Source: Planctomycetaceae bacterium (GTDB lineage Bacteria > Planctomycetota > Planctomycetia > Pirellulales > UBA1268). From it: a DNA stretch of 49,784 nt. The notes beneath the pieces are model-generated. The model did not search any database, was not told the origin of the DNA, and saw only the letters and a program-made list of their open reading frames with translations. Positions 1 to 49,784 of the stretch are shown piece after piece; the first letter of the stretch is position 1, and every line of letters begins with the position of its first letter. The DNA is taken from positions 1-49,784 of the forward strand of contig JBJSXB010000257.1 of assembly GCA_046086245.1 (NCBI GenBank), given 5' to 3'. A program made the translations under genes and the position numbers.

Positions 1-399
1 CCTAAGCCACCGGGCACAAAACCCGTTCCAGCCGAAACACTCACCAACGGTGGCGACTCGCCGCAGCAATGAAACGACGGACAATGCCGGTTGGAAAAGA
101 ACTTCCGCCTGGGCAAACTGGGTAGGTGGCTAGGGTAGCAGGGCACAAGGGGGTGTCAAGGATCGACAATACCACCATAGAGGGGATTTTGTCCCAAGCT
201 GGTCACCGCGCCGCTGCGGTCCAAGCGGGGAAAATGGCCCGCTGACCCCACCACCCGTGACGGCCGATCCGGCCGCGGTCGCACCCGGCCGAGGCGCCGA
301 TGGCTCGGGCGCGACGGTGTTCAGCCGCAAGGTGTTTCAACAGCCGGCGGGGCGCCGAGACGGAGGCGACGCGGCAAGAACGAGGTCGGGCAGCCGACG

Positions 400-1044
400 C
401 TACCGCTGAGCGGCGTTCGCATCTCCGCGCGCGGTGCGTTCCTCTGCGCCGGGTACCGCCTCGTTACGACTGCGCCGCTGGATCTCCTCGGCGACCGCCT
501 CCTGCTTGGCGACCATGTCCTCGGGATCCTCGAAGTCGAGCAGCAGCGGCGGGAGATCGGGAAACACCTTCGTCGCCATCCCCACCACCCGCCACCCCTC
601 GGGATCGAGGCGCACCACCCAGACGACGTTCTCCGAACTGGTGAAACCCTCGGCGTCGGTGTCGCTCCAGGTGGTGGCGACGTGGACGAGGTCGTCGGCG
701 TCCCCCACCACCTCGCACTCGCCGACGGAGTACGTCGCCGTCGGCTTCACCGGCGGCGCGACCATCATCCCGAGTTCCTCCGTCTTCGCCTTGGCGACCT
801 TACTGAGCATCGCGCTGGCCGCGTCGTTATCTCCACGTTTGACCGCCTCGAGGAAGGTCACCACCGATTGCTTCGCCCGTTCCGCAGCCCCGCTCCCCAC
901 CGTCACCGCGGTCCCCGAACCGGCGGAACATCCGGGAAGGGCCAACGCCGCCACCGCGACACATCCGGCGATGAAACTCGCGACCCACAACGACCAGTGC
1001 CGGGGGGTGACCGGCCGCGAAACGACCCGAAGCGGCGACTGCAT
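400..1044 (-). CDS. Exported lipoprotein, function unknown
   Basis: Inner ATG (MQSPLRV...) of track ORF 400..1290. The N-terminal hydrophobic segment ends in a lipobox-like LALPGC. Amino-acid composition is ordinary, whereas the overlapping + strand ORFs (434..1108, 682..1311) are Ser/Arg/Gly-rich shadow frames. No family recognised. Confidence 0.55.
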   Translation of the reverse strand: MQSPLRVVSRPVTPRHWSLWVASFIAGCVAVAALALPGCSAGSGTAVTVGSGAAERAKQSVVTFLEAVKRGDNDAASAMLSKVAKAKTEELGMMVAPPVKPTATYSVGECEVVGDADDLVHVATTWSDTDAEGFTSSENVVWVVRLDPEGWRVVGMATKVFPDLPPLLLDFEDPEDMVAKQEAVAEEIQRRSRNEAVPGAEERTARGDANAAQR

Positions 1045-1331
1045 GGCGATCCTCCCAAGGGAGTCGGGCCCGGCGACTCGCCGGTCGAGACTCGGGGGGG
1101 GAGGGTGACGCAGCCGCCCGACGCGGTCAAGACGAATCCGCCCCCTCCACCCGCCGGCACCGGCAGCGGCCCAGGCCAGCTGGGGGGGCGGAGCCGCCGG
1201 ATGACCGCCGGGCCGGTGGCCGCACTCGGTATCATGGAGGAGTCGGCGGCCTGGTTTGGCCGCGGCCTGTCGGCCTTCCCGCGCGGCCATCGCTGCCGAG
1301 GCGTGTCGTGAGACCCGTGTTCCCGGTCCGA

Positions 1332-2315
1332 ATGGCGAAGCGTCGCACCGCCGGCCGGGCCACGACGCCCGTGGCGGTGGCCATGGTCATGGCCGTCGTG
1401 TCGTGCAGCCTGCCGACGATCGGCACCACGGCACCGCCGCGCGAACGCGTGCGCGCCCGCCCCCCGGAAAGCTGGCCCGCACTGGCCACGGCGACGTTTT
1501 TCGACGACGCGTTCACCACCCTCGAGGGCGCGCGTCCCGACTTCGGAGCGCTCGCCGCGGGACGTGCCCCGGGCGCGGCACCCGCCACGACACCGGCCGC
1601 GCCCGACGGTTTCCGCTGGTCGGCCCTCGTGTCGGCGGAGACCCTCGTCGACGAGGTCAAGGACATGCGGAGTGCCGTCCAGGCGGCCATCGCCTCGACG
1701 ACCGCTTTCAAGGGAGGCGGATACGAGTCGGCGCGCGAGGCGTTCAGTTCGATCGCATTGGCCTTCGGCGTGATCGCCGCCTACGACGGCGAGGTGCGCT
1801 GGAAAACGGATGCGGTCGCGGCCAGGGATCGCTTCGCCCGCGTCGGTTTCAACTGCAAGGTCGGTACCGATCAGTCGTTCGCCGAGGCCAAGGCGCGGGC
1901 CACCGATCTTGCCGCCCTCCTCGACGGCAGCGGCCTGCCGTCGCCGTCCGACGGCGATCCCGACGCCGGTGACGCGACATGGAGCCAGGTCGCCGCGCGT
2001 CCGGCACTGATGAATCGACTCGATCGCTGCGATGCGACCGTCAACGCGGCGGTGGCGTCACGCGCCGACTTCAACCGCGATCTCGCCCGCCTGCTGCACG
2101 AGGTGGAGATGGCGGCCGTGATCGCCGAGGTGATCCAGCGCCGCGACTACGAATACCACGACGACGACACCTACCGTGGCTACGCCGCCGCGATGCGCGC
2201 CGCCGCCCTCGAGGCCCGGTCCGCCGCGGCCAAGGAGGATTACGACGCGGTGCGGGCGGCGGTCGGCACCCTGAAGAAGTCGTGCGACACCTGCCACGGG
2301 GACTACCGCAGCTGA
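1332..2315 (+). CDS. Lipoprotein with C-terminal class II (cytochrome c-prime-like) haem c motif
   Basis: Inner ATG (MAKRRTAG...) of ORF 1308..2315. Signal peptide with lipobox-like AVVSC. The extreme C-terminus KKSCDTCHGDYRS carries CxxCH followed by an aromatic-Arg pair, which is the position and context typical of four-helix-bundle cytochromes c-prime. Confidence 0.6.
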   Translation: MAKRRTAGRATTPVAVAMVMAVVSCSLPTIGTTAPPRERVRARPPESWPALATATFFDDAFTTLEGARPDFGALAAGRAPGAAPATTPAAPDGFRWSALVSAETLVDEVKDMRSAVQAAIASTTAFKGGGYESAREAFSSIALAFGVIAAYDGEVRWKTDAVAARDRFARVGFNCKVGTDQSFAEAKARATDLAALLDGSGLPSPSDGDPDAGDATWSQVAARPALMNRLDRCDATVNAAVASRADFNRDLARLLHEVEMAAVIAEVIQRRDYEYHDDDTYRGYAAAMRAAALEARSAAAKEDYDAVRAAVGTLKKSCDTCHGDYRS

Positions 2316-2551
2316 CGGGCCGGTTGCCGCGGCGGATCGCGACCGCCGATCCCCGTGTCACCGGCGCCGACCCAGCCGGCCCCGGACGCGCGCCGGTTGC
2401 GATGGACCCATCCGCCGCCTACGCTTCTCCTCTCGATCTGGCGGGGGCGTCACCCCCAGACGAAGGGAGTTCCCCGCCCTCGCGCGGCGACCGCTCCACG
2501 CCGCTCGGGCGAGTCGCGGTCGGGCGGAGCGTTGATCGTCCAATCGTTCGG

Positions 2552-2579
2552 CCCATCCATTCGGCCCCATCCATTCGGC
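2552..2579. repeat. Perfect 14-bp direct repeat x2 (CCCATCCATTCGGC)
   Basis: Read directly: 2552-2565 and 2566-2579 are identical. A related ...TCGTTCGGC lies just upstream. The repeat sits about 48 nt upstream of the ClpP-like start codon. Confidence 0.9.
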
Positions 2580-2626
2580 AAGGAAAGGCCCCTGCGGCAG
2601 CGGTCCGTCGCGGGGGACGCAGGACT

Positions 2627-3208
2627 ATGGCAGCTCGCAAGGCAGCGCCGTCGGAGCCCCCATCCCGTCCCGACGACGAGGGGCCCCAAGGACCGATCGA
2701 GATCGCGATCCTCGGCGATCTCGGCAACCACGAATCGGATATCACCGGCAGCCTCGTCGGGATCGAGCCGGGGGGTGAGTGCATCATCTACTTCGACTCG
2801 CCGGGGGGCAGCCCCTACTGCGCGATGTCGCTGGTGGCCCTCATGAAGCTGCGCGGGATCGAGGCCACCGGCATCGTCACGGGGGAGTGTTCGTCGGCCG
2901 CGCTGTGGCCGTTCGCCGCCTGCGCGCGGCGGGTCGTCACGCCGTACAGCGTGTTTCTCTTCCATCCGATGAAGTGGCAAAGCGAGGAGCATATCGGCAT
3001 CACCGAGGCGGCCGAGTGGTCGCGGCACTTCTCCCAGCTGGAGAAGGAGATGGACGTGCTGCTTTGCGAACTGTTCGGCAAATCGTCCGACCTGATCAAC
3101 GAATGGATCCGCACCCACCGCTACGTGACCGGTCGTGAGATGGTGAAGGCCGGACTCGCGGAGATGGTCGACCTGGCCCCGCTCCCCGGGCTCGTGCCGC
3201 CGCGGTAA
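2627..3208 (+). CDS. ClpP/ClpP-like serine protease family protein (stand-alone paralogue)
   Basis: Inner ATG (MAARKAAP...) of ORF 1979..3208. IIYFDSPGGS matches the ClpP INSPGG segment. GECSSAAL lies at the nucleophile Ser position (G-x-A-A-S-M-G). FLFHPM lies at the IHQP His position. C-terminal ...GREMVKAGLAEMV resembles the ClpP A.EA..yGLiD.v segment. Confidence 0.7.
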   Translation: MAARKAAPSEPPSRPDDEGPQGPIEIAILGDLGNHESDITGSLVGIEPGGECIIYFDSPGGSPYCAMSLVALMKLRGIEATGIVTGECSSAALWPFAACARRVVTPYSVFLFHPMKWQSEEHIGITEAAEWSRHFSQLEKEMDVLLCELFGKSSDLINEWIRTHRYVTGREMVKAGLAEMVDLAPLPGLVPPR

Positions 3209-3413
3209 ACGGTGACCGCCAGCCATCCGGGCCGTCGGCCCTGGGAAGGGGGGCACGGGCCTGGGAAGGGGGCACGGGCACCGGCCGGCGGGAGCCACGC
3301 CGGCAAGCCTGCCGGCACGCGCCGGGCTATGATGGCGGCGGGTCGGGTGTCGCCCCCGACGATGGGCGGTGATCCCGTTCGACCCGTGTCCACACCCGCA
3401 GAGGAGTCTTGCG

Positions 3414-4046
3414 ATGGGCGATCGACACCCGACCGGGGCAGATGGCCGCCACGCGAGCCGGCCCACCACGCGTGGCACGGCGCGGCGCGCGACGCTGGCC
3501 GCCGTGGCGACGCTGGCGGTGCTCGCCGCCCGACCCCTTCCCGCCCAGGACGACGTGCGGGCGTTCCGCATCGCCGACGGGGCCTTCTCGTTGGAGGCAC
3601 CGACCGGCTGGAAACGGGTGCCGCCGAAATCGGGGATCGTCGAGACCGAATTCGCGATCCCTTCCGAGGGCGACGCGCCCCCCGGCCGGATGACGGTGAT
3701 GGGAGCGGGCGGGAGCGTGCAGGCCAACGTGGACCGTTGGTACGGTCAGTTCAGCCAGCCCGACGGCTCCGCGACCAAGGACAAGGCGGTGACCAAATCG
3801 GTCAAGATCGCCGGCTGCGAGGTCACGATGGTGGACGTGTCGGGGACCTACAAGGACAGCCCCGGAGGACCGTTCGCCGGTGGCAAGACGGTCGACCGAC
3901 CGGGCTACCGCATGCTCGCTGCGATCGTGGAAACGCCCGCGTCTCAAAGCTATTTTCTCAAATTCTACGGTCCGGCGGCCACCGTCGCGAAGCATGCCGA
4001 CGGCTTTCGGGCGATGGTCGAAGGGATCGTCCCGACGGCGAAGTGA
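3414..4046 (+). CDS. Exported protein, function unknown (Tat-like signal)
   Basis: Inner ATG preceded by GAGGAG 7 nt upstream. The N-terminus has RR-A-T-L followed by a hydrophobic stretch and AQD. The mature part has a balanced, beta-rich-looking composition. No family recognised. Confidence 0.6.
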   Translation: MGDRHPTGADGRHASRPTTRGTARRATLAAVATLAVLAARPLPAQDDVRAFRIADGAFSLEAPTGWKRVPPKSGIVETEFAIPSEGDAPPGRMTVMGAGGSVQANVDRWYGQFSQPDGSATKDKAVTKSVKIAGCEVTMVDVSGTYKDSPGGPFAGGKTVDRPGYRMLAAIVETPASQSYFLKFYGPAATVAKHADGFRAMVEGIVPTAK

Positions 4047-4185
4047 CGCGGCCGCGGCTGCCCTCTACGGGCGGGCGCGGCGGCGTGCGGGCGCGAAGCT
4101 CCCGCGAACGAGGGCGGCACGGAGACGGCTCCCCGCGCCGTGCGGGCGGTCGCAGCCCGGTCATCAGACGGCGGACATCCATACG

Positions 4186-5670
4186 ATGAATATCCAGGAA
4201 TTCCTCCAGCACCACGGCATCGGTGGCAACCCGTTCGCGGAGGAAGACGCCCAAAACGACACGGTGTTCAAGCGGACCTGCCTGGAATCGACGTTTCACC
4301 CGGCGTGGGACAAGGTCTACGGCAACCCCGACGATCCGAGCACCGCGATCGTGTTCGGCGAGAAGGGCTCGGGGAAGACGGCGCTGAAGTTGCAGATGGT
4401 GCGGCGATTCGAGCGGCACGGGGTGGAGCACCCGGACCGCAAGACGTTCGTGGTGCTCTACGACGACTTCAACCCGTTCCTCGACCGTTTCATCGGCCGG
4501 GTGGGCCCGAAGCGCCCGGTGGAGAAGGTGCTCGCGCACTGGAAGCTGTGGGATCACATCGACGCGATCCTCGCCCTGGGCACGACGCAGTTGGTGACCC
4601 AGATGCTCGACGAAGGGCACCGCGGCAAGCGCCGTCTCAGCGCGCCGCAGGCCCGCGACCTCGCCCTCCTCGCCGCCTGCTACGACCAATCGACCGGCGA
4701 GACGTTCCCGTCGCGCTGGTCGCGGCTGCGACGGCTCGTCGGCTACCGTGCCTGGCGGGCGGCCTGGCCGCTGTGGCTCGGCCTGGTGGCCACCAGCATC
4801 CTGCTGGGGGCGCTGGCCGGTTCGGTCCGCAACGGGTCGGGCTGGAGCGGCATCGTGCCCCCCCGGGCGCCGTGGTGGCTGCCGTTGGCCTTCCTCGTCG
4901 CCGGCTGGGGCCCGTGGCTGTGGACACGGGTGCGCTCCTGGTGGACCGCGCGCGGCGTGGTCCGCGGGATGCGGACGGGAAACCGCACCGTCGGTCAACT
5001 CACCCAGGCGCTCTCGCGGATGCCGGCGGTCGATCTCGCCGGCCAACCGCTTCCCCGCCATGCGCGGAGTGACGACCGGTACGAGCTTCTCGCCAAGTTC
5101 CAGGGCATTCTTCAGGGGCTCGGCTACGGCGGGATGGTGGTGATCGTCGACCGTGTCGACGAGCCCCATGCGGTCAACGGGCAGGCGGAACGGATGCGGT
5201 TGCTCGTCTGGCCGCTGCTCGACAACAAGTTCCTCAAGTCGCCCGGCCTCGGCTTCAAGCTGCTCCTGCCCGACGAGCTCTACCGGTTCATCGAGCGCGA
5301 GGACGAGTCGTTCAACCAACGCGCACGGCTCGACAAGCAAAACCTCGTGCCGAGCCTCGAATGGACCGGCGAGACCCTCTACGACATCGCCTCCCAGCGC
5401 GTGAAGGCCGCGAGCACCGGAAATCCCCCGGCGACGCTCGCCCAACTCTTCGATCCCGCGGTCGATCAGCGGCGCCTGATCGACGGCCTGCGGACGCTGC
5501 GTGTGCCACGGCATCTGTTCAAGTTCCTCCACCGGCTGTGCGTGGCCCACTGCCACTCCCATACGTCGGAGCAGCCGGTGTGGACCATCCCGCTCGAACG
5601 GTTCGAAAAGGAACTGGCCGTCTTCCGGCGCGATCAGGACGCCTTCGACCGCGGCCTCGCGCCGCGGTAG
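4186..5670 (+). CDS. P-loop NTPase with membrane insertion (KAP-like topology)
   Basis: Inner ATG (MNIQEFLQHHGIGGNPF...) of ORF 3880..5670. Walker A is GEKGSGKT. Two hydrophobic helices follow (AAWPLWLGLVATSILLGALAG and WWLPLAFLVAGWGPWLW). Walker B-like GGMVVIVDRVDEP lies downstream of them. Confidence 0.7.
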   Translation: MNIQEFLQHHGIGGNPFAEEDAQNDTVFKRTCLESTFHPAWDKVYGNPDDPSTAIVFGEKGSGKTALKLQMVRRFERHGVEHPDRKTFVVLYDDFNPFLDRFIGRVGPKRPVEKVLAHWKLWDHIDAILALGTTQLVTQMLDEGHRGKRRLSAPQARDLALLAACYDQSTGETFPSRWSRLRRLVGYRAWRAAWPLWLGLVATSILLGALAGSVRNGSGWSGIVPPRAPWWLPLAFLVAGWGPWLWTRVRSWWTARGVVRGMRTGNRTVGQLTQALSRMPAVDLAGQPLPRHARSDDRYELLAKFQGILQGLGYGGMVVIVDRVDEPHAVNGQAERMRLLVWPLLDNKFLKSPGLGFKLLLPDELYRFIEREDESFNQRARLDKQNLVPSLEWTGETLYDIASQRVKAASTGNPPATLAQLFDPAVDQRRLIDGLRTLRVPRHLFKFLHRLCVAHCHSHTSEQPVWTIPLERFEKELAVFRRDQDAFDRGLAPR

Positions 5671-5675
5671 CGGCC

Positions 5676-6683
5676 ATGGATGCCGAACTCCACACCATCG
5701 CCGTCGGCCGCGACGCGATGGCGTGTCGATTCGAGGCGGTGTTCAACGCCGGCGAGGTCGCCGACGCCACCGAACTGGGCAGCGCCGCGCTCGATCTGGT
5801 CGGGGTGATCGAGGAGCGGATCACGATCCACCGACCGGGCGGAGCGCTGGCGGCGCTCAACGTCGTCGCCGCCGACGGGTGGCAGATCGTGCCCGACGAC
5901 ATCGGGCCGCTGCTGTCGCTCGCCGAGGAGTGCTGGCGGCGCACCGACGGGGCTTTCGACATGGCGACCGGAGCGCTGTCGCGCTGTTGGGGGTTTCTCC
6001 GCCGCCAGGGGCGCATCCCGGCCGCCGAGGATCTGGCGGCGGCGCTCGCTCGCTCCGGATGGCACCGGGTCGAACTCGACCGCGCGGCGGCGCGCGTCCG
6101 GTTCGCCACCGCCGGCGTCGAGCTCAACCCGGGGGCGATCGGCAAGGGTTGGGCACTCGACCGGGCAGCGGCACTCGTCCGGGCCGAGGGCGTCGCCAGC
6201 TTCCTGCTCCACGGCGGATCGAGCAGCGTCCTGGCCAGGGGGGTGCAGGGACCCGACCTCGCCGGCCGCCGCGGCTGGCGGGTCGGGCTGCGGCATCCGA
6301 TGCGAACCGGCGAGCGACTGGCCACGCTGACGCTCGTCGATCGGGCACTGGGCACCAGCGGGTCGGGGACGCAGTTCTTCATCGATCGCGGGCGACGTCT
6401 CGGCCACATCCTCGATCCGCGCAGCGGCGTGCCGGCGGAGGGCGTGCTGTCGGCGACGGTCCTCGCACCGGAGGCGGCCGTCGCCGACGCACTGGCGACC
6501 GCCGCCTACGTACTCGGTCCCGCGGGCCTCGACCGGATCGCACCGGCCGGCGGACCGGTGTCGGCGGTCCTCGTCGTCCCGACGCGGAGCTCGGGCGGGG
6601 TGCGGGTCATGACCGCCAACCTCGCCGCGGAAGACGTGGTCTGGTCGCGGGCACCGGGCATCGAGGTGGTGCGGTCGACCTGA
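5676..6683 (+). CDS. apbE: FAD:protein FMN transferase (ApbE family)
   Basis: Inner ATG 5 nt after the preceding stop. N-terminal AMACRFEAV, central GAIGKGWALD (the ApbE IaKGyavD segment), and C-terminal ADALATA. Length of 335 aa is typical. Confidence 0.85.
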   Translation: MDAELHTIAVGRDAMACRFEAVFNAGEVADATELGSAALDLVGVIEERITIHRPGGALAALNVVAADGWQIVPDDIGPLLSLAEECWRRTDGAFDMATGALSRCWGFLRRQGRIPAAEDLAAALARSGWHRVELDRAAARVRFATAGVELNPGAIGKGWALDRAAALVRAEGVASFLLHGGSSSVLARGVQGPDLAGRRGWRVGLRHPMRTGERLATLTLVDRALGTSGSGTQFFIDRGRRLGHILDPRSGVPAEGVLSATVLAPEAAVADALATAAYVLGPAGLDRIAPAGGPVSAVLVVPTRSSGGVRVMTANLAAEDVVWSRAPGIEVVRST

Positions 6684-6781
6684 CCGGCAGCGGGAACGGC
6701 GCTTCCGCCGACCGATCGTCGGGGTAGACTCCTCGCCTGGTCCCTCCACCCCCGCCCCACCGTTCCACGACGCGTCTGCAC

Positions 6782-7579
6782 ATGATCGAGTGGGTCGAGC
6801 GGGGTTCCTACCTCGGCATCGTGCTGTTCCTCACCCTCACGGGCATCGGCCTGCCGGTGCCCGAGGAAGTGCCGATCGTGGCCGCTGGCGTGGCCAGTCG
6901 CGCCGGCGCGATCCACTGGTATTACGCCCTCCCCGCCTGCCTCCTCGGGGCGATCCTCGGCGACAGCCTGATGTACGCCATCGGGAGGTTCTTCGGGGCG
7001 CGGATCCTCAAGGAGCATCCCTGGTGGTCCGGGTTCCTCACCCCCGAGCGGGAACGGACCATCGAGACGCTGATTCAGCGGCACGGCATCAAGGCCTTCT
7101 TCGTGGCGCGGTTCCTCGTCGGGCTACGGAGCCCCTTCTATCTGACCGCGGGCATTCTCCGGGTGAAGTACCGCTGGTTCCTGTTCGCCGACCTGATCTG
7201 CGCGACGGTCGTGATCGGCGGTTTCTTCGGCCTGTCGTATTTCTTCGGTGATCGCATCGTCGGCCTGGTGCGCTCGGCGGAGGCCGGGCTGACGCTCGCG
7301 GCGGCGGCGTGCGCGGTGCTCGCCGTCGTCGCCTTTTTCTGGTTCCGCAAGCGGCGGATGCGGCTGCTCGATCAGGATCCGGAACGGCTTTTCGAGAACC
7401 GCGAACTGATCTTCGGCCCGGCCGCCGACCGGATCCCCGAGGCCGTCGCCTTCGACCCGATCCGGTCGGCCGACGACGCGCGCGGCGAGCCTCCGGCCGA
7501 ACCGGCCACGGGCGACGGACGGGGGCACCCCGCCACACGGGGCGAACCGCGGACCGACGGGTCCCCACGCCGGCATTGA
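6782..7579 (+). CDS. DedA/SNARE-associated family membrane protein
   Basis: LPVPEEVPIVAAG ... LGDSLMYAIGRFFG ... HGIKAFFVARFLVGLRSPFYLTAGI are the conserved DedA-family blocks. Several predicted TM helices. Confidence 0.85.
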   Translation: MIEWVERGSYLGIVLFLTLTGIGLPVPEEVPIVAAGVASRAGAIHWYYALPACLLGAILGDSLMYAIGRFFGARILKEHPWWSGFLTPERERTIETLIQRHGIKAFFVARFLVGLRSPFYLTAGILRVKYRWFLFADLICATVVIGGFFGLSYFFGDRIVGLVRSAEAGLTLAAAACAVLAVVAFFWFRKRRMRLLDQDPERLFENRELIFGPAADRIPEAVAFDPIRSADDARGEPPAEPATGDGRGHPATRGEPRTDGSPRRH

Positions 7580-7616
7580 GCGCCTCGTGCGCCCGACGCC
7601 CCTCCGCGGGCCGGTG

Positions 7617-7636
7617 ACCGCACCGGTCGGTGCGGT
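7617..7636 (+). terminator. Possible hairpin downstream of the dedA-family gene (no U-tract)
   Basis: ACCGCACC-GGTC-GGTGCGGT, an 8-bp perfect stem with a 4-nt loop, 38 nt after the stop at 7579. No T-run follows, so termination function is uncertain. Confidence 0.3.
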
Positions 7637-7753
7637 GATGCGGGTGGTAGCGGCAGCGCGCGACCCGACGCCGAGGATGACGGCTGCGGAAGGTTTGCGG
7701 CCCCCGTTCCGCGTCCTAAGGTCCAAGTGTCACCCTCGCCGCCGGAATCCGCG

Positions 7754-9181
7754 ATGACGTCCACCACCGCCGAACACCAGCCGGGACGGATCGTCGTCGT
7801 CGACGACGATCGACGCGCGGCGTCGGCCCAGGCGCGATGGTTGTGCGACCGCGGGTGGCATGCGCGGGCGGCCGGAAGCTTGGCCGAGGCGGAGCGGGCG
7901 CTCGCGCGGGCACGCTGCGACGTGTGCCTCGTGGATGGCGGCCTGGAAGGGGTGGCGCGGTTCGTCGCCACCCTGGCGACGCGGTCGCCCGCCACTGCGA
8001 CGGTCGTCGTCGGCGCACCGCACGGCGCCCCGGCCGCGGCGAACGGCGCCGATGCGATCGTCGCCCCGGGCGCCGCCGATGCCACGCTGCTCGCCGCGAT
8101 CGACGCAGCCCGACGGACCGCCGCGACGCGCGATCGTGTGCCCGCAGTTGGACCACTCGGCGCGGATGCGGGAGTCGTCGCCGCCTTCGCGACGGCGACG
8201 CGGATCGCCGGCAGCGACGCGACGGTCCTCATCACCGGAGAAAGCGGTACCGGCAAGTCGCTGCTCGCCCGCAGCCTGCACGCAGCCAGTCCCCGCGCAT
8301 CGCGACCGCTGGTGGAGGTGTCGTGCGGAAGCCTCGCCGAACCGCTCCTCGACAGCGAGTTGTTCGGCCATGTCGCCGGGTCGTTCACCGGTGCCCATGC
8401 CGATCGGCCGGGCCGGTTCGCCGAAGCGGACGGGGGCACGATCTTTCTCGACGAGATCGCCACCGCGTCCCCCGCGCTGCAGGTGCGACTGCTGCGCGTG
8501 CTGCAAGAGAGGCGGCTCGAGCCGGTGGGAAGCGGCCGGACACGGAGTGTCGACGTGCGCGTCGTGCTCGCCACCCACGAGGACTTGCCGGCGCTCGTCG
8601 CCGCGGGGCGCTTCCGTGAGGACCTCTACTGGCGGATCAACGTCATCACCATCGAATTGCCGCCGCTCCGCGACCGCGGTGCCGACGTGCTGCTGTTGGC
8701 GGAGTCCTTTCGCACCGCGGCCTGCCGTCGCCATGGGCGCATGGTCGAGGGTTTCACCCCGAACGCGCGCACGGCGCTCGAACACCACCGCTGGCCGGGA
8801 AACGTGCGTGAACTCGAGCATGCGATCCACCGCGCGGTGCTGCTCGGCACCGGGTCGCTGATCGACGTCGCCGACCTGCCGCCGGCGGTGGTGGCCGCCC
8901 CCCCGCGGGCCGCGGTCCTCAAGCAGGCGCTTGCCGATCCCGAGCGGCGACTGATCCTCGACGCCCTCCGCGCCCAGGGATGGCGGCGGGACGCCGCCGC
9001 CCGCCAACTCGGCATCAACCGCACCGCGCTCTACAAGAAGCTCAAACGGCTGGGGATCGACCCGCGATCACTCCCTTCCACGGGGACCGCGGCGGCGGGC
9101 GCGGCGATCACGGAAGACCCGCTTTCGATCCGACCGGTCGCCACGAGCACCGCCAGCCCCGCCGCCAGCGCCAGCCGGTAG
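7754..9181 (+). CDS. Sigma-54-dependent response regulator (NtrC family)
   Basis: Receiver domain (IVVVDDD ... CLVDGGL). AAA+ sigma-54 interaction domain ([46 protein letters not shown]). C-terminal Fis-type HTH ([21 protein letters not shown]). The start could instead be the GTG at 7727. Confidence 0.9.
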
Positions 9182-9969
9182 ACGACGAACGGCCACAGGC
9201 TCCGGGTGGCGAGCAGCCGCAGCAGCCAGCGGATCGCCACGAACCCGACGACGGCCGCGGCGAGCGTCCCCCAGGCCATCGCCGCCCGCGCCTCCGGCGT
9301 GCCGAGGATGGCGTCGCGTTCCTCGATCGCCTCGAGCACCGCGGCGGCGGTGATCGCCGGCAACGACAGGAGGAAGGAAAACCGTGCCGCGGTCGGCCGA
9401 TCGAGGCCGGCGAACATCCCCGCGGCGATCGTCACCCCGCTGCGCGACATACCGGGGAGCAGAGCCGCCGCCTGGGCACCGCCCATCACGAGCCCGTCAC
9501 GGAGGCCCACCCTGTCGATACCCGCGCGTCCCGCGTCGCCACCGCGTGCACGCCGCGCATACCACCATTCCGCCGCCGCCATCAGCACGGTGCCCACCAC
9601 GAGCGACCCGATGATCGACTCGATCGAGCGGAGCGGACCCTTGATGAACTCCTTGAAAGCGAGGCCACAGACGACGATCGGCACGGTGCCGACGAGAATC
9701 CACAGGCAGGTCCGCGCCTCGGGATTGGCCAACGGGCGCCCCGAAGCCAGACCGTGCAGGCAGCCGGCGAGCAGACGGCGGATGTCCCGCGCCATGACGG
9801 CGATCACTGCCGCCAGCGTGCCGAGTTGGAGGACCGCCGAAAACGCGCCGCCCGGGTCTCCCTGACCGAGCAGCGCGGGCACGATCCGCAGATGGGCCGT
9901 GCTCGAGATCGGCAGGAACTCGGTGAGCCCCTGGACCACGCCCAGGACGACAGCGTCGACGACCGTCAT
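9031..9969 (-). CDS. uppP: Undecaprenyl-diphosphate phosphatase
   Basis: Inner ATG ([27 protein letters not shown]...). The [11 protein letters not shown](T/S)(A/G)HL and [10 protein letters not shown] blocks are diagnostic of the BacA/UppP family. Confidence 0.9.
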
Positions 9970-10022
9970 CGCAGCGATCACGCCTGACTCCTCCGGGGGC
10001 CGGGTACGGGCACCGGGGCACC

Positions 10023-10051
10023 TTCCCACGGCCGCGCAGGCAGGGCATAAT
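10023..10051 (+). promoter_or_regulatory. Candidate sigma-70-type promoter (TTCCCA-N17-CATAAT)
   Basis: Hexamers read at 10023-10028 and 10046-10051 with a 17-nt spacer, about 40 nt upstream of the ATG at 10092. Pattern match only. Confidence 0.25.
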
Positions 10052-10091
10052 CCCAGATTCCCCTTCCGCCATCCAGGAGTCGACTGAGCGC

Positions 10092-11060
10092 ATGTTCCGG
10101 AACCTCAGCACCGTCGGTCTGCCCCTCTCCGGTCGCCCGAGCGAACTCATCGAACTAGCCCTCTCGTTCGGCTTCGACGGCATGGACATCGACATCGTCG
10201 ATTTCCATCGCCAGTCGGACATCTTCGGGGTGGAGCACGCACGGCGGTTGATGGTGTCGGCGCGGCTGAAGTCGGGAGTCTTCCACCTGCCGGTGAACCT
10301 CGAAGCACACCAAGAACGTTTCGACGCGCAGATGGCCGACGTGCCGCGGCGTCTGGAGCTGGCCAAGGCGACCGAACTGTCGCGGGCCGTCCTCCCCGTG
10401 GTGCCGGGCAGCGACGATCATTCCTTCAAGGACTTTTTCGAACTGCATCGCACGCGCCTGCACACGCTCGGCGAGATGGCCGCCAAACAGGGGGTGCAAA
10501 TCGGCCTGGTGCTCGTGCCCGAAACCGACGCCCGCGCCGGCAAGGGTCTGCAGTTCATCCACACCTACGAAGGACTTCTCGGACTCGTCGCCGTCTCCCA
10601 TCCGGCCATCGGCGTGGTGGTCGACGGCTGGGCGTTCGCCGTCACCGGTGAGCCGCTCGACATGATCGGGAAGATCCCGGCGGGCCGCATCGTCGAGGTG
10701 CGGATTTCGGACGCGCCCCGCGAGGTGCCCGGATCGGAGCTGCACCACGGGCAGCGTTTGATGCCCGGGGAGACCGGGGTCATCGACTCGGCGGCCATCC
10801 TCGGGCAGGCACGCGATGCGGGGTTCGACGGACCGGTCACGCCGTGGGCCGACCGTGCGACGCTCTCCGGTCGCGGCCGCGAGAAGATCGTGCGACTGGC
10901 CGGCGACCGCCTCGACGCAGCGTGGCGTGCCGCCGGGCTGCCGATCGTGCCGCGCTGGTTCGCCCCGGTGTCGCGCGAGTCGGGTCGTCCGGGCGAGGAG
11001 GGCACCCCTGCCCCTGTTCCCGCGACGGGGGCCGTTCCAAACCGCGCTCCCGCGTACTGA
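10092..11060 (+). CDS. Sugar phosphate isomerase/epimerase (xylose isomerase-like TIM barrel) family protein
   Basis: N-terminal ...ELIELALSFGFDGMDI... and the overall alternating beta/alpha pattern resemble the AP-endonuclease-2/xylose-isomerase-like TIM-barrel family. The opposite-strand ORF 10155..11288 is an Arg-rich shadow frame. Confidence 0.65.
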   Translation: MFRNLSTVGLPLSGRPSELIELALSFGFDGMDIDIVDFHRQSDIFGVEHARRLMVSARLKSGVFHLPVNLEAHQERFDAQMADVPRRLELAKATELSRAVLPVVPGSDDHSFKDFFELHRTRLHTLGEMAAKQGVQIGLVLVPETDARAGKGLQFIHTYEGLLGLVAVSHPAIGVVVDGWAFAVTGEPLDMIGKIPAGRIVEVRISDAPREVPGSELHHGQRLMPGETGVIDSAAILGQARDAGFDGPVTPWADRATLSGRGREKIVRLAGDRLDAAWRAAGLPIVPRWFAPVSRESGRPGEEGTPAPVPATGAVPNRAPAY

Positions 11061-11079
11061 CCGCCCCGGGGGCCGTGAC

Positions 11080-12021
11080 TCACGCCCCCTCGCGGATCCA
11101 GGTGATCTTCGGCGATCCGCCGCCATCGGCCGTGCTGCCGCGCGCGAACTCCGAGACGTAGCGGAGCATCTGCGCCGGCCGATCGGGATCGCGGAAGGCG
11201 TCCCCTTTTTGCAGGATCGGCAATTGATCGGGCATGCCGCCGAAGGCGCGCGATCCGGCCGCCTGACAGGGGAACCACCAGCCCTCACCCGTTTCCGTGA
11301 CCAGGTGGAACTCGGGGTAGCAATGCCCCTCGACCCACACGGTCCGCGCGGGCACGCCGCAGGCGCGCGATAGCGCGATGAACAGGCAGGTCAGCTCCTC
11401 GCAATCGCCCCAGCCATCGGCCAACGCACGAGCCGCCCCCTTGAGGGGACCGTTGCGGTATTCCACCTTCTCGCGCACCGCGTCGTAGAGCGACTCGACC
11501 AAAGCCCAGCCGGTGCGATCGCCGGCGGTCGCCTTCGCCAGCTTGACGATCTTCGGATGGCGGCTCTCGATGTACGGGCTCGGCGACAGGTAGGGGCGCA
11601 GGGTGCGGTCGGGCTTGTCCGGCACACGCAGTGAGGCGGTCTCCGCGGGCGGCAGGAGCGCGGCACGCTCCAGCGCGAACGTGACCACGGCGCGGGCCCG
11701 CTCGCCCGCGGGAAGGTCGGGAATCTCGACGATCGCCTGCTTCACGCCGCCGGGCAGGGAGCGATACCGGAGCGCCCGCACGTCGGGGGAGAGATCCTCG
11801 CTCTCGACCGAGACGTGCTGCTCCGGCCACTCGTCCGGCACCGGCATCGTGGCGTACAGATTGCGGCACGGCCCACCGACGGCGGTTACGCTCATGCCGA
11901 CGCGAAACCGCTGCGAGCGCACGTCGCCGAGGATCGGTCCACCAACCGTCGCGGGCGACTCCGGGAACTGCCCCTGCGCGTTCCACCCCGGCCATGCCGC
12001 CAGCACCATGCCACACACCAT
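11080..12021 (-). CDS. Transglutaminase-like cysteine protease-fold protein (exported)
   Basis: Core block GWGDCEELTCLFIALSRACGVPARTVWVEGHCYPEF (Cys ... His of the transglutaminase-like core). The start is taken at the inner ATG (MVCGMVLAAWPG...). The ORF stays open upstream to 12336, but that stretch covers the rpsA leader. Confidence 0.7.
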   Translation of the reverse strand: MVCGMVLAAWPGWNAQGQFPESPATVGGPILGDVRSQRFRVGMSVTAVGGPCRNLYATMPVPDEWPEQHVSVESEDLSPDVRALRYRSLPGGVKQAIVEIPDLPAGERARAVVTFALERAALLPPAETASLRVPDKPDRTLRPYLSPSPYIESRHPKIVKLAKATAGDRTGWALVESLYDAVREKVEYRNGPLKGAARALADGWGDCEELTCLFIALSRACGVPARTVWVEGHCYPEFHLVTETGEGWWFPCQAAGSRAFGGMPDQLPILQKGDAFRDPDRPAQMLRYVSEFARGSTADGGGSPKITWIREGA

Positions 12022-12210
12022 GCGGCGTCGCGGGAGCCCCCCGACGGCGGCTTGCGGTTGCCCGATCCCGGTGCGCGACACGGAAGCCTCCCGACGATGA
12101 CCTCGCCCCCCGTCTCCAAGCTCACTATCGGCGCGGGGCCGCATGTCGTTCCCGAGGGATACGCGCCGGTTGCGGCTGGGTAATCCGCACAACCGGGGCA
12201 AATGGCTCGA

Positions 12211-12239
12211 TTGTTCGCCCGTTCCCCGACTGTTAGACT
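12211..12239 (+). promoter_or_regulatory. Candidate rpsA promoter (TTGTTC-N17-TAGACT)
   Basis: Hexamers at 12211-12216 and 12234-12239 with a 17-nt spacer, in the locally lower-GC intergenic region about 100 nt upstream of rpsA. Pattern match only. Confidence 0.25.
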
Positions 12240-12303
12240 CCGGGTTTCCCCAGTGTTTGCCGACGTTTTCCGGGCCGTCCGTTCGGCCCGCGCCGGTGAG
12301 CCA

Positions 12304-12332
12304 TCTTTCCCCCTCCTTCCCCCCCTCCCCCC
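12304..12332 (+). promoter_or_regulatory. 29-nt all-pyrimidine (C/T) tract in the rpsA 5-prime leader
   Basis: Read directly: TCTTTCCCCCTCCTTCCCCCCCTCCCCCC, ending 6 nt before the rpsA ATG (12339). There is no purine-rich Shine-Dalgarno between it and the ATG. Confidence 0.45.
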
Positions 12333-12338
12333 ACACGC

Positions 12339-14027
12339 ATGGTCAACCGCAACCTCATCCGCGAACTGGAGATCGGCGACGAACTGGAACAGGAAATCGA
12401 TCGGGCGATGTCGGGCGCCGATGAGTCTGAATACGAGGGGGGCGGCGCGGCGCTGGCTGTCAATGCGGTCCTCGACGGCAAAGTGCTGCGGGTCGACGAC
12501 GAATTCGTGCTCGTCGACGTCGGCTACAAGAGCGAGGGCTACATCCCACGGAACGAGTGGGACGACACGGAGCCTCCGCCGCAGATCGGCGACACCGTCA
12601 AGGTGCTGCTCGAGGAGTTCGAGGACGGCGCGCTCGAGGAACAACGCGGCCTGATCACCCTCTCCAAGCGCAAGGCGCGGCGGATCGAGGATTGGCTGCG
12701 GGTGATGGAGAGCGTCAAGGAGAACGACGTCGTCACCGGCTTCGTCACCCGGAAGATCAAGGGTGGGCTGCTCGTCGACATCTCGGGCGTCAACGTCTTC
12801 CTGCCGGCCAGCCAGGTCGACATCCGGCGGCCTGCCGACATCGGTGACTACTGCGGACGTTGCATCCAGTGCCTCGTGCTCAAGATCGACGAGTCGCGGC
12901 GCAACATCGTCGTCTCGCGGCGGGCGCTCATCGAGCAGGAGCGTGCCGAACGCAAGAAACAACTCATGGAGACGCTCGAGGTCGGGCAGGTGCGCCGTGG
13001 CATCGTGAAGAACATCGCCGACTTCGGAGCCTTCGTCGACCTTGGCGGCATCGACGGTCTGCTGCACATCACCGACATGAGTTGGGGCCGGATCGGCCAT
13101 CCCAGCGAGATGGTGTCGATCGACCAGGAGATCGAGGTCCAGGTCCTGCACATCGACCGCGATCGCGAGAAGATCGCCCTCGGCATGAAGCAGCGCACCG
13201 CGAGCCCGTGGGCCAAGGTCGCCGACAAGTATCCGGTGGGCACCGTGTGCAAGGGCACGGTCGTCAACGTGATGAGCTACGGCGCCTTCGTGAAGCTGGA
13301 GGACGGAGTCGAGGGCCTGGTGCACATCAGCGAGATGAGTTGGACGAAGCGCGTCAGCCATCCCAGCGAACTGGTGAAGCCGGGCGACGAGGTCGAGGTC
13401 GTGGTGCTTGCCATCAACAAGGACAAGCAGGAAATCTCGTTGGGAATGAAGCAGACCCAGCAGAACCCCTGGGAGAAGGTGGCGGCCGACTACCCCCCCG
13501 GCGCCGTCGTCAAGGGCGTGGTGCGGAACCTCACCAATTACGGCGCCTTCATCGAGATCGACGATGGCATCGACGGGCTGCTGCACGTCACCGACATGTC
13601 GTGGACCCGCAAGGTCACCCACCCCAGCGAGATGGTGGACAAAGGGCAGGAAGTGGAGTGCAAGGTCCTGTCCGTCGACCAGCAGCGCCGGCGGATCGCG
13701 CTGGGCCTCAAGCAGATGAACGACGATCCGTGGACGACCGACATCCCCCACCGCTACAAGCCGGGGGACGTCGTCAAGGGAACGGTCACGAAGATCACCA
13801 ACTTCGGCGTCTTCGTCGGTCTCGAGGACGGCCTCGAGGGTCTGCTCCACATCTCCGAACTGTCGGACGACAAGGTGGAGAACGCCGAGGAAGTCGTGAA
13901 GGTCGGCGACCAGATCGACGTGAAAATCCTCCGCGTCGACACCGACGACCGGAAGATCGGCCTGAGCCGCAAGCGCGTCGGCTGGTCGCGTGAGCGCGAG
14001 GCACGCGAAGGCGAGGCGGAGTTCTGA
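12339..14027 (+). CDS. rpsA: 30S ribosomal protein S1
   Basis: Multiple successive S1 (OB-fold) repeats with the recurring G.V..i..fGaFV.l...i.GLlHiSe/d pattern (for example GIVKNIADFGAFVDLGGIDGLLHITDMSW and GTVVNVMSYGAFVKLEDGVEGLVHISEMSW). Confidence 0.95.
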   Translation: MVNRNLIRELEIGDELEQEIDRAMSGADESEYEGGGAALAVNAVLDGKVLRVDDEFVLVDVGYKSEGYIPRNEWDDTEPPPQIGDTVKVLLEEFEDGALEEQRGLITLSKRKARRIEDWLRVMESVKENDVVTGFVTRKIKGGLLVDISGVNVFLPASQVDIRRPADIGDYCGRCIQCLVLKIDESRRNIVVSRRALIEQERAERKKQLMETLEVGQVRRGIVKNIADFGAFVDLGGIDGLLHITDMSWGRIGHPSEMVSIDQEIEVQVLHIDRDREKIALGMKQRTASPWAKVADKYPVGTVCKGTVVNVMSYGAFVKLEDGVEGLVHISEMSWTKRVSHPSELVKPGDEVEVVVLAINKDKQEISLGMKQTQQNPWEKVAADYPPGAVVKGVVRNLTNYGAFIEIDDGIDGLLHVTDMSWTRKVTHPSEMVDKGQEVECKVLSVDQQRRRIALGLKQMNDDPWTTDIPHRYKPGDVVKGTVTKITNFGVFVGLEDGLEGLLHISELSDDKVENAEEVVKVGDQIDVKILRVDTDDRKIGLSRKRVGWSREREAREGEAEF

Positions 14028-14049
14028 TCGGCGGCATGCCGCGGCGGTG

Positions 14050-14167
14050 CACTGGCTCGCGTGACGCAGGATGTCACTGGCTCGCGTGACGCAGGATGTC
14101 ACTGGCTCGCGTGACGCAGGATGTCACTGGCTCGCGTGACGCAGGATGTCACTGGCTCGCGTGACGC
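14050..14167. repeat. Perfect tandem repeat, 25-bp unit (CACTGGCTCGCGTGACGCAGGATGT) x 4.7
   Basis: Units read at 14050, 14075, 14100 and 14125, with a partial fifth (18 nt) from 14150. All copies are identical. The period is not a multiple of 3. Each unit contains GTGAC and GTCAC pentamers. Confidence 0.95.
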
Positions 14168-14802
14168 TCGACCGCAAGAGCGAGGATTGGGCCGGTCGGG
14201 GTGCCGTAGGCCAGTCGGCCGCCCGTCTCCGACGCCGTCAAAGGGACGCGGTCGAGGGGCCGACCCACGCTGACGATCCCCGCCGTGATGCGCACCCGTC
14301 GGGGAGGCAGTGCCGACGTGCCTCCCGCCGACGAGACGACGTGACGGTATTCGAGCACGTCGGCGACGGCCGGATCGACGACGTCCAGCGCGATCAGTTC
14401 GACCGCGTGCCGAGGATCCCCCCGGCCCAGCCCTCCGGTCCAGACGAGGATCCGCGTTCCCGGTACGAGGTCGCCGATCCGAACCATCGCCGGGCCGTCG
14501 GTCGGAGGGGAGCCGATCGCCCGCTCGATCGGCGCGTCCGCCCCGGACGGATCGGTCGTCGGATCGAGTGGCAACGGCACCGTCGCCACGCCGGCCGACG
14601 GCGTGGAGGGGCCGGCAGCACCGCGCACGCCGGCGGTATCCACGGGGGCGATCGTGGCGGCCGCGGCGACCTGCTCGGGCGTCGTCGGGCCGGTATTGAC
14701 CAGTCGCGATACCTGCCGCATCACCCGGCCCACGTCGCCGGTGCAGACGAACCCCATGGCGAGCAGCGCCAGCAGGCAGCAGCGGATCAAAAACGACTGC
14801 AT
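14149..14802 (-). CDS. Exported protein, function unknown
   Basis: N-terminal signal-like MQSFLIRCCLLALLAMGFVCTG, followed by a Pro/Thr/Ala-rich linker and a C-terminal globular-looking part. The competing + strand ORF 14146..15465 is an Arg/Gly-rich shadow frame. The last five codons and the stop lie in the tandem repeat. Confidence 0.55.
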   Translation of the reverse strand: MQSFLIRCCLLALLAMGFVCTGDVGRVMRQVSRLVNTGPTTPEQVAAAATIAPVDTAGVRGAAGPSTPSAGVATVPLPLDPTTDPSGADAPIERAIGSPPTDGPAMVRIGDLVPGTRILVWTGGLGRGDPRHAVELIALDVVDPAVADVLEYRHVVSSAGGTSALPPRRVRITAGIVSVGRPLDRVPLTASETGGRLAYGTPTGPILALAVERHASQ

Positions 14803-15036
14803 GGGCGGCTCGGCGATCGTCCCGGCGGGGATCGATCACCCCGCCGAAAACCATACACCGGCATGCCGGGCGCGGTCGTCGAAAACCGGCCGCCGACTCC
14901 GCCGGCGGCAGAGCACGACGGTTGGAGCGAATGTCGCGACGCCGCCGATCGCAGCCGTGCCCGGTGTCACCGTCGCGGCAGGCGGCACCATCGCCTCGAC
15001 GGGCCGCCCGCCGCGTTGATGCCGCAACGGCGCCGG

Positions 15037-15714
15037 TCAGTCCATCTCGGCGAGGGCGGCAAGGACTTCATCGGCATGACCCGCCGGTTTGACGGTGGCG
15101 AACACCCGCACCAAACGGCCGTCACGGCCGATGATGAACGTGCTGCGTGCCACACCCATGAAGGACCGGCCGTACATGCTCTTGGCCCTCCACGCGCCGT
15201 AGCGGGAGGCGACCTCGTGCTCTTCGTCGGCCAGCAGCGTGAAGGGAAGGCGATGTTTCGCCCGGAAGCGGGCATGGCTCGCCGGCCCGTCGGGACTGAC
15301 GCCCAGCACCACGGCGCCCGCTTTGGCGAACCGTGCCTGGGCATCACGAAACCCGCAGGCTTCGACCGTACAGCCCGGTGTGTCGTCCTTGGGGTAGAAA
15401 TAGAGGACGACCGGTTTGCCGCGGAGGGATCGCAGGGCGAGCGGTGTGCCGTCGTGACTCGGTAGTTCAAAATCGGGGGCCGGTCGGCCGACGATCGGCC
15501 AGCCGTCACCCGTCGCCGCGGCCGGCTTCGCCGTTGTGCGTGCCCTGGTCGACGGAGCGGGCACGGCGGTGGCCGCCTTGCGTTTCGCCGCCGGCTTGGC
15601 GGCCGGCCGTGGCGGACTCACGCGACCGCCCGACGTGGCGGCCCGCGTGGCGACACGGGCGGAGGGGCGTTTTACGGCGGACGGCTTCGACTTCGGACGG
15701 GCCTTCTTGGCCAT
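15037..15714 (-). CDS. bcp: Thiol peroxidase / peroxiredoxin Bcp with Lys/Ala/Pro-rich N-terminal extension
   Basis: PDFELPSHDGTPLALRSLRGKPVVLYFYPKDDTPGCTVEACGFRD is the canonical Bcp/PrxQ active-site block (PxxxTxxC). The start is taken at the inner ATG (MAKKARPKSKPS...). An in-frame GTG (VSPPRPAAKP...) is an alternative. Confidence 0.85.
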   Translation of the reverse strand: MAKKARPKSKPSAVKRPSARVATRAATSGGRVSPPRPAAKPAAKRKAATAVPAPSTRARTTAKPAAATGDGWPIVGRPAPDFELPSHDGTPLALRSLRGKPVVLYFYPKDDTPGCTVEACGFRDAQARFAKAGAVVLGVSPDGPASHARFRAKHRLPFTLLADEEHEVASRYGAWRAKSMYGRSFMGVARSTFIIGRDGRLVRVFATVKPAGHADEVLAALAEMD

Positions 15715-15728
15715 CGGTGGCAACTCCC

Positions 15729-16982
15729 ATGGACGACGAACGTGATTCCGACCGGCATCGCGATGGTGACCATGGTCGGACCCTTGGCCAACCGGGGCGT
15801 TGTAGCGGTACGGCGCACGATCGGCCAGCACCCCGCCCGACCATCGCCGCGCTGCTGACACCCCCCGGTCGAGGCGCGTTGGCGGTCGTCGGTCTGGCCG
15901 GACCGGAGTCCATGGCGATTCTCGCCACCTGTTTCCGGCCCCACAGCCGCGGGCCGGCCGGCCGGCGCGTCATGGTCGGCCGCTGGGCACCGGTGGGGGA
16001 CGCTTCGGTCGGGGAAGAGGTGGTCGTGACGGTCGATCGCAGCCCGTCGAGCGACGTGATCGAGATCCACTGCCACGGCGGCGAAGCCGCCCCCGCCCAC
16101 GTTCTCGACGGACTGATGCGCGGGGGTGCGCGGCGCGTGGACTGGCGCGACTGGCTGGCCGACGTGGGCGAGACGACGATCGCGATCGAGGCCCGCGATG
16201 CCCTCTGTCGCGTCGGCGGCTCGAAGGGAGCCGCGATCCTCGGCCGCCAGTTCGCCGGGGCGCTCGACCGGGCCTTCGACGAACTTTGCCACCTCGTCGC
16301 GGCCGACCCCGACGGCGCGCGGACGCTGGCTATCCGATTGCTGTCGGCCTCGACCACCGGACTGCGGCTCGTGGACCCGTGGCGGGTGCTGGTGACCGGA
16401 CACGTGAATGTCGGCAAGAGCAGCCTCGTCAACGCGCTGGCCGGACACCCCCGGGCCCTCGTATCGCCCGAAGCGGGCACCACCCGCGACCTGCTGCCGA
16501 CGCGTGTCGTCCTCGAGGGCTGGGACATCGATGTCATCGATTCCGCCGGTCTGCGCCCGGACGGCGGACCGGTCCCCGCCACCGAGCGCAGCGGCATCGA
16601 CGCCGCCCGACGGGCGGCGATGCACGCCGATCTCGTGATCCGTGTGCACCCCGCCAACGAACTTCCCCTCCCTCCTCGACTGGCCGGCGAGATCCTCGTG
16701 CTCTCCAAGGCCGACCTCGGCGGAATCCGCGTCAGCGACGCGCCGCTCACGTCCGCGACCACCGGTCTGGGCATCGACGCGCTCGGCAGGGCGATCGTCG
16801 ATCGCCTCATCCCCTCGGCAAGGCACGATCCCGACCTGCTCGCGGGCGCCGTGCCATTCACCCGTCGCCACGTGGCAACGATCGAACGACTCGTCGCGAG
16901 CCTGCGAGACGCCGAGCACGCTCCACGCCACGCGGCCACCGCGGACCGACCGGCGATCCGCGCCGACGACGGCGCTCAATAG
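15729..16982 (+). CDS. mnmE: MnmE/TrmE-like tRNA-modification GTPase (atypical C-terminus)
   Basis: N-terminal TIAALLTPPGRGALAVVGLAGP (the MnmE IaAiaTppGrGgigiiRiSG block). G domain with G1 GHVNVGKSSLVNAL, G2 TTRD, G3 DSAGLR. The nearest in-frame start is the ATG at 15729. The canonical C-terminal C-I-G-K motif is absent. Confidence 0.7.
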   Translation: MDDERDSDRHRDGDHGRTLGQPGRCSGTAHDRPAPRPTIAALLTPPGRGALAVVGLAGPESMAILATCFRPHSRGPAGRRVMVGRWAPVGDASVGEEVVVTVDRSPSSDVIEIHCHGGEAAPAHVLDGLMRGGARRVDWRDWLADVGETTIAIEARDALCRVGGSKGAAILGRQFAGALDRAFDELCHLVAADPDGARTLAIRLLSASTTGLRLVDPWRVLVTGHVNVGKSSLVNALAGHPRALVSPEAGTTRDLLPTRVVLEGWDIDVIDSAGLRPDGGPVPATERSGIDAARRAAMHADLVIRVHPANELPLPPRLAGEILVLSKADLGGIRVSDAPLTSATTGLGIDALGRAIVDRLIPSARHDPDLLAGAVPFTRRHVATIERLVASLRDAEHAPRHAATADRPAIRADDGAQ

Positions 16983-17332
16983 CGCGGCACGCGCGGATCG
17001 ACGCGGAGGCTCCACGCGTCGATGCCACCCGCCATGCTCGTCACCGCCGGGAACCCGCGTTCGCGCAACCAACTCGCGACGCGGAGACTGCGCACACCGT
17101 GATGGCAGTGCACGATGATCGTCGTGCCACGGTAGCGCTCGATCTCGGACAGCCGGGCGGGCAATTCGTGCATCGGGATCAGGGTCGCACCCCCGATCGC
17201 CGCGATGGCGTGCTCGTCGGGGGTACGGCAGTCGAGGAGAAACGGCGACCCGGGCTCGCCACAACGCAGCAACTCGGCGGCGGCCAGCACGCCGATCTCG
17301 GGAGGCACGGTCCGAGACGGACCTTCGTTCAT
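16976..17332 (-). CDS. Rhodanese-domain sulfurtransferase
   Basis: Inner ATG (MNEGPSR...) preceded by AGGAG at 6-nt spacing. Single rhodanese domain with the active-site loop VHCHHGVRS. Confidence 0.8.
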   Translation of the reverse strand: MNEGPSRTVPPEIGVLAAAELLRCGEPGSPFLLDCRTPDEHAIAAIGGATLIPMHELPARLSEIERYRGTTIIVHCHHGVRSLRVASWLRERGFPAVTSMAGGIDAWSLRVDPRVPRY

Positions 17333-17410
17333 CGGCGTCTCCTCACCCACGATCGCCATGCACCGGCTCGGAGGAGGATGGGCCGAGCCGTCGTCCCTTC
17401 CCCGACCAAC

Positions 17411-17450
17411 CAAAAAAGGAGCGACCGGGGAGCGTTGGCCCCCCGGTCGC
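17411..17450 (-). terminator. Rho-independent terminator of the DUF1559 gene
   Basis: On the minus strand: GCGACCGGGG - 10-nt loop - CCCCGGTCGC (10-bp perfect stem, 17421-17450), followed by TCCTTTTTTG (17411-17420). It lies 74 nt downstream of the stop at 17524. Confidence 0.7.
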
Positions 17451-17523
17451 CCTTCGTTTCCTTCTTCGTGCCGAACGATCGCCGTTCGCGACGCCGCTCA
17501 GGCGCCGTGCTCGACGACGGCGA

Positions 17524-18636
17524 TCACTCGTTGCTGGCGTTCTCGCCCGAGTCGCGGCTGATCATCGACCAGTAAATGCCCGGGTCAATGTCCACGGCGA
17601 TGGTCCGGACCGAACCGTCCACGAAGGTGTGGGTCACGAGTCCACCCGAGTGGTCGCTCGACGGACCCCACGCCGAGTTCCCGAGCGGAAAGCGGGCGGT
17701 GTTGCCGGTGTTCGCGGCGCCGATCCGACCGGTGGCCTGGGCGGAAGGACCGTAACCGAGCGAGCAGACCACATTGGCCGTCGTCCACAAGCCGGTGCCG
17801 GCCAGGGACGGCAGGGCGGCCGAATCACCCGACACGCCGGTGACGTAGGCGGTGCAACCGTCGATCCACGCCGAGTTGCCACCCTCCTTCGACTCCGCGA
17901 TCAAGATCGTCTTCGACGTGCCGTCGCGAATCGCGCCCATGTTGAGCCCGAAGTACGGCAGGTTGTCGGACGCTTCGTTGACGACCTTCGGCCCACGGAA
18001 CGGAATCGCGCCATTGTCGCCGATCGTCGAGTTCTCCTCGCGCTCGCAGACGCCCGCCATCCCCTTGTAGTTGGTGATCGCGATGTTCGAGAGACCGCCC
18101 AAGCCGGTCAGCAGGCTCTTGAACGCACTCGCCGTGCCGATCTGGGCCGTCGGCTGCCCCGAGAAGCTCGGGCACACCAGCCCGGGCAATTGCGTCTGGT
18201 AGGCCATGCCCGTGCCACCCTGCACGGTATACGGATTGTTGACCGCGCCGGCGGAATTCAGCCGCGCGAAGCGATTCGAGTTCGACGCGAGGGTGTTGTA
18301 GAGATTCGTCTCTTCGAAGTACGGAAGCACGTGGGCGATCCAGCTGAATCCGCCAACGCCCGCGCTCGACATCGCCACGGCCGTGGTCGGCAGCCGATCG
18401 ATCGCGGCGGGGAACGCCTTGCGGGAGTCATGATGGTTCTGCATCGCCAAACCCAGTTGCTTGTTCTTGTTGCCGCAGCTACTCCGATTGGCGGCCTCAC
18501 GGGCGGCCTGCACGGCGGGCAGCAGAAGCCCGACCAGAGTGCCGATAATGGCGATCACGACGAGCAATTCGACGAGCGTGAAACCACGCTTCAAACGGCC
18601 GGAAACGAGTCCATGCTTCGGGCAACACAGCGTCAT
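17524..18636 (-). CDS. DUF1559 / H-X9-DG family protein with prepilin-type N-terminal cleavage/methylation motif
   Basis: KRGFTLVELLVVIAIIGTLVGLLLPAVQAAREAANRSSC.N..KQLGLAMQNHHD is the hallmark N-terminus of the planctomycetal DUF1559 family. The C-terminal ...DHSGGLVTHTFVDGSVR matches the H-X9-DG motif. GGAGG lies upstream of the ATG. Confidence 0.9.
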   Translation of the reverse strand: MTLCCPKHGLVSGRLKRGFTLVELLVVIAIIGTLVGLLLPAVQAAREAANRSSCGNKNKQLGLAMQNHHDSRKAFPAAIDRLPTTAVAMSSAGVGGFSWIAHVLPYFEETNLYNTLASNSNRFARLNSAGAVNNPYTVQGGTGMAYQTQLPGLVCPSFSGQPTAQIGTASAFKSLLTGLGGLSNIAITNYKGMAGVCEREENSTIGDNGAIPFRGPKVVNEASDNLPYFGLNMGAIRDGTSKTILIAESKEGGNSAWIDGCTAYVTGVSGDSAALPSLAGTGLWTTANVVCSLGYGPSAQATGRIGAANTGNTARFPLGNSAWGPSSDHSGGLVTHTFVDGSVRTIAVDIDPGIYWSMISRDSGENASNE

Positions 18637-18804
18637 GCGACACCTCCGTATGGGACGGGCAAAAAAGGAAACGCGATGAATGAAACGCCCCGGGGGTGCT
18701 AGTGTTGTGCGGACTTTTCGCCGAACCGACGGGAAGTCCGAGCGACCACCAAAACCCCCGATTTCGAGGCCAGATTACGGGGGTACTACGGGGGTGTCAA
18801 CCAA

Positions 18805-20070
18805 ATGGGTCGATCGCCAAAGGGGGGGTGCGACGCGGAGCGGGCACGGTCGTTCGCCCGCGACGTAGTGATCCGCCTGCGCGGGGCTGGGCACGAGGCG
18901 CTCTTTGCGGGTGGTTGCGTCCGTGACGAGCTGTTGTCCCGGACCCCGACCGATTACGACGTCGCCACATCCGCCCGCCCCGACGCGGTCCGCGACCTGT
19001 TCGGCAAGCGGCGGACGATCGCGGTCGGCGCCGCCTTCGGGGTGATCACGGTGATCGGTCCCGCGGACGCCGGGCAGGTGGAAGTCGCGACCTTCCGCAC
19101 CGATGCCGAATACACCGACGGCCGGCATCCGGCCGGCGTCACCTTCTCCACCGCACGCGACGACGCGCTGCGCCGTGACTTCACGATCAACGGAATGTTC
19201 CTCGACCCCCTCGGCGGGGAGATCCACGACTACGTCGGCGGGCGCGACGATCTGACGCGTGGGGTCGTCCGCGCGATCGGGTCGCCCGGCCTGCGGTTCG
19301 CGGAGGATCATCTGCGCATGCTGCGGGCGGTGCGCTTCACCGCCCAGTTCGATTTCATCCTCGATGGCGACACGCGGGCGGCGATCGAGCGCATGGCGGG
19401 GCTCGTGTCGACGGTCAGTCCCGAGCGCGTGGCGGAGGAGCTGCGGCGGATGGTGGCCGGGCCGGGGGGACGAAAGGCCCTCGAACTGCTCGCCGAGACG
19501 GGGCTGGCGCCCCACGTGCTCGGCGAGTTCCCGACGGACTCGATCGTTGCGGCCGCCACGGTCGTGGGTGCGATGGACGAGCCGTGCCTGTCGGCCGCCC
19601 TGGCGGCGGGCGCGGTGGGCGCCGATCCACACGCAGCGCCGGACCTCGTCGAGCGGGCGGCGACACGCCTGCGGTTGAGCCACAAGGAGTCGGATCGGGC
19701 CCGCTGGCTCGTCGACGGCATGGCGACGACGTCCGCGGTCGGCGATCGGCCGGCCGATCTGCCCTGGTCGCGGATGCAACCCTGGGTCGCCCATGCCGAT
19801 GCCTCGATCCTCGCCGATCTGTGGCGCGCGCAGGCGGCCGTCGGCCGCGGTTCCGCCGTCGGAGCCCGCTGGTTCTCCGACCAGGTGGTTCGGCCGCGGC
19901 ATGAGATCGATCCGCCCGCCTGGCTTTCCGGCGCCGACCTGCTCGCGGCGGGCGTCGCACCCGGACCTCGGATGGGAGCCCTGCTCGCGGAGCTCCGTCG
20001 TCGCCAGCTCGACGGCGAACTCGTCTCCCGCGAGGCGGCCCTCGCCTGGGCGCGGTCGCAGGCGAGTTGA
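18805..20070 (+). CDS. cca: CCA-adding enzyme / poly(A) polymerase-family tRNA nucleotidyltransferase
   Basis: FAGGCVRDELL ... DYDVAT ... (nucleotidyltransferase GG.vRD / D.D motif), RTDAEYTDGRHP and RRDFTINGMFLDP blocks. Confidence 0.85.
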   Translation: MGRSPKGGCDAERARSFARDVVIRLRGAGHEALFAGGCVRDELLSRTPTDYDVATSARPDAVRDLFGKRRTIAVGAAFGVITVIGPADAGQVEVATFRTDAEYTDGRHPAGVTFSTARDDALRRDFTINGMFLDPLGGEIHDYVGGRDDLTRGVVRAIGSPGLRFAEDHLRMLRAVRFTAQFDFILDGDTRAAIERMAGLVSTVSPERVAEELRRMVAGPGGRKALELLAETGLAPHVLGEFPTDSIVAAATVVGAMDEPCLSAALAAGAVGADPHAAPDLVERAATRLRLSHKESDRARWLVDGMATTSAVGDRPADLPWSRMQPWVAHADASILADLWRAQAAVGRGSAVGARWFSDQVVRPRHEIDPPAWLSGADLLAAGVAPGPRMGALLAELRRRQLDGELVSREAALAWARSQAS

Positions 20071-20135
20071 GCGGCGGAGCCGTCTGGCCCGCGCGACCGC
20101 CCTCACGCGGCAGAGGCGACGATGCGCAGACGCGA

Positions 20136-20915
20136 TCAACCGGGTGGGGCCGAGGGCATCGGCAGATCCTCGATCCGCTCCAGATGGAAGACCTCGAGAA
20201 ATCGGCGCGTCGTCCGGTAGCAGGGCGACCCGCCGGCGATCCGCTCGATGGCGAGCAGCCCGCGGCTCACCAGGGTGCGGAGCGTCGCCGGCGCGGCATC
20301 GCAGCCCAAGGCGACCAGGGCGTCGCGCGCCACCGGTTGATTCCAGGCGACCACCGCGAGCACGTCGAGCGCTTCGGCGTCGAGGCGGACCAGCCGGGCG
20401 CGCGACTCGCTCACCCGGCCGATGCCGGTGAACTCGGGGCGCAGACGCATCACCCAGCCGGCATCCACCGACACGACGTCGTACGGACAGCCGTTGGCCC
20501 GGTAGCGGCGCGACAGGTCGGCGGCGAGATCGTCGATCTCCTGCGGCCGGACGCCCCGCATCAGGCCCGCCACGCGGCGCGAGGTCAGCGGCACGCCGTC
20601 CGGCAGGCCCACGAACAACAGCGCCTCGAGGATCGTGGCCGGATCGACCCGGCAGCCCGCCTCCCCGGCGGCGGTGAATCCGTCGTCGTCGAGCGTCGGC
20701 GACGGGTCTTCGCGGACGACGTCGTCACCGTTCCCCGGCGTGGCCCACGGATCGGCCGAACCCATCATCGCCGCGAACGCCTGGGCGAGGCGGTCGATCG
20801 AGAGCCCGCCGTCGGCGGGGGGGCCGACGAATCCGGGGGCCGGCTTGGCGCTGCCAGGTGACGGAGTGCGCGGGGGGCGTGGCACGGCGGTGATCCCGGT
20901 CGGGGGCCCTGCCAC
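20136..20915 (-). CDS. scpB: Segregation and condensation protein B
   Basis: ILEALLFVG..P.. (the ScpB N-terminal block) and two winged-helix halves (...DVLAVVAWNQPVARDALVALGCDAAPATLRTLVSRGLL...). The track start is a GTG; an ATG at 20768 is an alternative. Confidence 0.8.
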   Translation of the reverse strand: MAGPPTGITAVPRPPRTPSPGSAKPAPGFVGPPADGGLSIDRLAQAFAAMMGSADPWATPGNGDDVVREDPSPTLDDDGFTAAGEAGCRVDPATILEALLFVGLPDGVPLTSRRVAGLMRGVRPQEIDDLAADLSRRYRANGCPYDVVSVDAGWVMRLRPEFTGIGRVSESRARLVRLDAEALDVLAVVAWNQPVARDALVALGCDAAPATLRTLVSRGLLAIERIAGGSPCYRTTRRFLEVFHLERIEDLPMPSAPPG

Positions 20916-20939
20916 GAGGCAGGCCGGTCGCGGCGGGAT

Positions 20940-21911
20940 TCAATCAGCGCGCGACCGGGGAAACAAGAGCTTTTGCCGTTCCTTTCTTCCCCTTCGCCGG
21001 GCGGGTTCCTCCCCGCGCGCCCGCCGGACGAGGCGCCGACCGGCGGCGGTCGGCGGCACGCTCTTGAGCGGCTCCGGAGCCCCGTCGAGCGGCTGACCCG
21101 GCCGGATCGCCGCCAGTCGTTTGCGGATCTGGCCGACGTAGCCCGCCGACAGTTCGAGGCCGACGTAGGACCGCTCCAGTTTCTTCGCCACCGCCAGGGT
21201 CGTGCCGCTCCCGGCGAACGGATCGAGCACCAGCTCGCCGGGGCGGCTCGAGGCCCGGATGATCCGGCCGAGCAACTGCTCCGGCATCTGGCAGCCATGC
21301 CATCCGCCGCGCTCCTTGAACGTGCCGCAGACGCGCGGGAAGTACCAGGTGTCGCCGTCGGCGGCGAATCCCTCGGGAAGGTCCTGCGGCCTGAGGATCC
21401 AGGTGTCGTCGGGGAGGCGGCCGGTCGGATCGGCGCGTTTGTCGCCGTAGACGAGTTCCCGCGCCGACGGCACGCGGATGGTCTCGGCGTTGAACGTGAA
21501 TCGCTTCGGATCGCGCACGAGATGGAAGAGGTGCGCGTGCGAGCGGCTGAACTTCTGCCGGCAGTTGACGCCGAACGTGTAGTACCACACCACCCAACTG
21601 CGGCACGTCAGACCCAACTCGCGCGTGGCGAGGAGCTTCAGTTCCGCCGCGTATTCGTCGCCGATCGCCAGCCAGACCGTCCCGTCGGGACGAAGCACGC
21701 GGACGATCTCGGCCAGCCAGCCTGCCGACCAGGCGAGGTAGTCGTCCGCCGAACGCCGGTCGTCGTAGGTGTCGTAGTCGTAGCCGATGTTGAACGGCGG
21801 GTCGGCGAAGGCGAGGTGCACCGACCCGTCGGGCAGGCGCCGCAGCAGGTCGAGGCAGTCGCCGCGGTGCACGCGGTCGATCGGCAGCGGCCGGGGGGCC
21901 TTCCCTGGCAT
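20940..21911 (-). CDS. Site-specific DNA methyltransferase, beta-class (N6-adenine or N4-cytosine), orphan
   Basis: Motif [14 protein letters not shown] lies N-terminal to motif [18 protein letters not shown], which is the beta-class order. The C-terminal tail is basic. No restriction endonuclease-like gene is adjacent. Confidence 0.9.
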
Positions 21912-21914
21912 CGC

Positions 21915-23171
21915 TCAACCTCCGGTCGCGAGCCGCAGCGCGACGGTGCAGGCGGCCTCGAACGCCGCCAGGTCGAGACGCTCGTTCGTGGTGTGGATCT
22001 CCATCTGACCGCAGCCGAGCGTCACCGTGGGCACGCCGTTGGCCGCCATCCAGTTGGCGTCGAGGCCGCCGTTGGAAACCTCCGGACGCGGTTGCAGTCC
22101 CACCGCCCGCACCGCCTCCGTCGCCGCGCGCACGCAGGGTTCGTCGTCCGTGAGACGAAAGGCCTCGTAGTCGAGCCGCCCGTCGATCTTCACGCTCCCC
22201 GTGGTGCCGTCGGCCGCGCGCACCCGCTTGGCCGCATCGGCGAACGCCTTTTCGATCGCCTTGACGATCCGGCCGCGGAAGGCCGGATCGTGGCCCCGCG
22301 CCTCGGCCTTGAGAACGGCCGAATCGGCGACGACGTTGGTGGCGCTGCCGGCTTGGATCGTGCCGACGTTGCTCGTGCCGCGCTTGCCGTCCTTGTGCAC
22401 CAGACCGTGCCAGCCGCCGGCGACCAGATCGGCGATCGCCAGCGCGGCGATCGCGATCGCCGACACCCCCTTCTCGGGGGCGACGCCGGCGTGGCTCGGC
22501 AACCCCGCGATGTGGATGTCCATCCGGTGCCCGCCGGTCGCCCCGACGGTGATCTTCTCCACCGCGCCGCCGTCGAAGTTGAACGCCAGACGCGGCCGGC
22601 CCAGGTCCGTCGCCTTGACGAACCGCGCCCCGTACAGGCCGACCTCTTCCTGGATGGCGAACAGGAACGTCAACGGGGGATGATCGAGCCCGCGACGGAG
22701 GATCTCCACGGCGGTCGCCAGGACGACCGCGCAGCCGGCCCGGTCGTCGGCTCCCAGACCGGTCGCCGGATCGGCGCTGACGACGTGGCGCCCCACCACC
22801 TTCGGTTTCGAGCCGAGGCAGACCGGGACGGTGTCCATGTGGGCCATGAACAGGCGCCGTGGCGCGGCGACCGTGCCGGGCAACTTGACGATCAGATTGC
22901 CGACGTCACCGCGCAGCGGGGTCTTCGTGTGCGCCTTGTCGAACATGATCGCACGACGGGGACACCCCGCCTCGACGAGTCGTTCGACGATGCGGTCGGC
23001 GACACCCTTCTCGTTCCCCGAGACGCCGGGAATGGCCATCAATTCGAGAACCAGGCGGCGCGCGGCGACGAGATCGGGCAGCGGGGCGGCGCCGGCCGCT
23101 CCGTCGCGTTGCGTGCGGTCGCCGCGCGCGGAGTGCAAAGACGGCGCCTTTCGCTTCGGGGACACTGCCAT
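21915..23171 (-). CDS. M20-family metallopeptidase (peptidase T-like)
   Basis: Metal-ligand blocks MAHMDTVP, GADDRAGCAVVL and IQEEVGLYGA, in the order typical of M20/PepT-like enzymes. Inner ATG (MAVSPKRK...). The stop lies 3 nt before the methyltransferase start. Confidence 0.8.
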   Translation of the reverse strand: MAVSPKRKAPSLHSARGDRTQRDGAAGAAPLPDLVAARRLVLELMAIPGVSGNEKGVADRIVERLVEAGCPRRAIMFDKAHTKTPLRGDVGNLIVKLPGTVAAPRRLFMAHMDTVPVCLGSKPKVVGRHVVSADPATGLGADDRAGCAVVLATAVEILRRGLDHPPLTFLFAIQEEVGLYGARFVKATDLGRPRLAFNFDGGAVEKITVGATGGHRMDIHIAGLPSHAGVAPEKGVSAIAIAALAIADLVAGGWHGLVHKDGKRGTSNVGTIQAGSATNVVADSAVLKAEARGHDPAFRGRIVKAIEKAFADAAKRVRAADGTTGSVKIDGRLDYEAFRLTDDEPCVRAATEAVRAVGLQPRPEVSNGGLDANWMAANGVPTVTLGCGQMEIHTTNERLDLAAFEAACTVALRLATGG

Positions 23172-23449
23172 GCGCGTGCTCCTCACCGGGGTTCCGACCG
23201 CTGCCGACGCGGGCACCCTCGCGGGGCGGCCCCGAGGCGTCGCCGTGACGCGGTCGCCGGAGGACGGAGTCTACGACCCACCCGCTGGGCACGCCACGGC
23301 CGCCGACCTCTCCGGCATGGCAGCGTCCGATGGGCACGGCAGCGCACCAGGCGCGCAACTCGACAGCGACCCGCTCAGCGGGGAAGATGGCTCGACGCGT
23401 GCCGGCCGTCGCCCCATCGTGCCGTCGCACCCTCGAGCCGAGAGCATCC

Positions 23450-24505
23450 ATGGCCACAGCCGATCCCGCAGGCGTCTCCCACCACGGGGGACCGACCGGC
23501 CGCAGCCCGACGGCCGCCGCGGTCGCCGGCGAGGCGGAAGCGGTGGCGGCGGCCCATCGCCGGCTCGTGGCCGGCCTCTCGCGCGTGATCATCGGCCAGG
23601 AAGGGGTGCTCGATCTCCTGCTGATGGCGCTGTTCTGCAAGGGTCACTGCATCCTCGAGGGGGTGCCGGGGCTGGCGAAGACGCTGATGATCTCGAGCCT
23701 GGCGCGGCTGCTCTCGATGCGCTTCAGCCGCATCCAATTCACCCCCGACCTCATGCCCTCCGACATCACCGGGACGGAAATCCTCCAGGAGGACAAGAGC
23801 AGCGGGCGGCGGGAACTGCGTTTCGTCCAGGGACCGGTGTTCGCCAACCTCGTTCTCGCCGACGAGATCAACCGCACCCCTCCCAAGACGCAGGCGGCCC
23901 TGCTGCAGGCGATGCAGGAATACCACGTCACCGTCGCGGGACAGTCGTTCGACCTGCCGCGGCCGTTCTTCGTGCTCGGCACCCAAAACCCGATCGAGAG
24001 CGAGGGCACCTATCCGCTTCCGGAGGCGCAGCTCGATCGCTTCATGTTCAAGATCACCGTCGATTACCCGTCGCTGGCCGACGAAATCCGCGTCGCGACG
24101 TCGACCACTTCGCGGTACGACACCGATCTCGAACCGGTGCTCGGCGAGTCCGACATCATCCGCATCCAGGAGGTGGTGCGCGACGTGATCGTCGCGGAGC
24201 CGGTCGCCTCCTACGCCGTGCGGCTGGCGCGGGCGACGCGCCCGGGCGATCCGGCGGCGAGCGCCGACGTGCGCCGCTGGCTCTCCTGGGGTGCCGGCCC
24301 CCGCGCCTGCCAGGCGCTGCTGCTCGGGGCGAAGGCGCGGTCGCTGCTCGACGGACGGCCGAACGCCTCGTTCGAAGACATCCGTGGTGTCGCCAAGCCC
24401 GTCCTCCGACACCGACTCGTGGCGAGCTTCACCGCCGAGAGCGAGGGCGTGTCGACCGATTCGATCATCGACAGCCTCCTCGACACGCTTCCCGAGACGG
24501 CCTGA
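23450..24505 (+). CDS. MoxR-family AAA+ ATPase
   Basis: VIIGQEGVLDLLLMALFCKGHCILEGVPGLAKTLMISSLARLL ... FSRIQFTPDLMPSDITG ... VLADEINRTPPKTQAALLQAMQE ... FFVLGTQNPIE are the canonical MoxR blocks. Confidence 0.9.
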   Translation: MATADPAGVSHHGGPTGRSPTAAAVAGEAEAVAAAHRRLVAGLSRVIIGQEGVLDLLLMALFCKGHCILEGVPGLAKTLMISSLARLLSMRFSRIQFTPDLMPSDITGTEILQEDKSSGRRELRFVQGPVFANLVLADEINRTPPKTQAALLQAMQEYHVTVAGQSFDLPRPFFVLGTQNPIESEGTYPLPEAQLDRFMFKITVDYPSLADEIRVATSTTSRYDTDLEPVLGESDIIRIQEVVRDVIVAEPVASYAVRLARATRPGDPAASADVRRWLSWGAGPRACQALLLGAKARSLLDGRPNASFEDIRGVAKPVLRHRLVASFTAESEGVSTDSIIDSLLDTLPETA

Positions 24506-24535
24506 CGCACCGCGCCGCCGCCCGCAGGACCTCGC

Positions 24536-25474
24536 ATGCCCCCCCGCCCCCCCGCCGCCGCAGCCCCGCCGGCGGCGCCGCTTCCCGCGGGTCCTTTCGT
24601 CGATCCGCGGGCGCTGGCCCTGATCGCGCGGCTGGAATGGATCGCGCGCTCGGCGGTCGAAGGCCTGTTGTCGGGCGTGCATCCAAGCCCGTTCTTCGGA
24701 TCGAGCGTCGAGTACGCCGACCATCGCCCCTACACCCCGAGCGACGAACTGCGGACACTGGACTGGAAGCTGGTCGCCAAGACCGATCGCTACTTCGTCA
24801 AGCTGTTCGAGGACCGCACCAATACGCGGGTGACCGTCGTCCTCGACACGAGCCGATCGATGGCGTTCGGTTCGGGCGCGGCGTCGAAGCTCGACTTCGG
24901 GCGCGGACTCGCCGCGTCCGTTCTTCATCTGGCGCTCGAGCAGAACGATGCCGCGGGGCTGGTGACATTCGACTCCGCGGTCCGGTCGTACGTTCCGCCA
25001 CGCGGCATGGCGAATCATTTCCGCCATCTGCTCGCCGCACTCGCCGCCGCCGAACCCGGTGGCGACACCTCGGTCCGTGGCGCGCTCACCGACGTCGCCG
25101 GACGGCTGCCGCGCCGTGGGATCGTCGTCCTGGTGAGTGATCTCCTCGACGATCCCGCCGGCATCGCCGCCGGGTTGTCGCTGCTCCGCCACCGTCGGCA
25201 CGACCTGGTCGTGTTCCACGTCGTCGACCCCGCGGAGCGGAGTTTCCCCTGGGAGCGTTCGGCCCGGTTCCGCGACATGGAGGGAGAGGGGCGGCTGGTC
25301 GCCCACCCGCGCCAGGTGCGGGCCGCGTACCAGGAGCGTTTCGAGGCGTTCCTCGCCGCCGTGCGCACCGCCTGCCTCGAGCGTTCGATCGGCTACGAAA
25401 TGGTGCTCACCGACCAGCCCGTCGAGGAGATGCTGGCGGCCTACCTCGCCCGCCGCGCCCGCCTCACCGGCTGA
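24536..25474 (+). CDS. DUF58 (vWA-like) protein, MoxR partner
   Basis: DHRPYTPSDELRTLDWKLVAKTDRYFVKLFEDRTNTRVTVVLDTSRSM is the signature DUF58 block (the D.r.iDWk..aR segment followed by a DxSxS-like motif). It starts 30 nt after the MoxR stop. Confidence 0.85.
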   Translation: MPPRPPAAAAPPAAPLPAGPFVDPRALALIARLEWIARSAVEGLLSGVHPSPFFGSSVEYADHRPYTPSDELRTLDWKLVAKTDRYFVKLFEDRTNTRVTVVLDTSRSMAFGSGAASKLDFGRGLAASVLHLALEQNDAAGLVTFDSAVRSYVPPRGMANHFRHLLAALAAAEPGGDTSVRGALTDVAGRLPRRGIVVLVSDLLDDPAGIAAGLSLLRHRRHDLVVFHVVDPAERSFPWERSARFRDMEGEGRLVAHPRQVRAAYQERFEAFLAAVRTACLERSIGYEMVLTDQPVEEMLAAYLARRARLTG

Positions 25475-25499
25475 TCCGCTCCGCCGGCCCGCCACCGCC

Positions 25500-27836
25500 A
25501 TGCTCAATCCGCTGCTCCTCTGGTTCCTGCCGCTGGCGGCCGTGCCGTTGGCGCTCCACCTGCTCGAACGTTTCCGGCTGCGCGAGATCGAACTGCCCAC
25601 GTTCCGGTTCCTGATGGACGGCTACGTGCAGGAGCGCCGCCGCGTCCGGCTGCTCGAGTGGCTGCTGGTCGCGTTGCGGACGGCACTGGTGGTGCTGGTG
25701 GTGGCGGGTTTGGCGCGGCCGCTGGTGCAGCGCTTCGCGGCGCTGTTCGGCGCCGCGGGCGGACGCGACGTGGTGTTCGTCGCCGACGTCGGTCTGACGA
25801 GCGGCCTGGTGAGCGAGGGAACCTCGGCGGTACACCGGATCCGCGAAGCGATCCGCGCCGCGGCGACGCGCCTCGAAGCGCGCGACTTCGTCACCCTGGT
25901 GCGCGCCGGCGTCCAGCCGAAGGTGCTCTACCGCGCCGCGCTGGGCGACGGCCGGACGCTCGCGACGCAGCTCGAAGGCCTCGCACCCGATCCCGGTCCG
26001 GCGGCGCTCGCGGCGGCGCTCACCGACGGCCTCTCGGCTCCGCCGCGCGGGGCGCGCAGCGTCTGGATCGTGACCGATGGCGAGGCGCGGGCATGGCGCC
26101 GCCTGGCCGCCGACGGCACCGCGCGCGGCCTGCCCGCCAGCGTCCGCTGGGTGATCCTCGACGTCGGCCATCCGGGCCGCGTCGCCAATGCCGCGATCAT
26201 CGGAGACCCACCGCGGTCGCAGCGGCCGGTGGTCGGCCTGCCGGTGGAACTGCCGGTCCGGGTCGCCGCGGTCGGGGGCGAGGCGGCCGAGAAGACGGTC
26301 ACGGTGCACCTCGACGACGACCTGGTCGCCCAGGTGCCGATCACGGTGCCACCGGGCTCGGTCGCGACGCGGTCGCTGGCGGTGGTGCCGAAACGCCCGG
26401 GCGTCCTCCGCGGCCGGGTGCAGATTTCCGCCGACGCCTTTCCCGAAGACGACAGCCTGCTGTTCACGCTGACGGTGGAACCGCGCGTCGGCGTGCTGGT
26501 GGTGGCCCCCCCCGACGCCCGCGGCCTCGACGATCCGGGGCTGTTCGTCACCGCCGCGCTGGAATCGCCTCTCGAGACGCTCGCCGGCGGCGACGACCAG
26601 CGGGCCGCCGCCGCGGCGGGGCGCGACGACGGAATCGACCGCTCGATCGCCCGCAGCCTCGACGTCACCCTCGCGCGTGGCGACCGCCTCGACGAGCCGA
26701 GCGTGCTCGCCGCCGACGTGATCGTGCTCGCCGACGTGCGGCTCGACGGGGGCCGCGCCCAGTGGGTGCGGCGCCAGGTGCAGGGGGGCGCGGGAATGGT
26801 GGTCGCCGCCGGCGCGCGCTTGGATGGCCACGGCGACCTGGCGGTGCTCGGGGACGCCAGAGGCAAGAACGCGGCCACCGTCCGGCTGCTGCCGGCGGTC
26901 GGCGATCCCGACGACGAACGGGGCGGCACCCGACTCGACGCCATCGACGTCTCGCATCCGGTGTTCGCGCCGTTTCGCGGCACCGGCGAACCGCGCGGCG
27001 GCCAGCCGGCGCCCGTCGGCTTGGAGACGCTGCGCGTCTTCCGGTATGTGCCACTGGCCGCTGTGGACGCCGAGCCGGGTGCGCCGCCGCGGCCCGCGAC
27101 CCTCGTCCTCGCCCGCCTCGAGGACGGCACGCCGGTGATGGTCGAGACGCGTTTGGGACGAGGACGCGTCCTCGTCTCGGGCATCCCGTTCACCCCCGAC
27201 TGGTCGACGTGGCCGGTGCATCCGGCCTTCGTGCCGATCCTGCTCCGCGCGGTCCAGCACGTCCGTCGCGCGGCCCCGGCCACGGTCGCCGAGTCGGTCC
27301 GCGCCGGCGAACCGGCGCCGCTACGGCTCGAGGATTCCTGGCGTCGCGCCGGGGTCGAGGTCGTCGATCCGGCCGGCAATCGCCGTGCCCTGGAGATGAT
27401 CGGCGGAGACGGCCACGCCACGGGGGCGCTGCTCGACACGCTCGCCGTCGGCCACTACGACTTCGTCGTCGAACCACCGGCGGGCGGTGCCGCGGCGCCG
27501 CTGGCCCTCGGCATGGCGGTCAACCGTGACGTCGATTCGGCCGCCATCGAACATCTCGCGGAGGCCGAACTCCGCGCGGCGCTCGCACCCCACGACGTGG
27601 CCTACGTCGCCGGCGCGGGCGACGATCCCGCACTCCACGGGCGGCTGACCGGTCGCCGCGAGATCTGGCGTTGGTTGGTGGGCGCCGCCCTGGCGGTCTT
27701 CGCCGTCGAGTTCCTGCTGGCGACCCTGGCGGCACCCCGCGCGACGGTGCCGGGTGCAACGCCGCGGGGATGGCTCGACAGGCTCGCGACCCGGCTCGGG
27801 CACGCGGTGGAGGGGATGGACGGAGGGGGAATCTGA
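25500..27836 (+). CDS. BatA-domain (N-terminal double-transmembrane) large membrane protein
   Basis: Inner ATG. MLNPLLLWFLPLAAVPLALHLLERFRLREIELPTFRFL plus a second TM helix matches the aerotolerance-operon BatA N-terminal domain pattern. A long extracytoplasmic region follows. Confidence 0.75.
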   Translation: MLNPLLLWFLPLAAVPLALHLLERFRLREIELPTFRFLMDGYVQERRRVRLLEWLLVALRTALVVLVVAGLARPLVQRFAALFGAAGGRDVVFVADVGLTSGLVSEGTSAVHRIREAIRAAATRLEARDFVTLVRAGVQPKVLYRAALGDGRTLATQLEGLAPDPGPAALAAALTDGLSAPPRGARSVWIVTDGEARAWRRLAADGTARGLPASVRWVILDVGHPGRVANAAIIGDPPRSQRPVVGLPVELPVRVAAVGGEAAEKTVTVHLDDDLVAQVPITVPPGSVATRSLAVVPKRPGVLRGRVQISADAFPEDDSLLFTLTVEPRVGVLVVAPPDARGLDDPGLFVTAALESPLETLAGGDDQRAAAAAGRDDGIDRSIARSLDVTLARGDRLDEPSVLAADVIVLADVRLDGGRAQWVRRQVQGGAGMVVAAGARLDGHGDLAVLGDARGKNAATVRLLPAVGDPDDERGGTRLDAIDVSHPVFAPFRGTGEPRGGQPAPVGLETLRVFRYVPLAAVDAEPGAPPRPATLVLARLEDGTPVMVETRLGRGRVLVSGIPFTPDWSTWPVHPAFVPILLRAVQHVRRAAPATVAESVRAGEPAPLRLEDSWRRAGVEVVDPAGNRRALEMIGGDGHATGALLDTLAVGHYDFVVEPPAGGAAAPLALGMAVNRDVDSAAIEHLAEAELRAALAPHDVAYVAGAGDDPALHGRLTGRREIWRWLVGAALAVFAVEFLLATLAAPRATVPGATPRGWLDRLATRLGHAVEGMDGGGI

Positions 27837-27875
27837 GCGGTGAGGCCGGTGGGAACGCGAGCCGGGGAGGTGGGC

Positions 27876-30800
27876 ATGGTCAGCGGCACGGCACGGCAGA
27901 CGGCGGGCGACGGCCCTGCGACCGCACTGACGCGCGTCGTCGAGCGGGCGCGCCGCCGCATCGTCGCCACGACGATCGTCGCCGGCACGCTCCTCGTGGC
28001 GGCGCTGGCGGTGGCGACCGTCGTCGGCGCCGTGATCGTCGATCTCGTCGTGCCGTTACGCGTACCGTGGCGGATCGCCGCGGCCGTCGGCTGGTGCCTC
28101 GCGGTGGCGCTCGCCGTGCTCGCCTTCCTCGTCGTGCCGGCGCGGCGGCGGCCGACGCTCGACGCGGTGGCACTGCGCATCGAGCGCGTTCTCGGCGGCA
28201 TGCACAACCGACTGCTGACCGTCCTCGATCTCGAACGCGACGGCGGGCGCCGGGCGCGGACCCGGCCCGACCTCCTCGTGCGGCTCCTCGAGCAGACCCA
28301 GGAACGGCTCCGCGGGTTCCGCGTCGGCCGCGTCGTGAGCCGGCGCGCCCCCATCCGTGCCGCGGCGTTCGCCGGCGCGGGCGTGGCCGCCGTGGTGGCG
28401 CTGTCCGCGGTCTTCGGCGACCGATTCTCCACCACGCTCGAGCGGCTGTGGCACCCCACCGCCGACATCCCCCCCGCCACGGTTGTGCAATTCGCCGTCC
28501 CGGGCGACATCGAGGTGCTCGTCGACGAACCGCTTTCGATCGACGTCGCCGTGACGCGCGGCGCATGCGCTGCGGCGGAGATCGTGCTCGAAGATAGCGG
28601 AGGCGGCCGCCTCCGCTATCCACTCCGCCCGGTGGCGGGGGGTTTCGTCGGCCGACTGGATGGACTCGATCGCGACGCCCGATACCGGGTCGAGGGAGGT
28701 GGCACCTGGTCGCGAACGCACGCCATCCGACTGCTGACACGGCCGGCGATCGAGCAGTGCACCCGCGTCGTCCGGCTGCCCTCGTACATGCGCATCGACG
28801 AGCCGCTGCCGGTGATCGGTGATCCACCGCGGATCGAGGCGCCCGAGGGGGCGACGGTGGAGTTCACCGCCGCGGTGCGTCCCGACCCGGTCGGGGGGGC
28901 GCTCACGATTCTGGAGCGCTCGATCGAGACCGAGCAGGTCGACACCTTCGACGAGCGCGTCTGGTTCGAGGACGATCTCCCGCGCGACGCGGTGTTCGCG
29001 CAGCCCTGGCGCTGGACCACCGCACACGCCGCCGGCGGCGTGCGCGGCTTCGTCTGCGACGACGATCGCACCGCCAGCCTGCGCACCCGCCTGGAGCCCC
29101 TCGTCCTTCCCAAGGACGAGCTTGCCGGCAAGGGGTTGATGGTGATGGTGCGCACCGATCCCACGGCGCCGCCGTGCCGGATCGTGGTGGCGTTCGACGC
29201 CGGCGCGGCCAAAGCGGAAGTTGCGTGGGGGGAAGATGGCGGCAGCGCCACCGATGATCCGCCCGTCGCGGGCCCCCTGCCGGCACCCGGCGCGTGGGCG
29301 CGGCTGACGGTGCCACTGGAGTCGCTGCCCGCCCTGGCGGGCAAGCATGTCGCGGCGGCGACGTTCCGCGTCGAGGGGGGGCGGGCGGTGCTCGACCGGC
29401 CCGGGTGGTTCGCACGTGGAACGCGCACCGTGGAGCGCGTCGTGGATCGCCCGCGCGGGCGGGTCGAGGCGGAGCCGGTGGCGGCAGCCGCCGGTGACGC
29501 GGCGGGGCGGTGGCGTGCGGTGCTGCCGGTCGAGCGGCGGAGTCTCGTGACCTTGTCGTTCACCGACGGCCGCGATCACCCGAGCCTGCCCGTGCCCCCG
29601 GTGGAGATCGTGCCGACGGTCGATCGGCCGCCGGCCCTGGTGATCACCTCCCCGGCCGACATGCTGCCTCTCGAACTGCCCGACGACGTGATCGTCGAGG
29701 GCGAGGCGTTCGACGACTGGGGCATCGACTCGCTCGCCGTGCGTGTCGGGCCGGACGCCGAGCACCTTTCCCCCCCCCGCCCCTTGGCCGACGTCGCGTT
29801 GGCGGATCGGCCCCCGGACACGCGGGTCGCGTTCGCGGCGACGGTTCCGCTGACCACGCTCGGTCTCGAACCGGGTCGCGGCGCCGCCTGGAAGCTCGTC
29901 GTCCGCGACACGAAGGGGCAGGTGGTGGAGTCGTCGCTCCACCGCGTCACCGTCGTACCGCCGCCCGACGCGCAGCTGGCCCGCTCGCAAGTGCCGGCGA
30001 TCGAACAGGCGCGGCGCCTCGCCGAACAGATGGCCGCCGCCGGAACCCGCGATGCAGCCGGTCTCGACGTGCAGCGGGAGCGGCTTCTCGAGGCGGTCGG
30101 CCGCGACACCGTCGAGGCGCTCGAGGCGGTCGCCGAGGCGACACGGCGCGGGGCGGAGGAGAGCGCCGATCCACAGGCGACGGCCGCCGCCCGCGAGCGA
30201 CTCGCCGCCGCCCAGCGCCTCGCCGACGAGGCCGCCACGCGACTCGATGCGCCACAGCGGGAGGCGCTCGACCGGCTCGATCGGTTTCTCGACGCGCGGG
30301 CTGCCGAAGCAGACCGGATCGCGGAGGCGCTCGCCCGCGCGGCCGAACAGGCGCGCGCCAGCAGCCTGGTGCCCGAGCGGCTCAAGGAACGCCTCGACAC
30401 CCTCGCCGCCGATGCCCGGCGGTCGCGCCGCGCGCTGGAAAAGTCGCCCGACCTGTCGGGCGACGCCGCCGCCCTGGAGCGCATCGCCAACACGCCCGAG
30501 CCGAACGCGATCGCCGTCTCCGCCGAGCGGTTGGCGGCGGTGGCCGCAGACGAGGGTCGGGAGATCGACGCGGTGGGGGCGGCACGACGGCTCGACCGAC
30601 TCGCGGGCGACCTGGCCCGACGGGCCGCAGCCCTCGGGACTCGAGCCAGACGCGATGACGCGTCCGCCCGCGTTGACCGACCGACCGACGCGAGCCCGTC
30701 GCCGGTGCCGACCCCCGGCGATCAGGCGGCGCCGCCGGACGGCGCCGACCGCCCGCCTTCCGACGCCGCGGCGCCGCCCGACGCGATCCGGCAACTCCGC

Positions 30801-31439
30801 GAAGTGGAACAGATCCTCGGCCGGCCGATCGCCGCCGCGCCGTCCTCCGCCGACGGCGCGGGCGCGACGCCCGTGCCGGCCGACGACTCCCTCGGTGCCC
30901 GCCTCGAAGCCGCTGGCGCCGCGGCGACCGCGGCGGGCCGGTCCGCCGAGGGCTTCGCCGGCCAGTTGTCGGGACGCGTGCCAGTCGGCGCGGTCAGCGC
31001 GGAAGCCGCGGCAGGGAAGGCATCGCCGATCGCCGAGCTGCTCGATAGCCCACCCGTGCAGGAGGCCTTGCAGATGGCCGACCGGGCGCGGCGCCTCCAA
31101 TTGCGCGCGGCACACAAGCGCGGTGCCGACTCGGGCCAGCGGCCGGGAGAAGGGGCCGCTTCCGACGAGGCGGGCGACGGCCAGTCGGGACAGGGACGCG
31201 CGCGGGGCGCGGGGGAGGAGGCGGGCGACCCATCGAGCGAGGGTGGTGGCCGCGACGGCGAGCGGCGGCTCGATCAGGCTCTCCGGGGCCTCGACGCGCG
31301 CCGCCGTGCCGCGATCGAACGCCTCCCTCCGCGGGTTCGTGATCCGCTTCTCGAGGGCATGCGCGAGCGCGGCCCGGAAGCGTATCGCGACGTGATCGAG
31401 ACCTACTTTCGCCGCCTCGGCAAGGACGTCGCACCATGA
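27876..31439 (+). CDS. Large membrane protein with Ala/Arg/Glu-rich coiled-coil C-terminal half (DUF4175-like by architecture)
   Basis: ATG preceded by GGAGG at 6-nt spacing. Two N-terminal TM helices and a long beta-rich middle region. The C-terminal part has an Ala/Arg/Glu/Asp-rich helical composition and ends ...YRDVIETYFRRLGKDV. The family assignment is from memory of the architecture only. Confidence 0.6.
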   Translation: MVSGTARQTAGDGPATALTRVVERARRRIVATTIVAGTLLVAALAVATVVGAVIVDLVVPLRVPWRIAAAVGWCLAVALAVLAFLVVPARRRPTLDAVALRIERVLGGMHNRLLTVLDLERDGGRRARTRPDLLVRLLEQTQERLRGFRVGRVVSRRAPIRAAAFAGAGVAAVVALSAVFGDRFSTTLERLWHPTADIPPATVVQFAVPGDIEVLVDEPLSIDVAVTRGACAAAEIVLEDSGGGRLRYPLRPVAGGFVGRLDGLDRDARYRVEGGGTWSRTHAIRLLTRPAIEQCTRVVRLPSYMRIDEPLPVIGDPPRIEAPEGATVEFTAAVRPDPVGGALTILERSIETEQVDTFDERVWFEDDLPRDAVFAQPWRWTTAHAAGGVRGFVCDDDRTASLRTRLEPLVLPKDELAGKGLMVMVRTDPTAPPCRIVVAFDAGAAKAEVAWGEDGGSATDDPPVAGPLPAPGAWARLTVPLESLPALAGKHVAAATFRVEGGRAVLDRPGWFARGTRTVERVVDRPRGRVEAEPVAAAAGDAAGRWRAVLPVERRSLVTLSFTDGRDHPSLPVPPVEIVPTVDRPPALVITSPADMLPLELPDDVIVEGEAFDDWGIDSLAVRVGPDAEHLSPPRPLADVALADRPPDTRVAFAATVPLTTLGLEPGRGAAWKLVVRDTKGQVVESSLHRVTVVPPPDAQLARSQVPAIEQARRLAEQMAAAGTRDAAGLDVQRERLLEAVGRDTVEALEAVAEATRRGAEESADPQATAAARERLAAAQRLADEAATRLDAPQREALDRLDRFLDARAAEADRIAEALARAAEQARASSLVPERLKERLDTLAADARRSRRALEKSPDLSGDAAALERIANTPEPNAIAVSAERLAAVAADEGREIDAVGAARRLDRLAGDLARRAAALGTRARRDDASARVDRPTDASPSPVPTPGDQAAPPDGADRPPSDAAAPPDAIRQLREVEQILGRPIAAAPSSADGAGATPVPADDSLGARLEAAGAAATAAGRSAEGFAGQLSGRVPVGAVSAEAAAGKASPIAELLDSPPVQEALQMADRARRLQLRAAHKRGADSGQRPGEGAASDEAGDGQSGQGRARGAGEEAGDPSSEGGGRDGERRLDQALRGLDARRRAAIERLPPRVRDPLLEGMRERGPEAYRDVIETYFRRLGKDVAP

Positions 31440-33832
31440 GCGGTCTGGCGGCGGCGCTGGCGCGGGCCTGCGGGATCGCCCATGGCTCCACCGCCGCGAT
31501 CGAGCACGTCGAATGGTCGTGGTCGCGCCCGCAGGTGCTGTGGCTCGGGCTGCCACTGCTGGTGCTCGCCGGTTGGTGGATCACGACGCGGCACCGACGC
31601 CGCTTTCCCTGGCTGTCGCCACGGCTGCGAACGGCGCTCGACGTCTGCCGCTGGTCGGTGCTCGCGCTGTTCCTCGCGATCCTCGCCGGACCGGCGGTGC
31701 GGTTCGAGGAACGGATCGATCGCAAGCCGGTCGTCGCGCTCCTGGTCGACACCTCCGACAGCATGCGCCTGCCGCTGGGCCGCCTGCCGGCGGACGCGGT
31801 CGACGCGGTGACCCGCCTCGTCGGCATCGGCCCGCCGCCCGATGGCCCCGGCGGCACGGCCGCGGCCGTGGAGCGGCTCGCGAGCTGGTCGCGCGCCGAC
31901 GTGGTCGCCGCCCTCGAACGCGCGCAGTCGGCCGAACCGGGCCTGTTCGCCGATCTGCGGCGGCGCTTCGACCTTCGTCGTTACCAGTTCGCGCGCCGGT
32001 CACGCCGCGTGGCGACCGCCGATCGGGGCGATGCGGACGGGTCGGCGGCGGACGACGACGGGGGGGCCGATACCGCCCTCGGCAACGCCTTGCAGATGGC
32101 GTTCGACGACGCGTCCGACCGGACGTTGTCCGCGGTGATCGTGCTGTCGGACGGCCGTTCGACCGTCGGCATCGATCCTCTCGAGGCGGCGCGCCGCGCG
32201 ATCGACGCCCGCGGCGGCGCGCCCCCGGGCCCGGTCTACGCCGTGCCGATCGGTTCTGCGGAGGCGCCGATCGACCTGGCGGTGACCGACCTGCTCGTCC
32301 CGCCGATCGTCGCCCTCGATGACACCGTCACCGTGGTCGCCACCGTCGAGTCCGCCGGGCTTGCGGGACGGACCGCGGCGGTCGAACTGCGTGACGGCGC
32401 GGGCGCGGCCGTCGAGACCTTTCCCCTGGTGCTGTCGGGGGGCCGGCAGCAGGCGGTGTTCTCCTGGCGGGCGACCTCCCCGGGAGCCGCGCGCCTCGAG
32501 GTCGCCGTGGCGTGCGAGCCGGAGGAGGTGGTCCGCGAGAACAACGCCCTGGCGGCGACCGTCGAGGTGAGCCAGCGCCGCACCAAAGCCCTGTTCGTCG
32601 ATGCGATGCCGCGCTGGGATCTCCGCTTCATCGACCACGCGATCCGCCGCGACGGCGGCTTCGAGTCGACGATCCTGCTCGTCGCCGGAGGTGATCCCGA
32701 CACGCTGCCCACCACCGTCGATCGCTGGGCCGAATACGATCTGGTGGTCCTCGGCGACGTGCCGGCAGCGTGCCTGACGCCCGTCGCCCAGGCGGCGCTC
32801 GTCGAGGCGGTGGCACGGCGCGGGGTCGGGGTGGTGTTCCAACCCGGCGGCGAGCACCTGCCGCGCGACTACGCCGGCGCGCCGCTGGCGGAGTTGTTTC
32901 CGGTGGAGTTCGACGCCACTCGCGGTGGAGGCACGGCGGCCATCGAGGCGCCGTCGTTCAAACCGTTCCGCATGCGGGTCACCGCGCGCGGGGCGATGCA
33001 TCCGGCGTTCGCACTGTCGGGGGATGCGGGCCGCAACCGCACGTCATGGGGGGCGATGCCCTCGTTTTTCCGCGTCGCCGCGGCGACCCGCCCCCGGCCC
33101 GCCGCGACGGTGCTCGCGGAGGTCGACGCCCCCGACGGACGCGGCCCGATCCCGCTGGTGGCCGAGGCGCCCGCCGGCCGCGGTCGCACCGCCTGGATCG
33201 GCACCGAGGAAACCTTCCGCTGGCGCCGCAACGTCGGCGACCCGCTGTTTTGGCGGTTCTGGGGGCAGGCGCTCCGCGCCGTCGCCCGGCGCGACGACCG
33301 TCCCGTCGATGCCGCGTGGCTGGCGGTCACCCCGCCGCACTGCGAACCCGACGCCACGGTCGCCATCGAACTCAACCTCGTCGCCCCCGACGGCCAACCG
33401 GTCACGACCGGACCGCGGACGGTGGACATCGACCACGAGGGCGCCATGGTGTCGCTGCCGCTCCAGCCGGGAGGACGACCGGGGCTGTGGCAGGGAGGAT
33501 TCGTCGCGACGGCGACCGGCCGGCACCGGCTGCGGTACCGCCCGGACGTCGGACCGGAGCTCACCGCCGAGTGCTTCGTCGCGGAGCCGACACGCGAGCG
33601 TTCACGCGCCGACGTCGATCGCGACACGCTCGCCGCCGTGGGAGATCTGACCGGGGGAGCGCTCGTCGAACTGCCGGCGCTCGCCACCCTGCCGGCGCGG
33701 CTCGACACCACCACCGTCGCCACGACGCGGATCCACGAGGAGGAGGTGTGGGACACCTGGCCCGTCCTCGTCCTGCTGGTCGGGTTGTACTGTGCCGACA
33801 TCGCCATCCGGCGGCTGTCGGGATTGAGTTGA
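31436..33832 (+). CDS. Membrane protein with vWA-like (DxSxS) and amidotransferase-like domains
   Basis: The start overlaps the preceding stop (ATGA at 31436-31439). N-terminal TM helices. VVALLVDTSDSMRLP is MIDAS-like. A later block, ...KALFVDAMPRWDLRFI...DLVVLGDV..., resembles BatB-like or DUF1355-type proteins. There is a C-terminal TM helix. Confidence 0.7.
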   Translation: MSGLAAALARACGIAHGSTAAIEHVEWSWSRPQVLWLGLPLLVLAGWWITTRHRRRFPWLSPRLRTALDVCRWSVLALFLAILAGPAVRFEERIDRKPVVALLVDTSDSMRLPLGRLPADAVDAVTRLVGIGPPPDGPGGTAAAVERLASWSRADVVAALERAQSAEPGLFADLRRRFDLRRYQFARRSRRVATADRGDADGSAADDDGGADTALGNALQMAFDDASDRTLSAVIVLSDGRSTVGIDPLEAARRAIDARGGAPPGPVYAVPIGSAEAPIDLAVTDLLVPPIVALDDTVTVVATVESAGLAGRTAAVELRDGAGAAVETFPLVLSGGRQQAVFSWRATSPGAARLEVAVACEPEEVVRENNALAATVEVSQRRTKALFVDAMPRWDLRFIDHAIRRDGGFESTILLVAGGDPDTLPTTVDRWAEYDLVVLGDVPAACLTPVAQAALVEAVARRGVGVVFQPGGEHLPRDYAGAPLAELFPVEFDATRGGGTAAIEAPSFKPFRMRVTARGAMHPAFALSGDAGRNRTSWGAMPSFFRVAAATRPRPAATVLAEVDAPDGRGPIPLVAEAPAGRGRTAWIGTEETFRWRRNVGDPLFWRFWGQALRAVARRDDRPVDAAWLAVTPPHCEPDATVAIELNLVAPDGQPVTTGPRTVDIDHEGAMVSLPLQPGGRPGLWQGGFVATATGRHRLRYRPDVGPELTAECFVAEPTRERSRADVDRDTLAAVGDLTGGALVELPALATLPARLDTTTVATTRIHEEEVWDTWPVLVLLVGLYCADIAIRRLSGLS

Positions 33833-33864
33833 ACCGGGACGGTCGCGCACACGGAGGCCGGACG

Positions 33865-34911
33865 ATGGGCATGGGGACGCTGCGGGAGCGGTGGCTGTCG
33901 ACGGCGGCGTTGGCGATCGCCGTCACGATGCCGGCGCCCGGGCCGGTCGCGGCCGAGCGGGATTCGGCCGACCTGGTCCGCGTTGAAGCGGCGGTCGATC
34001 GGGCGCTTGAATACCTGGCCGCGAAGCAGGACCCCTCCGGATCCTGGCCGCACGGACTCTCGCAGCAGCCGAACACGGGGATCGACGCGCTGTGCCTGCT
34101 GGCGTTCCTCGGCCGCGGCCACGTGCCCGGGCGTGGTCCCTACCGGGAGACGGTCGGTCGCACGGTCGACGCGCTGCTGGCGTCGCGGCGCGCCGACGAC
34201 CTGCTGGTGCGCGCCGGTGGCCACTCCCACGGCCCGATGTACGAGCACGCCCTGGCGACGCTCGCGCTCATCGAGGCATCGGGCTGGGTGACGACCGCCG
34301 GCATGCGCGAGACCTGCCAGGCGGCCGTCGATCTAATCGTGACGGCGCAGAATCGCGAAGGAGGGTGGCGCTACCAGCCGAAGCCGCAGGACGCCGACCT
34401 GAGCGTGACCGTGATGCAGATCGTCGCCCTGCGCAGCGCCCAAAACGCGCGCCTCACCGTCCCCCAGGAAACGATCGACAACGCGATCCGCTACGTGAAG
34501 TCGTGCGCGCGCCCGGAGGGGGGCTTCGCCTACCAACCCTCCCAGGGGGTGAAGAACGCCCAATCGGCGGCGGGTGCGCTGTCGTTGGCGCTGCTCGGCC
34601 GGTTCGACGATCCCGAGGTGGCCGGGGCGCTCGACTCGCTCCAGAAGCGCGAGTACCGTCCGCAGATGGACGACTATTTTCACTATATGAACTACTACGC
34701 GATGCAGGCGCACTTCCAGGCCGGCGAGCGGCAGTGGTCCGCCTGGCATCCGCGCGTCCGCACGTTTTTGCTCGACGCGCAGAACACCGACGGCTCCTGG
34801 CCGGGCTGGGGCGAGGAACGCCTCAACGGTCAGGCGAAGTGCTATTCCACGGCGCTGGCGACGATGGCGCTCGAGGTCTACATGCACTACCTGCCCGCGT
34901 ACCAGCGCTGA
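33865..34911 (+). CDS. Exported prenyltransferase/squalene-cyclase-like alpha/alpha-toroid repeat protein
   Basis: Inner ATG with GGAGG 7 nt upstream, and a signal peptide. Four repeats of the type A..yL...Q...GsW (LEYLAAKQDPSGSWPHG, LIVTAQNREGGWRYQP, YVKSCARPEGGFAYQP, FLLDAQNTDGSWPGWG). Confidence 0.75.
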   Translation: MGMGTLRERWLSTAALAIAVTMPAPGPVAAERDSADLVRVEAAVDRALEYLAAKQDPSGSWPHGLSQQPNTGIDALCLLAFLGRGHVPGRGPYRETVGRTVDALLASRRADDLLVRAGGHSHGPMYEHALATLALIEASGWVTTAGMRETCQAAVDLIVTAQNREGGWRYQPKPQDADLSVTVMQIVALRSAQNARLTVPQETIDNAIRYVKSCARPEGGFAYQPSQGVKNAQSAAGALSLALLGRFDDPEVAGALDSLQKREYRPQMDDYFHYMNYYAMQAHFQAGERQWSAWHPRVRTFLLDAQNTDGSWPGWGEERLNGQAKCYSTALATMALEVYMHYLPAYQR

Positions 34912-34949
34912 GACGGTCGCCGGGCCCCGACGCGGCGGCGAGCCGTGCG

Positions 34950-36434
34950 TCAGGCGACGCGCTCGAGGATCTCGTCGAGCAGCCGGGCCAGCGCGCTGCC
35001 ACGGAACGGCGTTTCCATCACTTTGCGCCGTCCATCGACCGTCGCCCGCTCGACGAGCTCGGCTTGGCGCTGGCCGACGAGCAGCACGGCGGGCACCTGG
35101 GAGAAGAACGGGTCTTTGGAAAGCGTGTTGAACGCCTCGACCGCGGGGGCACCGAGCGACTGCGCGCAGAGGACCAAGCCGTCGGCGGGCACCGGTGTCG
35201 TGGAGAAGCGTGCCAGTGCCCGCTGCGGATTCTCGGTGAGCAGGACCTTGTAACCGAGCTTCGTGAAGAACTCCCGCAGTGTCTGCTGCGAGCGCCCCGG
35301 TCGCTCGACGAGCATGATCGATCCGCGCATCACCGGCTTGGGCCGTTCCGGCGCCGCGGCGCCGGAACGGGCGGCGGGCGCGGCGGCATGGGCGACGGCG
35401 GCTCCCGCCTCACCGCTGTATTTTTCCAGCAACTGGTCGAGCGCCCGCTTGGCGTCGGTCACCGTCTGCCAGCGTTCCAGCGGATCGAGATGCATCATCC
35501 GGCCGACGCAATCGACCACGTCGCGGGGCAGCGCCTGATTCCGTGTCGTGAGGGGCACCACCGACGTGAACCGCCGCGGATCGCCGCGGACGTTCCGGTC
35601 GCGCGACTCGACGAGTGCCGGTGCGCCACCGAGACAGAGGTAGGCCAGCGTGCCGAGGAAATAGACGTCGCTGCGGATACCGTCGTCTTTCATCCCCGAG
35701 AGCTTCTCGAGGGTCGCGTAGTCGAGCGTCCGCGGATGCTCGACCTTGCCGAGTGATTTGTCCCCCGTCTCGGCATCGATGCCGGCGAGCCCGAAGTCGA
35801 CCAGCTTGGCCTTCCCCAGCGAGGAGACGAGGACGTTGGAAGCCTTGAGATCGCGATGGGTCACCCCGCGGCGGTGGGCGTACTCCAGGCCGGCGGCCAT
35901 CTGCACGACGAGATCGAGCCCCTTCACCAGGTCGAGTGCCCCGCGGATCCGCACCAATTCGCGCAGCGTCTGCCCTTCGACGAACTCCATCGTGATGTAG
36001 CTCGACGTGTGCTCGAGACCGACGTCTTCGATGGCGACGATGTTCGGATGACGGAGCAACCGCCCCATCTCCCCCTCGCGCCGGAACGACTTGCACTTGT
36101 CCGCGTCGGCGTTGTATCGCGCCCGCAGGACCTTGACGGCGAGGATGCCCCCGTCGACGGTGCTGACCGCCCGGTAGACGCGTGCGAAGGCACCCGCGCC
36201 GACCTGGTAGAGCACCTTGGCGGTGCCGTAGTGGTACCCGCGGCGATCACCGCGCAGCAGGCGGTCGAGCTGATAGTTGGTCAGCAGTTCGCGGCGCAGC
36301 AACAAGGCGCCCAACTGGTCGATGGGCACGTTTTGCCCGCCCAGCTCCGACCAGGCCTCGTTGAGCGTGGCCGCCGGCACCAGGTCGAGTTCCTGGGCGA
36401 GGTGGGCGAGCTCCTCGGCGGTGGTTGGCTGCAT
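34950..36434 (-). CDS. Hanks-type Ser/Thr protein kinase with C-terminal receiver-like domain
   Basis: Inner ATG (MQPTTAEEL...). Kinase motifs: GAGAFARVY, AVKVL, HRDLKASNVLV, DFGLAG. The C-terminal ~125 aa align by eye to a CheY-like receiver. Confidence 0.9.
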   Translation of the reverse strand: MQPTTAEELAHLAQELDLVPAATLNEAWSELGGQNVPIDQLGALLLRRELLTNYQLDRLLRGDRRGYHYGTAKVLYQVGAGAFARVYRAVSTVDGGILAVKVLRARYNADADKCKSFRREGEMGRLLRHPNIVAIEDVGLEHTSSYITMEFVEGQTLRELVRIRGALDLVKGLDLVVQMAAGLEYAHRRGVTHRDLKASNVLVSSLGKAKLVDFGLAGIDAETGDKSLGKVEHPRTLDYATLEKLSGMKDDGIRSDVYFLGTLAYLCLGGAPALVESRDRNVRGDPRRFTSVVPLTTRNQALPRDVVDCVGRMMHLDPLERWQTVTDAKRALDQLLEKYSGEAGAAVAHAAAPAARSGAAAPERPKPVMRGSIMLVERPGRSQQTLREFFTKLGYKVLLTENPQRALARFSTTPVPADGLVLCAQSLGAPAVEAFNTLSKDPFFSQVPAVLLVGQRQAELVERATVDGRRKVMETPFRGSALARLLDEILERVA

Positions 36435-36639
36435 GGCGTGACCCTCGTCGAAGTTTACCCTACGCCCCGTGCCAGGCCGGGCCGCCCGCCGCCGCCGCCG
36501 CCGCTGCCGCGGTCGGCCACAACTCCCGCGAGAGTCGGCCGTTAGCACGCCGCCGGAGAGCCCACGGGAAGCCGATCTCGCCGGATGACGCCGACTTGGT
36601 CTGGAGCCGGGTCGGCGAAGACTGGTAGGAGTCCGGCGC

Positions 36640-39600
36640 ATGGCCAACTTGCCCGGACACCCTCCGCTCGCTTTCTTCCGCCGCGGTGGGTCACCGCCGG
36701 CCGGCGGCGCCCCGCTGGCCTCCCGTGCCTGCCTGGGCGTGGCACTCGCGGTCGCCAGCGCGACGGCGGGATGGTCGGCGACGATCGACGAGCCATTCGA
36801 GACTCCGCAGCCATGCTGGCGGCTCGCCGAGGCGGACGGCGGGCCACGGCTCGTGGAGCAGCAGCGCAGCACCGTCGCCCCCCACCGCGGGCGCGCCTGC
36901 GAGCGGCTCGTGATCGACACCGGCGCCGGCTCCGTGTTGCGGCTGGCGCTGGAGTTGCCGGCGGCGCCGGCGATCGACGAGTGGCGCGCGAGCCTATGGG
37001 TGCGTGCCAACCGTCCCGACATCCGTCTCGCCGCGCGCGTCGAACTGCCGTCGTTTCCGCGGGCGGCTGACGGTCGCGCCGTGGCGGTCCTCGTCCCCGG
37101 CACGATCTCGACCGACATCGACCGCTGGGAGTCGCTGTCGGTCGGCGGGCTGCCGGGCGGGCTCCGGCGCCAGCTGCTGGCGCTGCGGGCGGAGCACGGT
37201 CCGGCCGGCGATCTCGCCGGCGCGGTGGTGACGCACGTCGTGCTCGAACTCTACTCGGGCCCGGGCCGCTACGAGGTGGCGCTCGACGACCTGCTCGTCG
37301 AGGGGGCCGTCGCGATCGACACCCATGCCGCCCCGTCCGCCGACCACGCACCCGCGCGGTTCGCCGCAACCCCGCCGGCCCGCCCGTCGCCAGCCGACGC
37401 CGAGGCACCGGTGCGTCTGGCGAGCCACGCCGATCCGGGCGCCCCGCCCCCCGGCGAGCCGCCGGCGGGCTTGGTGCGCGGGGTGCTCGAAGTCGCCGGG
37501 AGACCGTTCTTCCCCCGCGCCATCGACCACTCCGGGGAACCGTTGGCGTTTCTCGCCGGCCTCGGGTTCAACTGCGTCCGCATCCCCGTACCCGCGTCGG
37601 GCGATCTGCTCGCCGAGGCGCGCGGCAGCGGTATGTGGGTGATCTGCCCCCCGCCGGTGCTGCCCGACGTCGACATTCGCGACCCGGCCGCGCTTCCCGC
37701 CTTCTCCCCCGCCTGGGACCGCGTGATCGCTTGGGATCTCGGCACCGGCTTGGCGGAGGAGGACGTCGACGGGTTGGCGGATCGCGCCCGGCGCGTGCGC
37801 ACCTGCGACCAACGCCCCGGCCGGCCGCTGTTCGCCGCGGCCGACTCCGGACTGCGCAGCGTCTCGCGGCACGTCGACATGCTCGTGGGGCGCCGCTCCG
37901 TGCTGGGCACGAGCCTCGAACTCGACGACTATCTCGCCTGGCTCCGCGAACGCGGACGACTGACGCGGCCGGGAACGCCGATCCTCGCCACCCTCGCCAC
38001 CGAGGTCGATCCCCGTGCCGCCCGCCAGGCCGGCGCCCTGGCGGGCGTCGGCGGCCGCGGGTTGGCGGTCGATCCGGAGAGCCTGTCGCTGGCGGGCTAC
38101 GCGGCGGTCTCGGCGGGCACACGGGGCATCCTCTGCAGCTCGTCGCGACGCCTCGACGGCGACGACCCGCAGAGCCGCGCCCGCGCCGCCGCCTGCCGGA
38201 TGCTCAACTTGCGGCTCGAGGTGCTCGACGCCTGGGCGGCCGCCGGCCGGTTCTCGGCCGCCGCCCAATCGTCCGACCCGGAGATTCGCGCGATGGTGCT
38301 GGAGGCCTCGCGGGCCCGCATGGTGGCGGTGTGGAGGTCGGTTCAGGGTTCGCAGATCGTCGCCCGTCGCTACCGCGGCGACATCCCCGACAACGCGCCG
38401 CTCACGTTGCTGCTCCCCGGCGTGCCGGAGGCACACCGCTGCTGGGAGGTGGGGGCGGGCGGCCTCAAGCCGCTCCGGCAGCGGCGCGTGGCGGGTGGCG
38501 TGTCGGTGGTGCTCGACGGCTTCCTCACCTCGACGGTGATCCTCGTCAGTGGCGATCCGACAGTCGCGGCGCAGGCGCAGGAGCAGGTCCGGCTCCGCCA
38601 GACGGCGTGGCTCGATGCCAGCCGCGCCGAGGCCGCGCTCGCCCTCGCCCACGCCGGTGACCTGCTCGCGCGCCTCCCGCCGACCGCGCTGGGCAACCTG
38701 CCAACGGGCGACATGCTCCGCCACGCAAGCGGCCGCGCGGCGGAGGCCGAAGCGCTCGTCGGCGCCGATCCGGCGGCGGCGATCACCGGGTTCCAGACCG
38801 CCGCCGCCGTCGCCGGCCAGGTGGAACGCCTCGCCTGGGAGCGCGGGATCGTCGCCGCCGGATCGATGGTCTCCGATCCGCTCGCGACGAGCGACGCCAC
38901 CCTCGCCGAACACTGGCGCTTCGTCTCCGCTCTGGCCGGTGCCGGCCCGGGAGCGGAACTCCTTCCCGGCGGATCGATGGACCGCGTGGACGACCTGGCG
39001 ACGGCGGGGTGGCGGCACTTCGTGCTCGCCCAGAAGACGATCCGCAGCGGCGTGGAGATTTCCCGAACGCAGCCGGCCGCCGGCAGCGGATGCCTGTTGC
39101 TCCGCGCCGAGGCGGTCGACGCGGCGCTCGCCCCGGCCGTGGTGGAGACCCCACCGGTGTGGGTGACGACGCCGCCCGTGGCCGCACCCAGCGGGAAGCT
39201 GTTGCAGATCGAAGCCCGCGTGTGGGTGCCCAAGCCGGTCCGCGGCAGCGTCGACGGGCTGCTCGTCTTCGATTCCTTCGGCGGACCGGCACTGGCGGAG
39301 CGGGTGGCCGCCTCGCCCGGTTGGCGACGGCTCATCCTCCACCGGATTGCGCCCGAGGACGGCCTCGGCGAGCCGCTCGTGGTCACGTTCGCGCTCACCG
39401 GGCTGGGCGAGGCGCGGATCGACGAGGTGTCGGTCCGCGTGCTCGAACGGGGACTGGGCGGGACCGGCACCACGACGATCGCCGTCGACGGCGCGACCAC
39501 CCCGTTTCCGTCACCCGAGGCACTCGTCGGCGACTCCGGCCCGGCGCGGCTCCCTCCCCCGGCGGCGGCCGACGACCGCGGCGGACCGCGTTGGCCGGGC

Positions 39601-39732
39601 ATGGATCTCGCCTGGCCGCGCATCCTCCCCTTCGGTCAAAGTGGCAACGAGCCGCCGACCGGTTACGGCGGCGGACGTGTCGATCCGTTCAAACGCGTGG
39701 AGTCGGCCGCCGATCAGCCGGTGGCGCCCTGA
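36640..39732 (+). CDS. Large (1030 aa) exported protein, function unknown (possible glycoside-hydrolase-like TIM-barrel segment)
   Basis: AGGAG upstream of the ATG and an N-terminal signal-like segment (ACLGVALAVASATAG). The internal segment FLAGLGFNCVRIPVP resembles the GFN.vRip block of clan GH-A enzymes, but the match is weak. The antisense ORF 36994..39342 is an Arg/Gly-rich shadow frame. Confidence 0.6.
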   Translation: MANLPGHPPLAFFRRGGSPPAGGAPLASRACLGVALAVASATAGWSATIDEPFETPQPCWRLAEADGGPRLVEQQRSTVAPHRGRACERLVIDTGAGSVLRLALELPAAPAIDEWRASLWVRANRPDIRLAARVELPSFPRAADGRAVAVLVPGTISTDIDRWESLSVGGLPGGLRRQLLALRAEHGPAGDLAGAVVTHVVLELYSGPGRYEVALDDLLVEGAVAIDTHAAPSADHAPARFAATPPARPSPADAEAPVRLASHADPGAPPPGEPPAGLVRGVLEVAGRPFFPRAIDHSGEPLAFLAGLGFNCVRIPVPASGDLLAEARGSGMWVICPPPVLPDVDIRDPAALPAFSPAWDRVIAWDLGTGLAEEDVDGLADRARRVRTCDQRPGRPLFAAADSGLRSVSRHVDMLVGRRSVLGTSLELDDYLAWLRERGRLTRPGTPILATLATEVDPRAARQAGALAGVGGRGLAVDPESLSLAGYAAVSAGTRGILCSSSRRLDGDDPQSRARAAACRMLNLRLEVLDAWAAAGRFSAAAQSSDPEIRAMVLEASRARMVAVWRSVQGSQIVARRYRGDIPDNAPLTLLLPGVPEAHRCWEVGAGGLKPLRQRRVAGGVSVVLDGFLTSTVILVSGDPTVAAQAQEQVRLRQTAWLDASRAEAALALAHAGDLLARLPPTALGNLPTGDMLRHASGRAAEAEALVGADPAAAITGFQTAAAVAGQVERLAWERGIVAAGSMVSDPLATSDATLAEHWRFVSALAGAGPGAELLPGGSMDRVDDLATAGWRHFVLAQKTIRSGVEISRTQPAAGSGCLLLRAEAVDAALAPAVVETPPVWVTTPPVAAPSGKLLQIEARVWVPKPVRGSVDGLLVFDSFGGPALAERVAASPGWRRLILHRIAPEDGLGEPLVVTFALTGLGEARIDEVSVRVLERGLGGTGTTTIAVDGATTPFPSPEALVGDSGPARLPPPAAADDRGGPRWPGMDLAWPRILPFGQSGNEPPTGYGGGRVDPFKRVESAADQPVAP

Positions 39733-40484
39733 GCGTCCGCGCCTCCGGCCCGATCGTCGGCGGGGAGCGGCGTCCGGCGCGACGGCCTCGTCCGGACGGC
39801 AGCGCGCAGCACGCGGCGCGGCGACCGCGTGCGCCGATGCAACGCGGCCCGACCCCGGCGGTCGAGTTCTCCGAGCAGTCGCGTGCAGGTGGCCACCAGC
39901 GCCTCGTCGTCGAGCCGCGCGATCTCGTCGGGATGCACGAGGGAGCCGTATTCCACGCGTGTCCGGCCGGGCCGCGGCAGCCACGCCGTACGCGGCCAGC
40001 ATTCCCACGCCCCCACGATCGCCACCGGCATGATCGGCACGCGCGCCTTCCGGGCGATCGTCACGAAGCCGTTCTTGAGCGGTGCCGGCGTGCCGGTGGC
40101 GGTGCGCGTCCCCTCGGGAAAGATGATCACGGCGGAGCCGCCCCGGAGCCGCGCGATGATCGCCTTGAGGGCCGCGATCCCCGGCGCATTGCGATCGATC
40201 GGCACCGCGTCGAGGGCGTCGATCAGCCACCCGAACGGCCGGAAGCGGAACAGCGAACTCCGCGCCAAACTGGAGAGCCGCCGCGGGGCGGAGACTCCCA
40301 ACAGCACCGGATCGAGATGGCTTTGGTGCGTCGCAAGGAGCAGAAGGCCGCCCTCCTCCGGCATCGGCTCCGCGAACCGGGCGCGGATCCCCCACAGCGC
40401 CAGGCACAGCGCCCGGCACACGACCCACGACGCGTCGTAGACACGGCGGCCGACCGGCGTGTGCGCGGACCGCGGGGTGGTCAT
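39714..40484 (-). CDS. plsC: 1-acyl-sn-glycerol-3-phosphate acyltransferase
   Basis: H(X4)D acyltransferase motif ATHQSHLDPVLL, plus the FPEGTRT and PIMPVAIVG blocks. Confidence 0.85.
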   Translation of the reverse strand: MTTPRSAHTPVGRRVYDASWVVCRALCLALWGIRARFAEPMPEEGGLLLLATHQSHLDPVLLGVSAPRRLSSLARSSLFRFRPFGWLIDALDAVPIDRNAPGIAALKAIIARLRGGSAVIIFPEGTRTATGTPAPLKNGFVTIARKARVPIMPVAIVGAWECWPRTAWLPRPGRTRVEYGSLVHPDEIARLDDEALVATCTRLLGELDRRGRAALHRRTRSPRRVLRAAVRTRPSRRTPLPADDRAGGADAQGATG

Positions 40485-41146
40485 CGCTCCCTCCGGCCAT
40501 GGCGGCGCTCGGCGACCAGGGCGACGAGCCTGTCGACGACGGCCTCCCTCGAGAGGTGATCGGTGTCGAGTTCGACGGCATCCGCCGGCATGCGCAGCGC
40601 TCCGACGGCCCGCGACCGGTCGTCGACATCGCGGCGGTCCTGCTCGGCCAACACCGCGGCGAGGGTGATTCCCGGGCGGCGCTCGCGCTCCTCGGCGAAC
40701 CGCCGGGCCGCACGGACCTCGCGGCTGGCGGTGAGGTAAACCTTCAACTCGGCTTGGGGAAACACCACCGTTCCCTGGTCGCGCCCCTCGGTGACGAGAT
40801 CCACGTCGTGGGCGATACGTTGCTGCCTCGCGACGAGCGCGGCGCGCACGGCCGGCCAGTCGGCGACCCGTTTGATCGCCTCGTTGACGGCGTGGCTGCG
40901 GAGTTCCTCCCCCGGGGCGGCGTCATCGATGAGGACCACCCCCGGCCGAAACGTGAGGGCGTCGGACGCCGCCAGGGCGGCCAGCGCCGCGCCATCGGCG
41001 AGATCGAGCCCGCGCCGCAGCGCCGCCAGCGTCACCGCCCGATACATCGCCCCGGTGTTGAGATGGAGCCAGCCGAGCCGCACGGCGAGACCCTCGGCGG
41101 CCTTGCTCTTGCCCGAGCCCGCAGGCCCGTCGAGCGTGACGATCAT
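40481..41146 (-). CDS. cmk: Cytidylate kinase
   Basis: Inner ATG with GGAGG 7 nt upstream. MIVTLDGPAGSGKSKAAEGLAVRLGWLHLNTGAMYRAVT is the canonical Cmk N-terminus (iaiDGPagsGKsT...l.....ldtGamYRa). The stop overlaps the plsC start (ATGA). Confidence 0.9.
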   Translation of the reverse strand: MIVTLDGPAGSGKSKAAEGLAVRLGWLHLNTGAMYRAVTLAALRRGLDLADGAALAALAASDALTFRPGVVLIDDAAPGEELRSHAVNEAIKRVADWPAVRAALVARQQRIAHDVDLVTEGRDQGTVVFPQAELKVYLTASREVRAARRFAEERERRPGITLAAVLAEQDRRDVDDRSRAVGALRMPADAVELDTDHLSREAVVDRLVALVAERRHGRRER

Positions 41147-43704
41147 GCCGACACCTCCGCCGCGGCGTCGGCGAACCGCAGTTCGAGGAGCGTCCACCCG
41201 TAGCGGCGCATGTGGAACGTCGTCCGCGGCCCCGCAACCACCACCGCCGGTCCGTCGACGGTCCGACCGAGGGCGTCGCACACTCGGGCGCTGGCCACCG
41301 GCAGGGGCCACTCGATCGCGACGTCACCGGCGCGGCCGGCCACCTCGAGAACACCGACCGTGATCGTGCCGGGCGCCGTGCCCTCCTGCGGAACCCAGCC
41401 GGTCAGCCGGACGGTGTCGGGAACCCCGGGCGCCGGCGCGGGCAGCGATCCGTCCGGCGACGCGGTGAAGGCGAGGCCCAGGTCCCACGGCCGGCGGATG
41501 CCGATGCCGACCGCGAGTCGAGCGCTGGCCGACCCGCTCCCGGCTGCACCGGGGGCGCCGCCCGGCGGGGCACCGTCGGCACCGGGGTCGGGAACCCCGT
41601 CGGGAAGGAGGCAATCGATCATGTGCGGACTGGAGCGCACGTGCCACGGCAGGCCGCCGGTGAGGATCGTCGTGCCCGACCCGGAAGCCGCGGCGCCGGC
41701 GACGATCTCGAGAAAATGCGGGGCCGACAGCAGCGTGCGCTCGCTGACGACCGACTGCGTCGCCTGACCGCGACGGACGTCGACGTCGTCGTTCTCATTC
41801 CAGGCGAACCGGCAGCAGGGATAGGCCTCGAGCCACGGGGCGCCCTCGCGCCGGAAGCCATCGACGGCCACCTCGATCCGCACCAGCGGCAGGCGCGCGT
41901 CGATGGCCACGCGTTGCCGGAAGCGCCCGACGTCGCGATCGCCGCGCAGCAATTTCCCGCGGCTCTCCAGCACGCCGTCGGCATCGCGCTCGATCGCGTC
42001 GGCGACCATGCGGGTGTAGTCGGCCCGTTCGAGGGCGTCCTCCCAAGGTGCTCCGGCCGCCGGTGCCGGCCGCGTGGTGCGGATCGCGAGCGCCTGGGAA
42101 AGACGGTTGCCGCGTTCGCCGCTCGCCCGGACCGAGAGGATCCCGCCCGTCTGGGGATGGACGCGCACCCGCAGGCCGCGCGCCTCGAGGACGAGGCGGT
42201 CGGAGGCCGCGCGGCGACGCCATCGATCGAACATGCCGCGGCGCGCGGCCGGCACGCGCGGTCCGGCGACGGGCGGCGCCTCCTCCGCGGGAGGCCCGAG
42301 CAGGCCGACGGCCGCACGGGCGGCGAGCAGGTCGCGAGCCTCGTCGAACGCCTCGGCGCGGCGCGTGGCGACCGGGTCGCCCGAGTCCGCCGGCCCCGGC
42401 GGGCTGGGGGGATAGGCATCCGGATCGAGGCCCACCGCGCTGCCGGCACCGGTGGTGCGTCGGAAGAACTCCTCCGGGCCGACGAACCGCCCGAGCACAC
42501 CGGTCCAGGTGCTGATCCGTCGCAGATCATCGAACCAGCGGCTGGCCGTGCCGGCATGATGGGCGAAGGTGAGCACCGCCGTGTGATCGTGATCCATCGC
42601 GTCGCCGAGCCGATCCGCGAGACGGAGGATCGACGATGCGTGGCGGGCGTCGAGCGGTTTCTTCGCCACCGCCTCGATGCTGCCCCCCCCTCCTTCCCAG
42701 CGGATCCGGCTCGCGCCCGGTTCCGGCGACGGCGAACCGTCGAACTGGTTCCACACCGCTCCCTCGTAGCCCAGCTGCTGGAGGATGTGCGGCAACAGCG
42801 GGCTCGAGCCACCGGAAAAACGCGCGAAGCAGCGCGGCGTCGCCCCGAGGTGATCGCGCCACGCGCGCCGCCCCCGCACGAACGATGCCAGGATCCGCTC
42901 GGGGGTCCACGCGTCGAGCGGTGCATCGTCGTCGCGCCCTCCCGCGGGCGAAACCCGTCCGTCGGCGATCGCCTGCCGCAGCCTGGCGGCCAGCGCCGCG
43001 TCGGTGGCGGCCAACCGTTCGACGAGCGCACCGGTGGCGATGGCGACCCACGGCGTCGGTGCGGCGAGTTCGCCGGCAAGCCGACCGCCGAGCGTGGTCT
43101 CGGCGAGCAGCACGAGGTCGAGGAGCCACACGTCGACCGGGTAGTAGTGGCCGCGCGCGGCCTCGAGCGTCGCATACGCCTCACCGAGGCGCTCGCGTGC
43201 GACGGCTTCGTCGCCACCGACGGCCGCGCGGGCGGCGGCGACGACGGCGGCCTCCAGATCGGCTCCCCCGCGCGCCGCGCCGGAGCGCATCCGCCGCGCG
43301 AGGAGCTCGGCGAGCAGCCAGGCCAATCCGAGGGCGTGGAAGTCAGCGGCCAGCGGGGGGGCGATCGGCGGGAGACCGCGCGCCGCGCGCGCCTCGGCGA
43401 CGATCGCCTCGCGGTCGCGGTGGCCCCGGACCCATGCCGATCCCGCCGGGCACGTCGCCGCGCGGAACGCTTCGACGCGTTCGTCGCACGAGGGGGGGAC
43501 GATCGCCAGAAACGGCGCGTCGTCGTGCGGCGGCACCTCGGCGCTCGCCCAGCCGGGCATCCGGCCGACGGCGTCGATGAGCGCCGGATCCCAGGCGGCG
43601 GTCCACGCCGCGAGCAGCGCGTCGGCCTCCGCCTCGTCGAGCCACGTGGGGAAGTCTTCCAACGAGTGGCAGGGGAGAAAGACGGCGATCCGCTCGATGC
43701 CCAT
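41143..43704 (-). CDS. Conserved-looking 853-aa protein, function unknown (possibly GH38/alpha-mannosidase-like architecture)
   Basis: Inner ATG (MGIERIAVFL...) of the 1656-aa track ORF 41143..46113. Upstream of this ATG, that ORF is antisense to the PilM-like gene. The C-terminal pattern LVLEARGLRVRVHPQTGGILSV... resembles the beta-sandwich domain of GH38 enzymes, but no catalytic motif was recognised. The stop overlaps the cmk start. Confidence 0.6.
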   Translation of the reverse strand: MGIERIAVFLPCHSLEDFPTWLDEAEADALLAAWTAAWDPALIDAVGRMPGWASAEVPPHDDAPFLAIVPPSCDERVEAFRAATCPAGSAWVRGHRDREAIVAEARAARGLPPIAPPLAADFHALGLAWLLAELLARRMRSGAARGGADLEAAVVAAARAAVGGDEAVARERLGEAYATLEAARGHYYPVDVWLLDLVLLAETTLGGRLAGELAAPTPWVAIATGALVERLAATDAALAARLRQAIADGRVSPAGGRDDDAPLDAWTPERILASFVRGRRAWRDHLGATPRCFARFSGGSSPLLPHILQQLGYEGAVWNQFDGSPSPEPGASRIRWEGGGGSIEAVAKKPLDARHASSILRLADRLGDAMDHDHTAVLTFAHHAGTASRWFDDLRRISTWTGVLGRFVGPEEFFRRTTGAGSAVGLDPDAYPPSPPGPADSGDPVATRRAEAFDEARDLLAARAAVGLLGPPAEEAPPVAGPRVPAARRGMFDRWRRRAASDRLVLEARGLRVRVHPQTGGILSVRASGERGNRLSQALAIRTTRPAPAAGAPWEDALERADYTRMVADAIERDADGVLESRGKLLRGDRDVGRFRQRVAIDARLPLVRIEVAVDGFRREGAPWLEAYPCCRFAWNENDDVDVRRGQATQSVVSERTLLSAPHFLEIVAGAAASGSGTTILTGGLPWHVRSSPHMIDCLLPDGVPDPGADGAPPGGAPGAAGSGSASARLAVGIGIRRPWDLGLAFTASPDGSLPAPAPGVPDTVRLTGWVPQEGTAPGTITVGVLEVAGRAGDVAIEWPLPVASARVCDALGRTVDGPAVVVAGPRTTFHMRRYGWTLLELRFADAAAEVSA

Positions 43705-43914
43705 AGGGCCCGGATTGTACCGATGCACGGGTCGGTTTTCAGGCGCGCGTGACGACGGAGCGGCGTGCGTCACCGCCCGTGTGCGGCGGGTTTGACATCG
43801 CGTCAGCGGCGTTCGTAAAGTGCATTCGGTGGGGGCGTCGATGTCCTTCCCCGGGGTCCCGCCTCCCGCTCCTCTCGGCAGGCCCTTCACGACGCCCGCA
43901 CGGAACACGCCGTC

Positions 43915-46146
43915 ATGGCCACCAGCCCCTACGTCTGGGGAATCGACATCGGGAAGTGCGGGCTGAAGGCGCTGCGCTGCCGGCCGGCGGACGATCCGCG
44001 CATGCTCGTCGCGGACGCGTTCGACTACATCGAATACCCGATGATCCTCACCCAGCCGGAGGCCGATCCGGTCGAGTTGGTGCGCGCCGCGCTGCAGGAC
44101 TTCGTCGGTCGCAACAAACTGCGGGGCGACAAGGTGGCGGTTTCCGTGCCCGGGCAGTCGGGCCTCGCCAAGTTCATCAAGCTTCCCCCGATCGAAGCGA
44201 AGAAGATCCCCGACATCGTCCGCTACGAGGCGCGCCAGCAGATCCCCTTCCCGCTCGACCAGGTGATCTGGGACTGGCAGCGGCTCGCCGGCGGCATCGA
44301 GGAGAGCGGGTTCGTGATCGACGCCGAGGTGGCACTGTTCGCGATGAAGCGCGAACAGGTGGCCAAGGCGCTGGCACCGCTCCAAGCCGCCGACATCGAA
44401 GTCGACATCCTTCAATTGTCGCCGATGGCGCTGGCGAACATGGTGATGTTCGACCAACTGCCCGACCCGGCCACCATCGATCCCGACAACCCGCCGCAGT
44501 CGGTCGTGCTGGTGTCGATGGGGGTCGATTCGACCGATCTGGTCGTCACCAACGGGCTGCGCATCTGGCAGCGCAGCATGCCGATCGGCGGCAGCAATTT
44601 CACCAAGGCGCTCGTCCAAGGCATGAAACTGACGTTCGCCAAAGCGGAGCAGCTGAAGCGCAACGCCGTCCGCGCGGAAGATCCGAAGGCCGTCTTCAAC
44701 GCGATGCGGCCGGTGTTCAACGAGTTCGCCTCGGAACTGCAGCGCTCCCTGAATTACTTCACGGGGGCCGACCGCTCGGCGCGGATCGGCAAGGTCTTGC
44801 TGCTGGGCAACGCCGCGCGGCTCCGTGGCCTCGCCGATTTCGTCGGGAAGCAGTTGCAACTCGACGTTCAGCGGCTCGACACGTTCCGCGGCTTGGAGGG
44901 GGCGGCGGTGACGGGAGCGGCGGCCTTCAAGGAACACCGCCTGGCCTTCGGCACGGCCTACGGCCTGGCGCTGCAGGGGGCGGGCCGGGGCGTCATCAAC
45001 ACCAACCTGCTCCCTGGCGAGATCGTCCGCGAACGCCTCATCGCATCGAAGAAGCCGTGGGCGGTGGCGGCGATGGTCGGAGTTCTCGCCGCCTCGGCGT
45101 TGAGCTTCATCGGGAACTACACGGCGTGGACGACCTGGTCGCCCAACCTGTACGACGCGGCGTTCAAGGCGGCCGACGGGGTCAAGTCGGAGTCGCAGGC
45201 GGCGCAGACGAGCTTCGCCGACATGCAGAAAAAGCAGGAGGAGGCGGTCACCCGGCAACAGGACTTGGTGAAGCTCGAGGATCGCCGCTTCCAGGTGATC
45301 GACATGATGCGGTCGATCGAGTCGCTCCTCCCGCGCGATGAACCGGGCAAGGCGCCTGAGAAACTCGCCGACCGCCGCGAACTCCACATCGACCAACTCG
45401 ATTGCCAGTACTTCACCGACCTCGACACCTGGTTCACGGGCGTCAAGGACCAGTGGGCCGCCACGCATCCCTCCGAGGAAGCCGAGGAGTTGGACGAGAG
45501 CGGTGCCGCGGTGACCGCGGCGCCCACCGGGGGGGGCGAGGCCGAGGGAAGCGGCGCGGTGGCCGAGGTGGCGGGACCGAAGGGCCCCGGCTGGGTCATC
45601 CAGATGGTGGGCTACCACTACCACAACGAGGACCATCACAAGCCCGATCAGGGAGCCCAGTTTCTCCGCTCGACGATCGTCAAGGGGCTTCTCGGCAAGT
45701 CGGGGGACGTGACGGTGACCGCGGGTCCGCTCGCGGGCCAGAAGGTGCCGATCAAGGATCTGGGCATCGGCTTCCCGGTGATCGTCTCGTCGTCGCCGCT
45801 GCGGGTGATGCCCAACCCGCTCGCCCCGGCGACGATGCCCGGCATGATGCCCGGCATGGGACCGCCGGGGGCGGCTCCCGGCGGCCTGCCCTATCCCGGC
45901 GGCATTCCCGGTCCACCGGGGACGATTGCGTCCGGCGGCGGCTTTCCGGGAAGTGGACGTCCCCCCGGGGAATCCACCGGCAAAGATGGTGACGAAGGCA
46001 AGACGGGGGAGGAAGCGACGCCCGCGCCTCCGGTCGATCAGATGATCCGTCGCTACGACTTCGTCTTGCAGTTCACGTGGCAGCCGACCGTGCCCGGCGT
46101 GTCGAAGGACCAACCGTCCGAAGCGGAGGTGGCCGCAGGCCAGTGA
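43915..46146 (+). CDS. PilM-like actin-fold ATPase fused to a PilN-like transmembrane segment, with long C-terminal extension
   Basis: WGIDIGKCGLKAL (phosphate-1-like). AKFIKLPPIEAKKIPDIVRYEARQQIPFPLDQVIWDW (the PilM r.i.lP.m...el...v..ea...iPf....v.D block). LLGNAARLRGLADFV. Then INTNLLPGEI plus the TM helix PWAVAAMVGVLAASALSFIG (PilN INLLP hallmark). About 330 further residues include PATMPGMMPGMGPPGAAPGGLPYPGGIPGPPG. Confidence 0.8.
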   Translation: MATSPYVWGIDIGKCGLKALRCRPADDPRMLVADAFDYIEYPMILTQPEADPVELVRAALQDFVGRNKLRGDKVAVSVPGQSGLAKFIKLPPIEAKKIPDIVRYEARQQIPFPLDQVIWDWQRLAGGIEESGFVIDAEVALFAMKREQVAKALAPLQAADIEVDILQLSPMALANMVMFDQLPDPATIDPDNPPQSVVLVSMGVDSTDLVVTNGLRIWQRSMPIGGSNFTKALVQGMKLTFAKAEQLKRNAVRAEDPKAVFNAMRPVFNEFASELQRSLNYFTGADRSARIGKVLLLGNAARLRGLADFVGKQLQLDVQRLDTFRGLEGAAVTGAAAFKEHRLAFGTAYGLALQGAGRGVINTNLLPGEIVRERLIASKKPWAVAAMVGVLAASALSFIGNYTAWTTWSPNLYDAAFKAADGVKSESQAAQTSFADMQKKQEEAVTRQQDLVKLEDRRFQVIDMMRSIESLLPRDEPGKAPEKLADRRELHIDQLDCQYFTDLDTWFTGVKDQWAATHPSEEAEELDESGAAVTAAPTGGGEAEGSGAVAEVAGPKGPGWVIQMVGYHYHNEDHHKPDQGAQFLRSTIVKGLLGKSGDVTVTAGPLAGQKVPIKDLGIGFPVIVSSSPLRVMPNPLAPATMPGMMPGMGPPGAAPGGLPYPGGIPGPPGTIASGGGFPGSGRPPGESTGKDGDEGKTGEEATPAPPVDQMIRRYDFVLQFTWQPTVPGVSKDQPSEAEVAAGQ

Positions 46147-46294
46147 GACGCCGCGGAGCGCGCGGAGCCCGCGACGGGCGGCTGTAACGCGACCCGCTCG
46201 ACGGCGTCATCGGAAAAAGACGAACGGGGAGCGCGGCGGGGGCGGCGGCCGTTGTCATACGGCCAACAGGGGTGGGCACGAGGAGGAGGATGCG

Positions 46295-48235
46295 ATGGTC
46301 CAGGTTCCCGATTCGATCCGCCCGGTGGCCGACTTCCTCGCGAAATACCATTTTTGGATGCTCGTGCCGTTGGTGCCGCTGATCCTCCTGCCGCTCCTGC
46401 TGCTCACCAACGGCCGACTCTCCGCCGAAATGACCGCGTCGAAGGGGCAGATCGAGGGCCGTCTGTCAGCGCTCAAGAGCGTCGAGTCGGTGCAGCCCCA
46501 TCCCAACGATCGCTGGGCCGGCGACATGACGCGCCGCGTGACCCGCGTGCAGAAGGAGACGCTCGCCGAGTGGGAGGCGTTCTGGGCGAGCCAGGCGCCC
46601 CTTCGGGCATGGCCCGAGGAACTCGGTCCCGACTTCGTGCAACGGGCCCAGTCGCTCAAAGCGGGCGGCCGGCTGCCGCGTCCTTTGCTCGAGCGCTATC
46701 AAAACGGCATCCGCGCGATCGTCCGCAAGCTGCCCGGGCGGATGGGGGCCGACGAGATGATGCCCGACCCGGCGGGGGGTGGTGGCGGCGCAATGACCGG
46801 GGCGATGGCGATGGGGGGAGCCGCCTACTCGCCCGATGCGTCGGGCGCGTATTCACCCGACAACCCCGGCGGAATGATGGCCGGGGGCATCATGGCGGGC
46901 GGTCCCGGCATCGTGCCGCCAGGCCGCGGCCGCAAGGCGGCCACGGTGCAATGGAGCGCCGCCGACCAACAACTCTTGTTCAATTCGTTCTTTTGGGAGG
47001 AGCCGCCGAGCACGAAGAAAGTCGTGCTCGCGCAGGAAGAGCTCAACGTCTACGGGTTCCTCTGCGACCTCATCGGGCGGATCAACAAGGGTTCTGGGGG
47101 CTCCTACGACGCGCCGATCTGGATGGTGGAACGACTGGCGGTCGGCTACCCGGCCGCCGACGGCGCTCCGGAGACCACCACGTCCGGCCGCCTCCAATCC
47201 CCTCGCGGCCGCGACGGAGGGATGGGGATGGGCATGGGTGGGAGCATGGGGTCGGGGATGACGATCCCGGGCATGAGCGACATGGGAGGTTCCGGCGGCG
47301 AAGCCGCAGGAGCAGGTGGGGGGGCGGTGAAGCCGAGCCATCCGCGGTTCCAGGGTTCCGGCGGATTCGGCGGCATGGGGGGCATGTACGGCGGTTCGAG
47401 CGCCGGTCTGTCCGACATGATGGGGAGCGGCGAGGCGGCGACACCCGTCAACACCGACGACTCGCTCGAGGAGTGGATCTACGTCGACCCCGACGGCAAG
47501 CCGCTGACCGGTGAGGAAGTCCGCTCGGCCGCCGGTCGGATCGCGAACCTGATGCCGTTCGTCCTCCGCGGGGTTGCCGACCAGCGCAAACTCGACGCCA
47601 TTCTCGTCGCCTTCGCGACCGCGGAGGTGCCGGTCACCGTCCGGGAAATCCGCGTGAACCCCTCGGCCGGCGGTGGCGCGGGTGGCATGTTCGGCGGCGG
47701 AAACGCCGCCTATGCACCCGATTCGGGCGGCGCGGGAATGGGCGGTGGCATGGCGATGGGTATGGGGATGGGAGTGCCGGGCGGCGGTAGCGGCAACAAT
47801 CGCCGCGCGCACGACGTGACGTTCGAGATCGCCGGCACCATCGCCCTGGCCCGACGTCCCGATCCGAAAGCACTCGGTATCGAAGACAAGGCTGCCGACG
47901 AACCCGCCGAACCGGCGGCCGAACCCGCTCCTCCGGAACCGTCCTCCGATCAACCCGATCCGGGCGCGGCGGCGGTTGCACCGACGGATGCGGCACCGGC
48001 TGCCGCGGCGCCGGGTGAGGGGGCGCCGGGTGACGCCGTCCCGGCGAATCCACCGCCCGTTGATGCCGCGCCGGCCGAACCGAATCCGGGTGCCCCCCCC
48101 GCCGCCCGCCGGTTGCCACCCGTCACGCCGGGTGCGGCCACTCCCCGCTTCGCCATGGTCCCGACCCGTCCGTGGAACTTCGTCGCGTCCGGCATGTCGT
48201 CCGAGTCGCCGCTTGGTGGGAGGATCGCATCATGA
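46295..48235 (+). CDS. Single-pass membrane protein with Gly/Met-rich low-complexity segments, function unknown
   Basis: AGGAGGAGG upstream of the ATG. N-terminal TM helix YHFWMLVPLVPLILLPLLLL followed by a coiled-coil-like segment. Three G/M-rich tracts (for example GGMGMGMGGSMGSGMTIPGMSDMGGSGG and GGAGMGGGMAMGMGMGVPGGG) and a Pro/Ala-rich C-terminus. Confidence 0.65.
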   Translation: MVQVPDSIRPVADFLAKYHFWMLVPLVPLILLPLLLLTNGRLSAEMTASKGQIEGRLSALKSVESVQPHPNDRWAGDMTRRVTRVQKETLAEWEAFWASQAPLRAWPEELGPDFVQRAQSLKAGGRLPRPLLERYQNGIRAIVRKLPGRMGADEMMPDPAGGGGGAMTGAMAMGGAAYSPDASGAYSPDNPGGMMAGGIMAGGPGIVPPGRGRKAATVQWSAADQQLLFNSFFWEEPPSTKKVVLAQEELNVYGFLCDLIGRINKGSGGSYDAPIWMVERLAVGYPAADGAPETTTSGRLQSPRGRDGGMGMGMGGSMGSGMTIPGMSDMGGSGGEAAGAGGGAVKPSHPRFQGSGGFGGMGGMYGGSSAGLSDMMGSGEAATPVNTDDSLEEWIYVDPDGKPLTGEEVRSAAGRIANLMPFVLRGVADQRKLDAILVAFATAEVPVTVREIRVNPSAGGGAGGMFGGGNAAYAPDSGGAGMGGGMAMGMGMGVPGGGSGNNRRAHDVTFEIAGTIALARRPDPKALGIEDKAADEPAEPAAEPAPPEPSSDQPDPGAAAVAPTDAAPAAAAPGEGAPGDAVPANPPPVDAAPAEPNPGAPPAARRLPPVTPGAATPRFAMVPTRPWNFVASGMSSESPLGGRIAS

Positions 48236-49784
48236 AGAAGCCGAAAATCAACCTCAGCAAGCAGGGCATCGCCACCTTCTTTCTCAACCATGGGGAGAAG
48301 TTGGTCGTCGGCCTGTTCGCGATGCTTTCGCTCGGCCTCATGTGGGGAGGCGTCGACGCCCTGCGCACCAAGCCCGTCACGCGGAACCTGCTTCCACAGG
48401 TGATCACCGAACAGGCGACGAGGTCCCGCGAGCACATCGGCCGGGAGAAGAATCCGCCCCCCGACACGAGCAAGCGCACCCCCTTGACGACGCTCATGGA
48501 GCCGTGGCGGCATCCCCAGATCGCGGAGCGATCGCCGGGCGCGGTCTTCAACCGCCCGATCAACGAGGAACGGTCGAAGCGTTCCAAGCCCGACGTCTTT
48601 CCGATCGAACAGCTGCAGGCAGTCTCCGGGCAGGCGGTGTTGACGCTGAAGCCCGACGCAGCGGCGGCACTGGCCGCGGCGGCGGCCGAACCGAAGGACG
48701 ACGGACAGCGCGGGAACAAGCGCGGTGGCCGCGGGCGCGACAACCAGGCGGGCCGCGGTGGCAATCAACCGTCGGATCCGGCCGCCGACGGGATCGGTGG
48801 CGGAACGATCGCCGGGCGCGGCGGCAGCGCGCCGCCACCGGGCGTCCCACCGATGCAGAGCGGGGTGCCGGGTCTGCCCGGCTTCGGGATGGGCGACGGC
48901 ACCGGTGTGACTGCCAACGGCCAACTCGTCCCGTACTGCCTCGTCACCGGCTTGATCCCATGGTTGAAGCAGTCGGAGGAATTCCAGGCGCGGTTCATGA
49001 GCAGTTCGCTGCCCAATCCCCAGGGCGACTCCCCGGTGTGGGCCGACTACCAGGTGGAACGTGCCGAAGTCACCGCCGACGGCGTGGGACCGTTCCGCAA
49101 GATCGATCTCCGTGCCGCCTGGCAGCGGGCCAACAAACTGTACGCCAATCTGCAGCCGGACAGCCTCCCCGCCGAGTTCATCCTCGCCCAGGAGATGGCT
49201 CCCGATCCCAATCCGGCGCGGCGGGTGTTCGGCTACCTGACTCCGTTGCCGCAACTGGCGGGTGACGTGTGGGGGCTCGAATCGATCCACCCCTGGTTCA
49301 TCGATCTGATGCTCGACCGGAAGGAAAAGGAACGCGAGTTTCTCAAGAAGCAGGAAGCGGCGGCGCGCGAGGGCAACACCCCCTTGCTGTCCGGCGGCGG
49401 CGGCATGATGCCCGGTGTTCCCGGGATGCCTGGCGGATACCAGGGCGGCATCGGAGGCATCAGCGGCCCGCCTGGTGGAGGCTCGACGATCGGCCTGTCG
49501 GGTGGCGCCTACTCCGACCCCTATGGGGGTGCGATGACCGGATCGACCGACGGGTCCTATCCCGGTGGCGGTGGCTATCCGGGGGGCGGTGGCTACCCCG
49601 GTGGTGGCGGCTATCCCGGCGGCGGCGCGGGACCATCGTCTTCCCCGCCATCGGGCGGCAACAAGATTGGGCCGCGCAACACGAGCGTCGGCTCGATGCC
49701 GTCCAGGGGAAGCGGTGGCGGAGGCATGGGCGCGGGCGGCGCGATCAACGAGGGAGCGGCCACCGGCGGCGGTGCGGGAATGGG
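48232..49784 (+). CDS. Single-pass membrane protein with Gly/Pro/Met/Tyr-rich low-complexity C-terminal region (partial, continues beyond window)
   Basis: Not in the ORF track because no stop is reached. I translated it by hand from the ATG at 48232 (MKKPKINLSKQGIATFFLNHGEKLVVGLFAMLSLGLMWGG...) and found no stop through 49782. The start overlaps the preceding stop (ATGA at 48232-48235). One N-terminal TM helix. The track ORFs 47976..49265 (+) and 47950..49290 (-) are Arg-rich shadow frames. Confidence 0.6.
   Translation, partial: MKKPKINLSKQGIATFFLNHGEKLVVGLFAMLSLGLMWGGVDALRTKPVTRNLLPQVITEQATRSREHIGREKNPPPDTSKRTPLTTLMEPWRHPQIAERSPGAVFNRPINEERSKRSKPDVFPIEQLQAVSGQAVLTLKPDAAAALAAAAAEPKDDGQRGNKRGGRGRDNQAGRGGNQPSDPAADGIGGGTIAGRGGSAPPPGVPPMQSGVPGLPGFGMGDGTGVTANGQLVPYCLVTGLIPWLKQSEEFQARFMSSSLPNPQGDSPVWADYQVERAEVTADGVGPFRKIDLRAAWQRANKLYANLQPDSLPAEFILAQEMAPDPNPARRVFGYLTPLPQLAGDVWGLESIHPWFIDLMLDRKEKEREFLKKQEAAAREGNTPLLSGGGGMMPGVPGMPGGYQGGIGGISGPPGGGSTIGLSGGAYSDPYGGAMTGSTDGSYPGGGGYPGGGGYPGGGGYPGGGAGPSSSPPSGGNKIGPRNTSVGSMPSRGSGGGGMGAGGAINEGAATGGGAGM
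49558..49626 (+). repeat. In-frame 18-nt coding repeat, (YPGGGG) x4
   Basis: Tyr codons read at 49558, 49576, 49594 and 49612, each followed by a Pro codon and Gly codons. The synonymous codons differ between copies. Confidence 0.85.

Follow-up and report, generated by a model that had tools for sequence, protein, structure and literature searches.

The three-gene operon at the end of the 49,784-nucleotide window (the whole stretch of planctomycete DNA analysed here) is a divergent pilM(N)-O-'P'(-Q) alignment module of the PVC type and of pilus ancestry. Its products probably form the alignment scaffold, in the inner membrane and the periplasm, of a trans-envelope machine that is type IV pilus-like, linked to a secretin and of a kind known from the PVC superphylum. 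In such machines, scaffolds of the PilM-PilN-PilO type connect the inner with the outer membrane. Its closest known relative is the Akkermansia Amuc_1101-1100-1099-1098 cluster, part of an abundant, pili-like envelope system formed by Amuc_1098-1102 (PMC5332112), and matches to the Amuc_1101, Amuc_1100 and Amuc_1098 families were all far below the NCBI equivalog cutoffs. The initial annotation had suggested an envelope machine other than an ordinary pilus alignment complex. That view is contradicted by the predicted fold of protein 2, by Amuc_1101_fam as the best family for protein 1, and by a secretin gene that follows protein 3 in distant operons.

Organization of the operon

ORF calling returned three co-directional genes (743, 646 and more than 517 aa, the last open at the window end), in full agreement with the initial annotation in coordinates, lengths and the ATGA overlap at 48232-48235 (Table 1). 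Through this overlap protein 3 is translationally coupled to protein 2. Its full-length orthologues have 750-814 aa, and about 805 aa are expected here. The intergenic stretch before protein 1, which lies between divergent genes, holds promoter-like hexamers that may tentatively be considered a putative promoter, with the proviso that little is known of planctomycete promoters.

Table 1. Features of the operon (positions in the window; residues numbered within each protein).
Feature	Position	Strand	Basis
Promoter-like hexamers, TTGACA-18-TAAAGT (putative)	43792..43821	+	Consensus scan, 10/12 matches
Protein 1	43915-46146	+	743 aa, ORF call
Protein 1, cytoplasmic PilM actin-like domain, residues 9-354	43939..44976	+	PilM_2 and PDB PilM matches
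Protein 1, NLLP motif, residues 364-367	45004..45015	+	Alignment to 5EOU
Protein 1, TM helix, residues ~381-403	45055..45123	+	Kyte-Doolittle
Protein 1, periplasmic C-terminal region (predicted), residues 474-743	45334..46143	+	Conserved blocks in alignment
Protein 2	46295-48235	+	646 aa, ORF call
Protein 2, disordered G/M/P/A tract 1, residues 163-211	46781..46927	+	pLDDT < 50; insertion vs compact orthologues
Protein 2, disordered G/M/S tract 2, residues 291-380	47165..47434	+	pLDDT < 50; insertion vs compact orthologues
Protein 2, disordered G/M/A tract 3, residues 461-498	47675..47788	+	pLDDT < 50; insertion vs compact orthologues
Protein 2, disordered Pro/Ala-rich C-terminal tail, residues 533-646	47891..48232	+	Mostly pLDDT < 50
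Protein 3	48232-49784	+	First 517 codons, no stop before window end
18-bp tandem repeat, 3.8 copies	49557-49625	+	Tandem Repeats Finder, score 96

PilM and PilN elements are naturally fused in protein 1

The N-terminal half of protein 1 was matched by Pfam PilM_2 (PF11104; E 5.4e-36, 124.7 bits against a cutoff of 27) and by NCBIfam TIGR01175 pilM (151 bits against a cutoff of 133), with Amuc_1101_fam as the best-scoring NCBIfam family (205 bits). The top PDB sequence match was Myxococcus PilM (3jc8, E 2e-25), with further PilM matches in 2ych and 5eox. In 5EOU, an engineered PilM-PilN(1-12) chimera, the N-terminal PilN peptide 'ARINLLP' lines up with each residue of the NLLP motif that follows this domain, and N364, L365 and P367 are invariant among 42 orthologues; the motif is the counterpart of the PilM-binding peptide at the PilN N-terminus. 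The sole 19-residue Kyte-Doolittle windows above 1.6 start at residues 381-384, and the segment comprising NLLP, TM helix and juxtamembrane coil alone matches positions 354-462 of the Amuc_1101_fam profile (E 2e-5). The PilM and TIGR01175 matches and the alignment with 5EOU confirm the PilM-PilN fusion proposed earlier. The protein is a true PilM whose chain continues, as a natural fusion, into a PilN-type motif, a single TM helix and a conserved domain predicted to be periplasmic.

This last region contains two conserved blocks, GPGWVIQ..GHHYHNE and RYDFxLQFxWQP, separated by a variable P/G/M tract (residues 619-696, nt 45769-46002). It is conserved in 27/27 diverse loci aligned, and searches of Pfam, NCBIfam and PDB returned no relative for it. 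Across their full length, protein 1 orthologues share 60-96% identity.

PilM and FtsA have an actin fold in common, and the initial annotation hinted at a link with FtsA and division. A PilM/FtsA-like cytoskeletal or division envelope machine, replacing the missing FtsZ/FtsA system, would be in line with the shared fold, with a weak Pfam FtsA match to protein 1 (30.4 bits), and with the high conservation of an operon that adjoins the housekeeping genes cmk and plsC. Against this, the FtsA score lies slightly below its cutoff of 31.8 and far below the PilM scores, several close relatives retain the operon but have lost the cmk/plsC synteny, and a scaffold for a pilus or for secretion is indicated by the NLLP/PilN peptide, by a partner that resembles PilO/Amuc_1100 and by the secretin gene found downstream in relatives. 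We consider a division machine very improbable.

Protein 2 is predicted to be Amuc_1100/PilO-like

Protein 2 has a single hydrophobic helix, located at the N-terminus (residues ~18-40), and no Pfam match; the PilN, PilO and PilP models in particular did not match proteins 2 and 3 even when the low-complexity tracts were cut out. Its AlphaFold2 model (pTM 0.61; pLDDT at least 90 for 192 residues) consists of an N-terminal TM helix with a coiled coil, a helical bundle and an alpha/beta core. In a Foldseek search with this model, ranks 1-10 were all Amuc_1100 (probability 0.80-0.99, target TM 0.51-0.58), PilO of P. aeruginosa came directly after them and Myxococcus PilO was at rank 13, all with weak E-values (0.045 at best). 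Amuc_1100_fam was also the top NCBIfam match of a compact orthologue (E 2e-4). Protein 2, whose family comprises 2,410 clusters at 50% identity, is therefore predicted to be an Amuc_1100/PilO-like bitopic protein, and the earlier claim that no PilO is encoded here stands for sequence models but fails at the level of predicted structure.

Protein 3 occupies the position of PilP

Protein 3 likewise has one hydrophobic helix, at the N-terminus (residues ~23-42). In the AlphaFold2 model of its orthologue P0242, a TM helix (10-46), a small alpha/beta unit and a beta-rich domain (570-680) were predicted, and 539 of the 804 residues had pLDDT < 50. Foldseek, Pfam, NCBIfam and PDB searches gave no match for protein 3, so both partners of protein 1 are, as originally described, single-pass proteins without a family assignment. 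Protein 3 is predicted to be mostly disordered and holds the place of PilP/GspC in the operon. Since it has no detectable structural relative, such a role is assigned from gene position and topology.

Gene order, the secretin and neighboring genes

We fetched 85 related loci (L004-L088), and the order of proteins 1, 2 and 3 was kept in every one with enough downstream DNA. In seven distant relatives (L077, L080, L082, L083, L084, L085 and L087), protein 3 is directly followed by a 1316-aa secretin with an N-terminal extension of ~770 aa (PF00263, E 6e-21; PilQ, 2e-25; Amuc_1098_fam, 4e-21; GspD, 7e-21). With this gene included, the operon order mirrors both pilM-N-O-P-Q and Amuc_1101-1100-1099-1098. 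In the window's clade, a secreted helical protein of 519 aa (P4) is found after protein 3 in place of the secretin, and no secretin was detected within 10 kb of the operon: here the operon no longer includes the secretin gene. Searches assigned no known fold to P4 or to the C-terminal domain of protein 1.

Neither the three proteins nor the rest of the window carry a Pfam or NCBIfam signature of PilN, PilO, PilP, secretin, ATPase or PilC, and no prepilin peptidase, ATPase or PilC was found in the 49.8-kb window. Nor is a secretin, ATPase, platform protein or pilin adjacent to the operon in this lineage, as the initial annotation had it. Much of what that annotation had named as speaking against its view (PilO/PilP/PilQ homology and pilus genes downstream) does occur, but in relatives and not in this lineage. 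With no secretin near the operon in the window's clade and no ATPase or PilC in the window, we infer the link to an outer-membrane channel from the relatives. The window does contain a prepilin-type gene (17524-18590), and pseudopilin-like DUF1559 proteins are abundant in planctomycete genomes, with one in the window.

A plain type IVa pilus pilMNOPQ alignment locus, so diverged in sequence that Pfam misses it and distinct in neither structure nor function, is an unlikely alternative. Protein 1 exceeds the PilM thresholds, protein 2 is PilO-like by predicted fold, the distant secretin has PilQ as its best NCBIfam match, and the prepilin-type gene would suit such a locus. Yet PilM and PilN are fused in protein 1, which bears in addition a conserved periplasmic domain of ~270 aa without known relative; protein 2 has an extra helical bundle and is nearer to Amuc_1100 than to PilO; and protein 3, with 750-814 aa, an N-terminal TM helix and no PilP match, is unlike the small lipoprotein PilP. 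The size of the secretin, its long extension and its loss from the operon in this clade also disagree with an ordinary locus, as does the G/M/P-rich disorder that makes up 25-38% of proteins 2 and 3.

GspL combines an actin-like domain, a TM helix and a periplasmic domain in one chain, and GspC has an N-terminal TM helix, a linker and a beta domain touching the secretin. The architecture of proteins 1-3 parallels GspL/GspM/GspC better than PilM/N/O/P, the GspD score of the secretin nearly equals its PilQ score, and DUF1559 proteins could serve the same reading, namely a type II secretion-like assembly platform exporting proteins with no surface fibre. We judge this to be improbable as well. 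Protein 1 agrees with PilM models and with the PilN peptide, and at E <= 1 no T2SS GspL model turned up for it (Pfam, NCBIfam); genes for GspE, GspF and GspG are not adjacent, and the closest characterized relatives, Akkermansia Amuc_1098-1102, are pilus-like (PMC5332112, PMC13174399).

Gly/Met/Pro-rich tracts

Sequence segments with at least 50% G+M+P cover 241 residues of protein 2 and 192 of protein 3, and none of the window's 31 other predicted genes exceeds 70. The tracts lie downstream of the TM helices and are predicted to be disordered, in accordance with the periplasmic disorder proposed earlier. Tract 2 of protein 2 includes a short conserved island, KPSHPRF, that is an exception to its low pLDDT. 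The C-terminal tail of protein 2 (pLDDT < 50 at residues 533-538 and 556-646, 50-60 at 539-555) is missing in L085 and L080. In protein 3, the 18-bp repeat encodes (YPGGGG)x4 inside the second low-complexity tract.

Tracts were present in 48/50 protein 2 and 32/32 protein 3 orthologues sampled. The possibility raised at the outset that orthologues might not share them was thus not realized in general, though it holds for four distant loci (L078, L080, L083 and L085), almost devoid of tracts with the operon otherwise intact, and for protein 1, in which the tract is optional (16/42 orthologues). As some orthologues do without them, the tracts are dispensable to the core machine. Their insertion sites are fixed, the same four loop sites recurring, and in the distant locus L079 they have expanded independently, with different sequences. 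Between proteins 2 and 3, tract length co-varies (r 0.86 in 59 genomes, with no phylogenetic correction), and so do Met and Tyr content, likewise uncorrected. Met makes up 10-13% of the tracts in a host genome of 70% GC, and the tracts are kept in a genome of 46% GC; the Met codon being AT-rich, they are not a GC artefact. Taken together, the G/M/P-rich tracts are common and variable insertions in what are predicted to be periplasmic loops and linkers.

There is some chance, though clearly the lesser one, that the tracts have no specific function and are tolerated, slippage-driven expansions in surface loops of periplasmic proteins, their apparent conservation being phylogenetic inertia. Their very variable length and sequence, the short DNA tandem repeats, the nearly tract-free operons, the optional tract of protein 1 and the uncorrected co-variation are all compatible with this explanation. 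Recurrence at fixed sites, independent expansion in L079, Met enrichment despite high GC with persistence at 46% GC, co-variation between two different proteins of one operon, and restriction to this operon within the window argue for the contrary.

Proposed role in the cell envelope

In the pilus-like scaffold that we favor, the periplasmic part of protein 1 would pair with protein 2 as PilN does with PilO, and protein 3, anchored by its N-terminal helix, would reach the outer-membrane component through its beta-rich C-terminal module, in the role of PilP/GspC. The cytoplasmic PilM domain may couple the scaffold to an ATPase and a platform protein encoded elsewhere. In the operon studied here, the periplasmic proteins bear long Gly/Met/Pro-rich disordered insertions and the customary outer-membrane secretin gene is not adjacent. 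The tracts would most likely act as flexible, extensible tethers or spacers, allowing the scaffold to bridge the planctomycete periplasm, which is wide and variable. In Akkermansia, MUL2 genes are required for mucin accumulation (PMC12418764, PMC13174399); by analogy, our leading guess is that the planctomycete machine may serve in the attachment to, or uptake of, macromolecules.

A conserved operon headed by a natural PilM-PilN fusion

The three open reading frames at the 3' end of the window are arranged as the initial annotation had described them: the coordinates and the ATGA overlap shared by genes 2 and 3 were confirmed, and the coupled last frame runs open to the window end (see table). 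An exact-sequence look-up returned no identical database entries for proteins 1 and 2 of the window. The full operon is seen in L002, a 76% identical relative in which protein 3 is followed by a fourth protein, P4; its proteins 2, 3 and P4 have no assignment in Pfam or NCBIfam. In a scan of species-representative genomes, relatives of protein 1 were found encoded in at least 548 genomes, essentially all of them MAGs of Planctomycetia or Pirellulales, and the order of genes 1, 2 and 3 was kept in all of the 80 fetched loci with enough downstream DNA. The protein 2 family comprises 2,410 clusters (50% identity) at E ≤ 1e-3 and 782 at E ≤ 1e-30, counted as matches to the planctomycete protein 2 profile and not to Amuc_1100 itself. 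Public databases name protein 1 'PilM' and the remaining operon proteins hypothetical.

Coordinates and layout of the operon, its relatives and other features of the window
Locus	Feature	Coordinates	Strand	Length	Remarks
Window	Response regulator, sigma-54-dependent	7727-9181	+		Response_reg, Sigma54_activat, HTH_8
Window	DUF1559 (PF07596) protein	17524-18590	-		
Window	MoxR (AAA_3), BatA, 1199-aa protein, VWA cluster	23330-33832	+		
Window	Ser/Thr protein kinase	34950-36500	-		
Window	Protein adjoining the kinase	36640-39732	+	1030 aa	no family assignment
Window	U853	41143-43704	-	853 aa	divergent from protein 1
Window	Protein 1	43915-46146	+	743 aa	
Window	Protein 2	46295-48235	+	646 aa	
Window	Protein 3	48232 to window end (49784)	+	517 codons, open	no stop in window
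L002	Gene 1, PilM-like			761 aa	
L002	Gene 2, protein 2			645 aa	
L002	Gene 3, protein 3			814 aa	overlaps protein 2 by 4 nt
L002	Gene 4, P4	16923-18482		519 aa	signal peptide, Ala-rich helical sequence
L002	Beyond P4				convergent TPP enzyme, then mfd
Distant operon	Gene 1, PilM-like			705 aa	
Distant operon	Gene 2, protein 2			415 aa	
Distant operon	Gene 3, protein 3			561 aa	
Distant operon	Gene 4, Pfam Secretin-domain protein			1316 aa	
L085	Secretin with N-terminal extension	13546-17496			
L080	Secretin homologue, split	15422-19843			at least 5 consecutive ORFs in different frames
L082	Proteins 2 and 3 with altered tracts	3277-6909			

A number of MAGs (L009, L011, L018, L034, L035, L039, L061, L068 and others) encode a protein 1 that is 52-65% identical to that of the window, with an unchanged gene order on every contig that is long enough; in L067, labelled Kuenenia, the identity is 79% over a partial match. 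The labels 'Candidatus Kuenenia stuttgartiensis' and 'Chitinophagaceae' on operon-bearing MAGs (L009, L011 and others) are probably wrong. The contigs of the window (at 49784) and of the 96% identical locus L001 (at 14185) end inside tract-coding genes, those of protein 3 and protein 2 respectively, which suggests assembly breaks caused by repetitive Gly-rich coding sequence.

Residues 9-354 of protein 1 match PF11104 PilM_2 with 124.7 bits (E 5.4e-36; curated cutoff 27 bits), the protein scores 151.2 bits against NCBIfam TIGR01175 (cutoff 133 bits), and its best PDB match is Myxococcus PilM (E 2e-25). Judged by sequence, this region is a genuine PilM domain. It is followed by the stretch 'GRGVINTNLLP', which aligns residue for residue with 'SSGMARINLLP' of 5EOU, an engineered P. 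aeruginosa PilM-PilN(1-12) chimera carrying the PilN N-terminal peptide; NTNLLP (residues 362-367) is thereby matched to ARINLLP. The NLLP motif is invariant among protein 1 orthologues, sits in cis as a fusion, and precedes the single hydrophobic helix of the protein (approximately residues 381-403). The earlier description of PilM/FtsA-type blocks running into an INLLP-type motif and a TM helix within one chain is thus upheld by the PilM thresholds and by the 5EOU alignment. No match to PilN PF05137 was obtained with the full-length protein (E ≤ 1) or with its C-terminal part after excision of low-complexity sequence (E ≤ 10).

The best-scoring NCBIfam model for protein 1 is the Amuc_1101 family PilM-like pilus complex protein (NF045709, 205.5 bits), the match spanning only positions 44-462 of the 608-position model. 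Neither this score nor that of the L085 orthologue (201.8 bits) reaches the equivalog cutoff of 650 bits, and protein 1 is not an Amuc_1101 equivalog, although Amuc_1101 is its best-scoring family. The segment after the PilM domain (NLLP motif, TM helix and juxtamembrane coil) matches positions 354-462 of the Amuc_1101 family by itself (E 2e-5), so the PilM-TM fusion architecture is common to Akkermansia. In the Pfam and NCBIfam searches with proteins 2, 3 and P4 and with versions from which low-complexity sequence was excised, this segment match was the sole useful result. The last ~270 residues of protein 1 form a conserved periplasmic domain with the blocks GPGWVIQ..GHHYHNE and RYDFxLQFxWQP, for which no relative was detected, including by a PDB profile search with the alignment of the domain.

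A role in division, at which the initial annotation had hinted through FtsA, was not borne out: PF14450 gives 30.4 bits (cutoff 31.8) and TIGR01174 26.4 bits (cutoff 175.85), and we rejected this reading on these scores and on the genomic context.

Protein 2 as a predicted partner of the Amuc_1100/PilO fold

Protein 2 has one hydrophobic helix, at its N-terminus. Its AlphaFold2 model (pTM 0.61; 192 residues at pLDDT ≥ 90) shows a long TM helix and coiled coil, then a helical bundle and an alpha/beta core built from residues 218-288, 388-454 and 507-519, with the G/M-rich tracts as disordered loops and tail. In its N-terminal TM helix, coiled coil and alpha/beta core the predicted topology fits PilO. 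When the model was compared with the PDB using Foldseek, the top ten matches were Akkermansia Amuc_1100 crystal structures (6lad, 6kny, 6laf), with a probability of 0.80-0.99 and a target TM of up to 0.58 at weak E values of 0.045-0.25. P. aeruginosa PilO came directly after Amuc_1100 and Myxococcus PilO at rank 13, these PilO matches (5uvr, 3jc8_O, 2rjz) scoring below Amuc_1100 (E 0.7-2, probability 0.25-0.72).

Sequence models returned no match of protein 2 to Pfam PilO PF04350, either full-length or with tracts excised, nor of the window protein to the Amuc_1100 family NF038287 (cutoff 180 bits), and a PDB profile search with the protein 2 alignment gave no meaningful match. For the compact, tract-free orthologue of L085, 'Amuc_1100 family pilus-like protein' was the top match among 18,950 NCBIfam models (20.8 bits, E 2e-4), under the equivalog cutoff of 180. 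The structural and the L085 lines are independent and agree, and point to protein 2 as a probable partner of the Amuc_1100/PilO fold. The initial statement that PilO is lacking stands for the sequence models; for the predicted structure it probably does not.

Protein 3 and P4

Protein 3 likewise carries one N-terminal hydrophobic helix. In the AlphaFold2 model of a full-length orthologue, 539 of the 804 residues have a pLDDT below 50; folded are the TM helix, one small unit of alpha/beta type and, at the C-terminus, a beta-rich module. Neither protein 3 nor its excised modules matched Pfam, NCBIfam or PDB entries, including PilP PF04351 and GspC. The best Foldseek result (E 0.34) was to generic Ig/FN3 folds, and we took such results as noise; a GltJ match (E 0.003) in the Pfam/NCBIfam search of excised versions of the operon proteins was discounted as driven by low complexity. 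Protein 3 therefore agrees with PilP/GspC in gene position and topology only. Profile-profile comparison with hhalign revealed no mutual relationship among the protein 1 C-terminal region, protein 2 and protein 3.

P4, the clade-specific, secreted protein that occupies the slot of the secretin in distant relatives, was found in 47 loci (L002 and 46 others), every one of the window clade. Profile searches gave no Pfam, NCBIfam or PDB similarity for P4, and neither these nor hhalign against the secretin gave any secretin similarity.

The secretin gene lies in distant operons and has left that of the window clade

The operon of a distant protein 2 relative shares upstream neighbours with window-type operons, and its fourth gene encodes a secretin (PF00263 E 6e-21; PilQ 2e-25; Amuc_1098 family 4e-21; GspD 7e-21), with a slightly better score for PilQ than for GspD. 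The secretin immediately follows protein 3 in L077, L080, L082, L083, L084, L085 and L087, L079 being the only distant locus with downstream DNA but no secretin. The layout of the wider family is thus pilM(N)-O-'P'-Q. The window ends inside protein 3, so that the order downstream was read from relatives: in those 76-81% identical, protein 3 is followed by P4, which has no secretin match, and then by convergent genes. In none of the window-clade loci was a secretin homologue found within 10 kb of the operon, nor was one found in the window. In the window's clade the gene for the secretin no longer belongs to the operon.

These results qualify the earlier account in two ways. Its report that PilO, PilP, secretin, ATPase and PilC signatures are lacking is correct for Pfam and NCBIfam models, which give none for PilN either, in the trio and in the rest of the window alike. 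Its suggestion that this is not an ordinary pilus alignment complex is weakened by the secretin that follows protein 3 in seven distant loci and by the Amuc_1100/PilO-like character predicted for protein 2.

The secretin of L085 has a ~770-aa N-terminal extension before a weak STN-like match and the Secretin domain. A DUF423 gene follows the secretin in L085, L087 and L080. The split secretin homologue of L080, a 7.8-Mb long-read MAG, is either a pseudogene or the product of frameshift errors in sequencing.

Gly/Met/Pro-rich tracts vary together in proteins 2 and 3

The long Gly/Met/Pro-rich tracts noticed initially stand far above the window background in proteins 2 and 3, where 241 and 192 residues, respectively, lie in sequence windows with at least 50% G+M+P, against at most 70 in any of the remaining 31 predicted genes. 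Taking at least 40 tract residues to define a tract-bearing orthologue, tracts were present in 48/50 orthologues of protein 2 (median 161 tract residues), 32/32 of protein 3 (median 245) and 16/42 of protein 1 (median 28). They follow the TM helices and are therefore periplasmic, and disorder is predicted for them. In composition they hold Gly at 28-35%, Pro at 15% and Met at 10-13%, with low charge, few aromatics and few bulky hydrophobic residues; GMGMG, GGMGG, MMPPG and GGPGG are the dominant motifs, and (YPGGGG)x4 is encoded by an 18-bp tandem repeat.

Alignment with compact orthologues places the tracts as insertions at four fixed loop sites and the C-terminal tail. They are absent from L085 and L080, and in L079 they have expanded independently, with different sequences. 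Absence from orthologues, which the initial annotation had named as evidence against its reading, is thus found in these two loci and not in the large majority counted here; as some orthologous operons are without them, the tracts are dispensable.

Across 59 genomes, the tract lengths of proteins 2 and 3 correlate with a Pearson r of 0.86 and a Spearman rho of 0.69, or a rho of 0.75 after removing GC, all with kinship ignored. The Met and Tyr fractions co-vary between the two proteins as well (rho 0.75 and 0.64, kinship ignored). The tracts are still present in a genome of 46% GC and the Met codon is AT-rich, which argues against a composition artefact. We regard the tracts as a selected, or at least a coordinated, feature. 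In L082 the tracts of both proteins are rich in Gly/Glu/Arg/Tyr instead of Gly/Met/Pro, their composition drifting in step within the one genome.

Among elastomers, abductin has the repeat GGFGGMGGGX and flagelliform silk GPGGX, and resilin is likewise Gly-rich. The tract motifs GMGMG, GGMGG, MMPPG and YPGGGG resemble, by analogy, these Gly/Met- and Gly/Pro/Tyr-rich repeats; in contrast to elastomers, the tracts are loops or linkers in bacterial periplasmic scaffold proteins, and their DNA is poorly repetitive.

Genes around the operon

U853, the 853-aa protein divergent from protein 1, has no assigned function, with a faint N-terminal GH38 match (E 0.002). Together with cmk and plsC it forms a unit syntenic in 57/65 related loci; we rejected this unit as part of the system, as several close relatives lack it while retaining the operon. 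The 1030-aa protein and the adjoining Ser/Thr kinase recur upstream of the operon in 34 and 25 of the 65 related loci, respectively. The DUF1559 protein, whose N-terminus is of textbook prepilin type (KRG|FTLVELLVVIAIIG), is a potential pilin/pseudopilin-like substrate gene ~26 kb from the operon. The MoxR-BatA-VWA cluster resembles a Bat/aerotolerance-type operon, and its 1199-aa protein has no Pfam match. The sigma-54-dependent response regulator has no evident link to the operon.

Relation to known systems and possible function

The type IVa pilus PilM-N-O-P + PilQ systems of Pseudomonas, Myxococcus and Thermus share with the operon the PilM domain, the NLLP peptide with TM helix and, in relatives, a PilQ-like secretin; in both, a third component is encoded between the secretin and 'O' genes, and protein 2 has a predicted PilO-like make-up of TM helix, coiled coil and alpha/beta core. 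Unlike in those systems, a single chain joins PilM and PilN, Pfam gives no match to PilN, PilO or PilP, protein 3 is large and bitopic instead of a small lipoprotein, disordered insertions are extensive, and the secretin, of giant size (1316 aa), is not adjacent in the window clade.

By analogy with the GspL-GspM-GspC + GspD proteins of the T2SS, protein 1 could be seen as GspL-like (actin-like cytoplasmic domain, TM helix and periplasmic domain in one chain), protein 2 as a GspM-like bitopic partner and protein 3 as GspC-like, with an N-terminal anchor, linker and beta domain. This parallel in three-protein architecture makes a secretion role a live rival to a pilus-type one. Yet none of the GspL, GspM and GspC models matched by sequence (for protein 1, neither Pfam nor NCBIfam gave a GspL model, cytoplasmic or periplasmic domain, at E ≤ 1), and protein 1 is PilM by sequence.

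MUL2 of Akkermansia muciniphila comprises the pilin-like Amuc_1102, the PilM-like Amuc_1101, Amuc_1100, Amuc_1099 and the secretin Amuc_1098, and Amuc_1100 has been heavily studied for its host effects. The Amuc_1098-1102 cluster has been described as an abundant envelope, pili-like system (PMC5332112), and the MUL2 genes are required for mucin accumulation (PMC12418764, PMC13174399). The cluster has the gene order of the operon (PilM-like protein with TM extension, Amuc_1100/PilO-fold protein, third small-family protein, secretin), the secretin position holding in distant planctomycete relatives only; the operon's secretin matches the Amuc_1098 family, and the two organisms are members of the PVC superphylum. 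The two differ in that all scores lie far below the equivalog cutoffs (205 of 650 bits for Amuc_1101, 21 of 180 for Amuc_1100, 75 of 750 for Amuc_1098), the C-terminal periplasmic domain of protein 1 fails to align with Amuc_1101 profile positions 463-608, the operon has no Amuc_1102-like pilin gene at its head, protein 3 has no Amuc_1099 match, and the window-clade operon has an unrelated 519-aa protein in place of the secretin. The G/M/P-rich disordered insertions make proteins 2 and 3 longer than their Akkermansia counterparts by a factor of 2-3.

The operon encodes a natural PilM-PilN fusion, a partner whose predicted structure has the Amuc_1100/PilO fold, and a further bitopic protein at the place of PilP/GspC; in relatives it is linked to a secretin. 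In such a scaffold the periplasmic part of protein 1 would pair with protein 2, as PilN does with PilO, protein 3 would extend to an outer-membrane component, and the PilM domain would link the scaffold to an ATPase and a platform protein whose genes lie elsewhere. The disordered tracts may serve as extensible tethers or spacers spanning the enlarged planctomycete periplasm.

Crateriform structures are fibre-bearing 'press-stud' connections from the outer to the cytoplasmic membrane, proposed to act in whole-polysaccharide capture and import. Their fibres have been tied by microscopy to planctomycete macromolecule uptake (Boedeker et al., PMC5394234), the players in which a November 2025 review calls 'still unknown' (PMC12673574). 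We found no paper linking crateriform structures to type IV machinery, nor one linking the operon or Amuc_1100-type clusters to Planctomycetes. By analogy, the operon might encode the inner-membrane and periplasmic base of crateriform structures and be the planctomycete homologue of MUL2, with the tracts as elastomer-like tethers or a cohesive mesh; they would co-expand to hold the machine together across an enlarged, deformable periplasm. We consider this joint reading unlikely.

Should the operon be merely a drifted pilus scaffold, the gain would be a better annotation of three large 'hypothetical' families. A PilM-PilN fusion, which structural biologists engineered of necessity, occurs in nature, and the orthologue series with 0 to ~300 tract residues at fixed loop sites offers a natural system for studying the role of periplasmic linkers. 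Amuc_1100 would join a large PVC-wide PilO-like family. For the uptake machinery of planctomycetes, the operon offers, by analogy and at a low probability, concrete and widely conserved candidate genes, which homology ties to the Akkermansia Amuc_1098-1102/MUL2 cluster.
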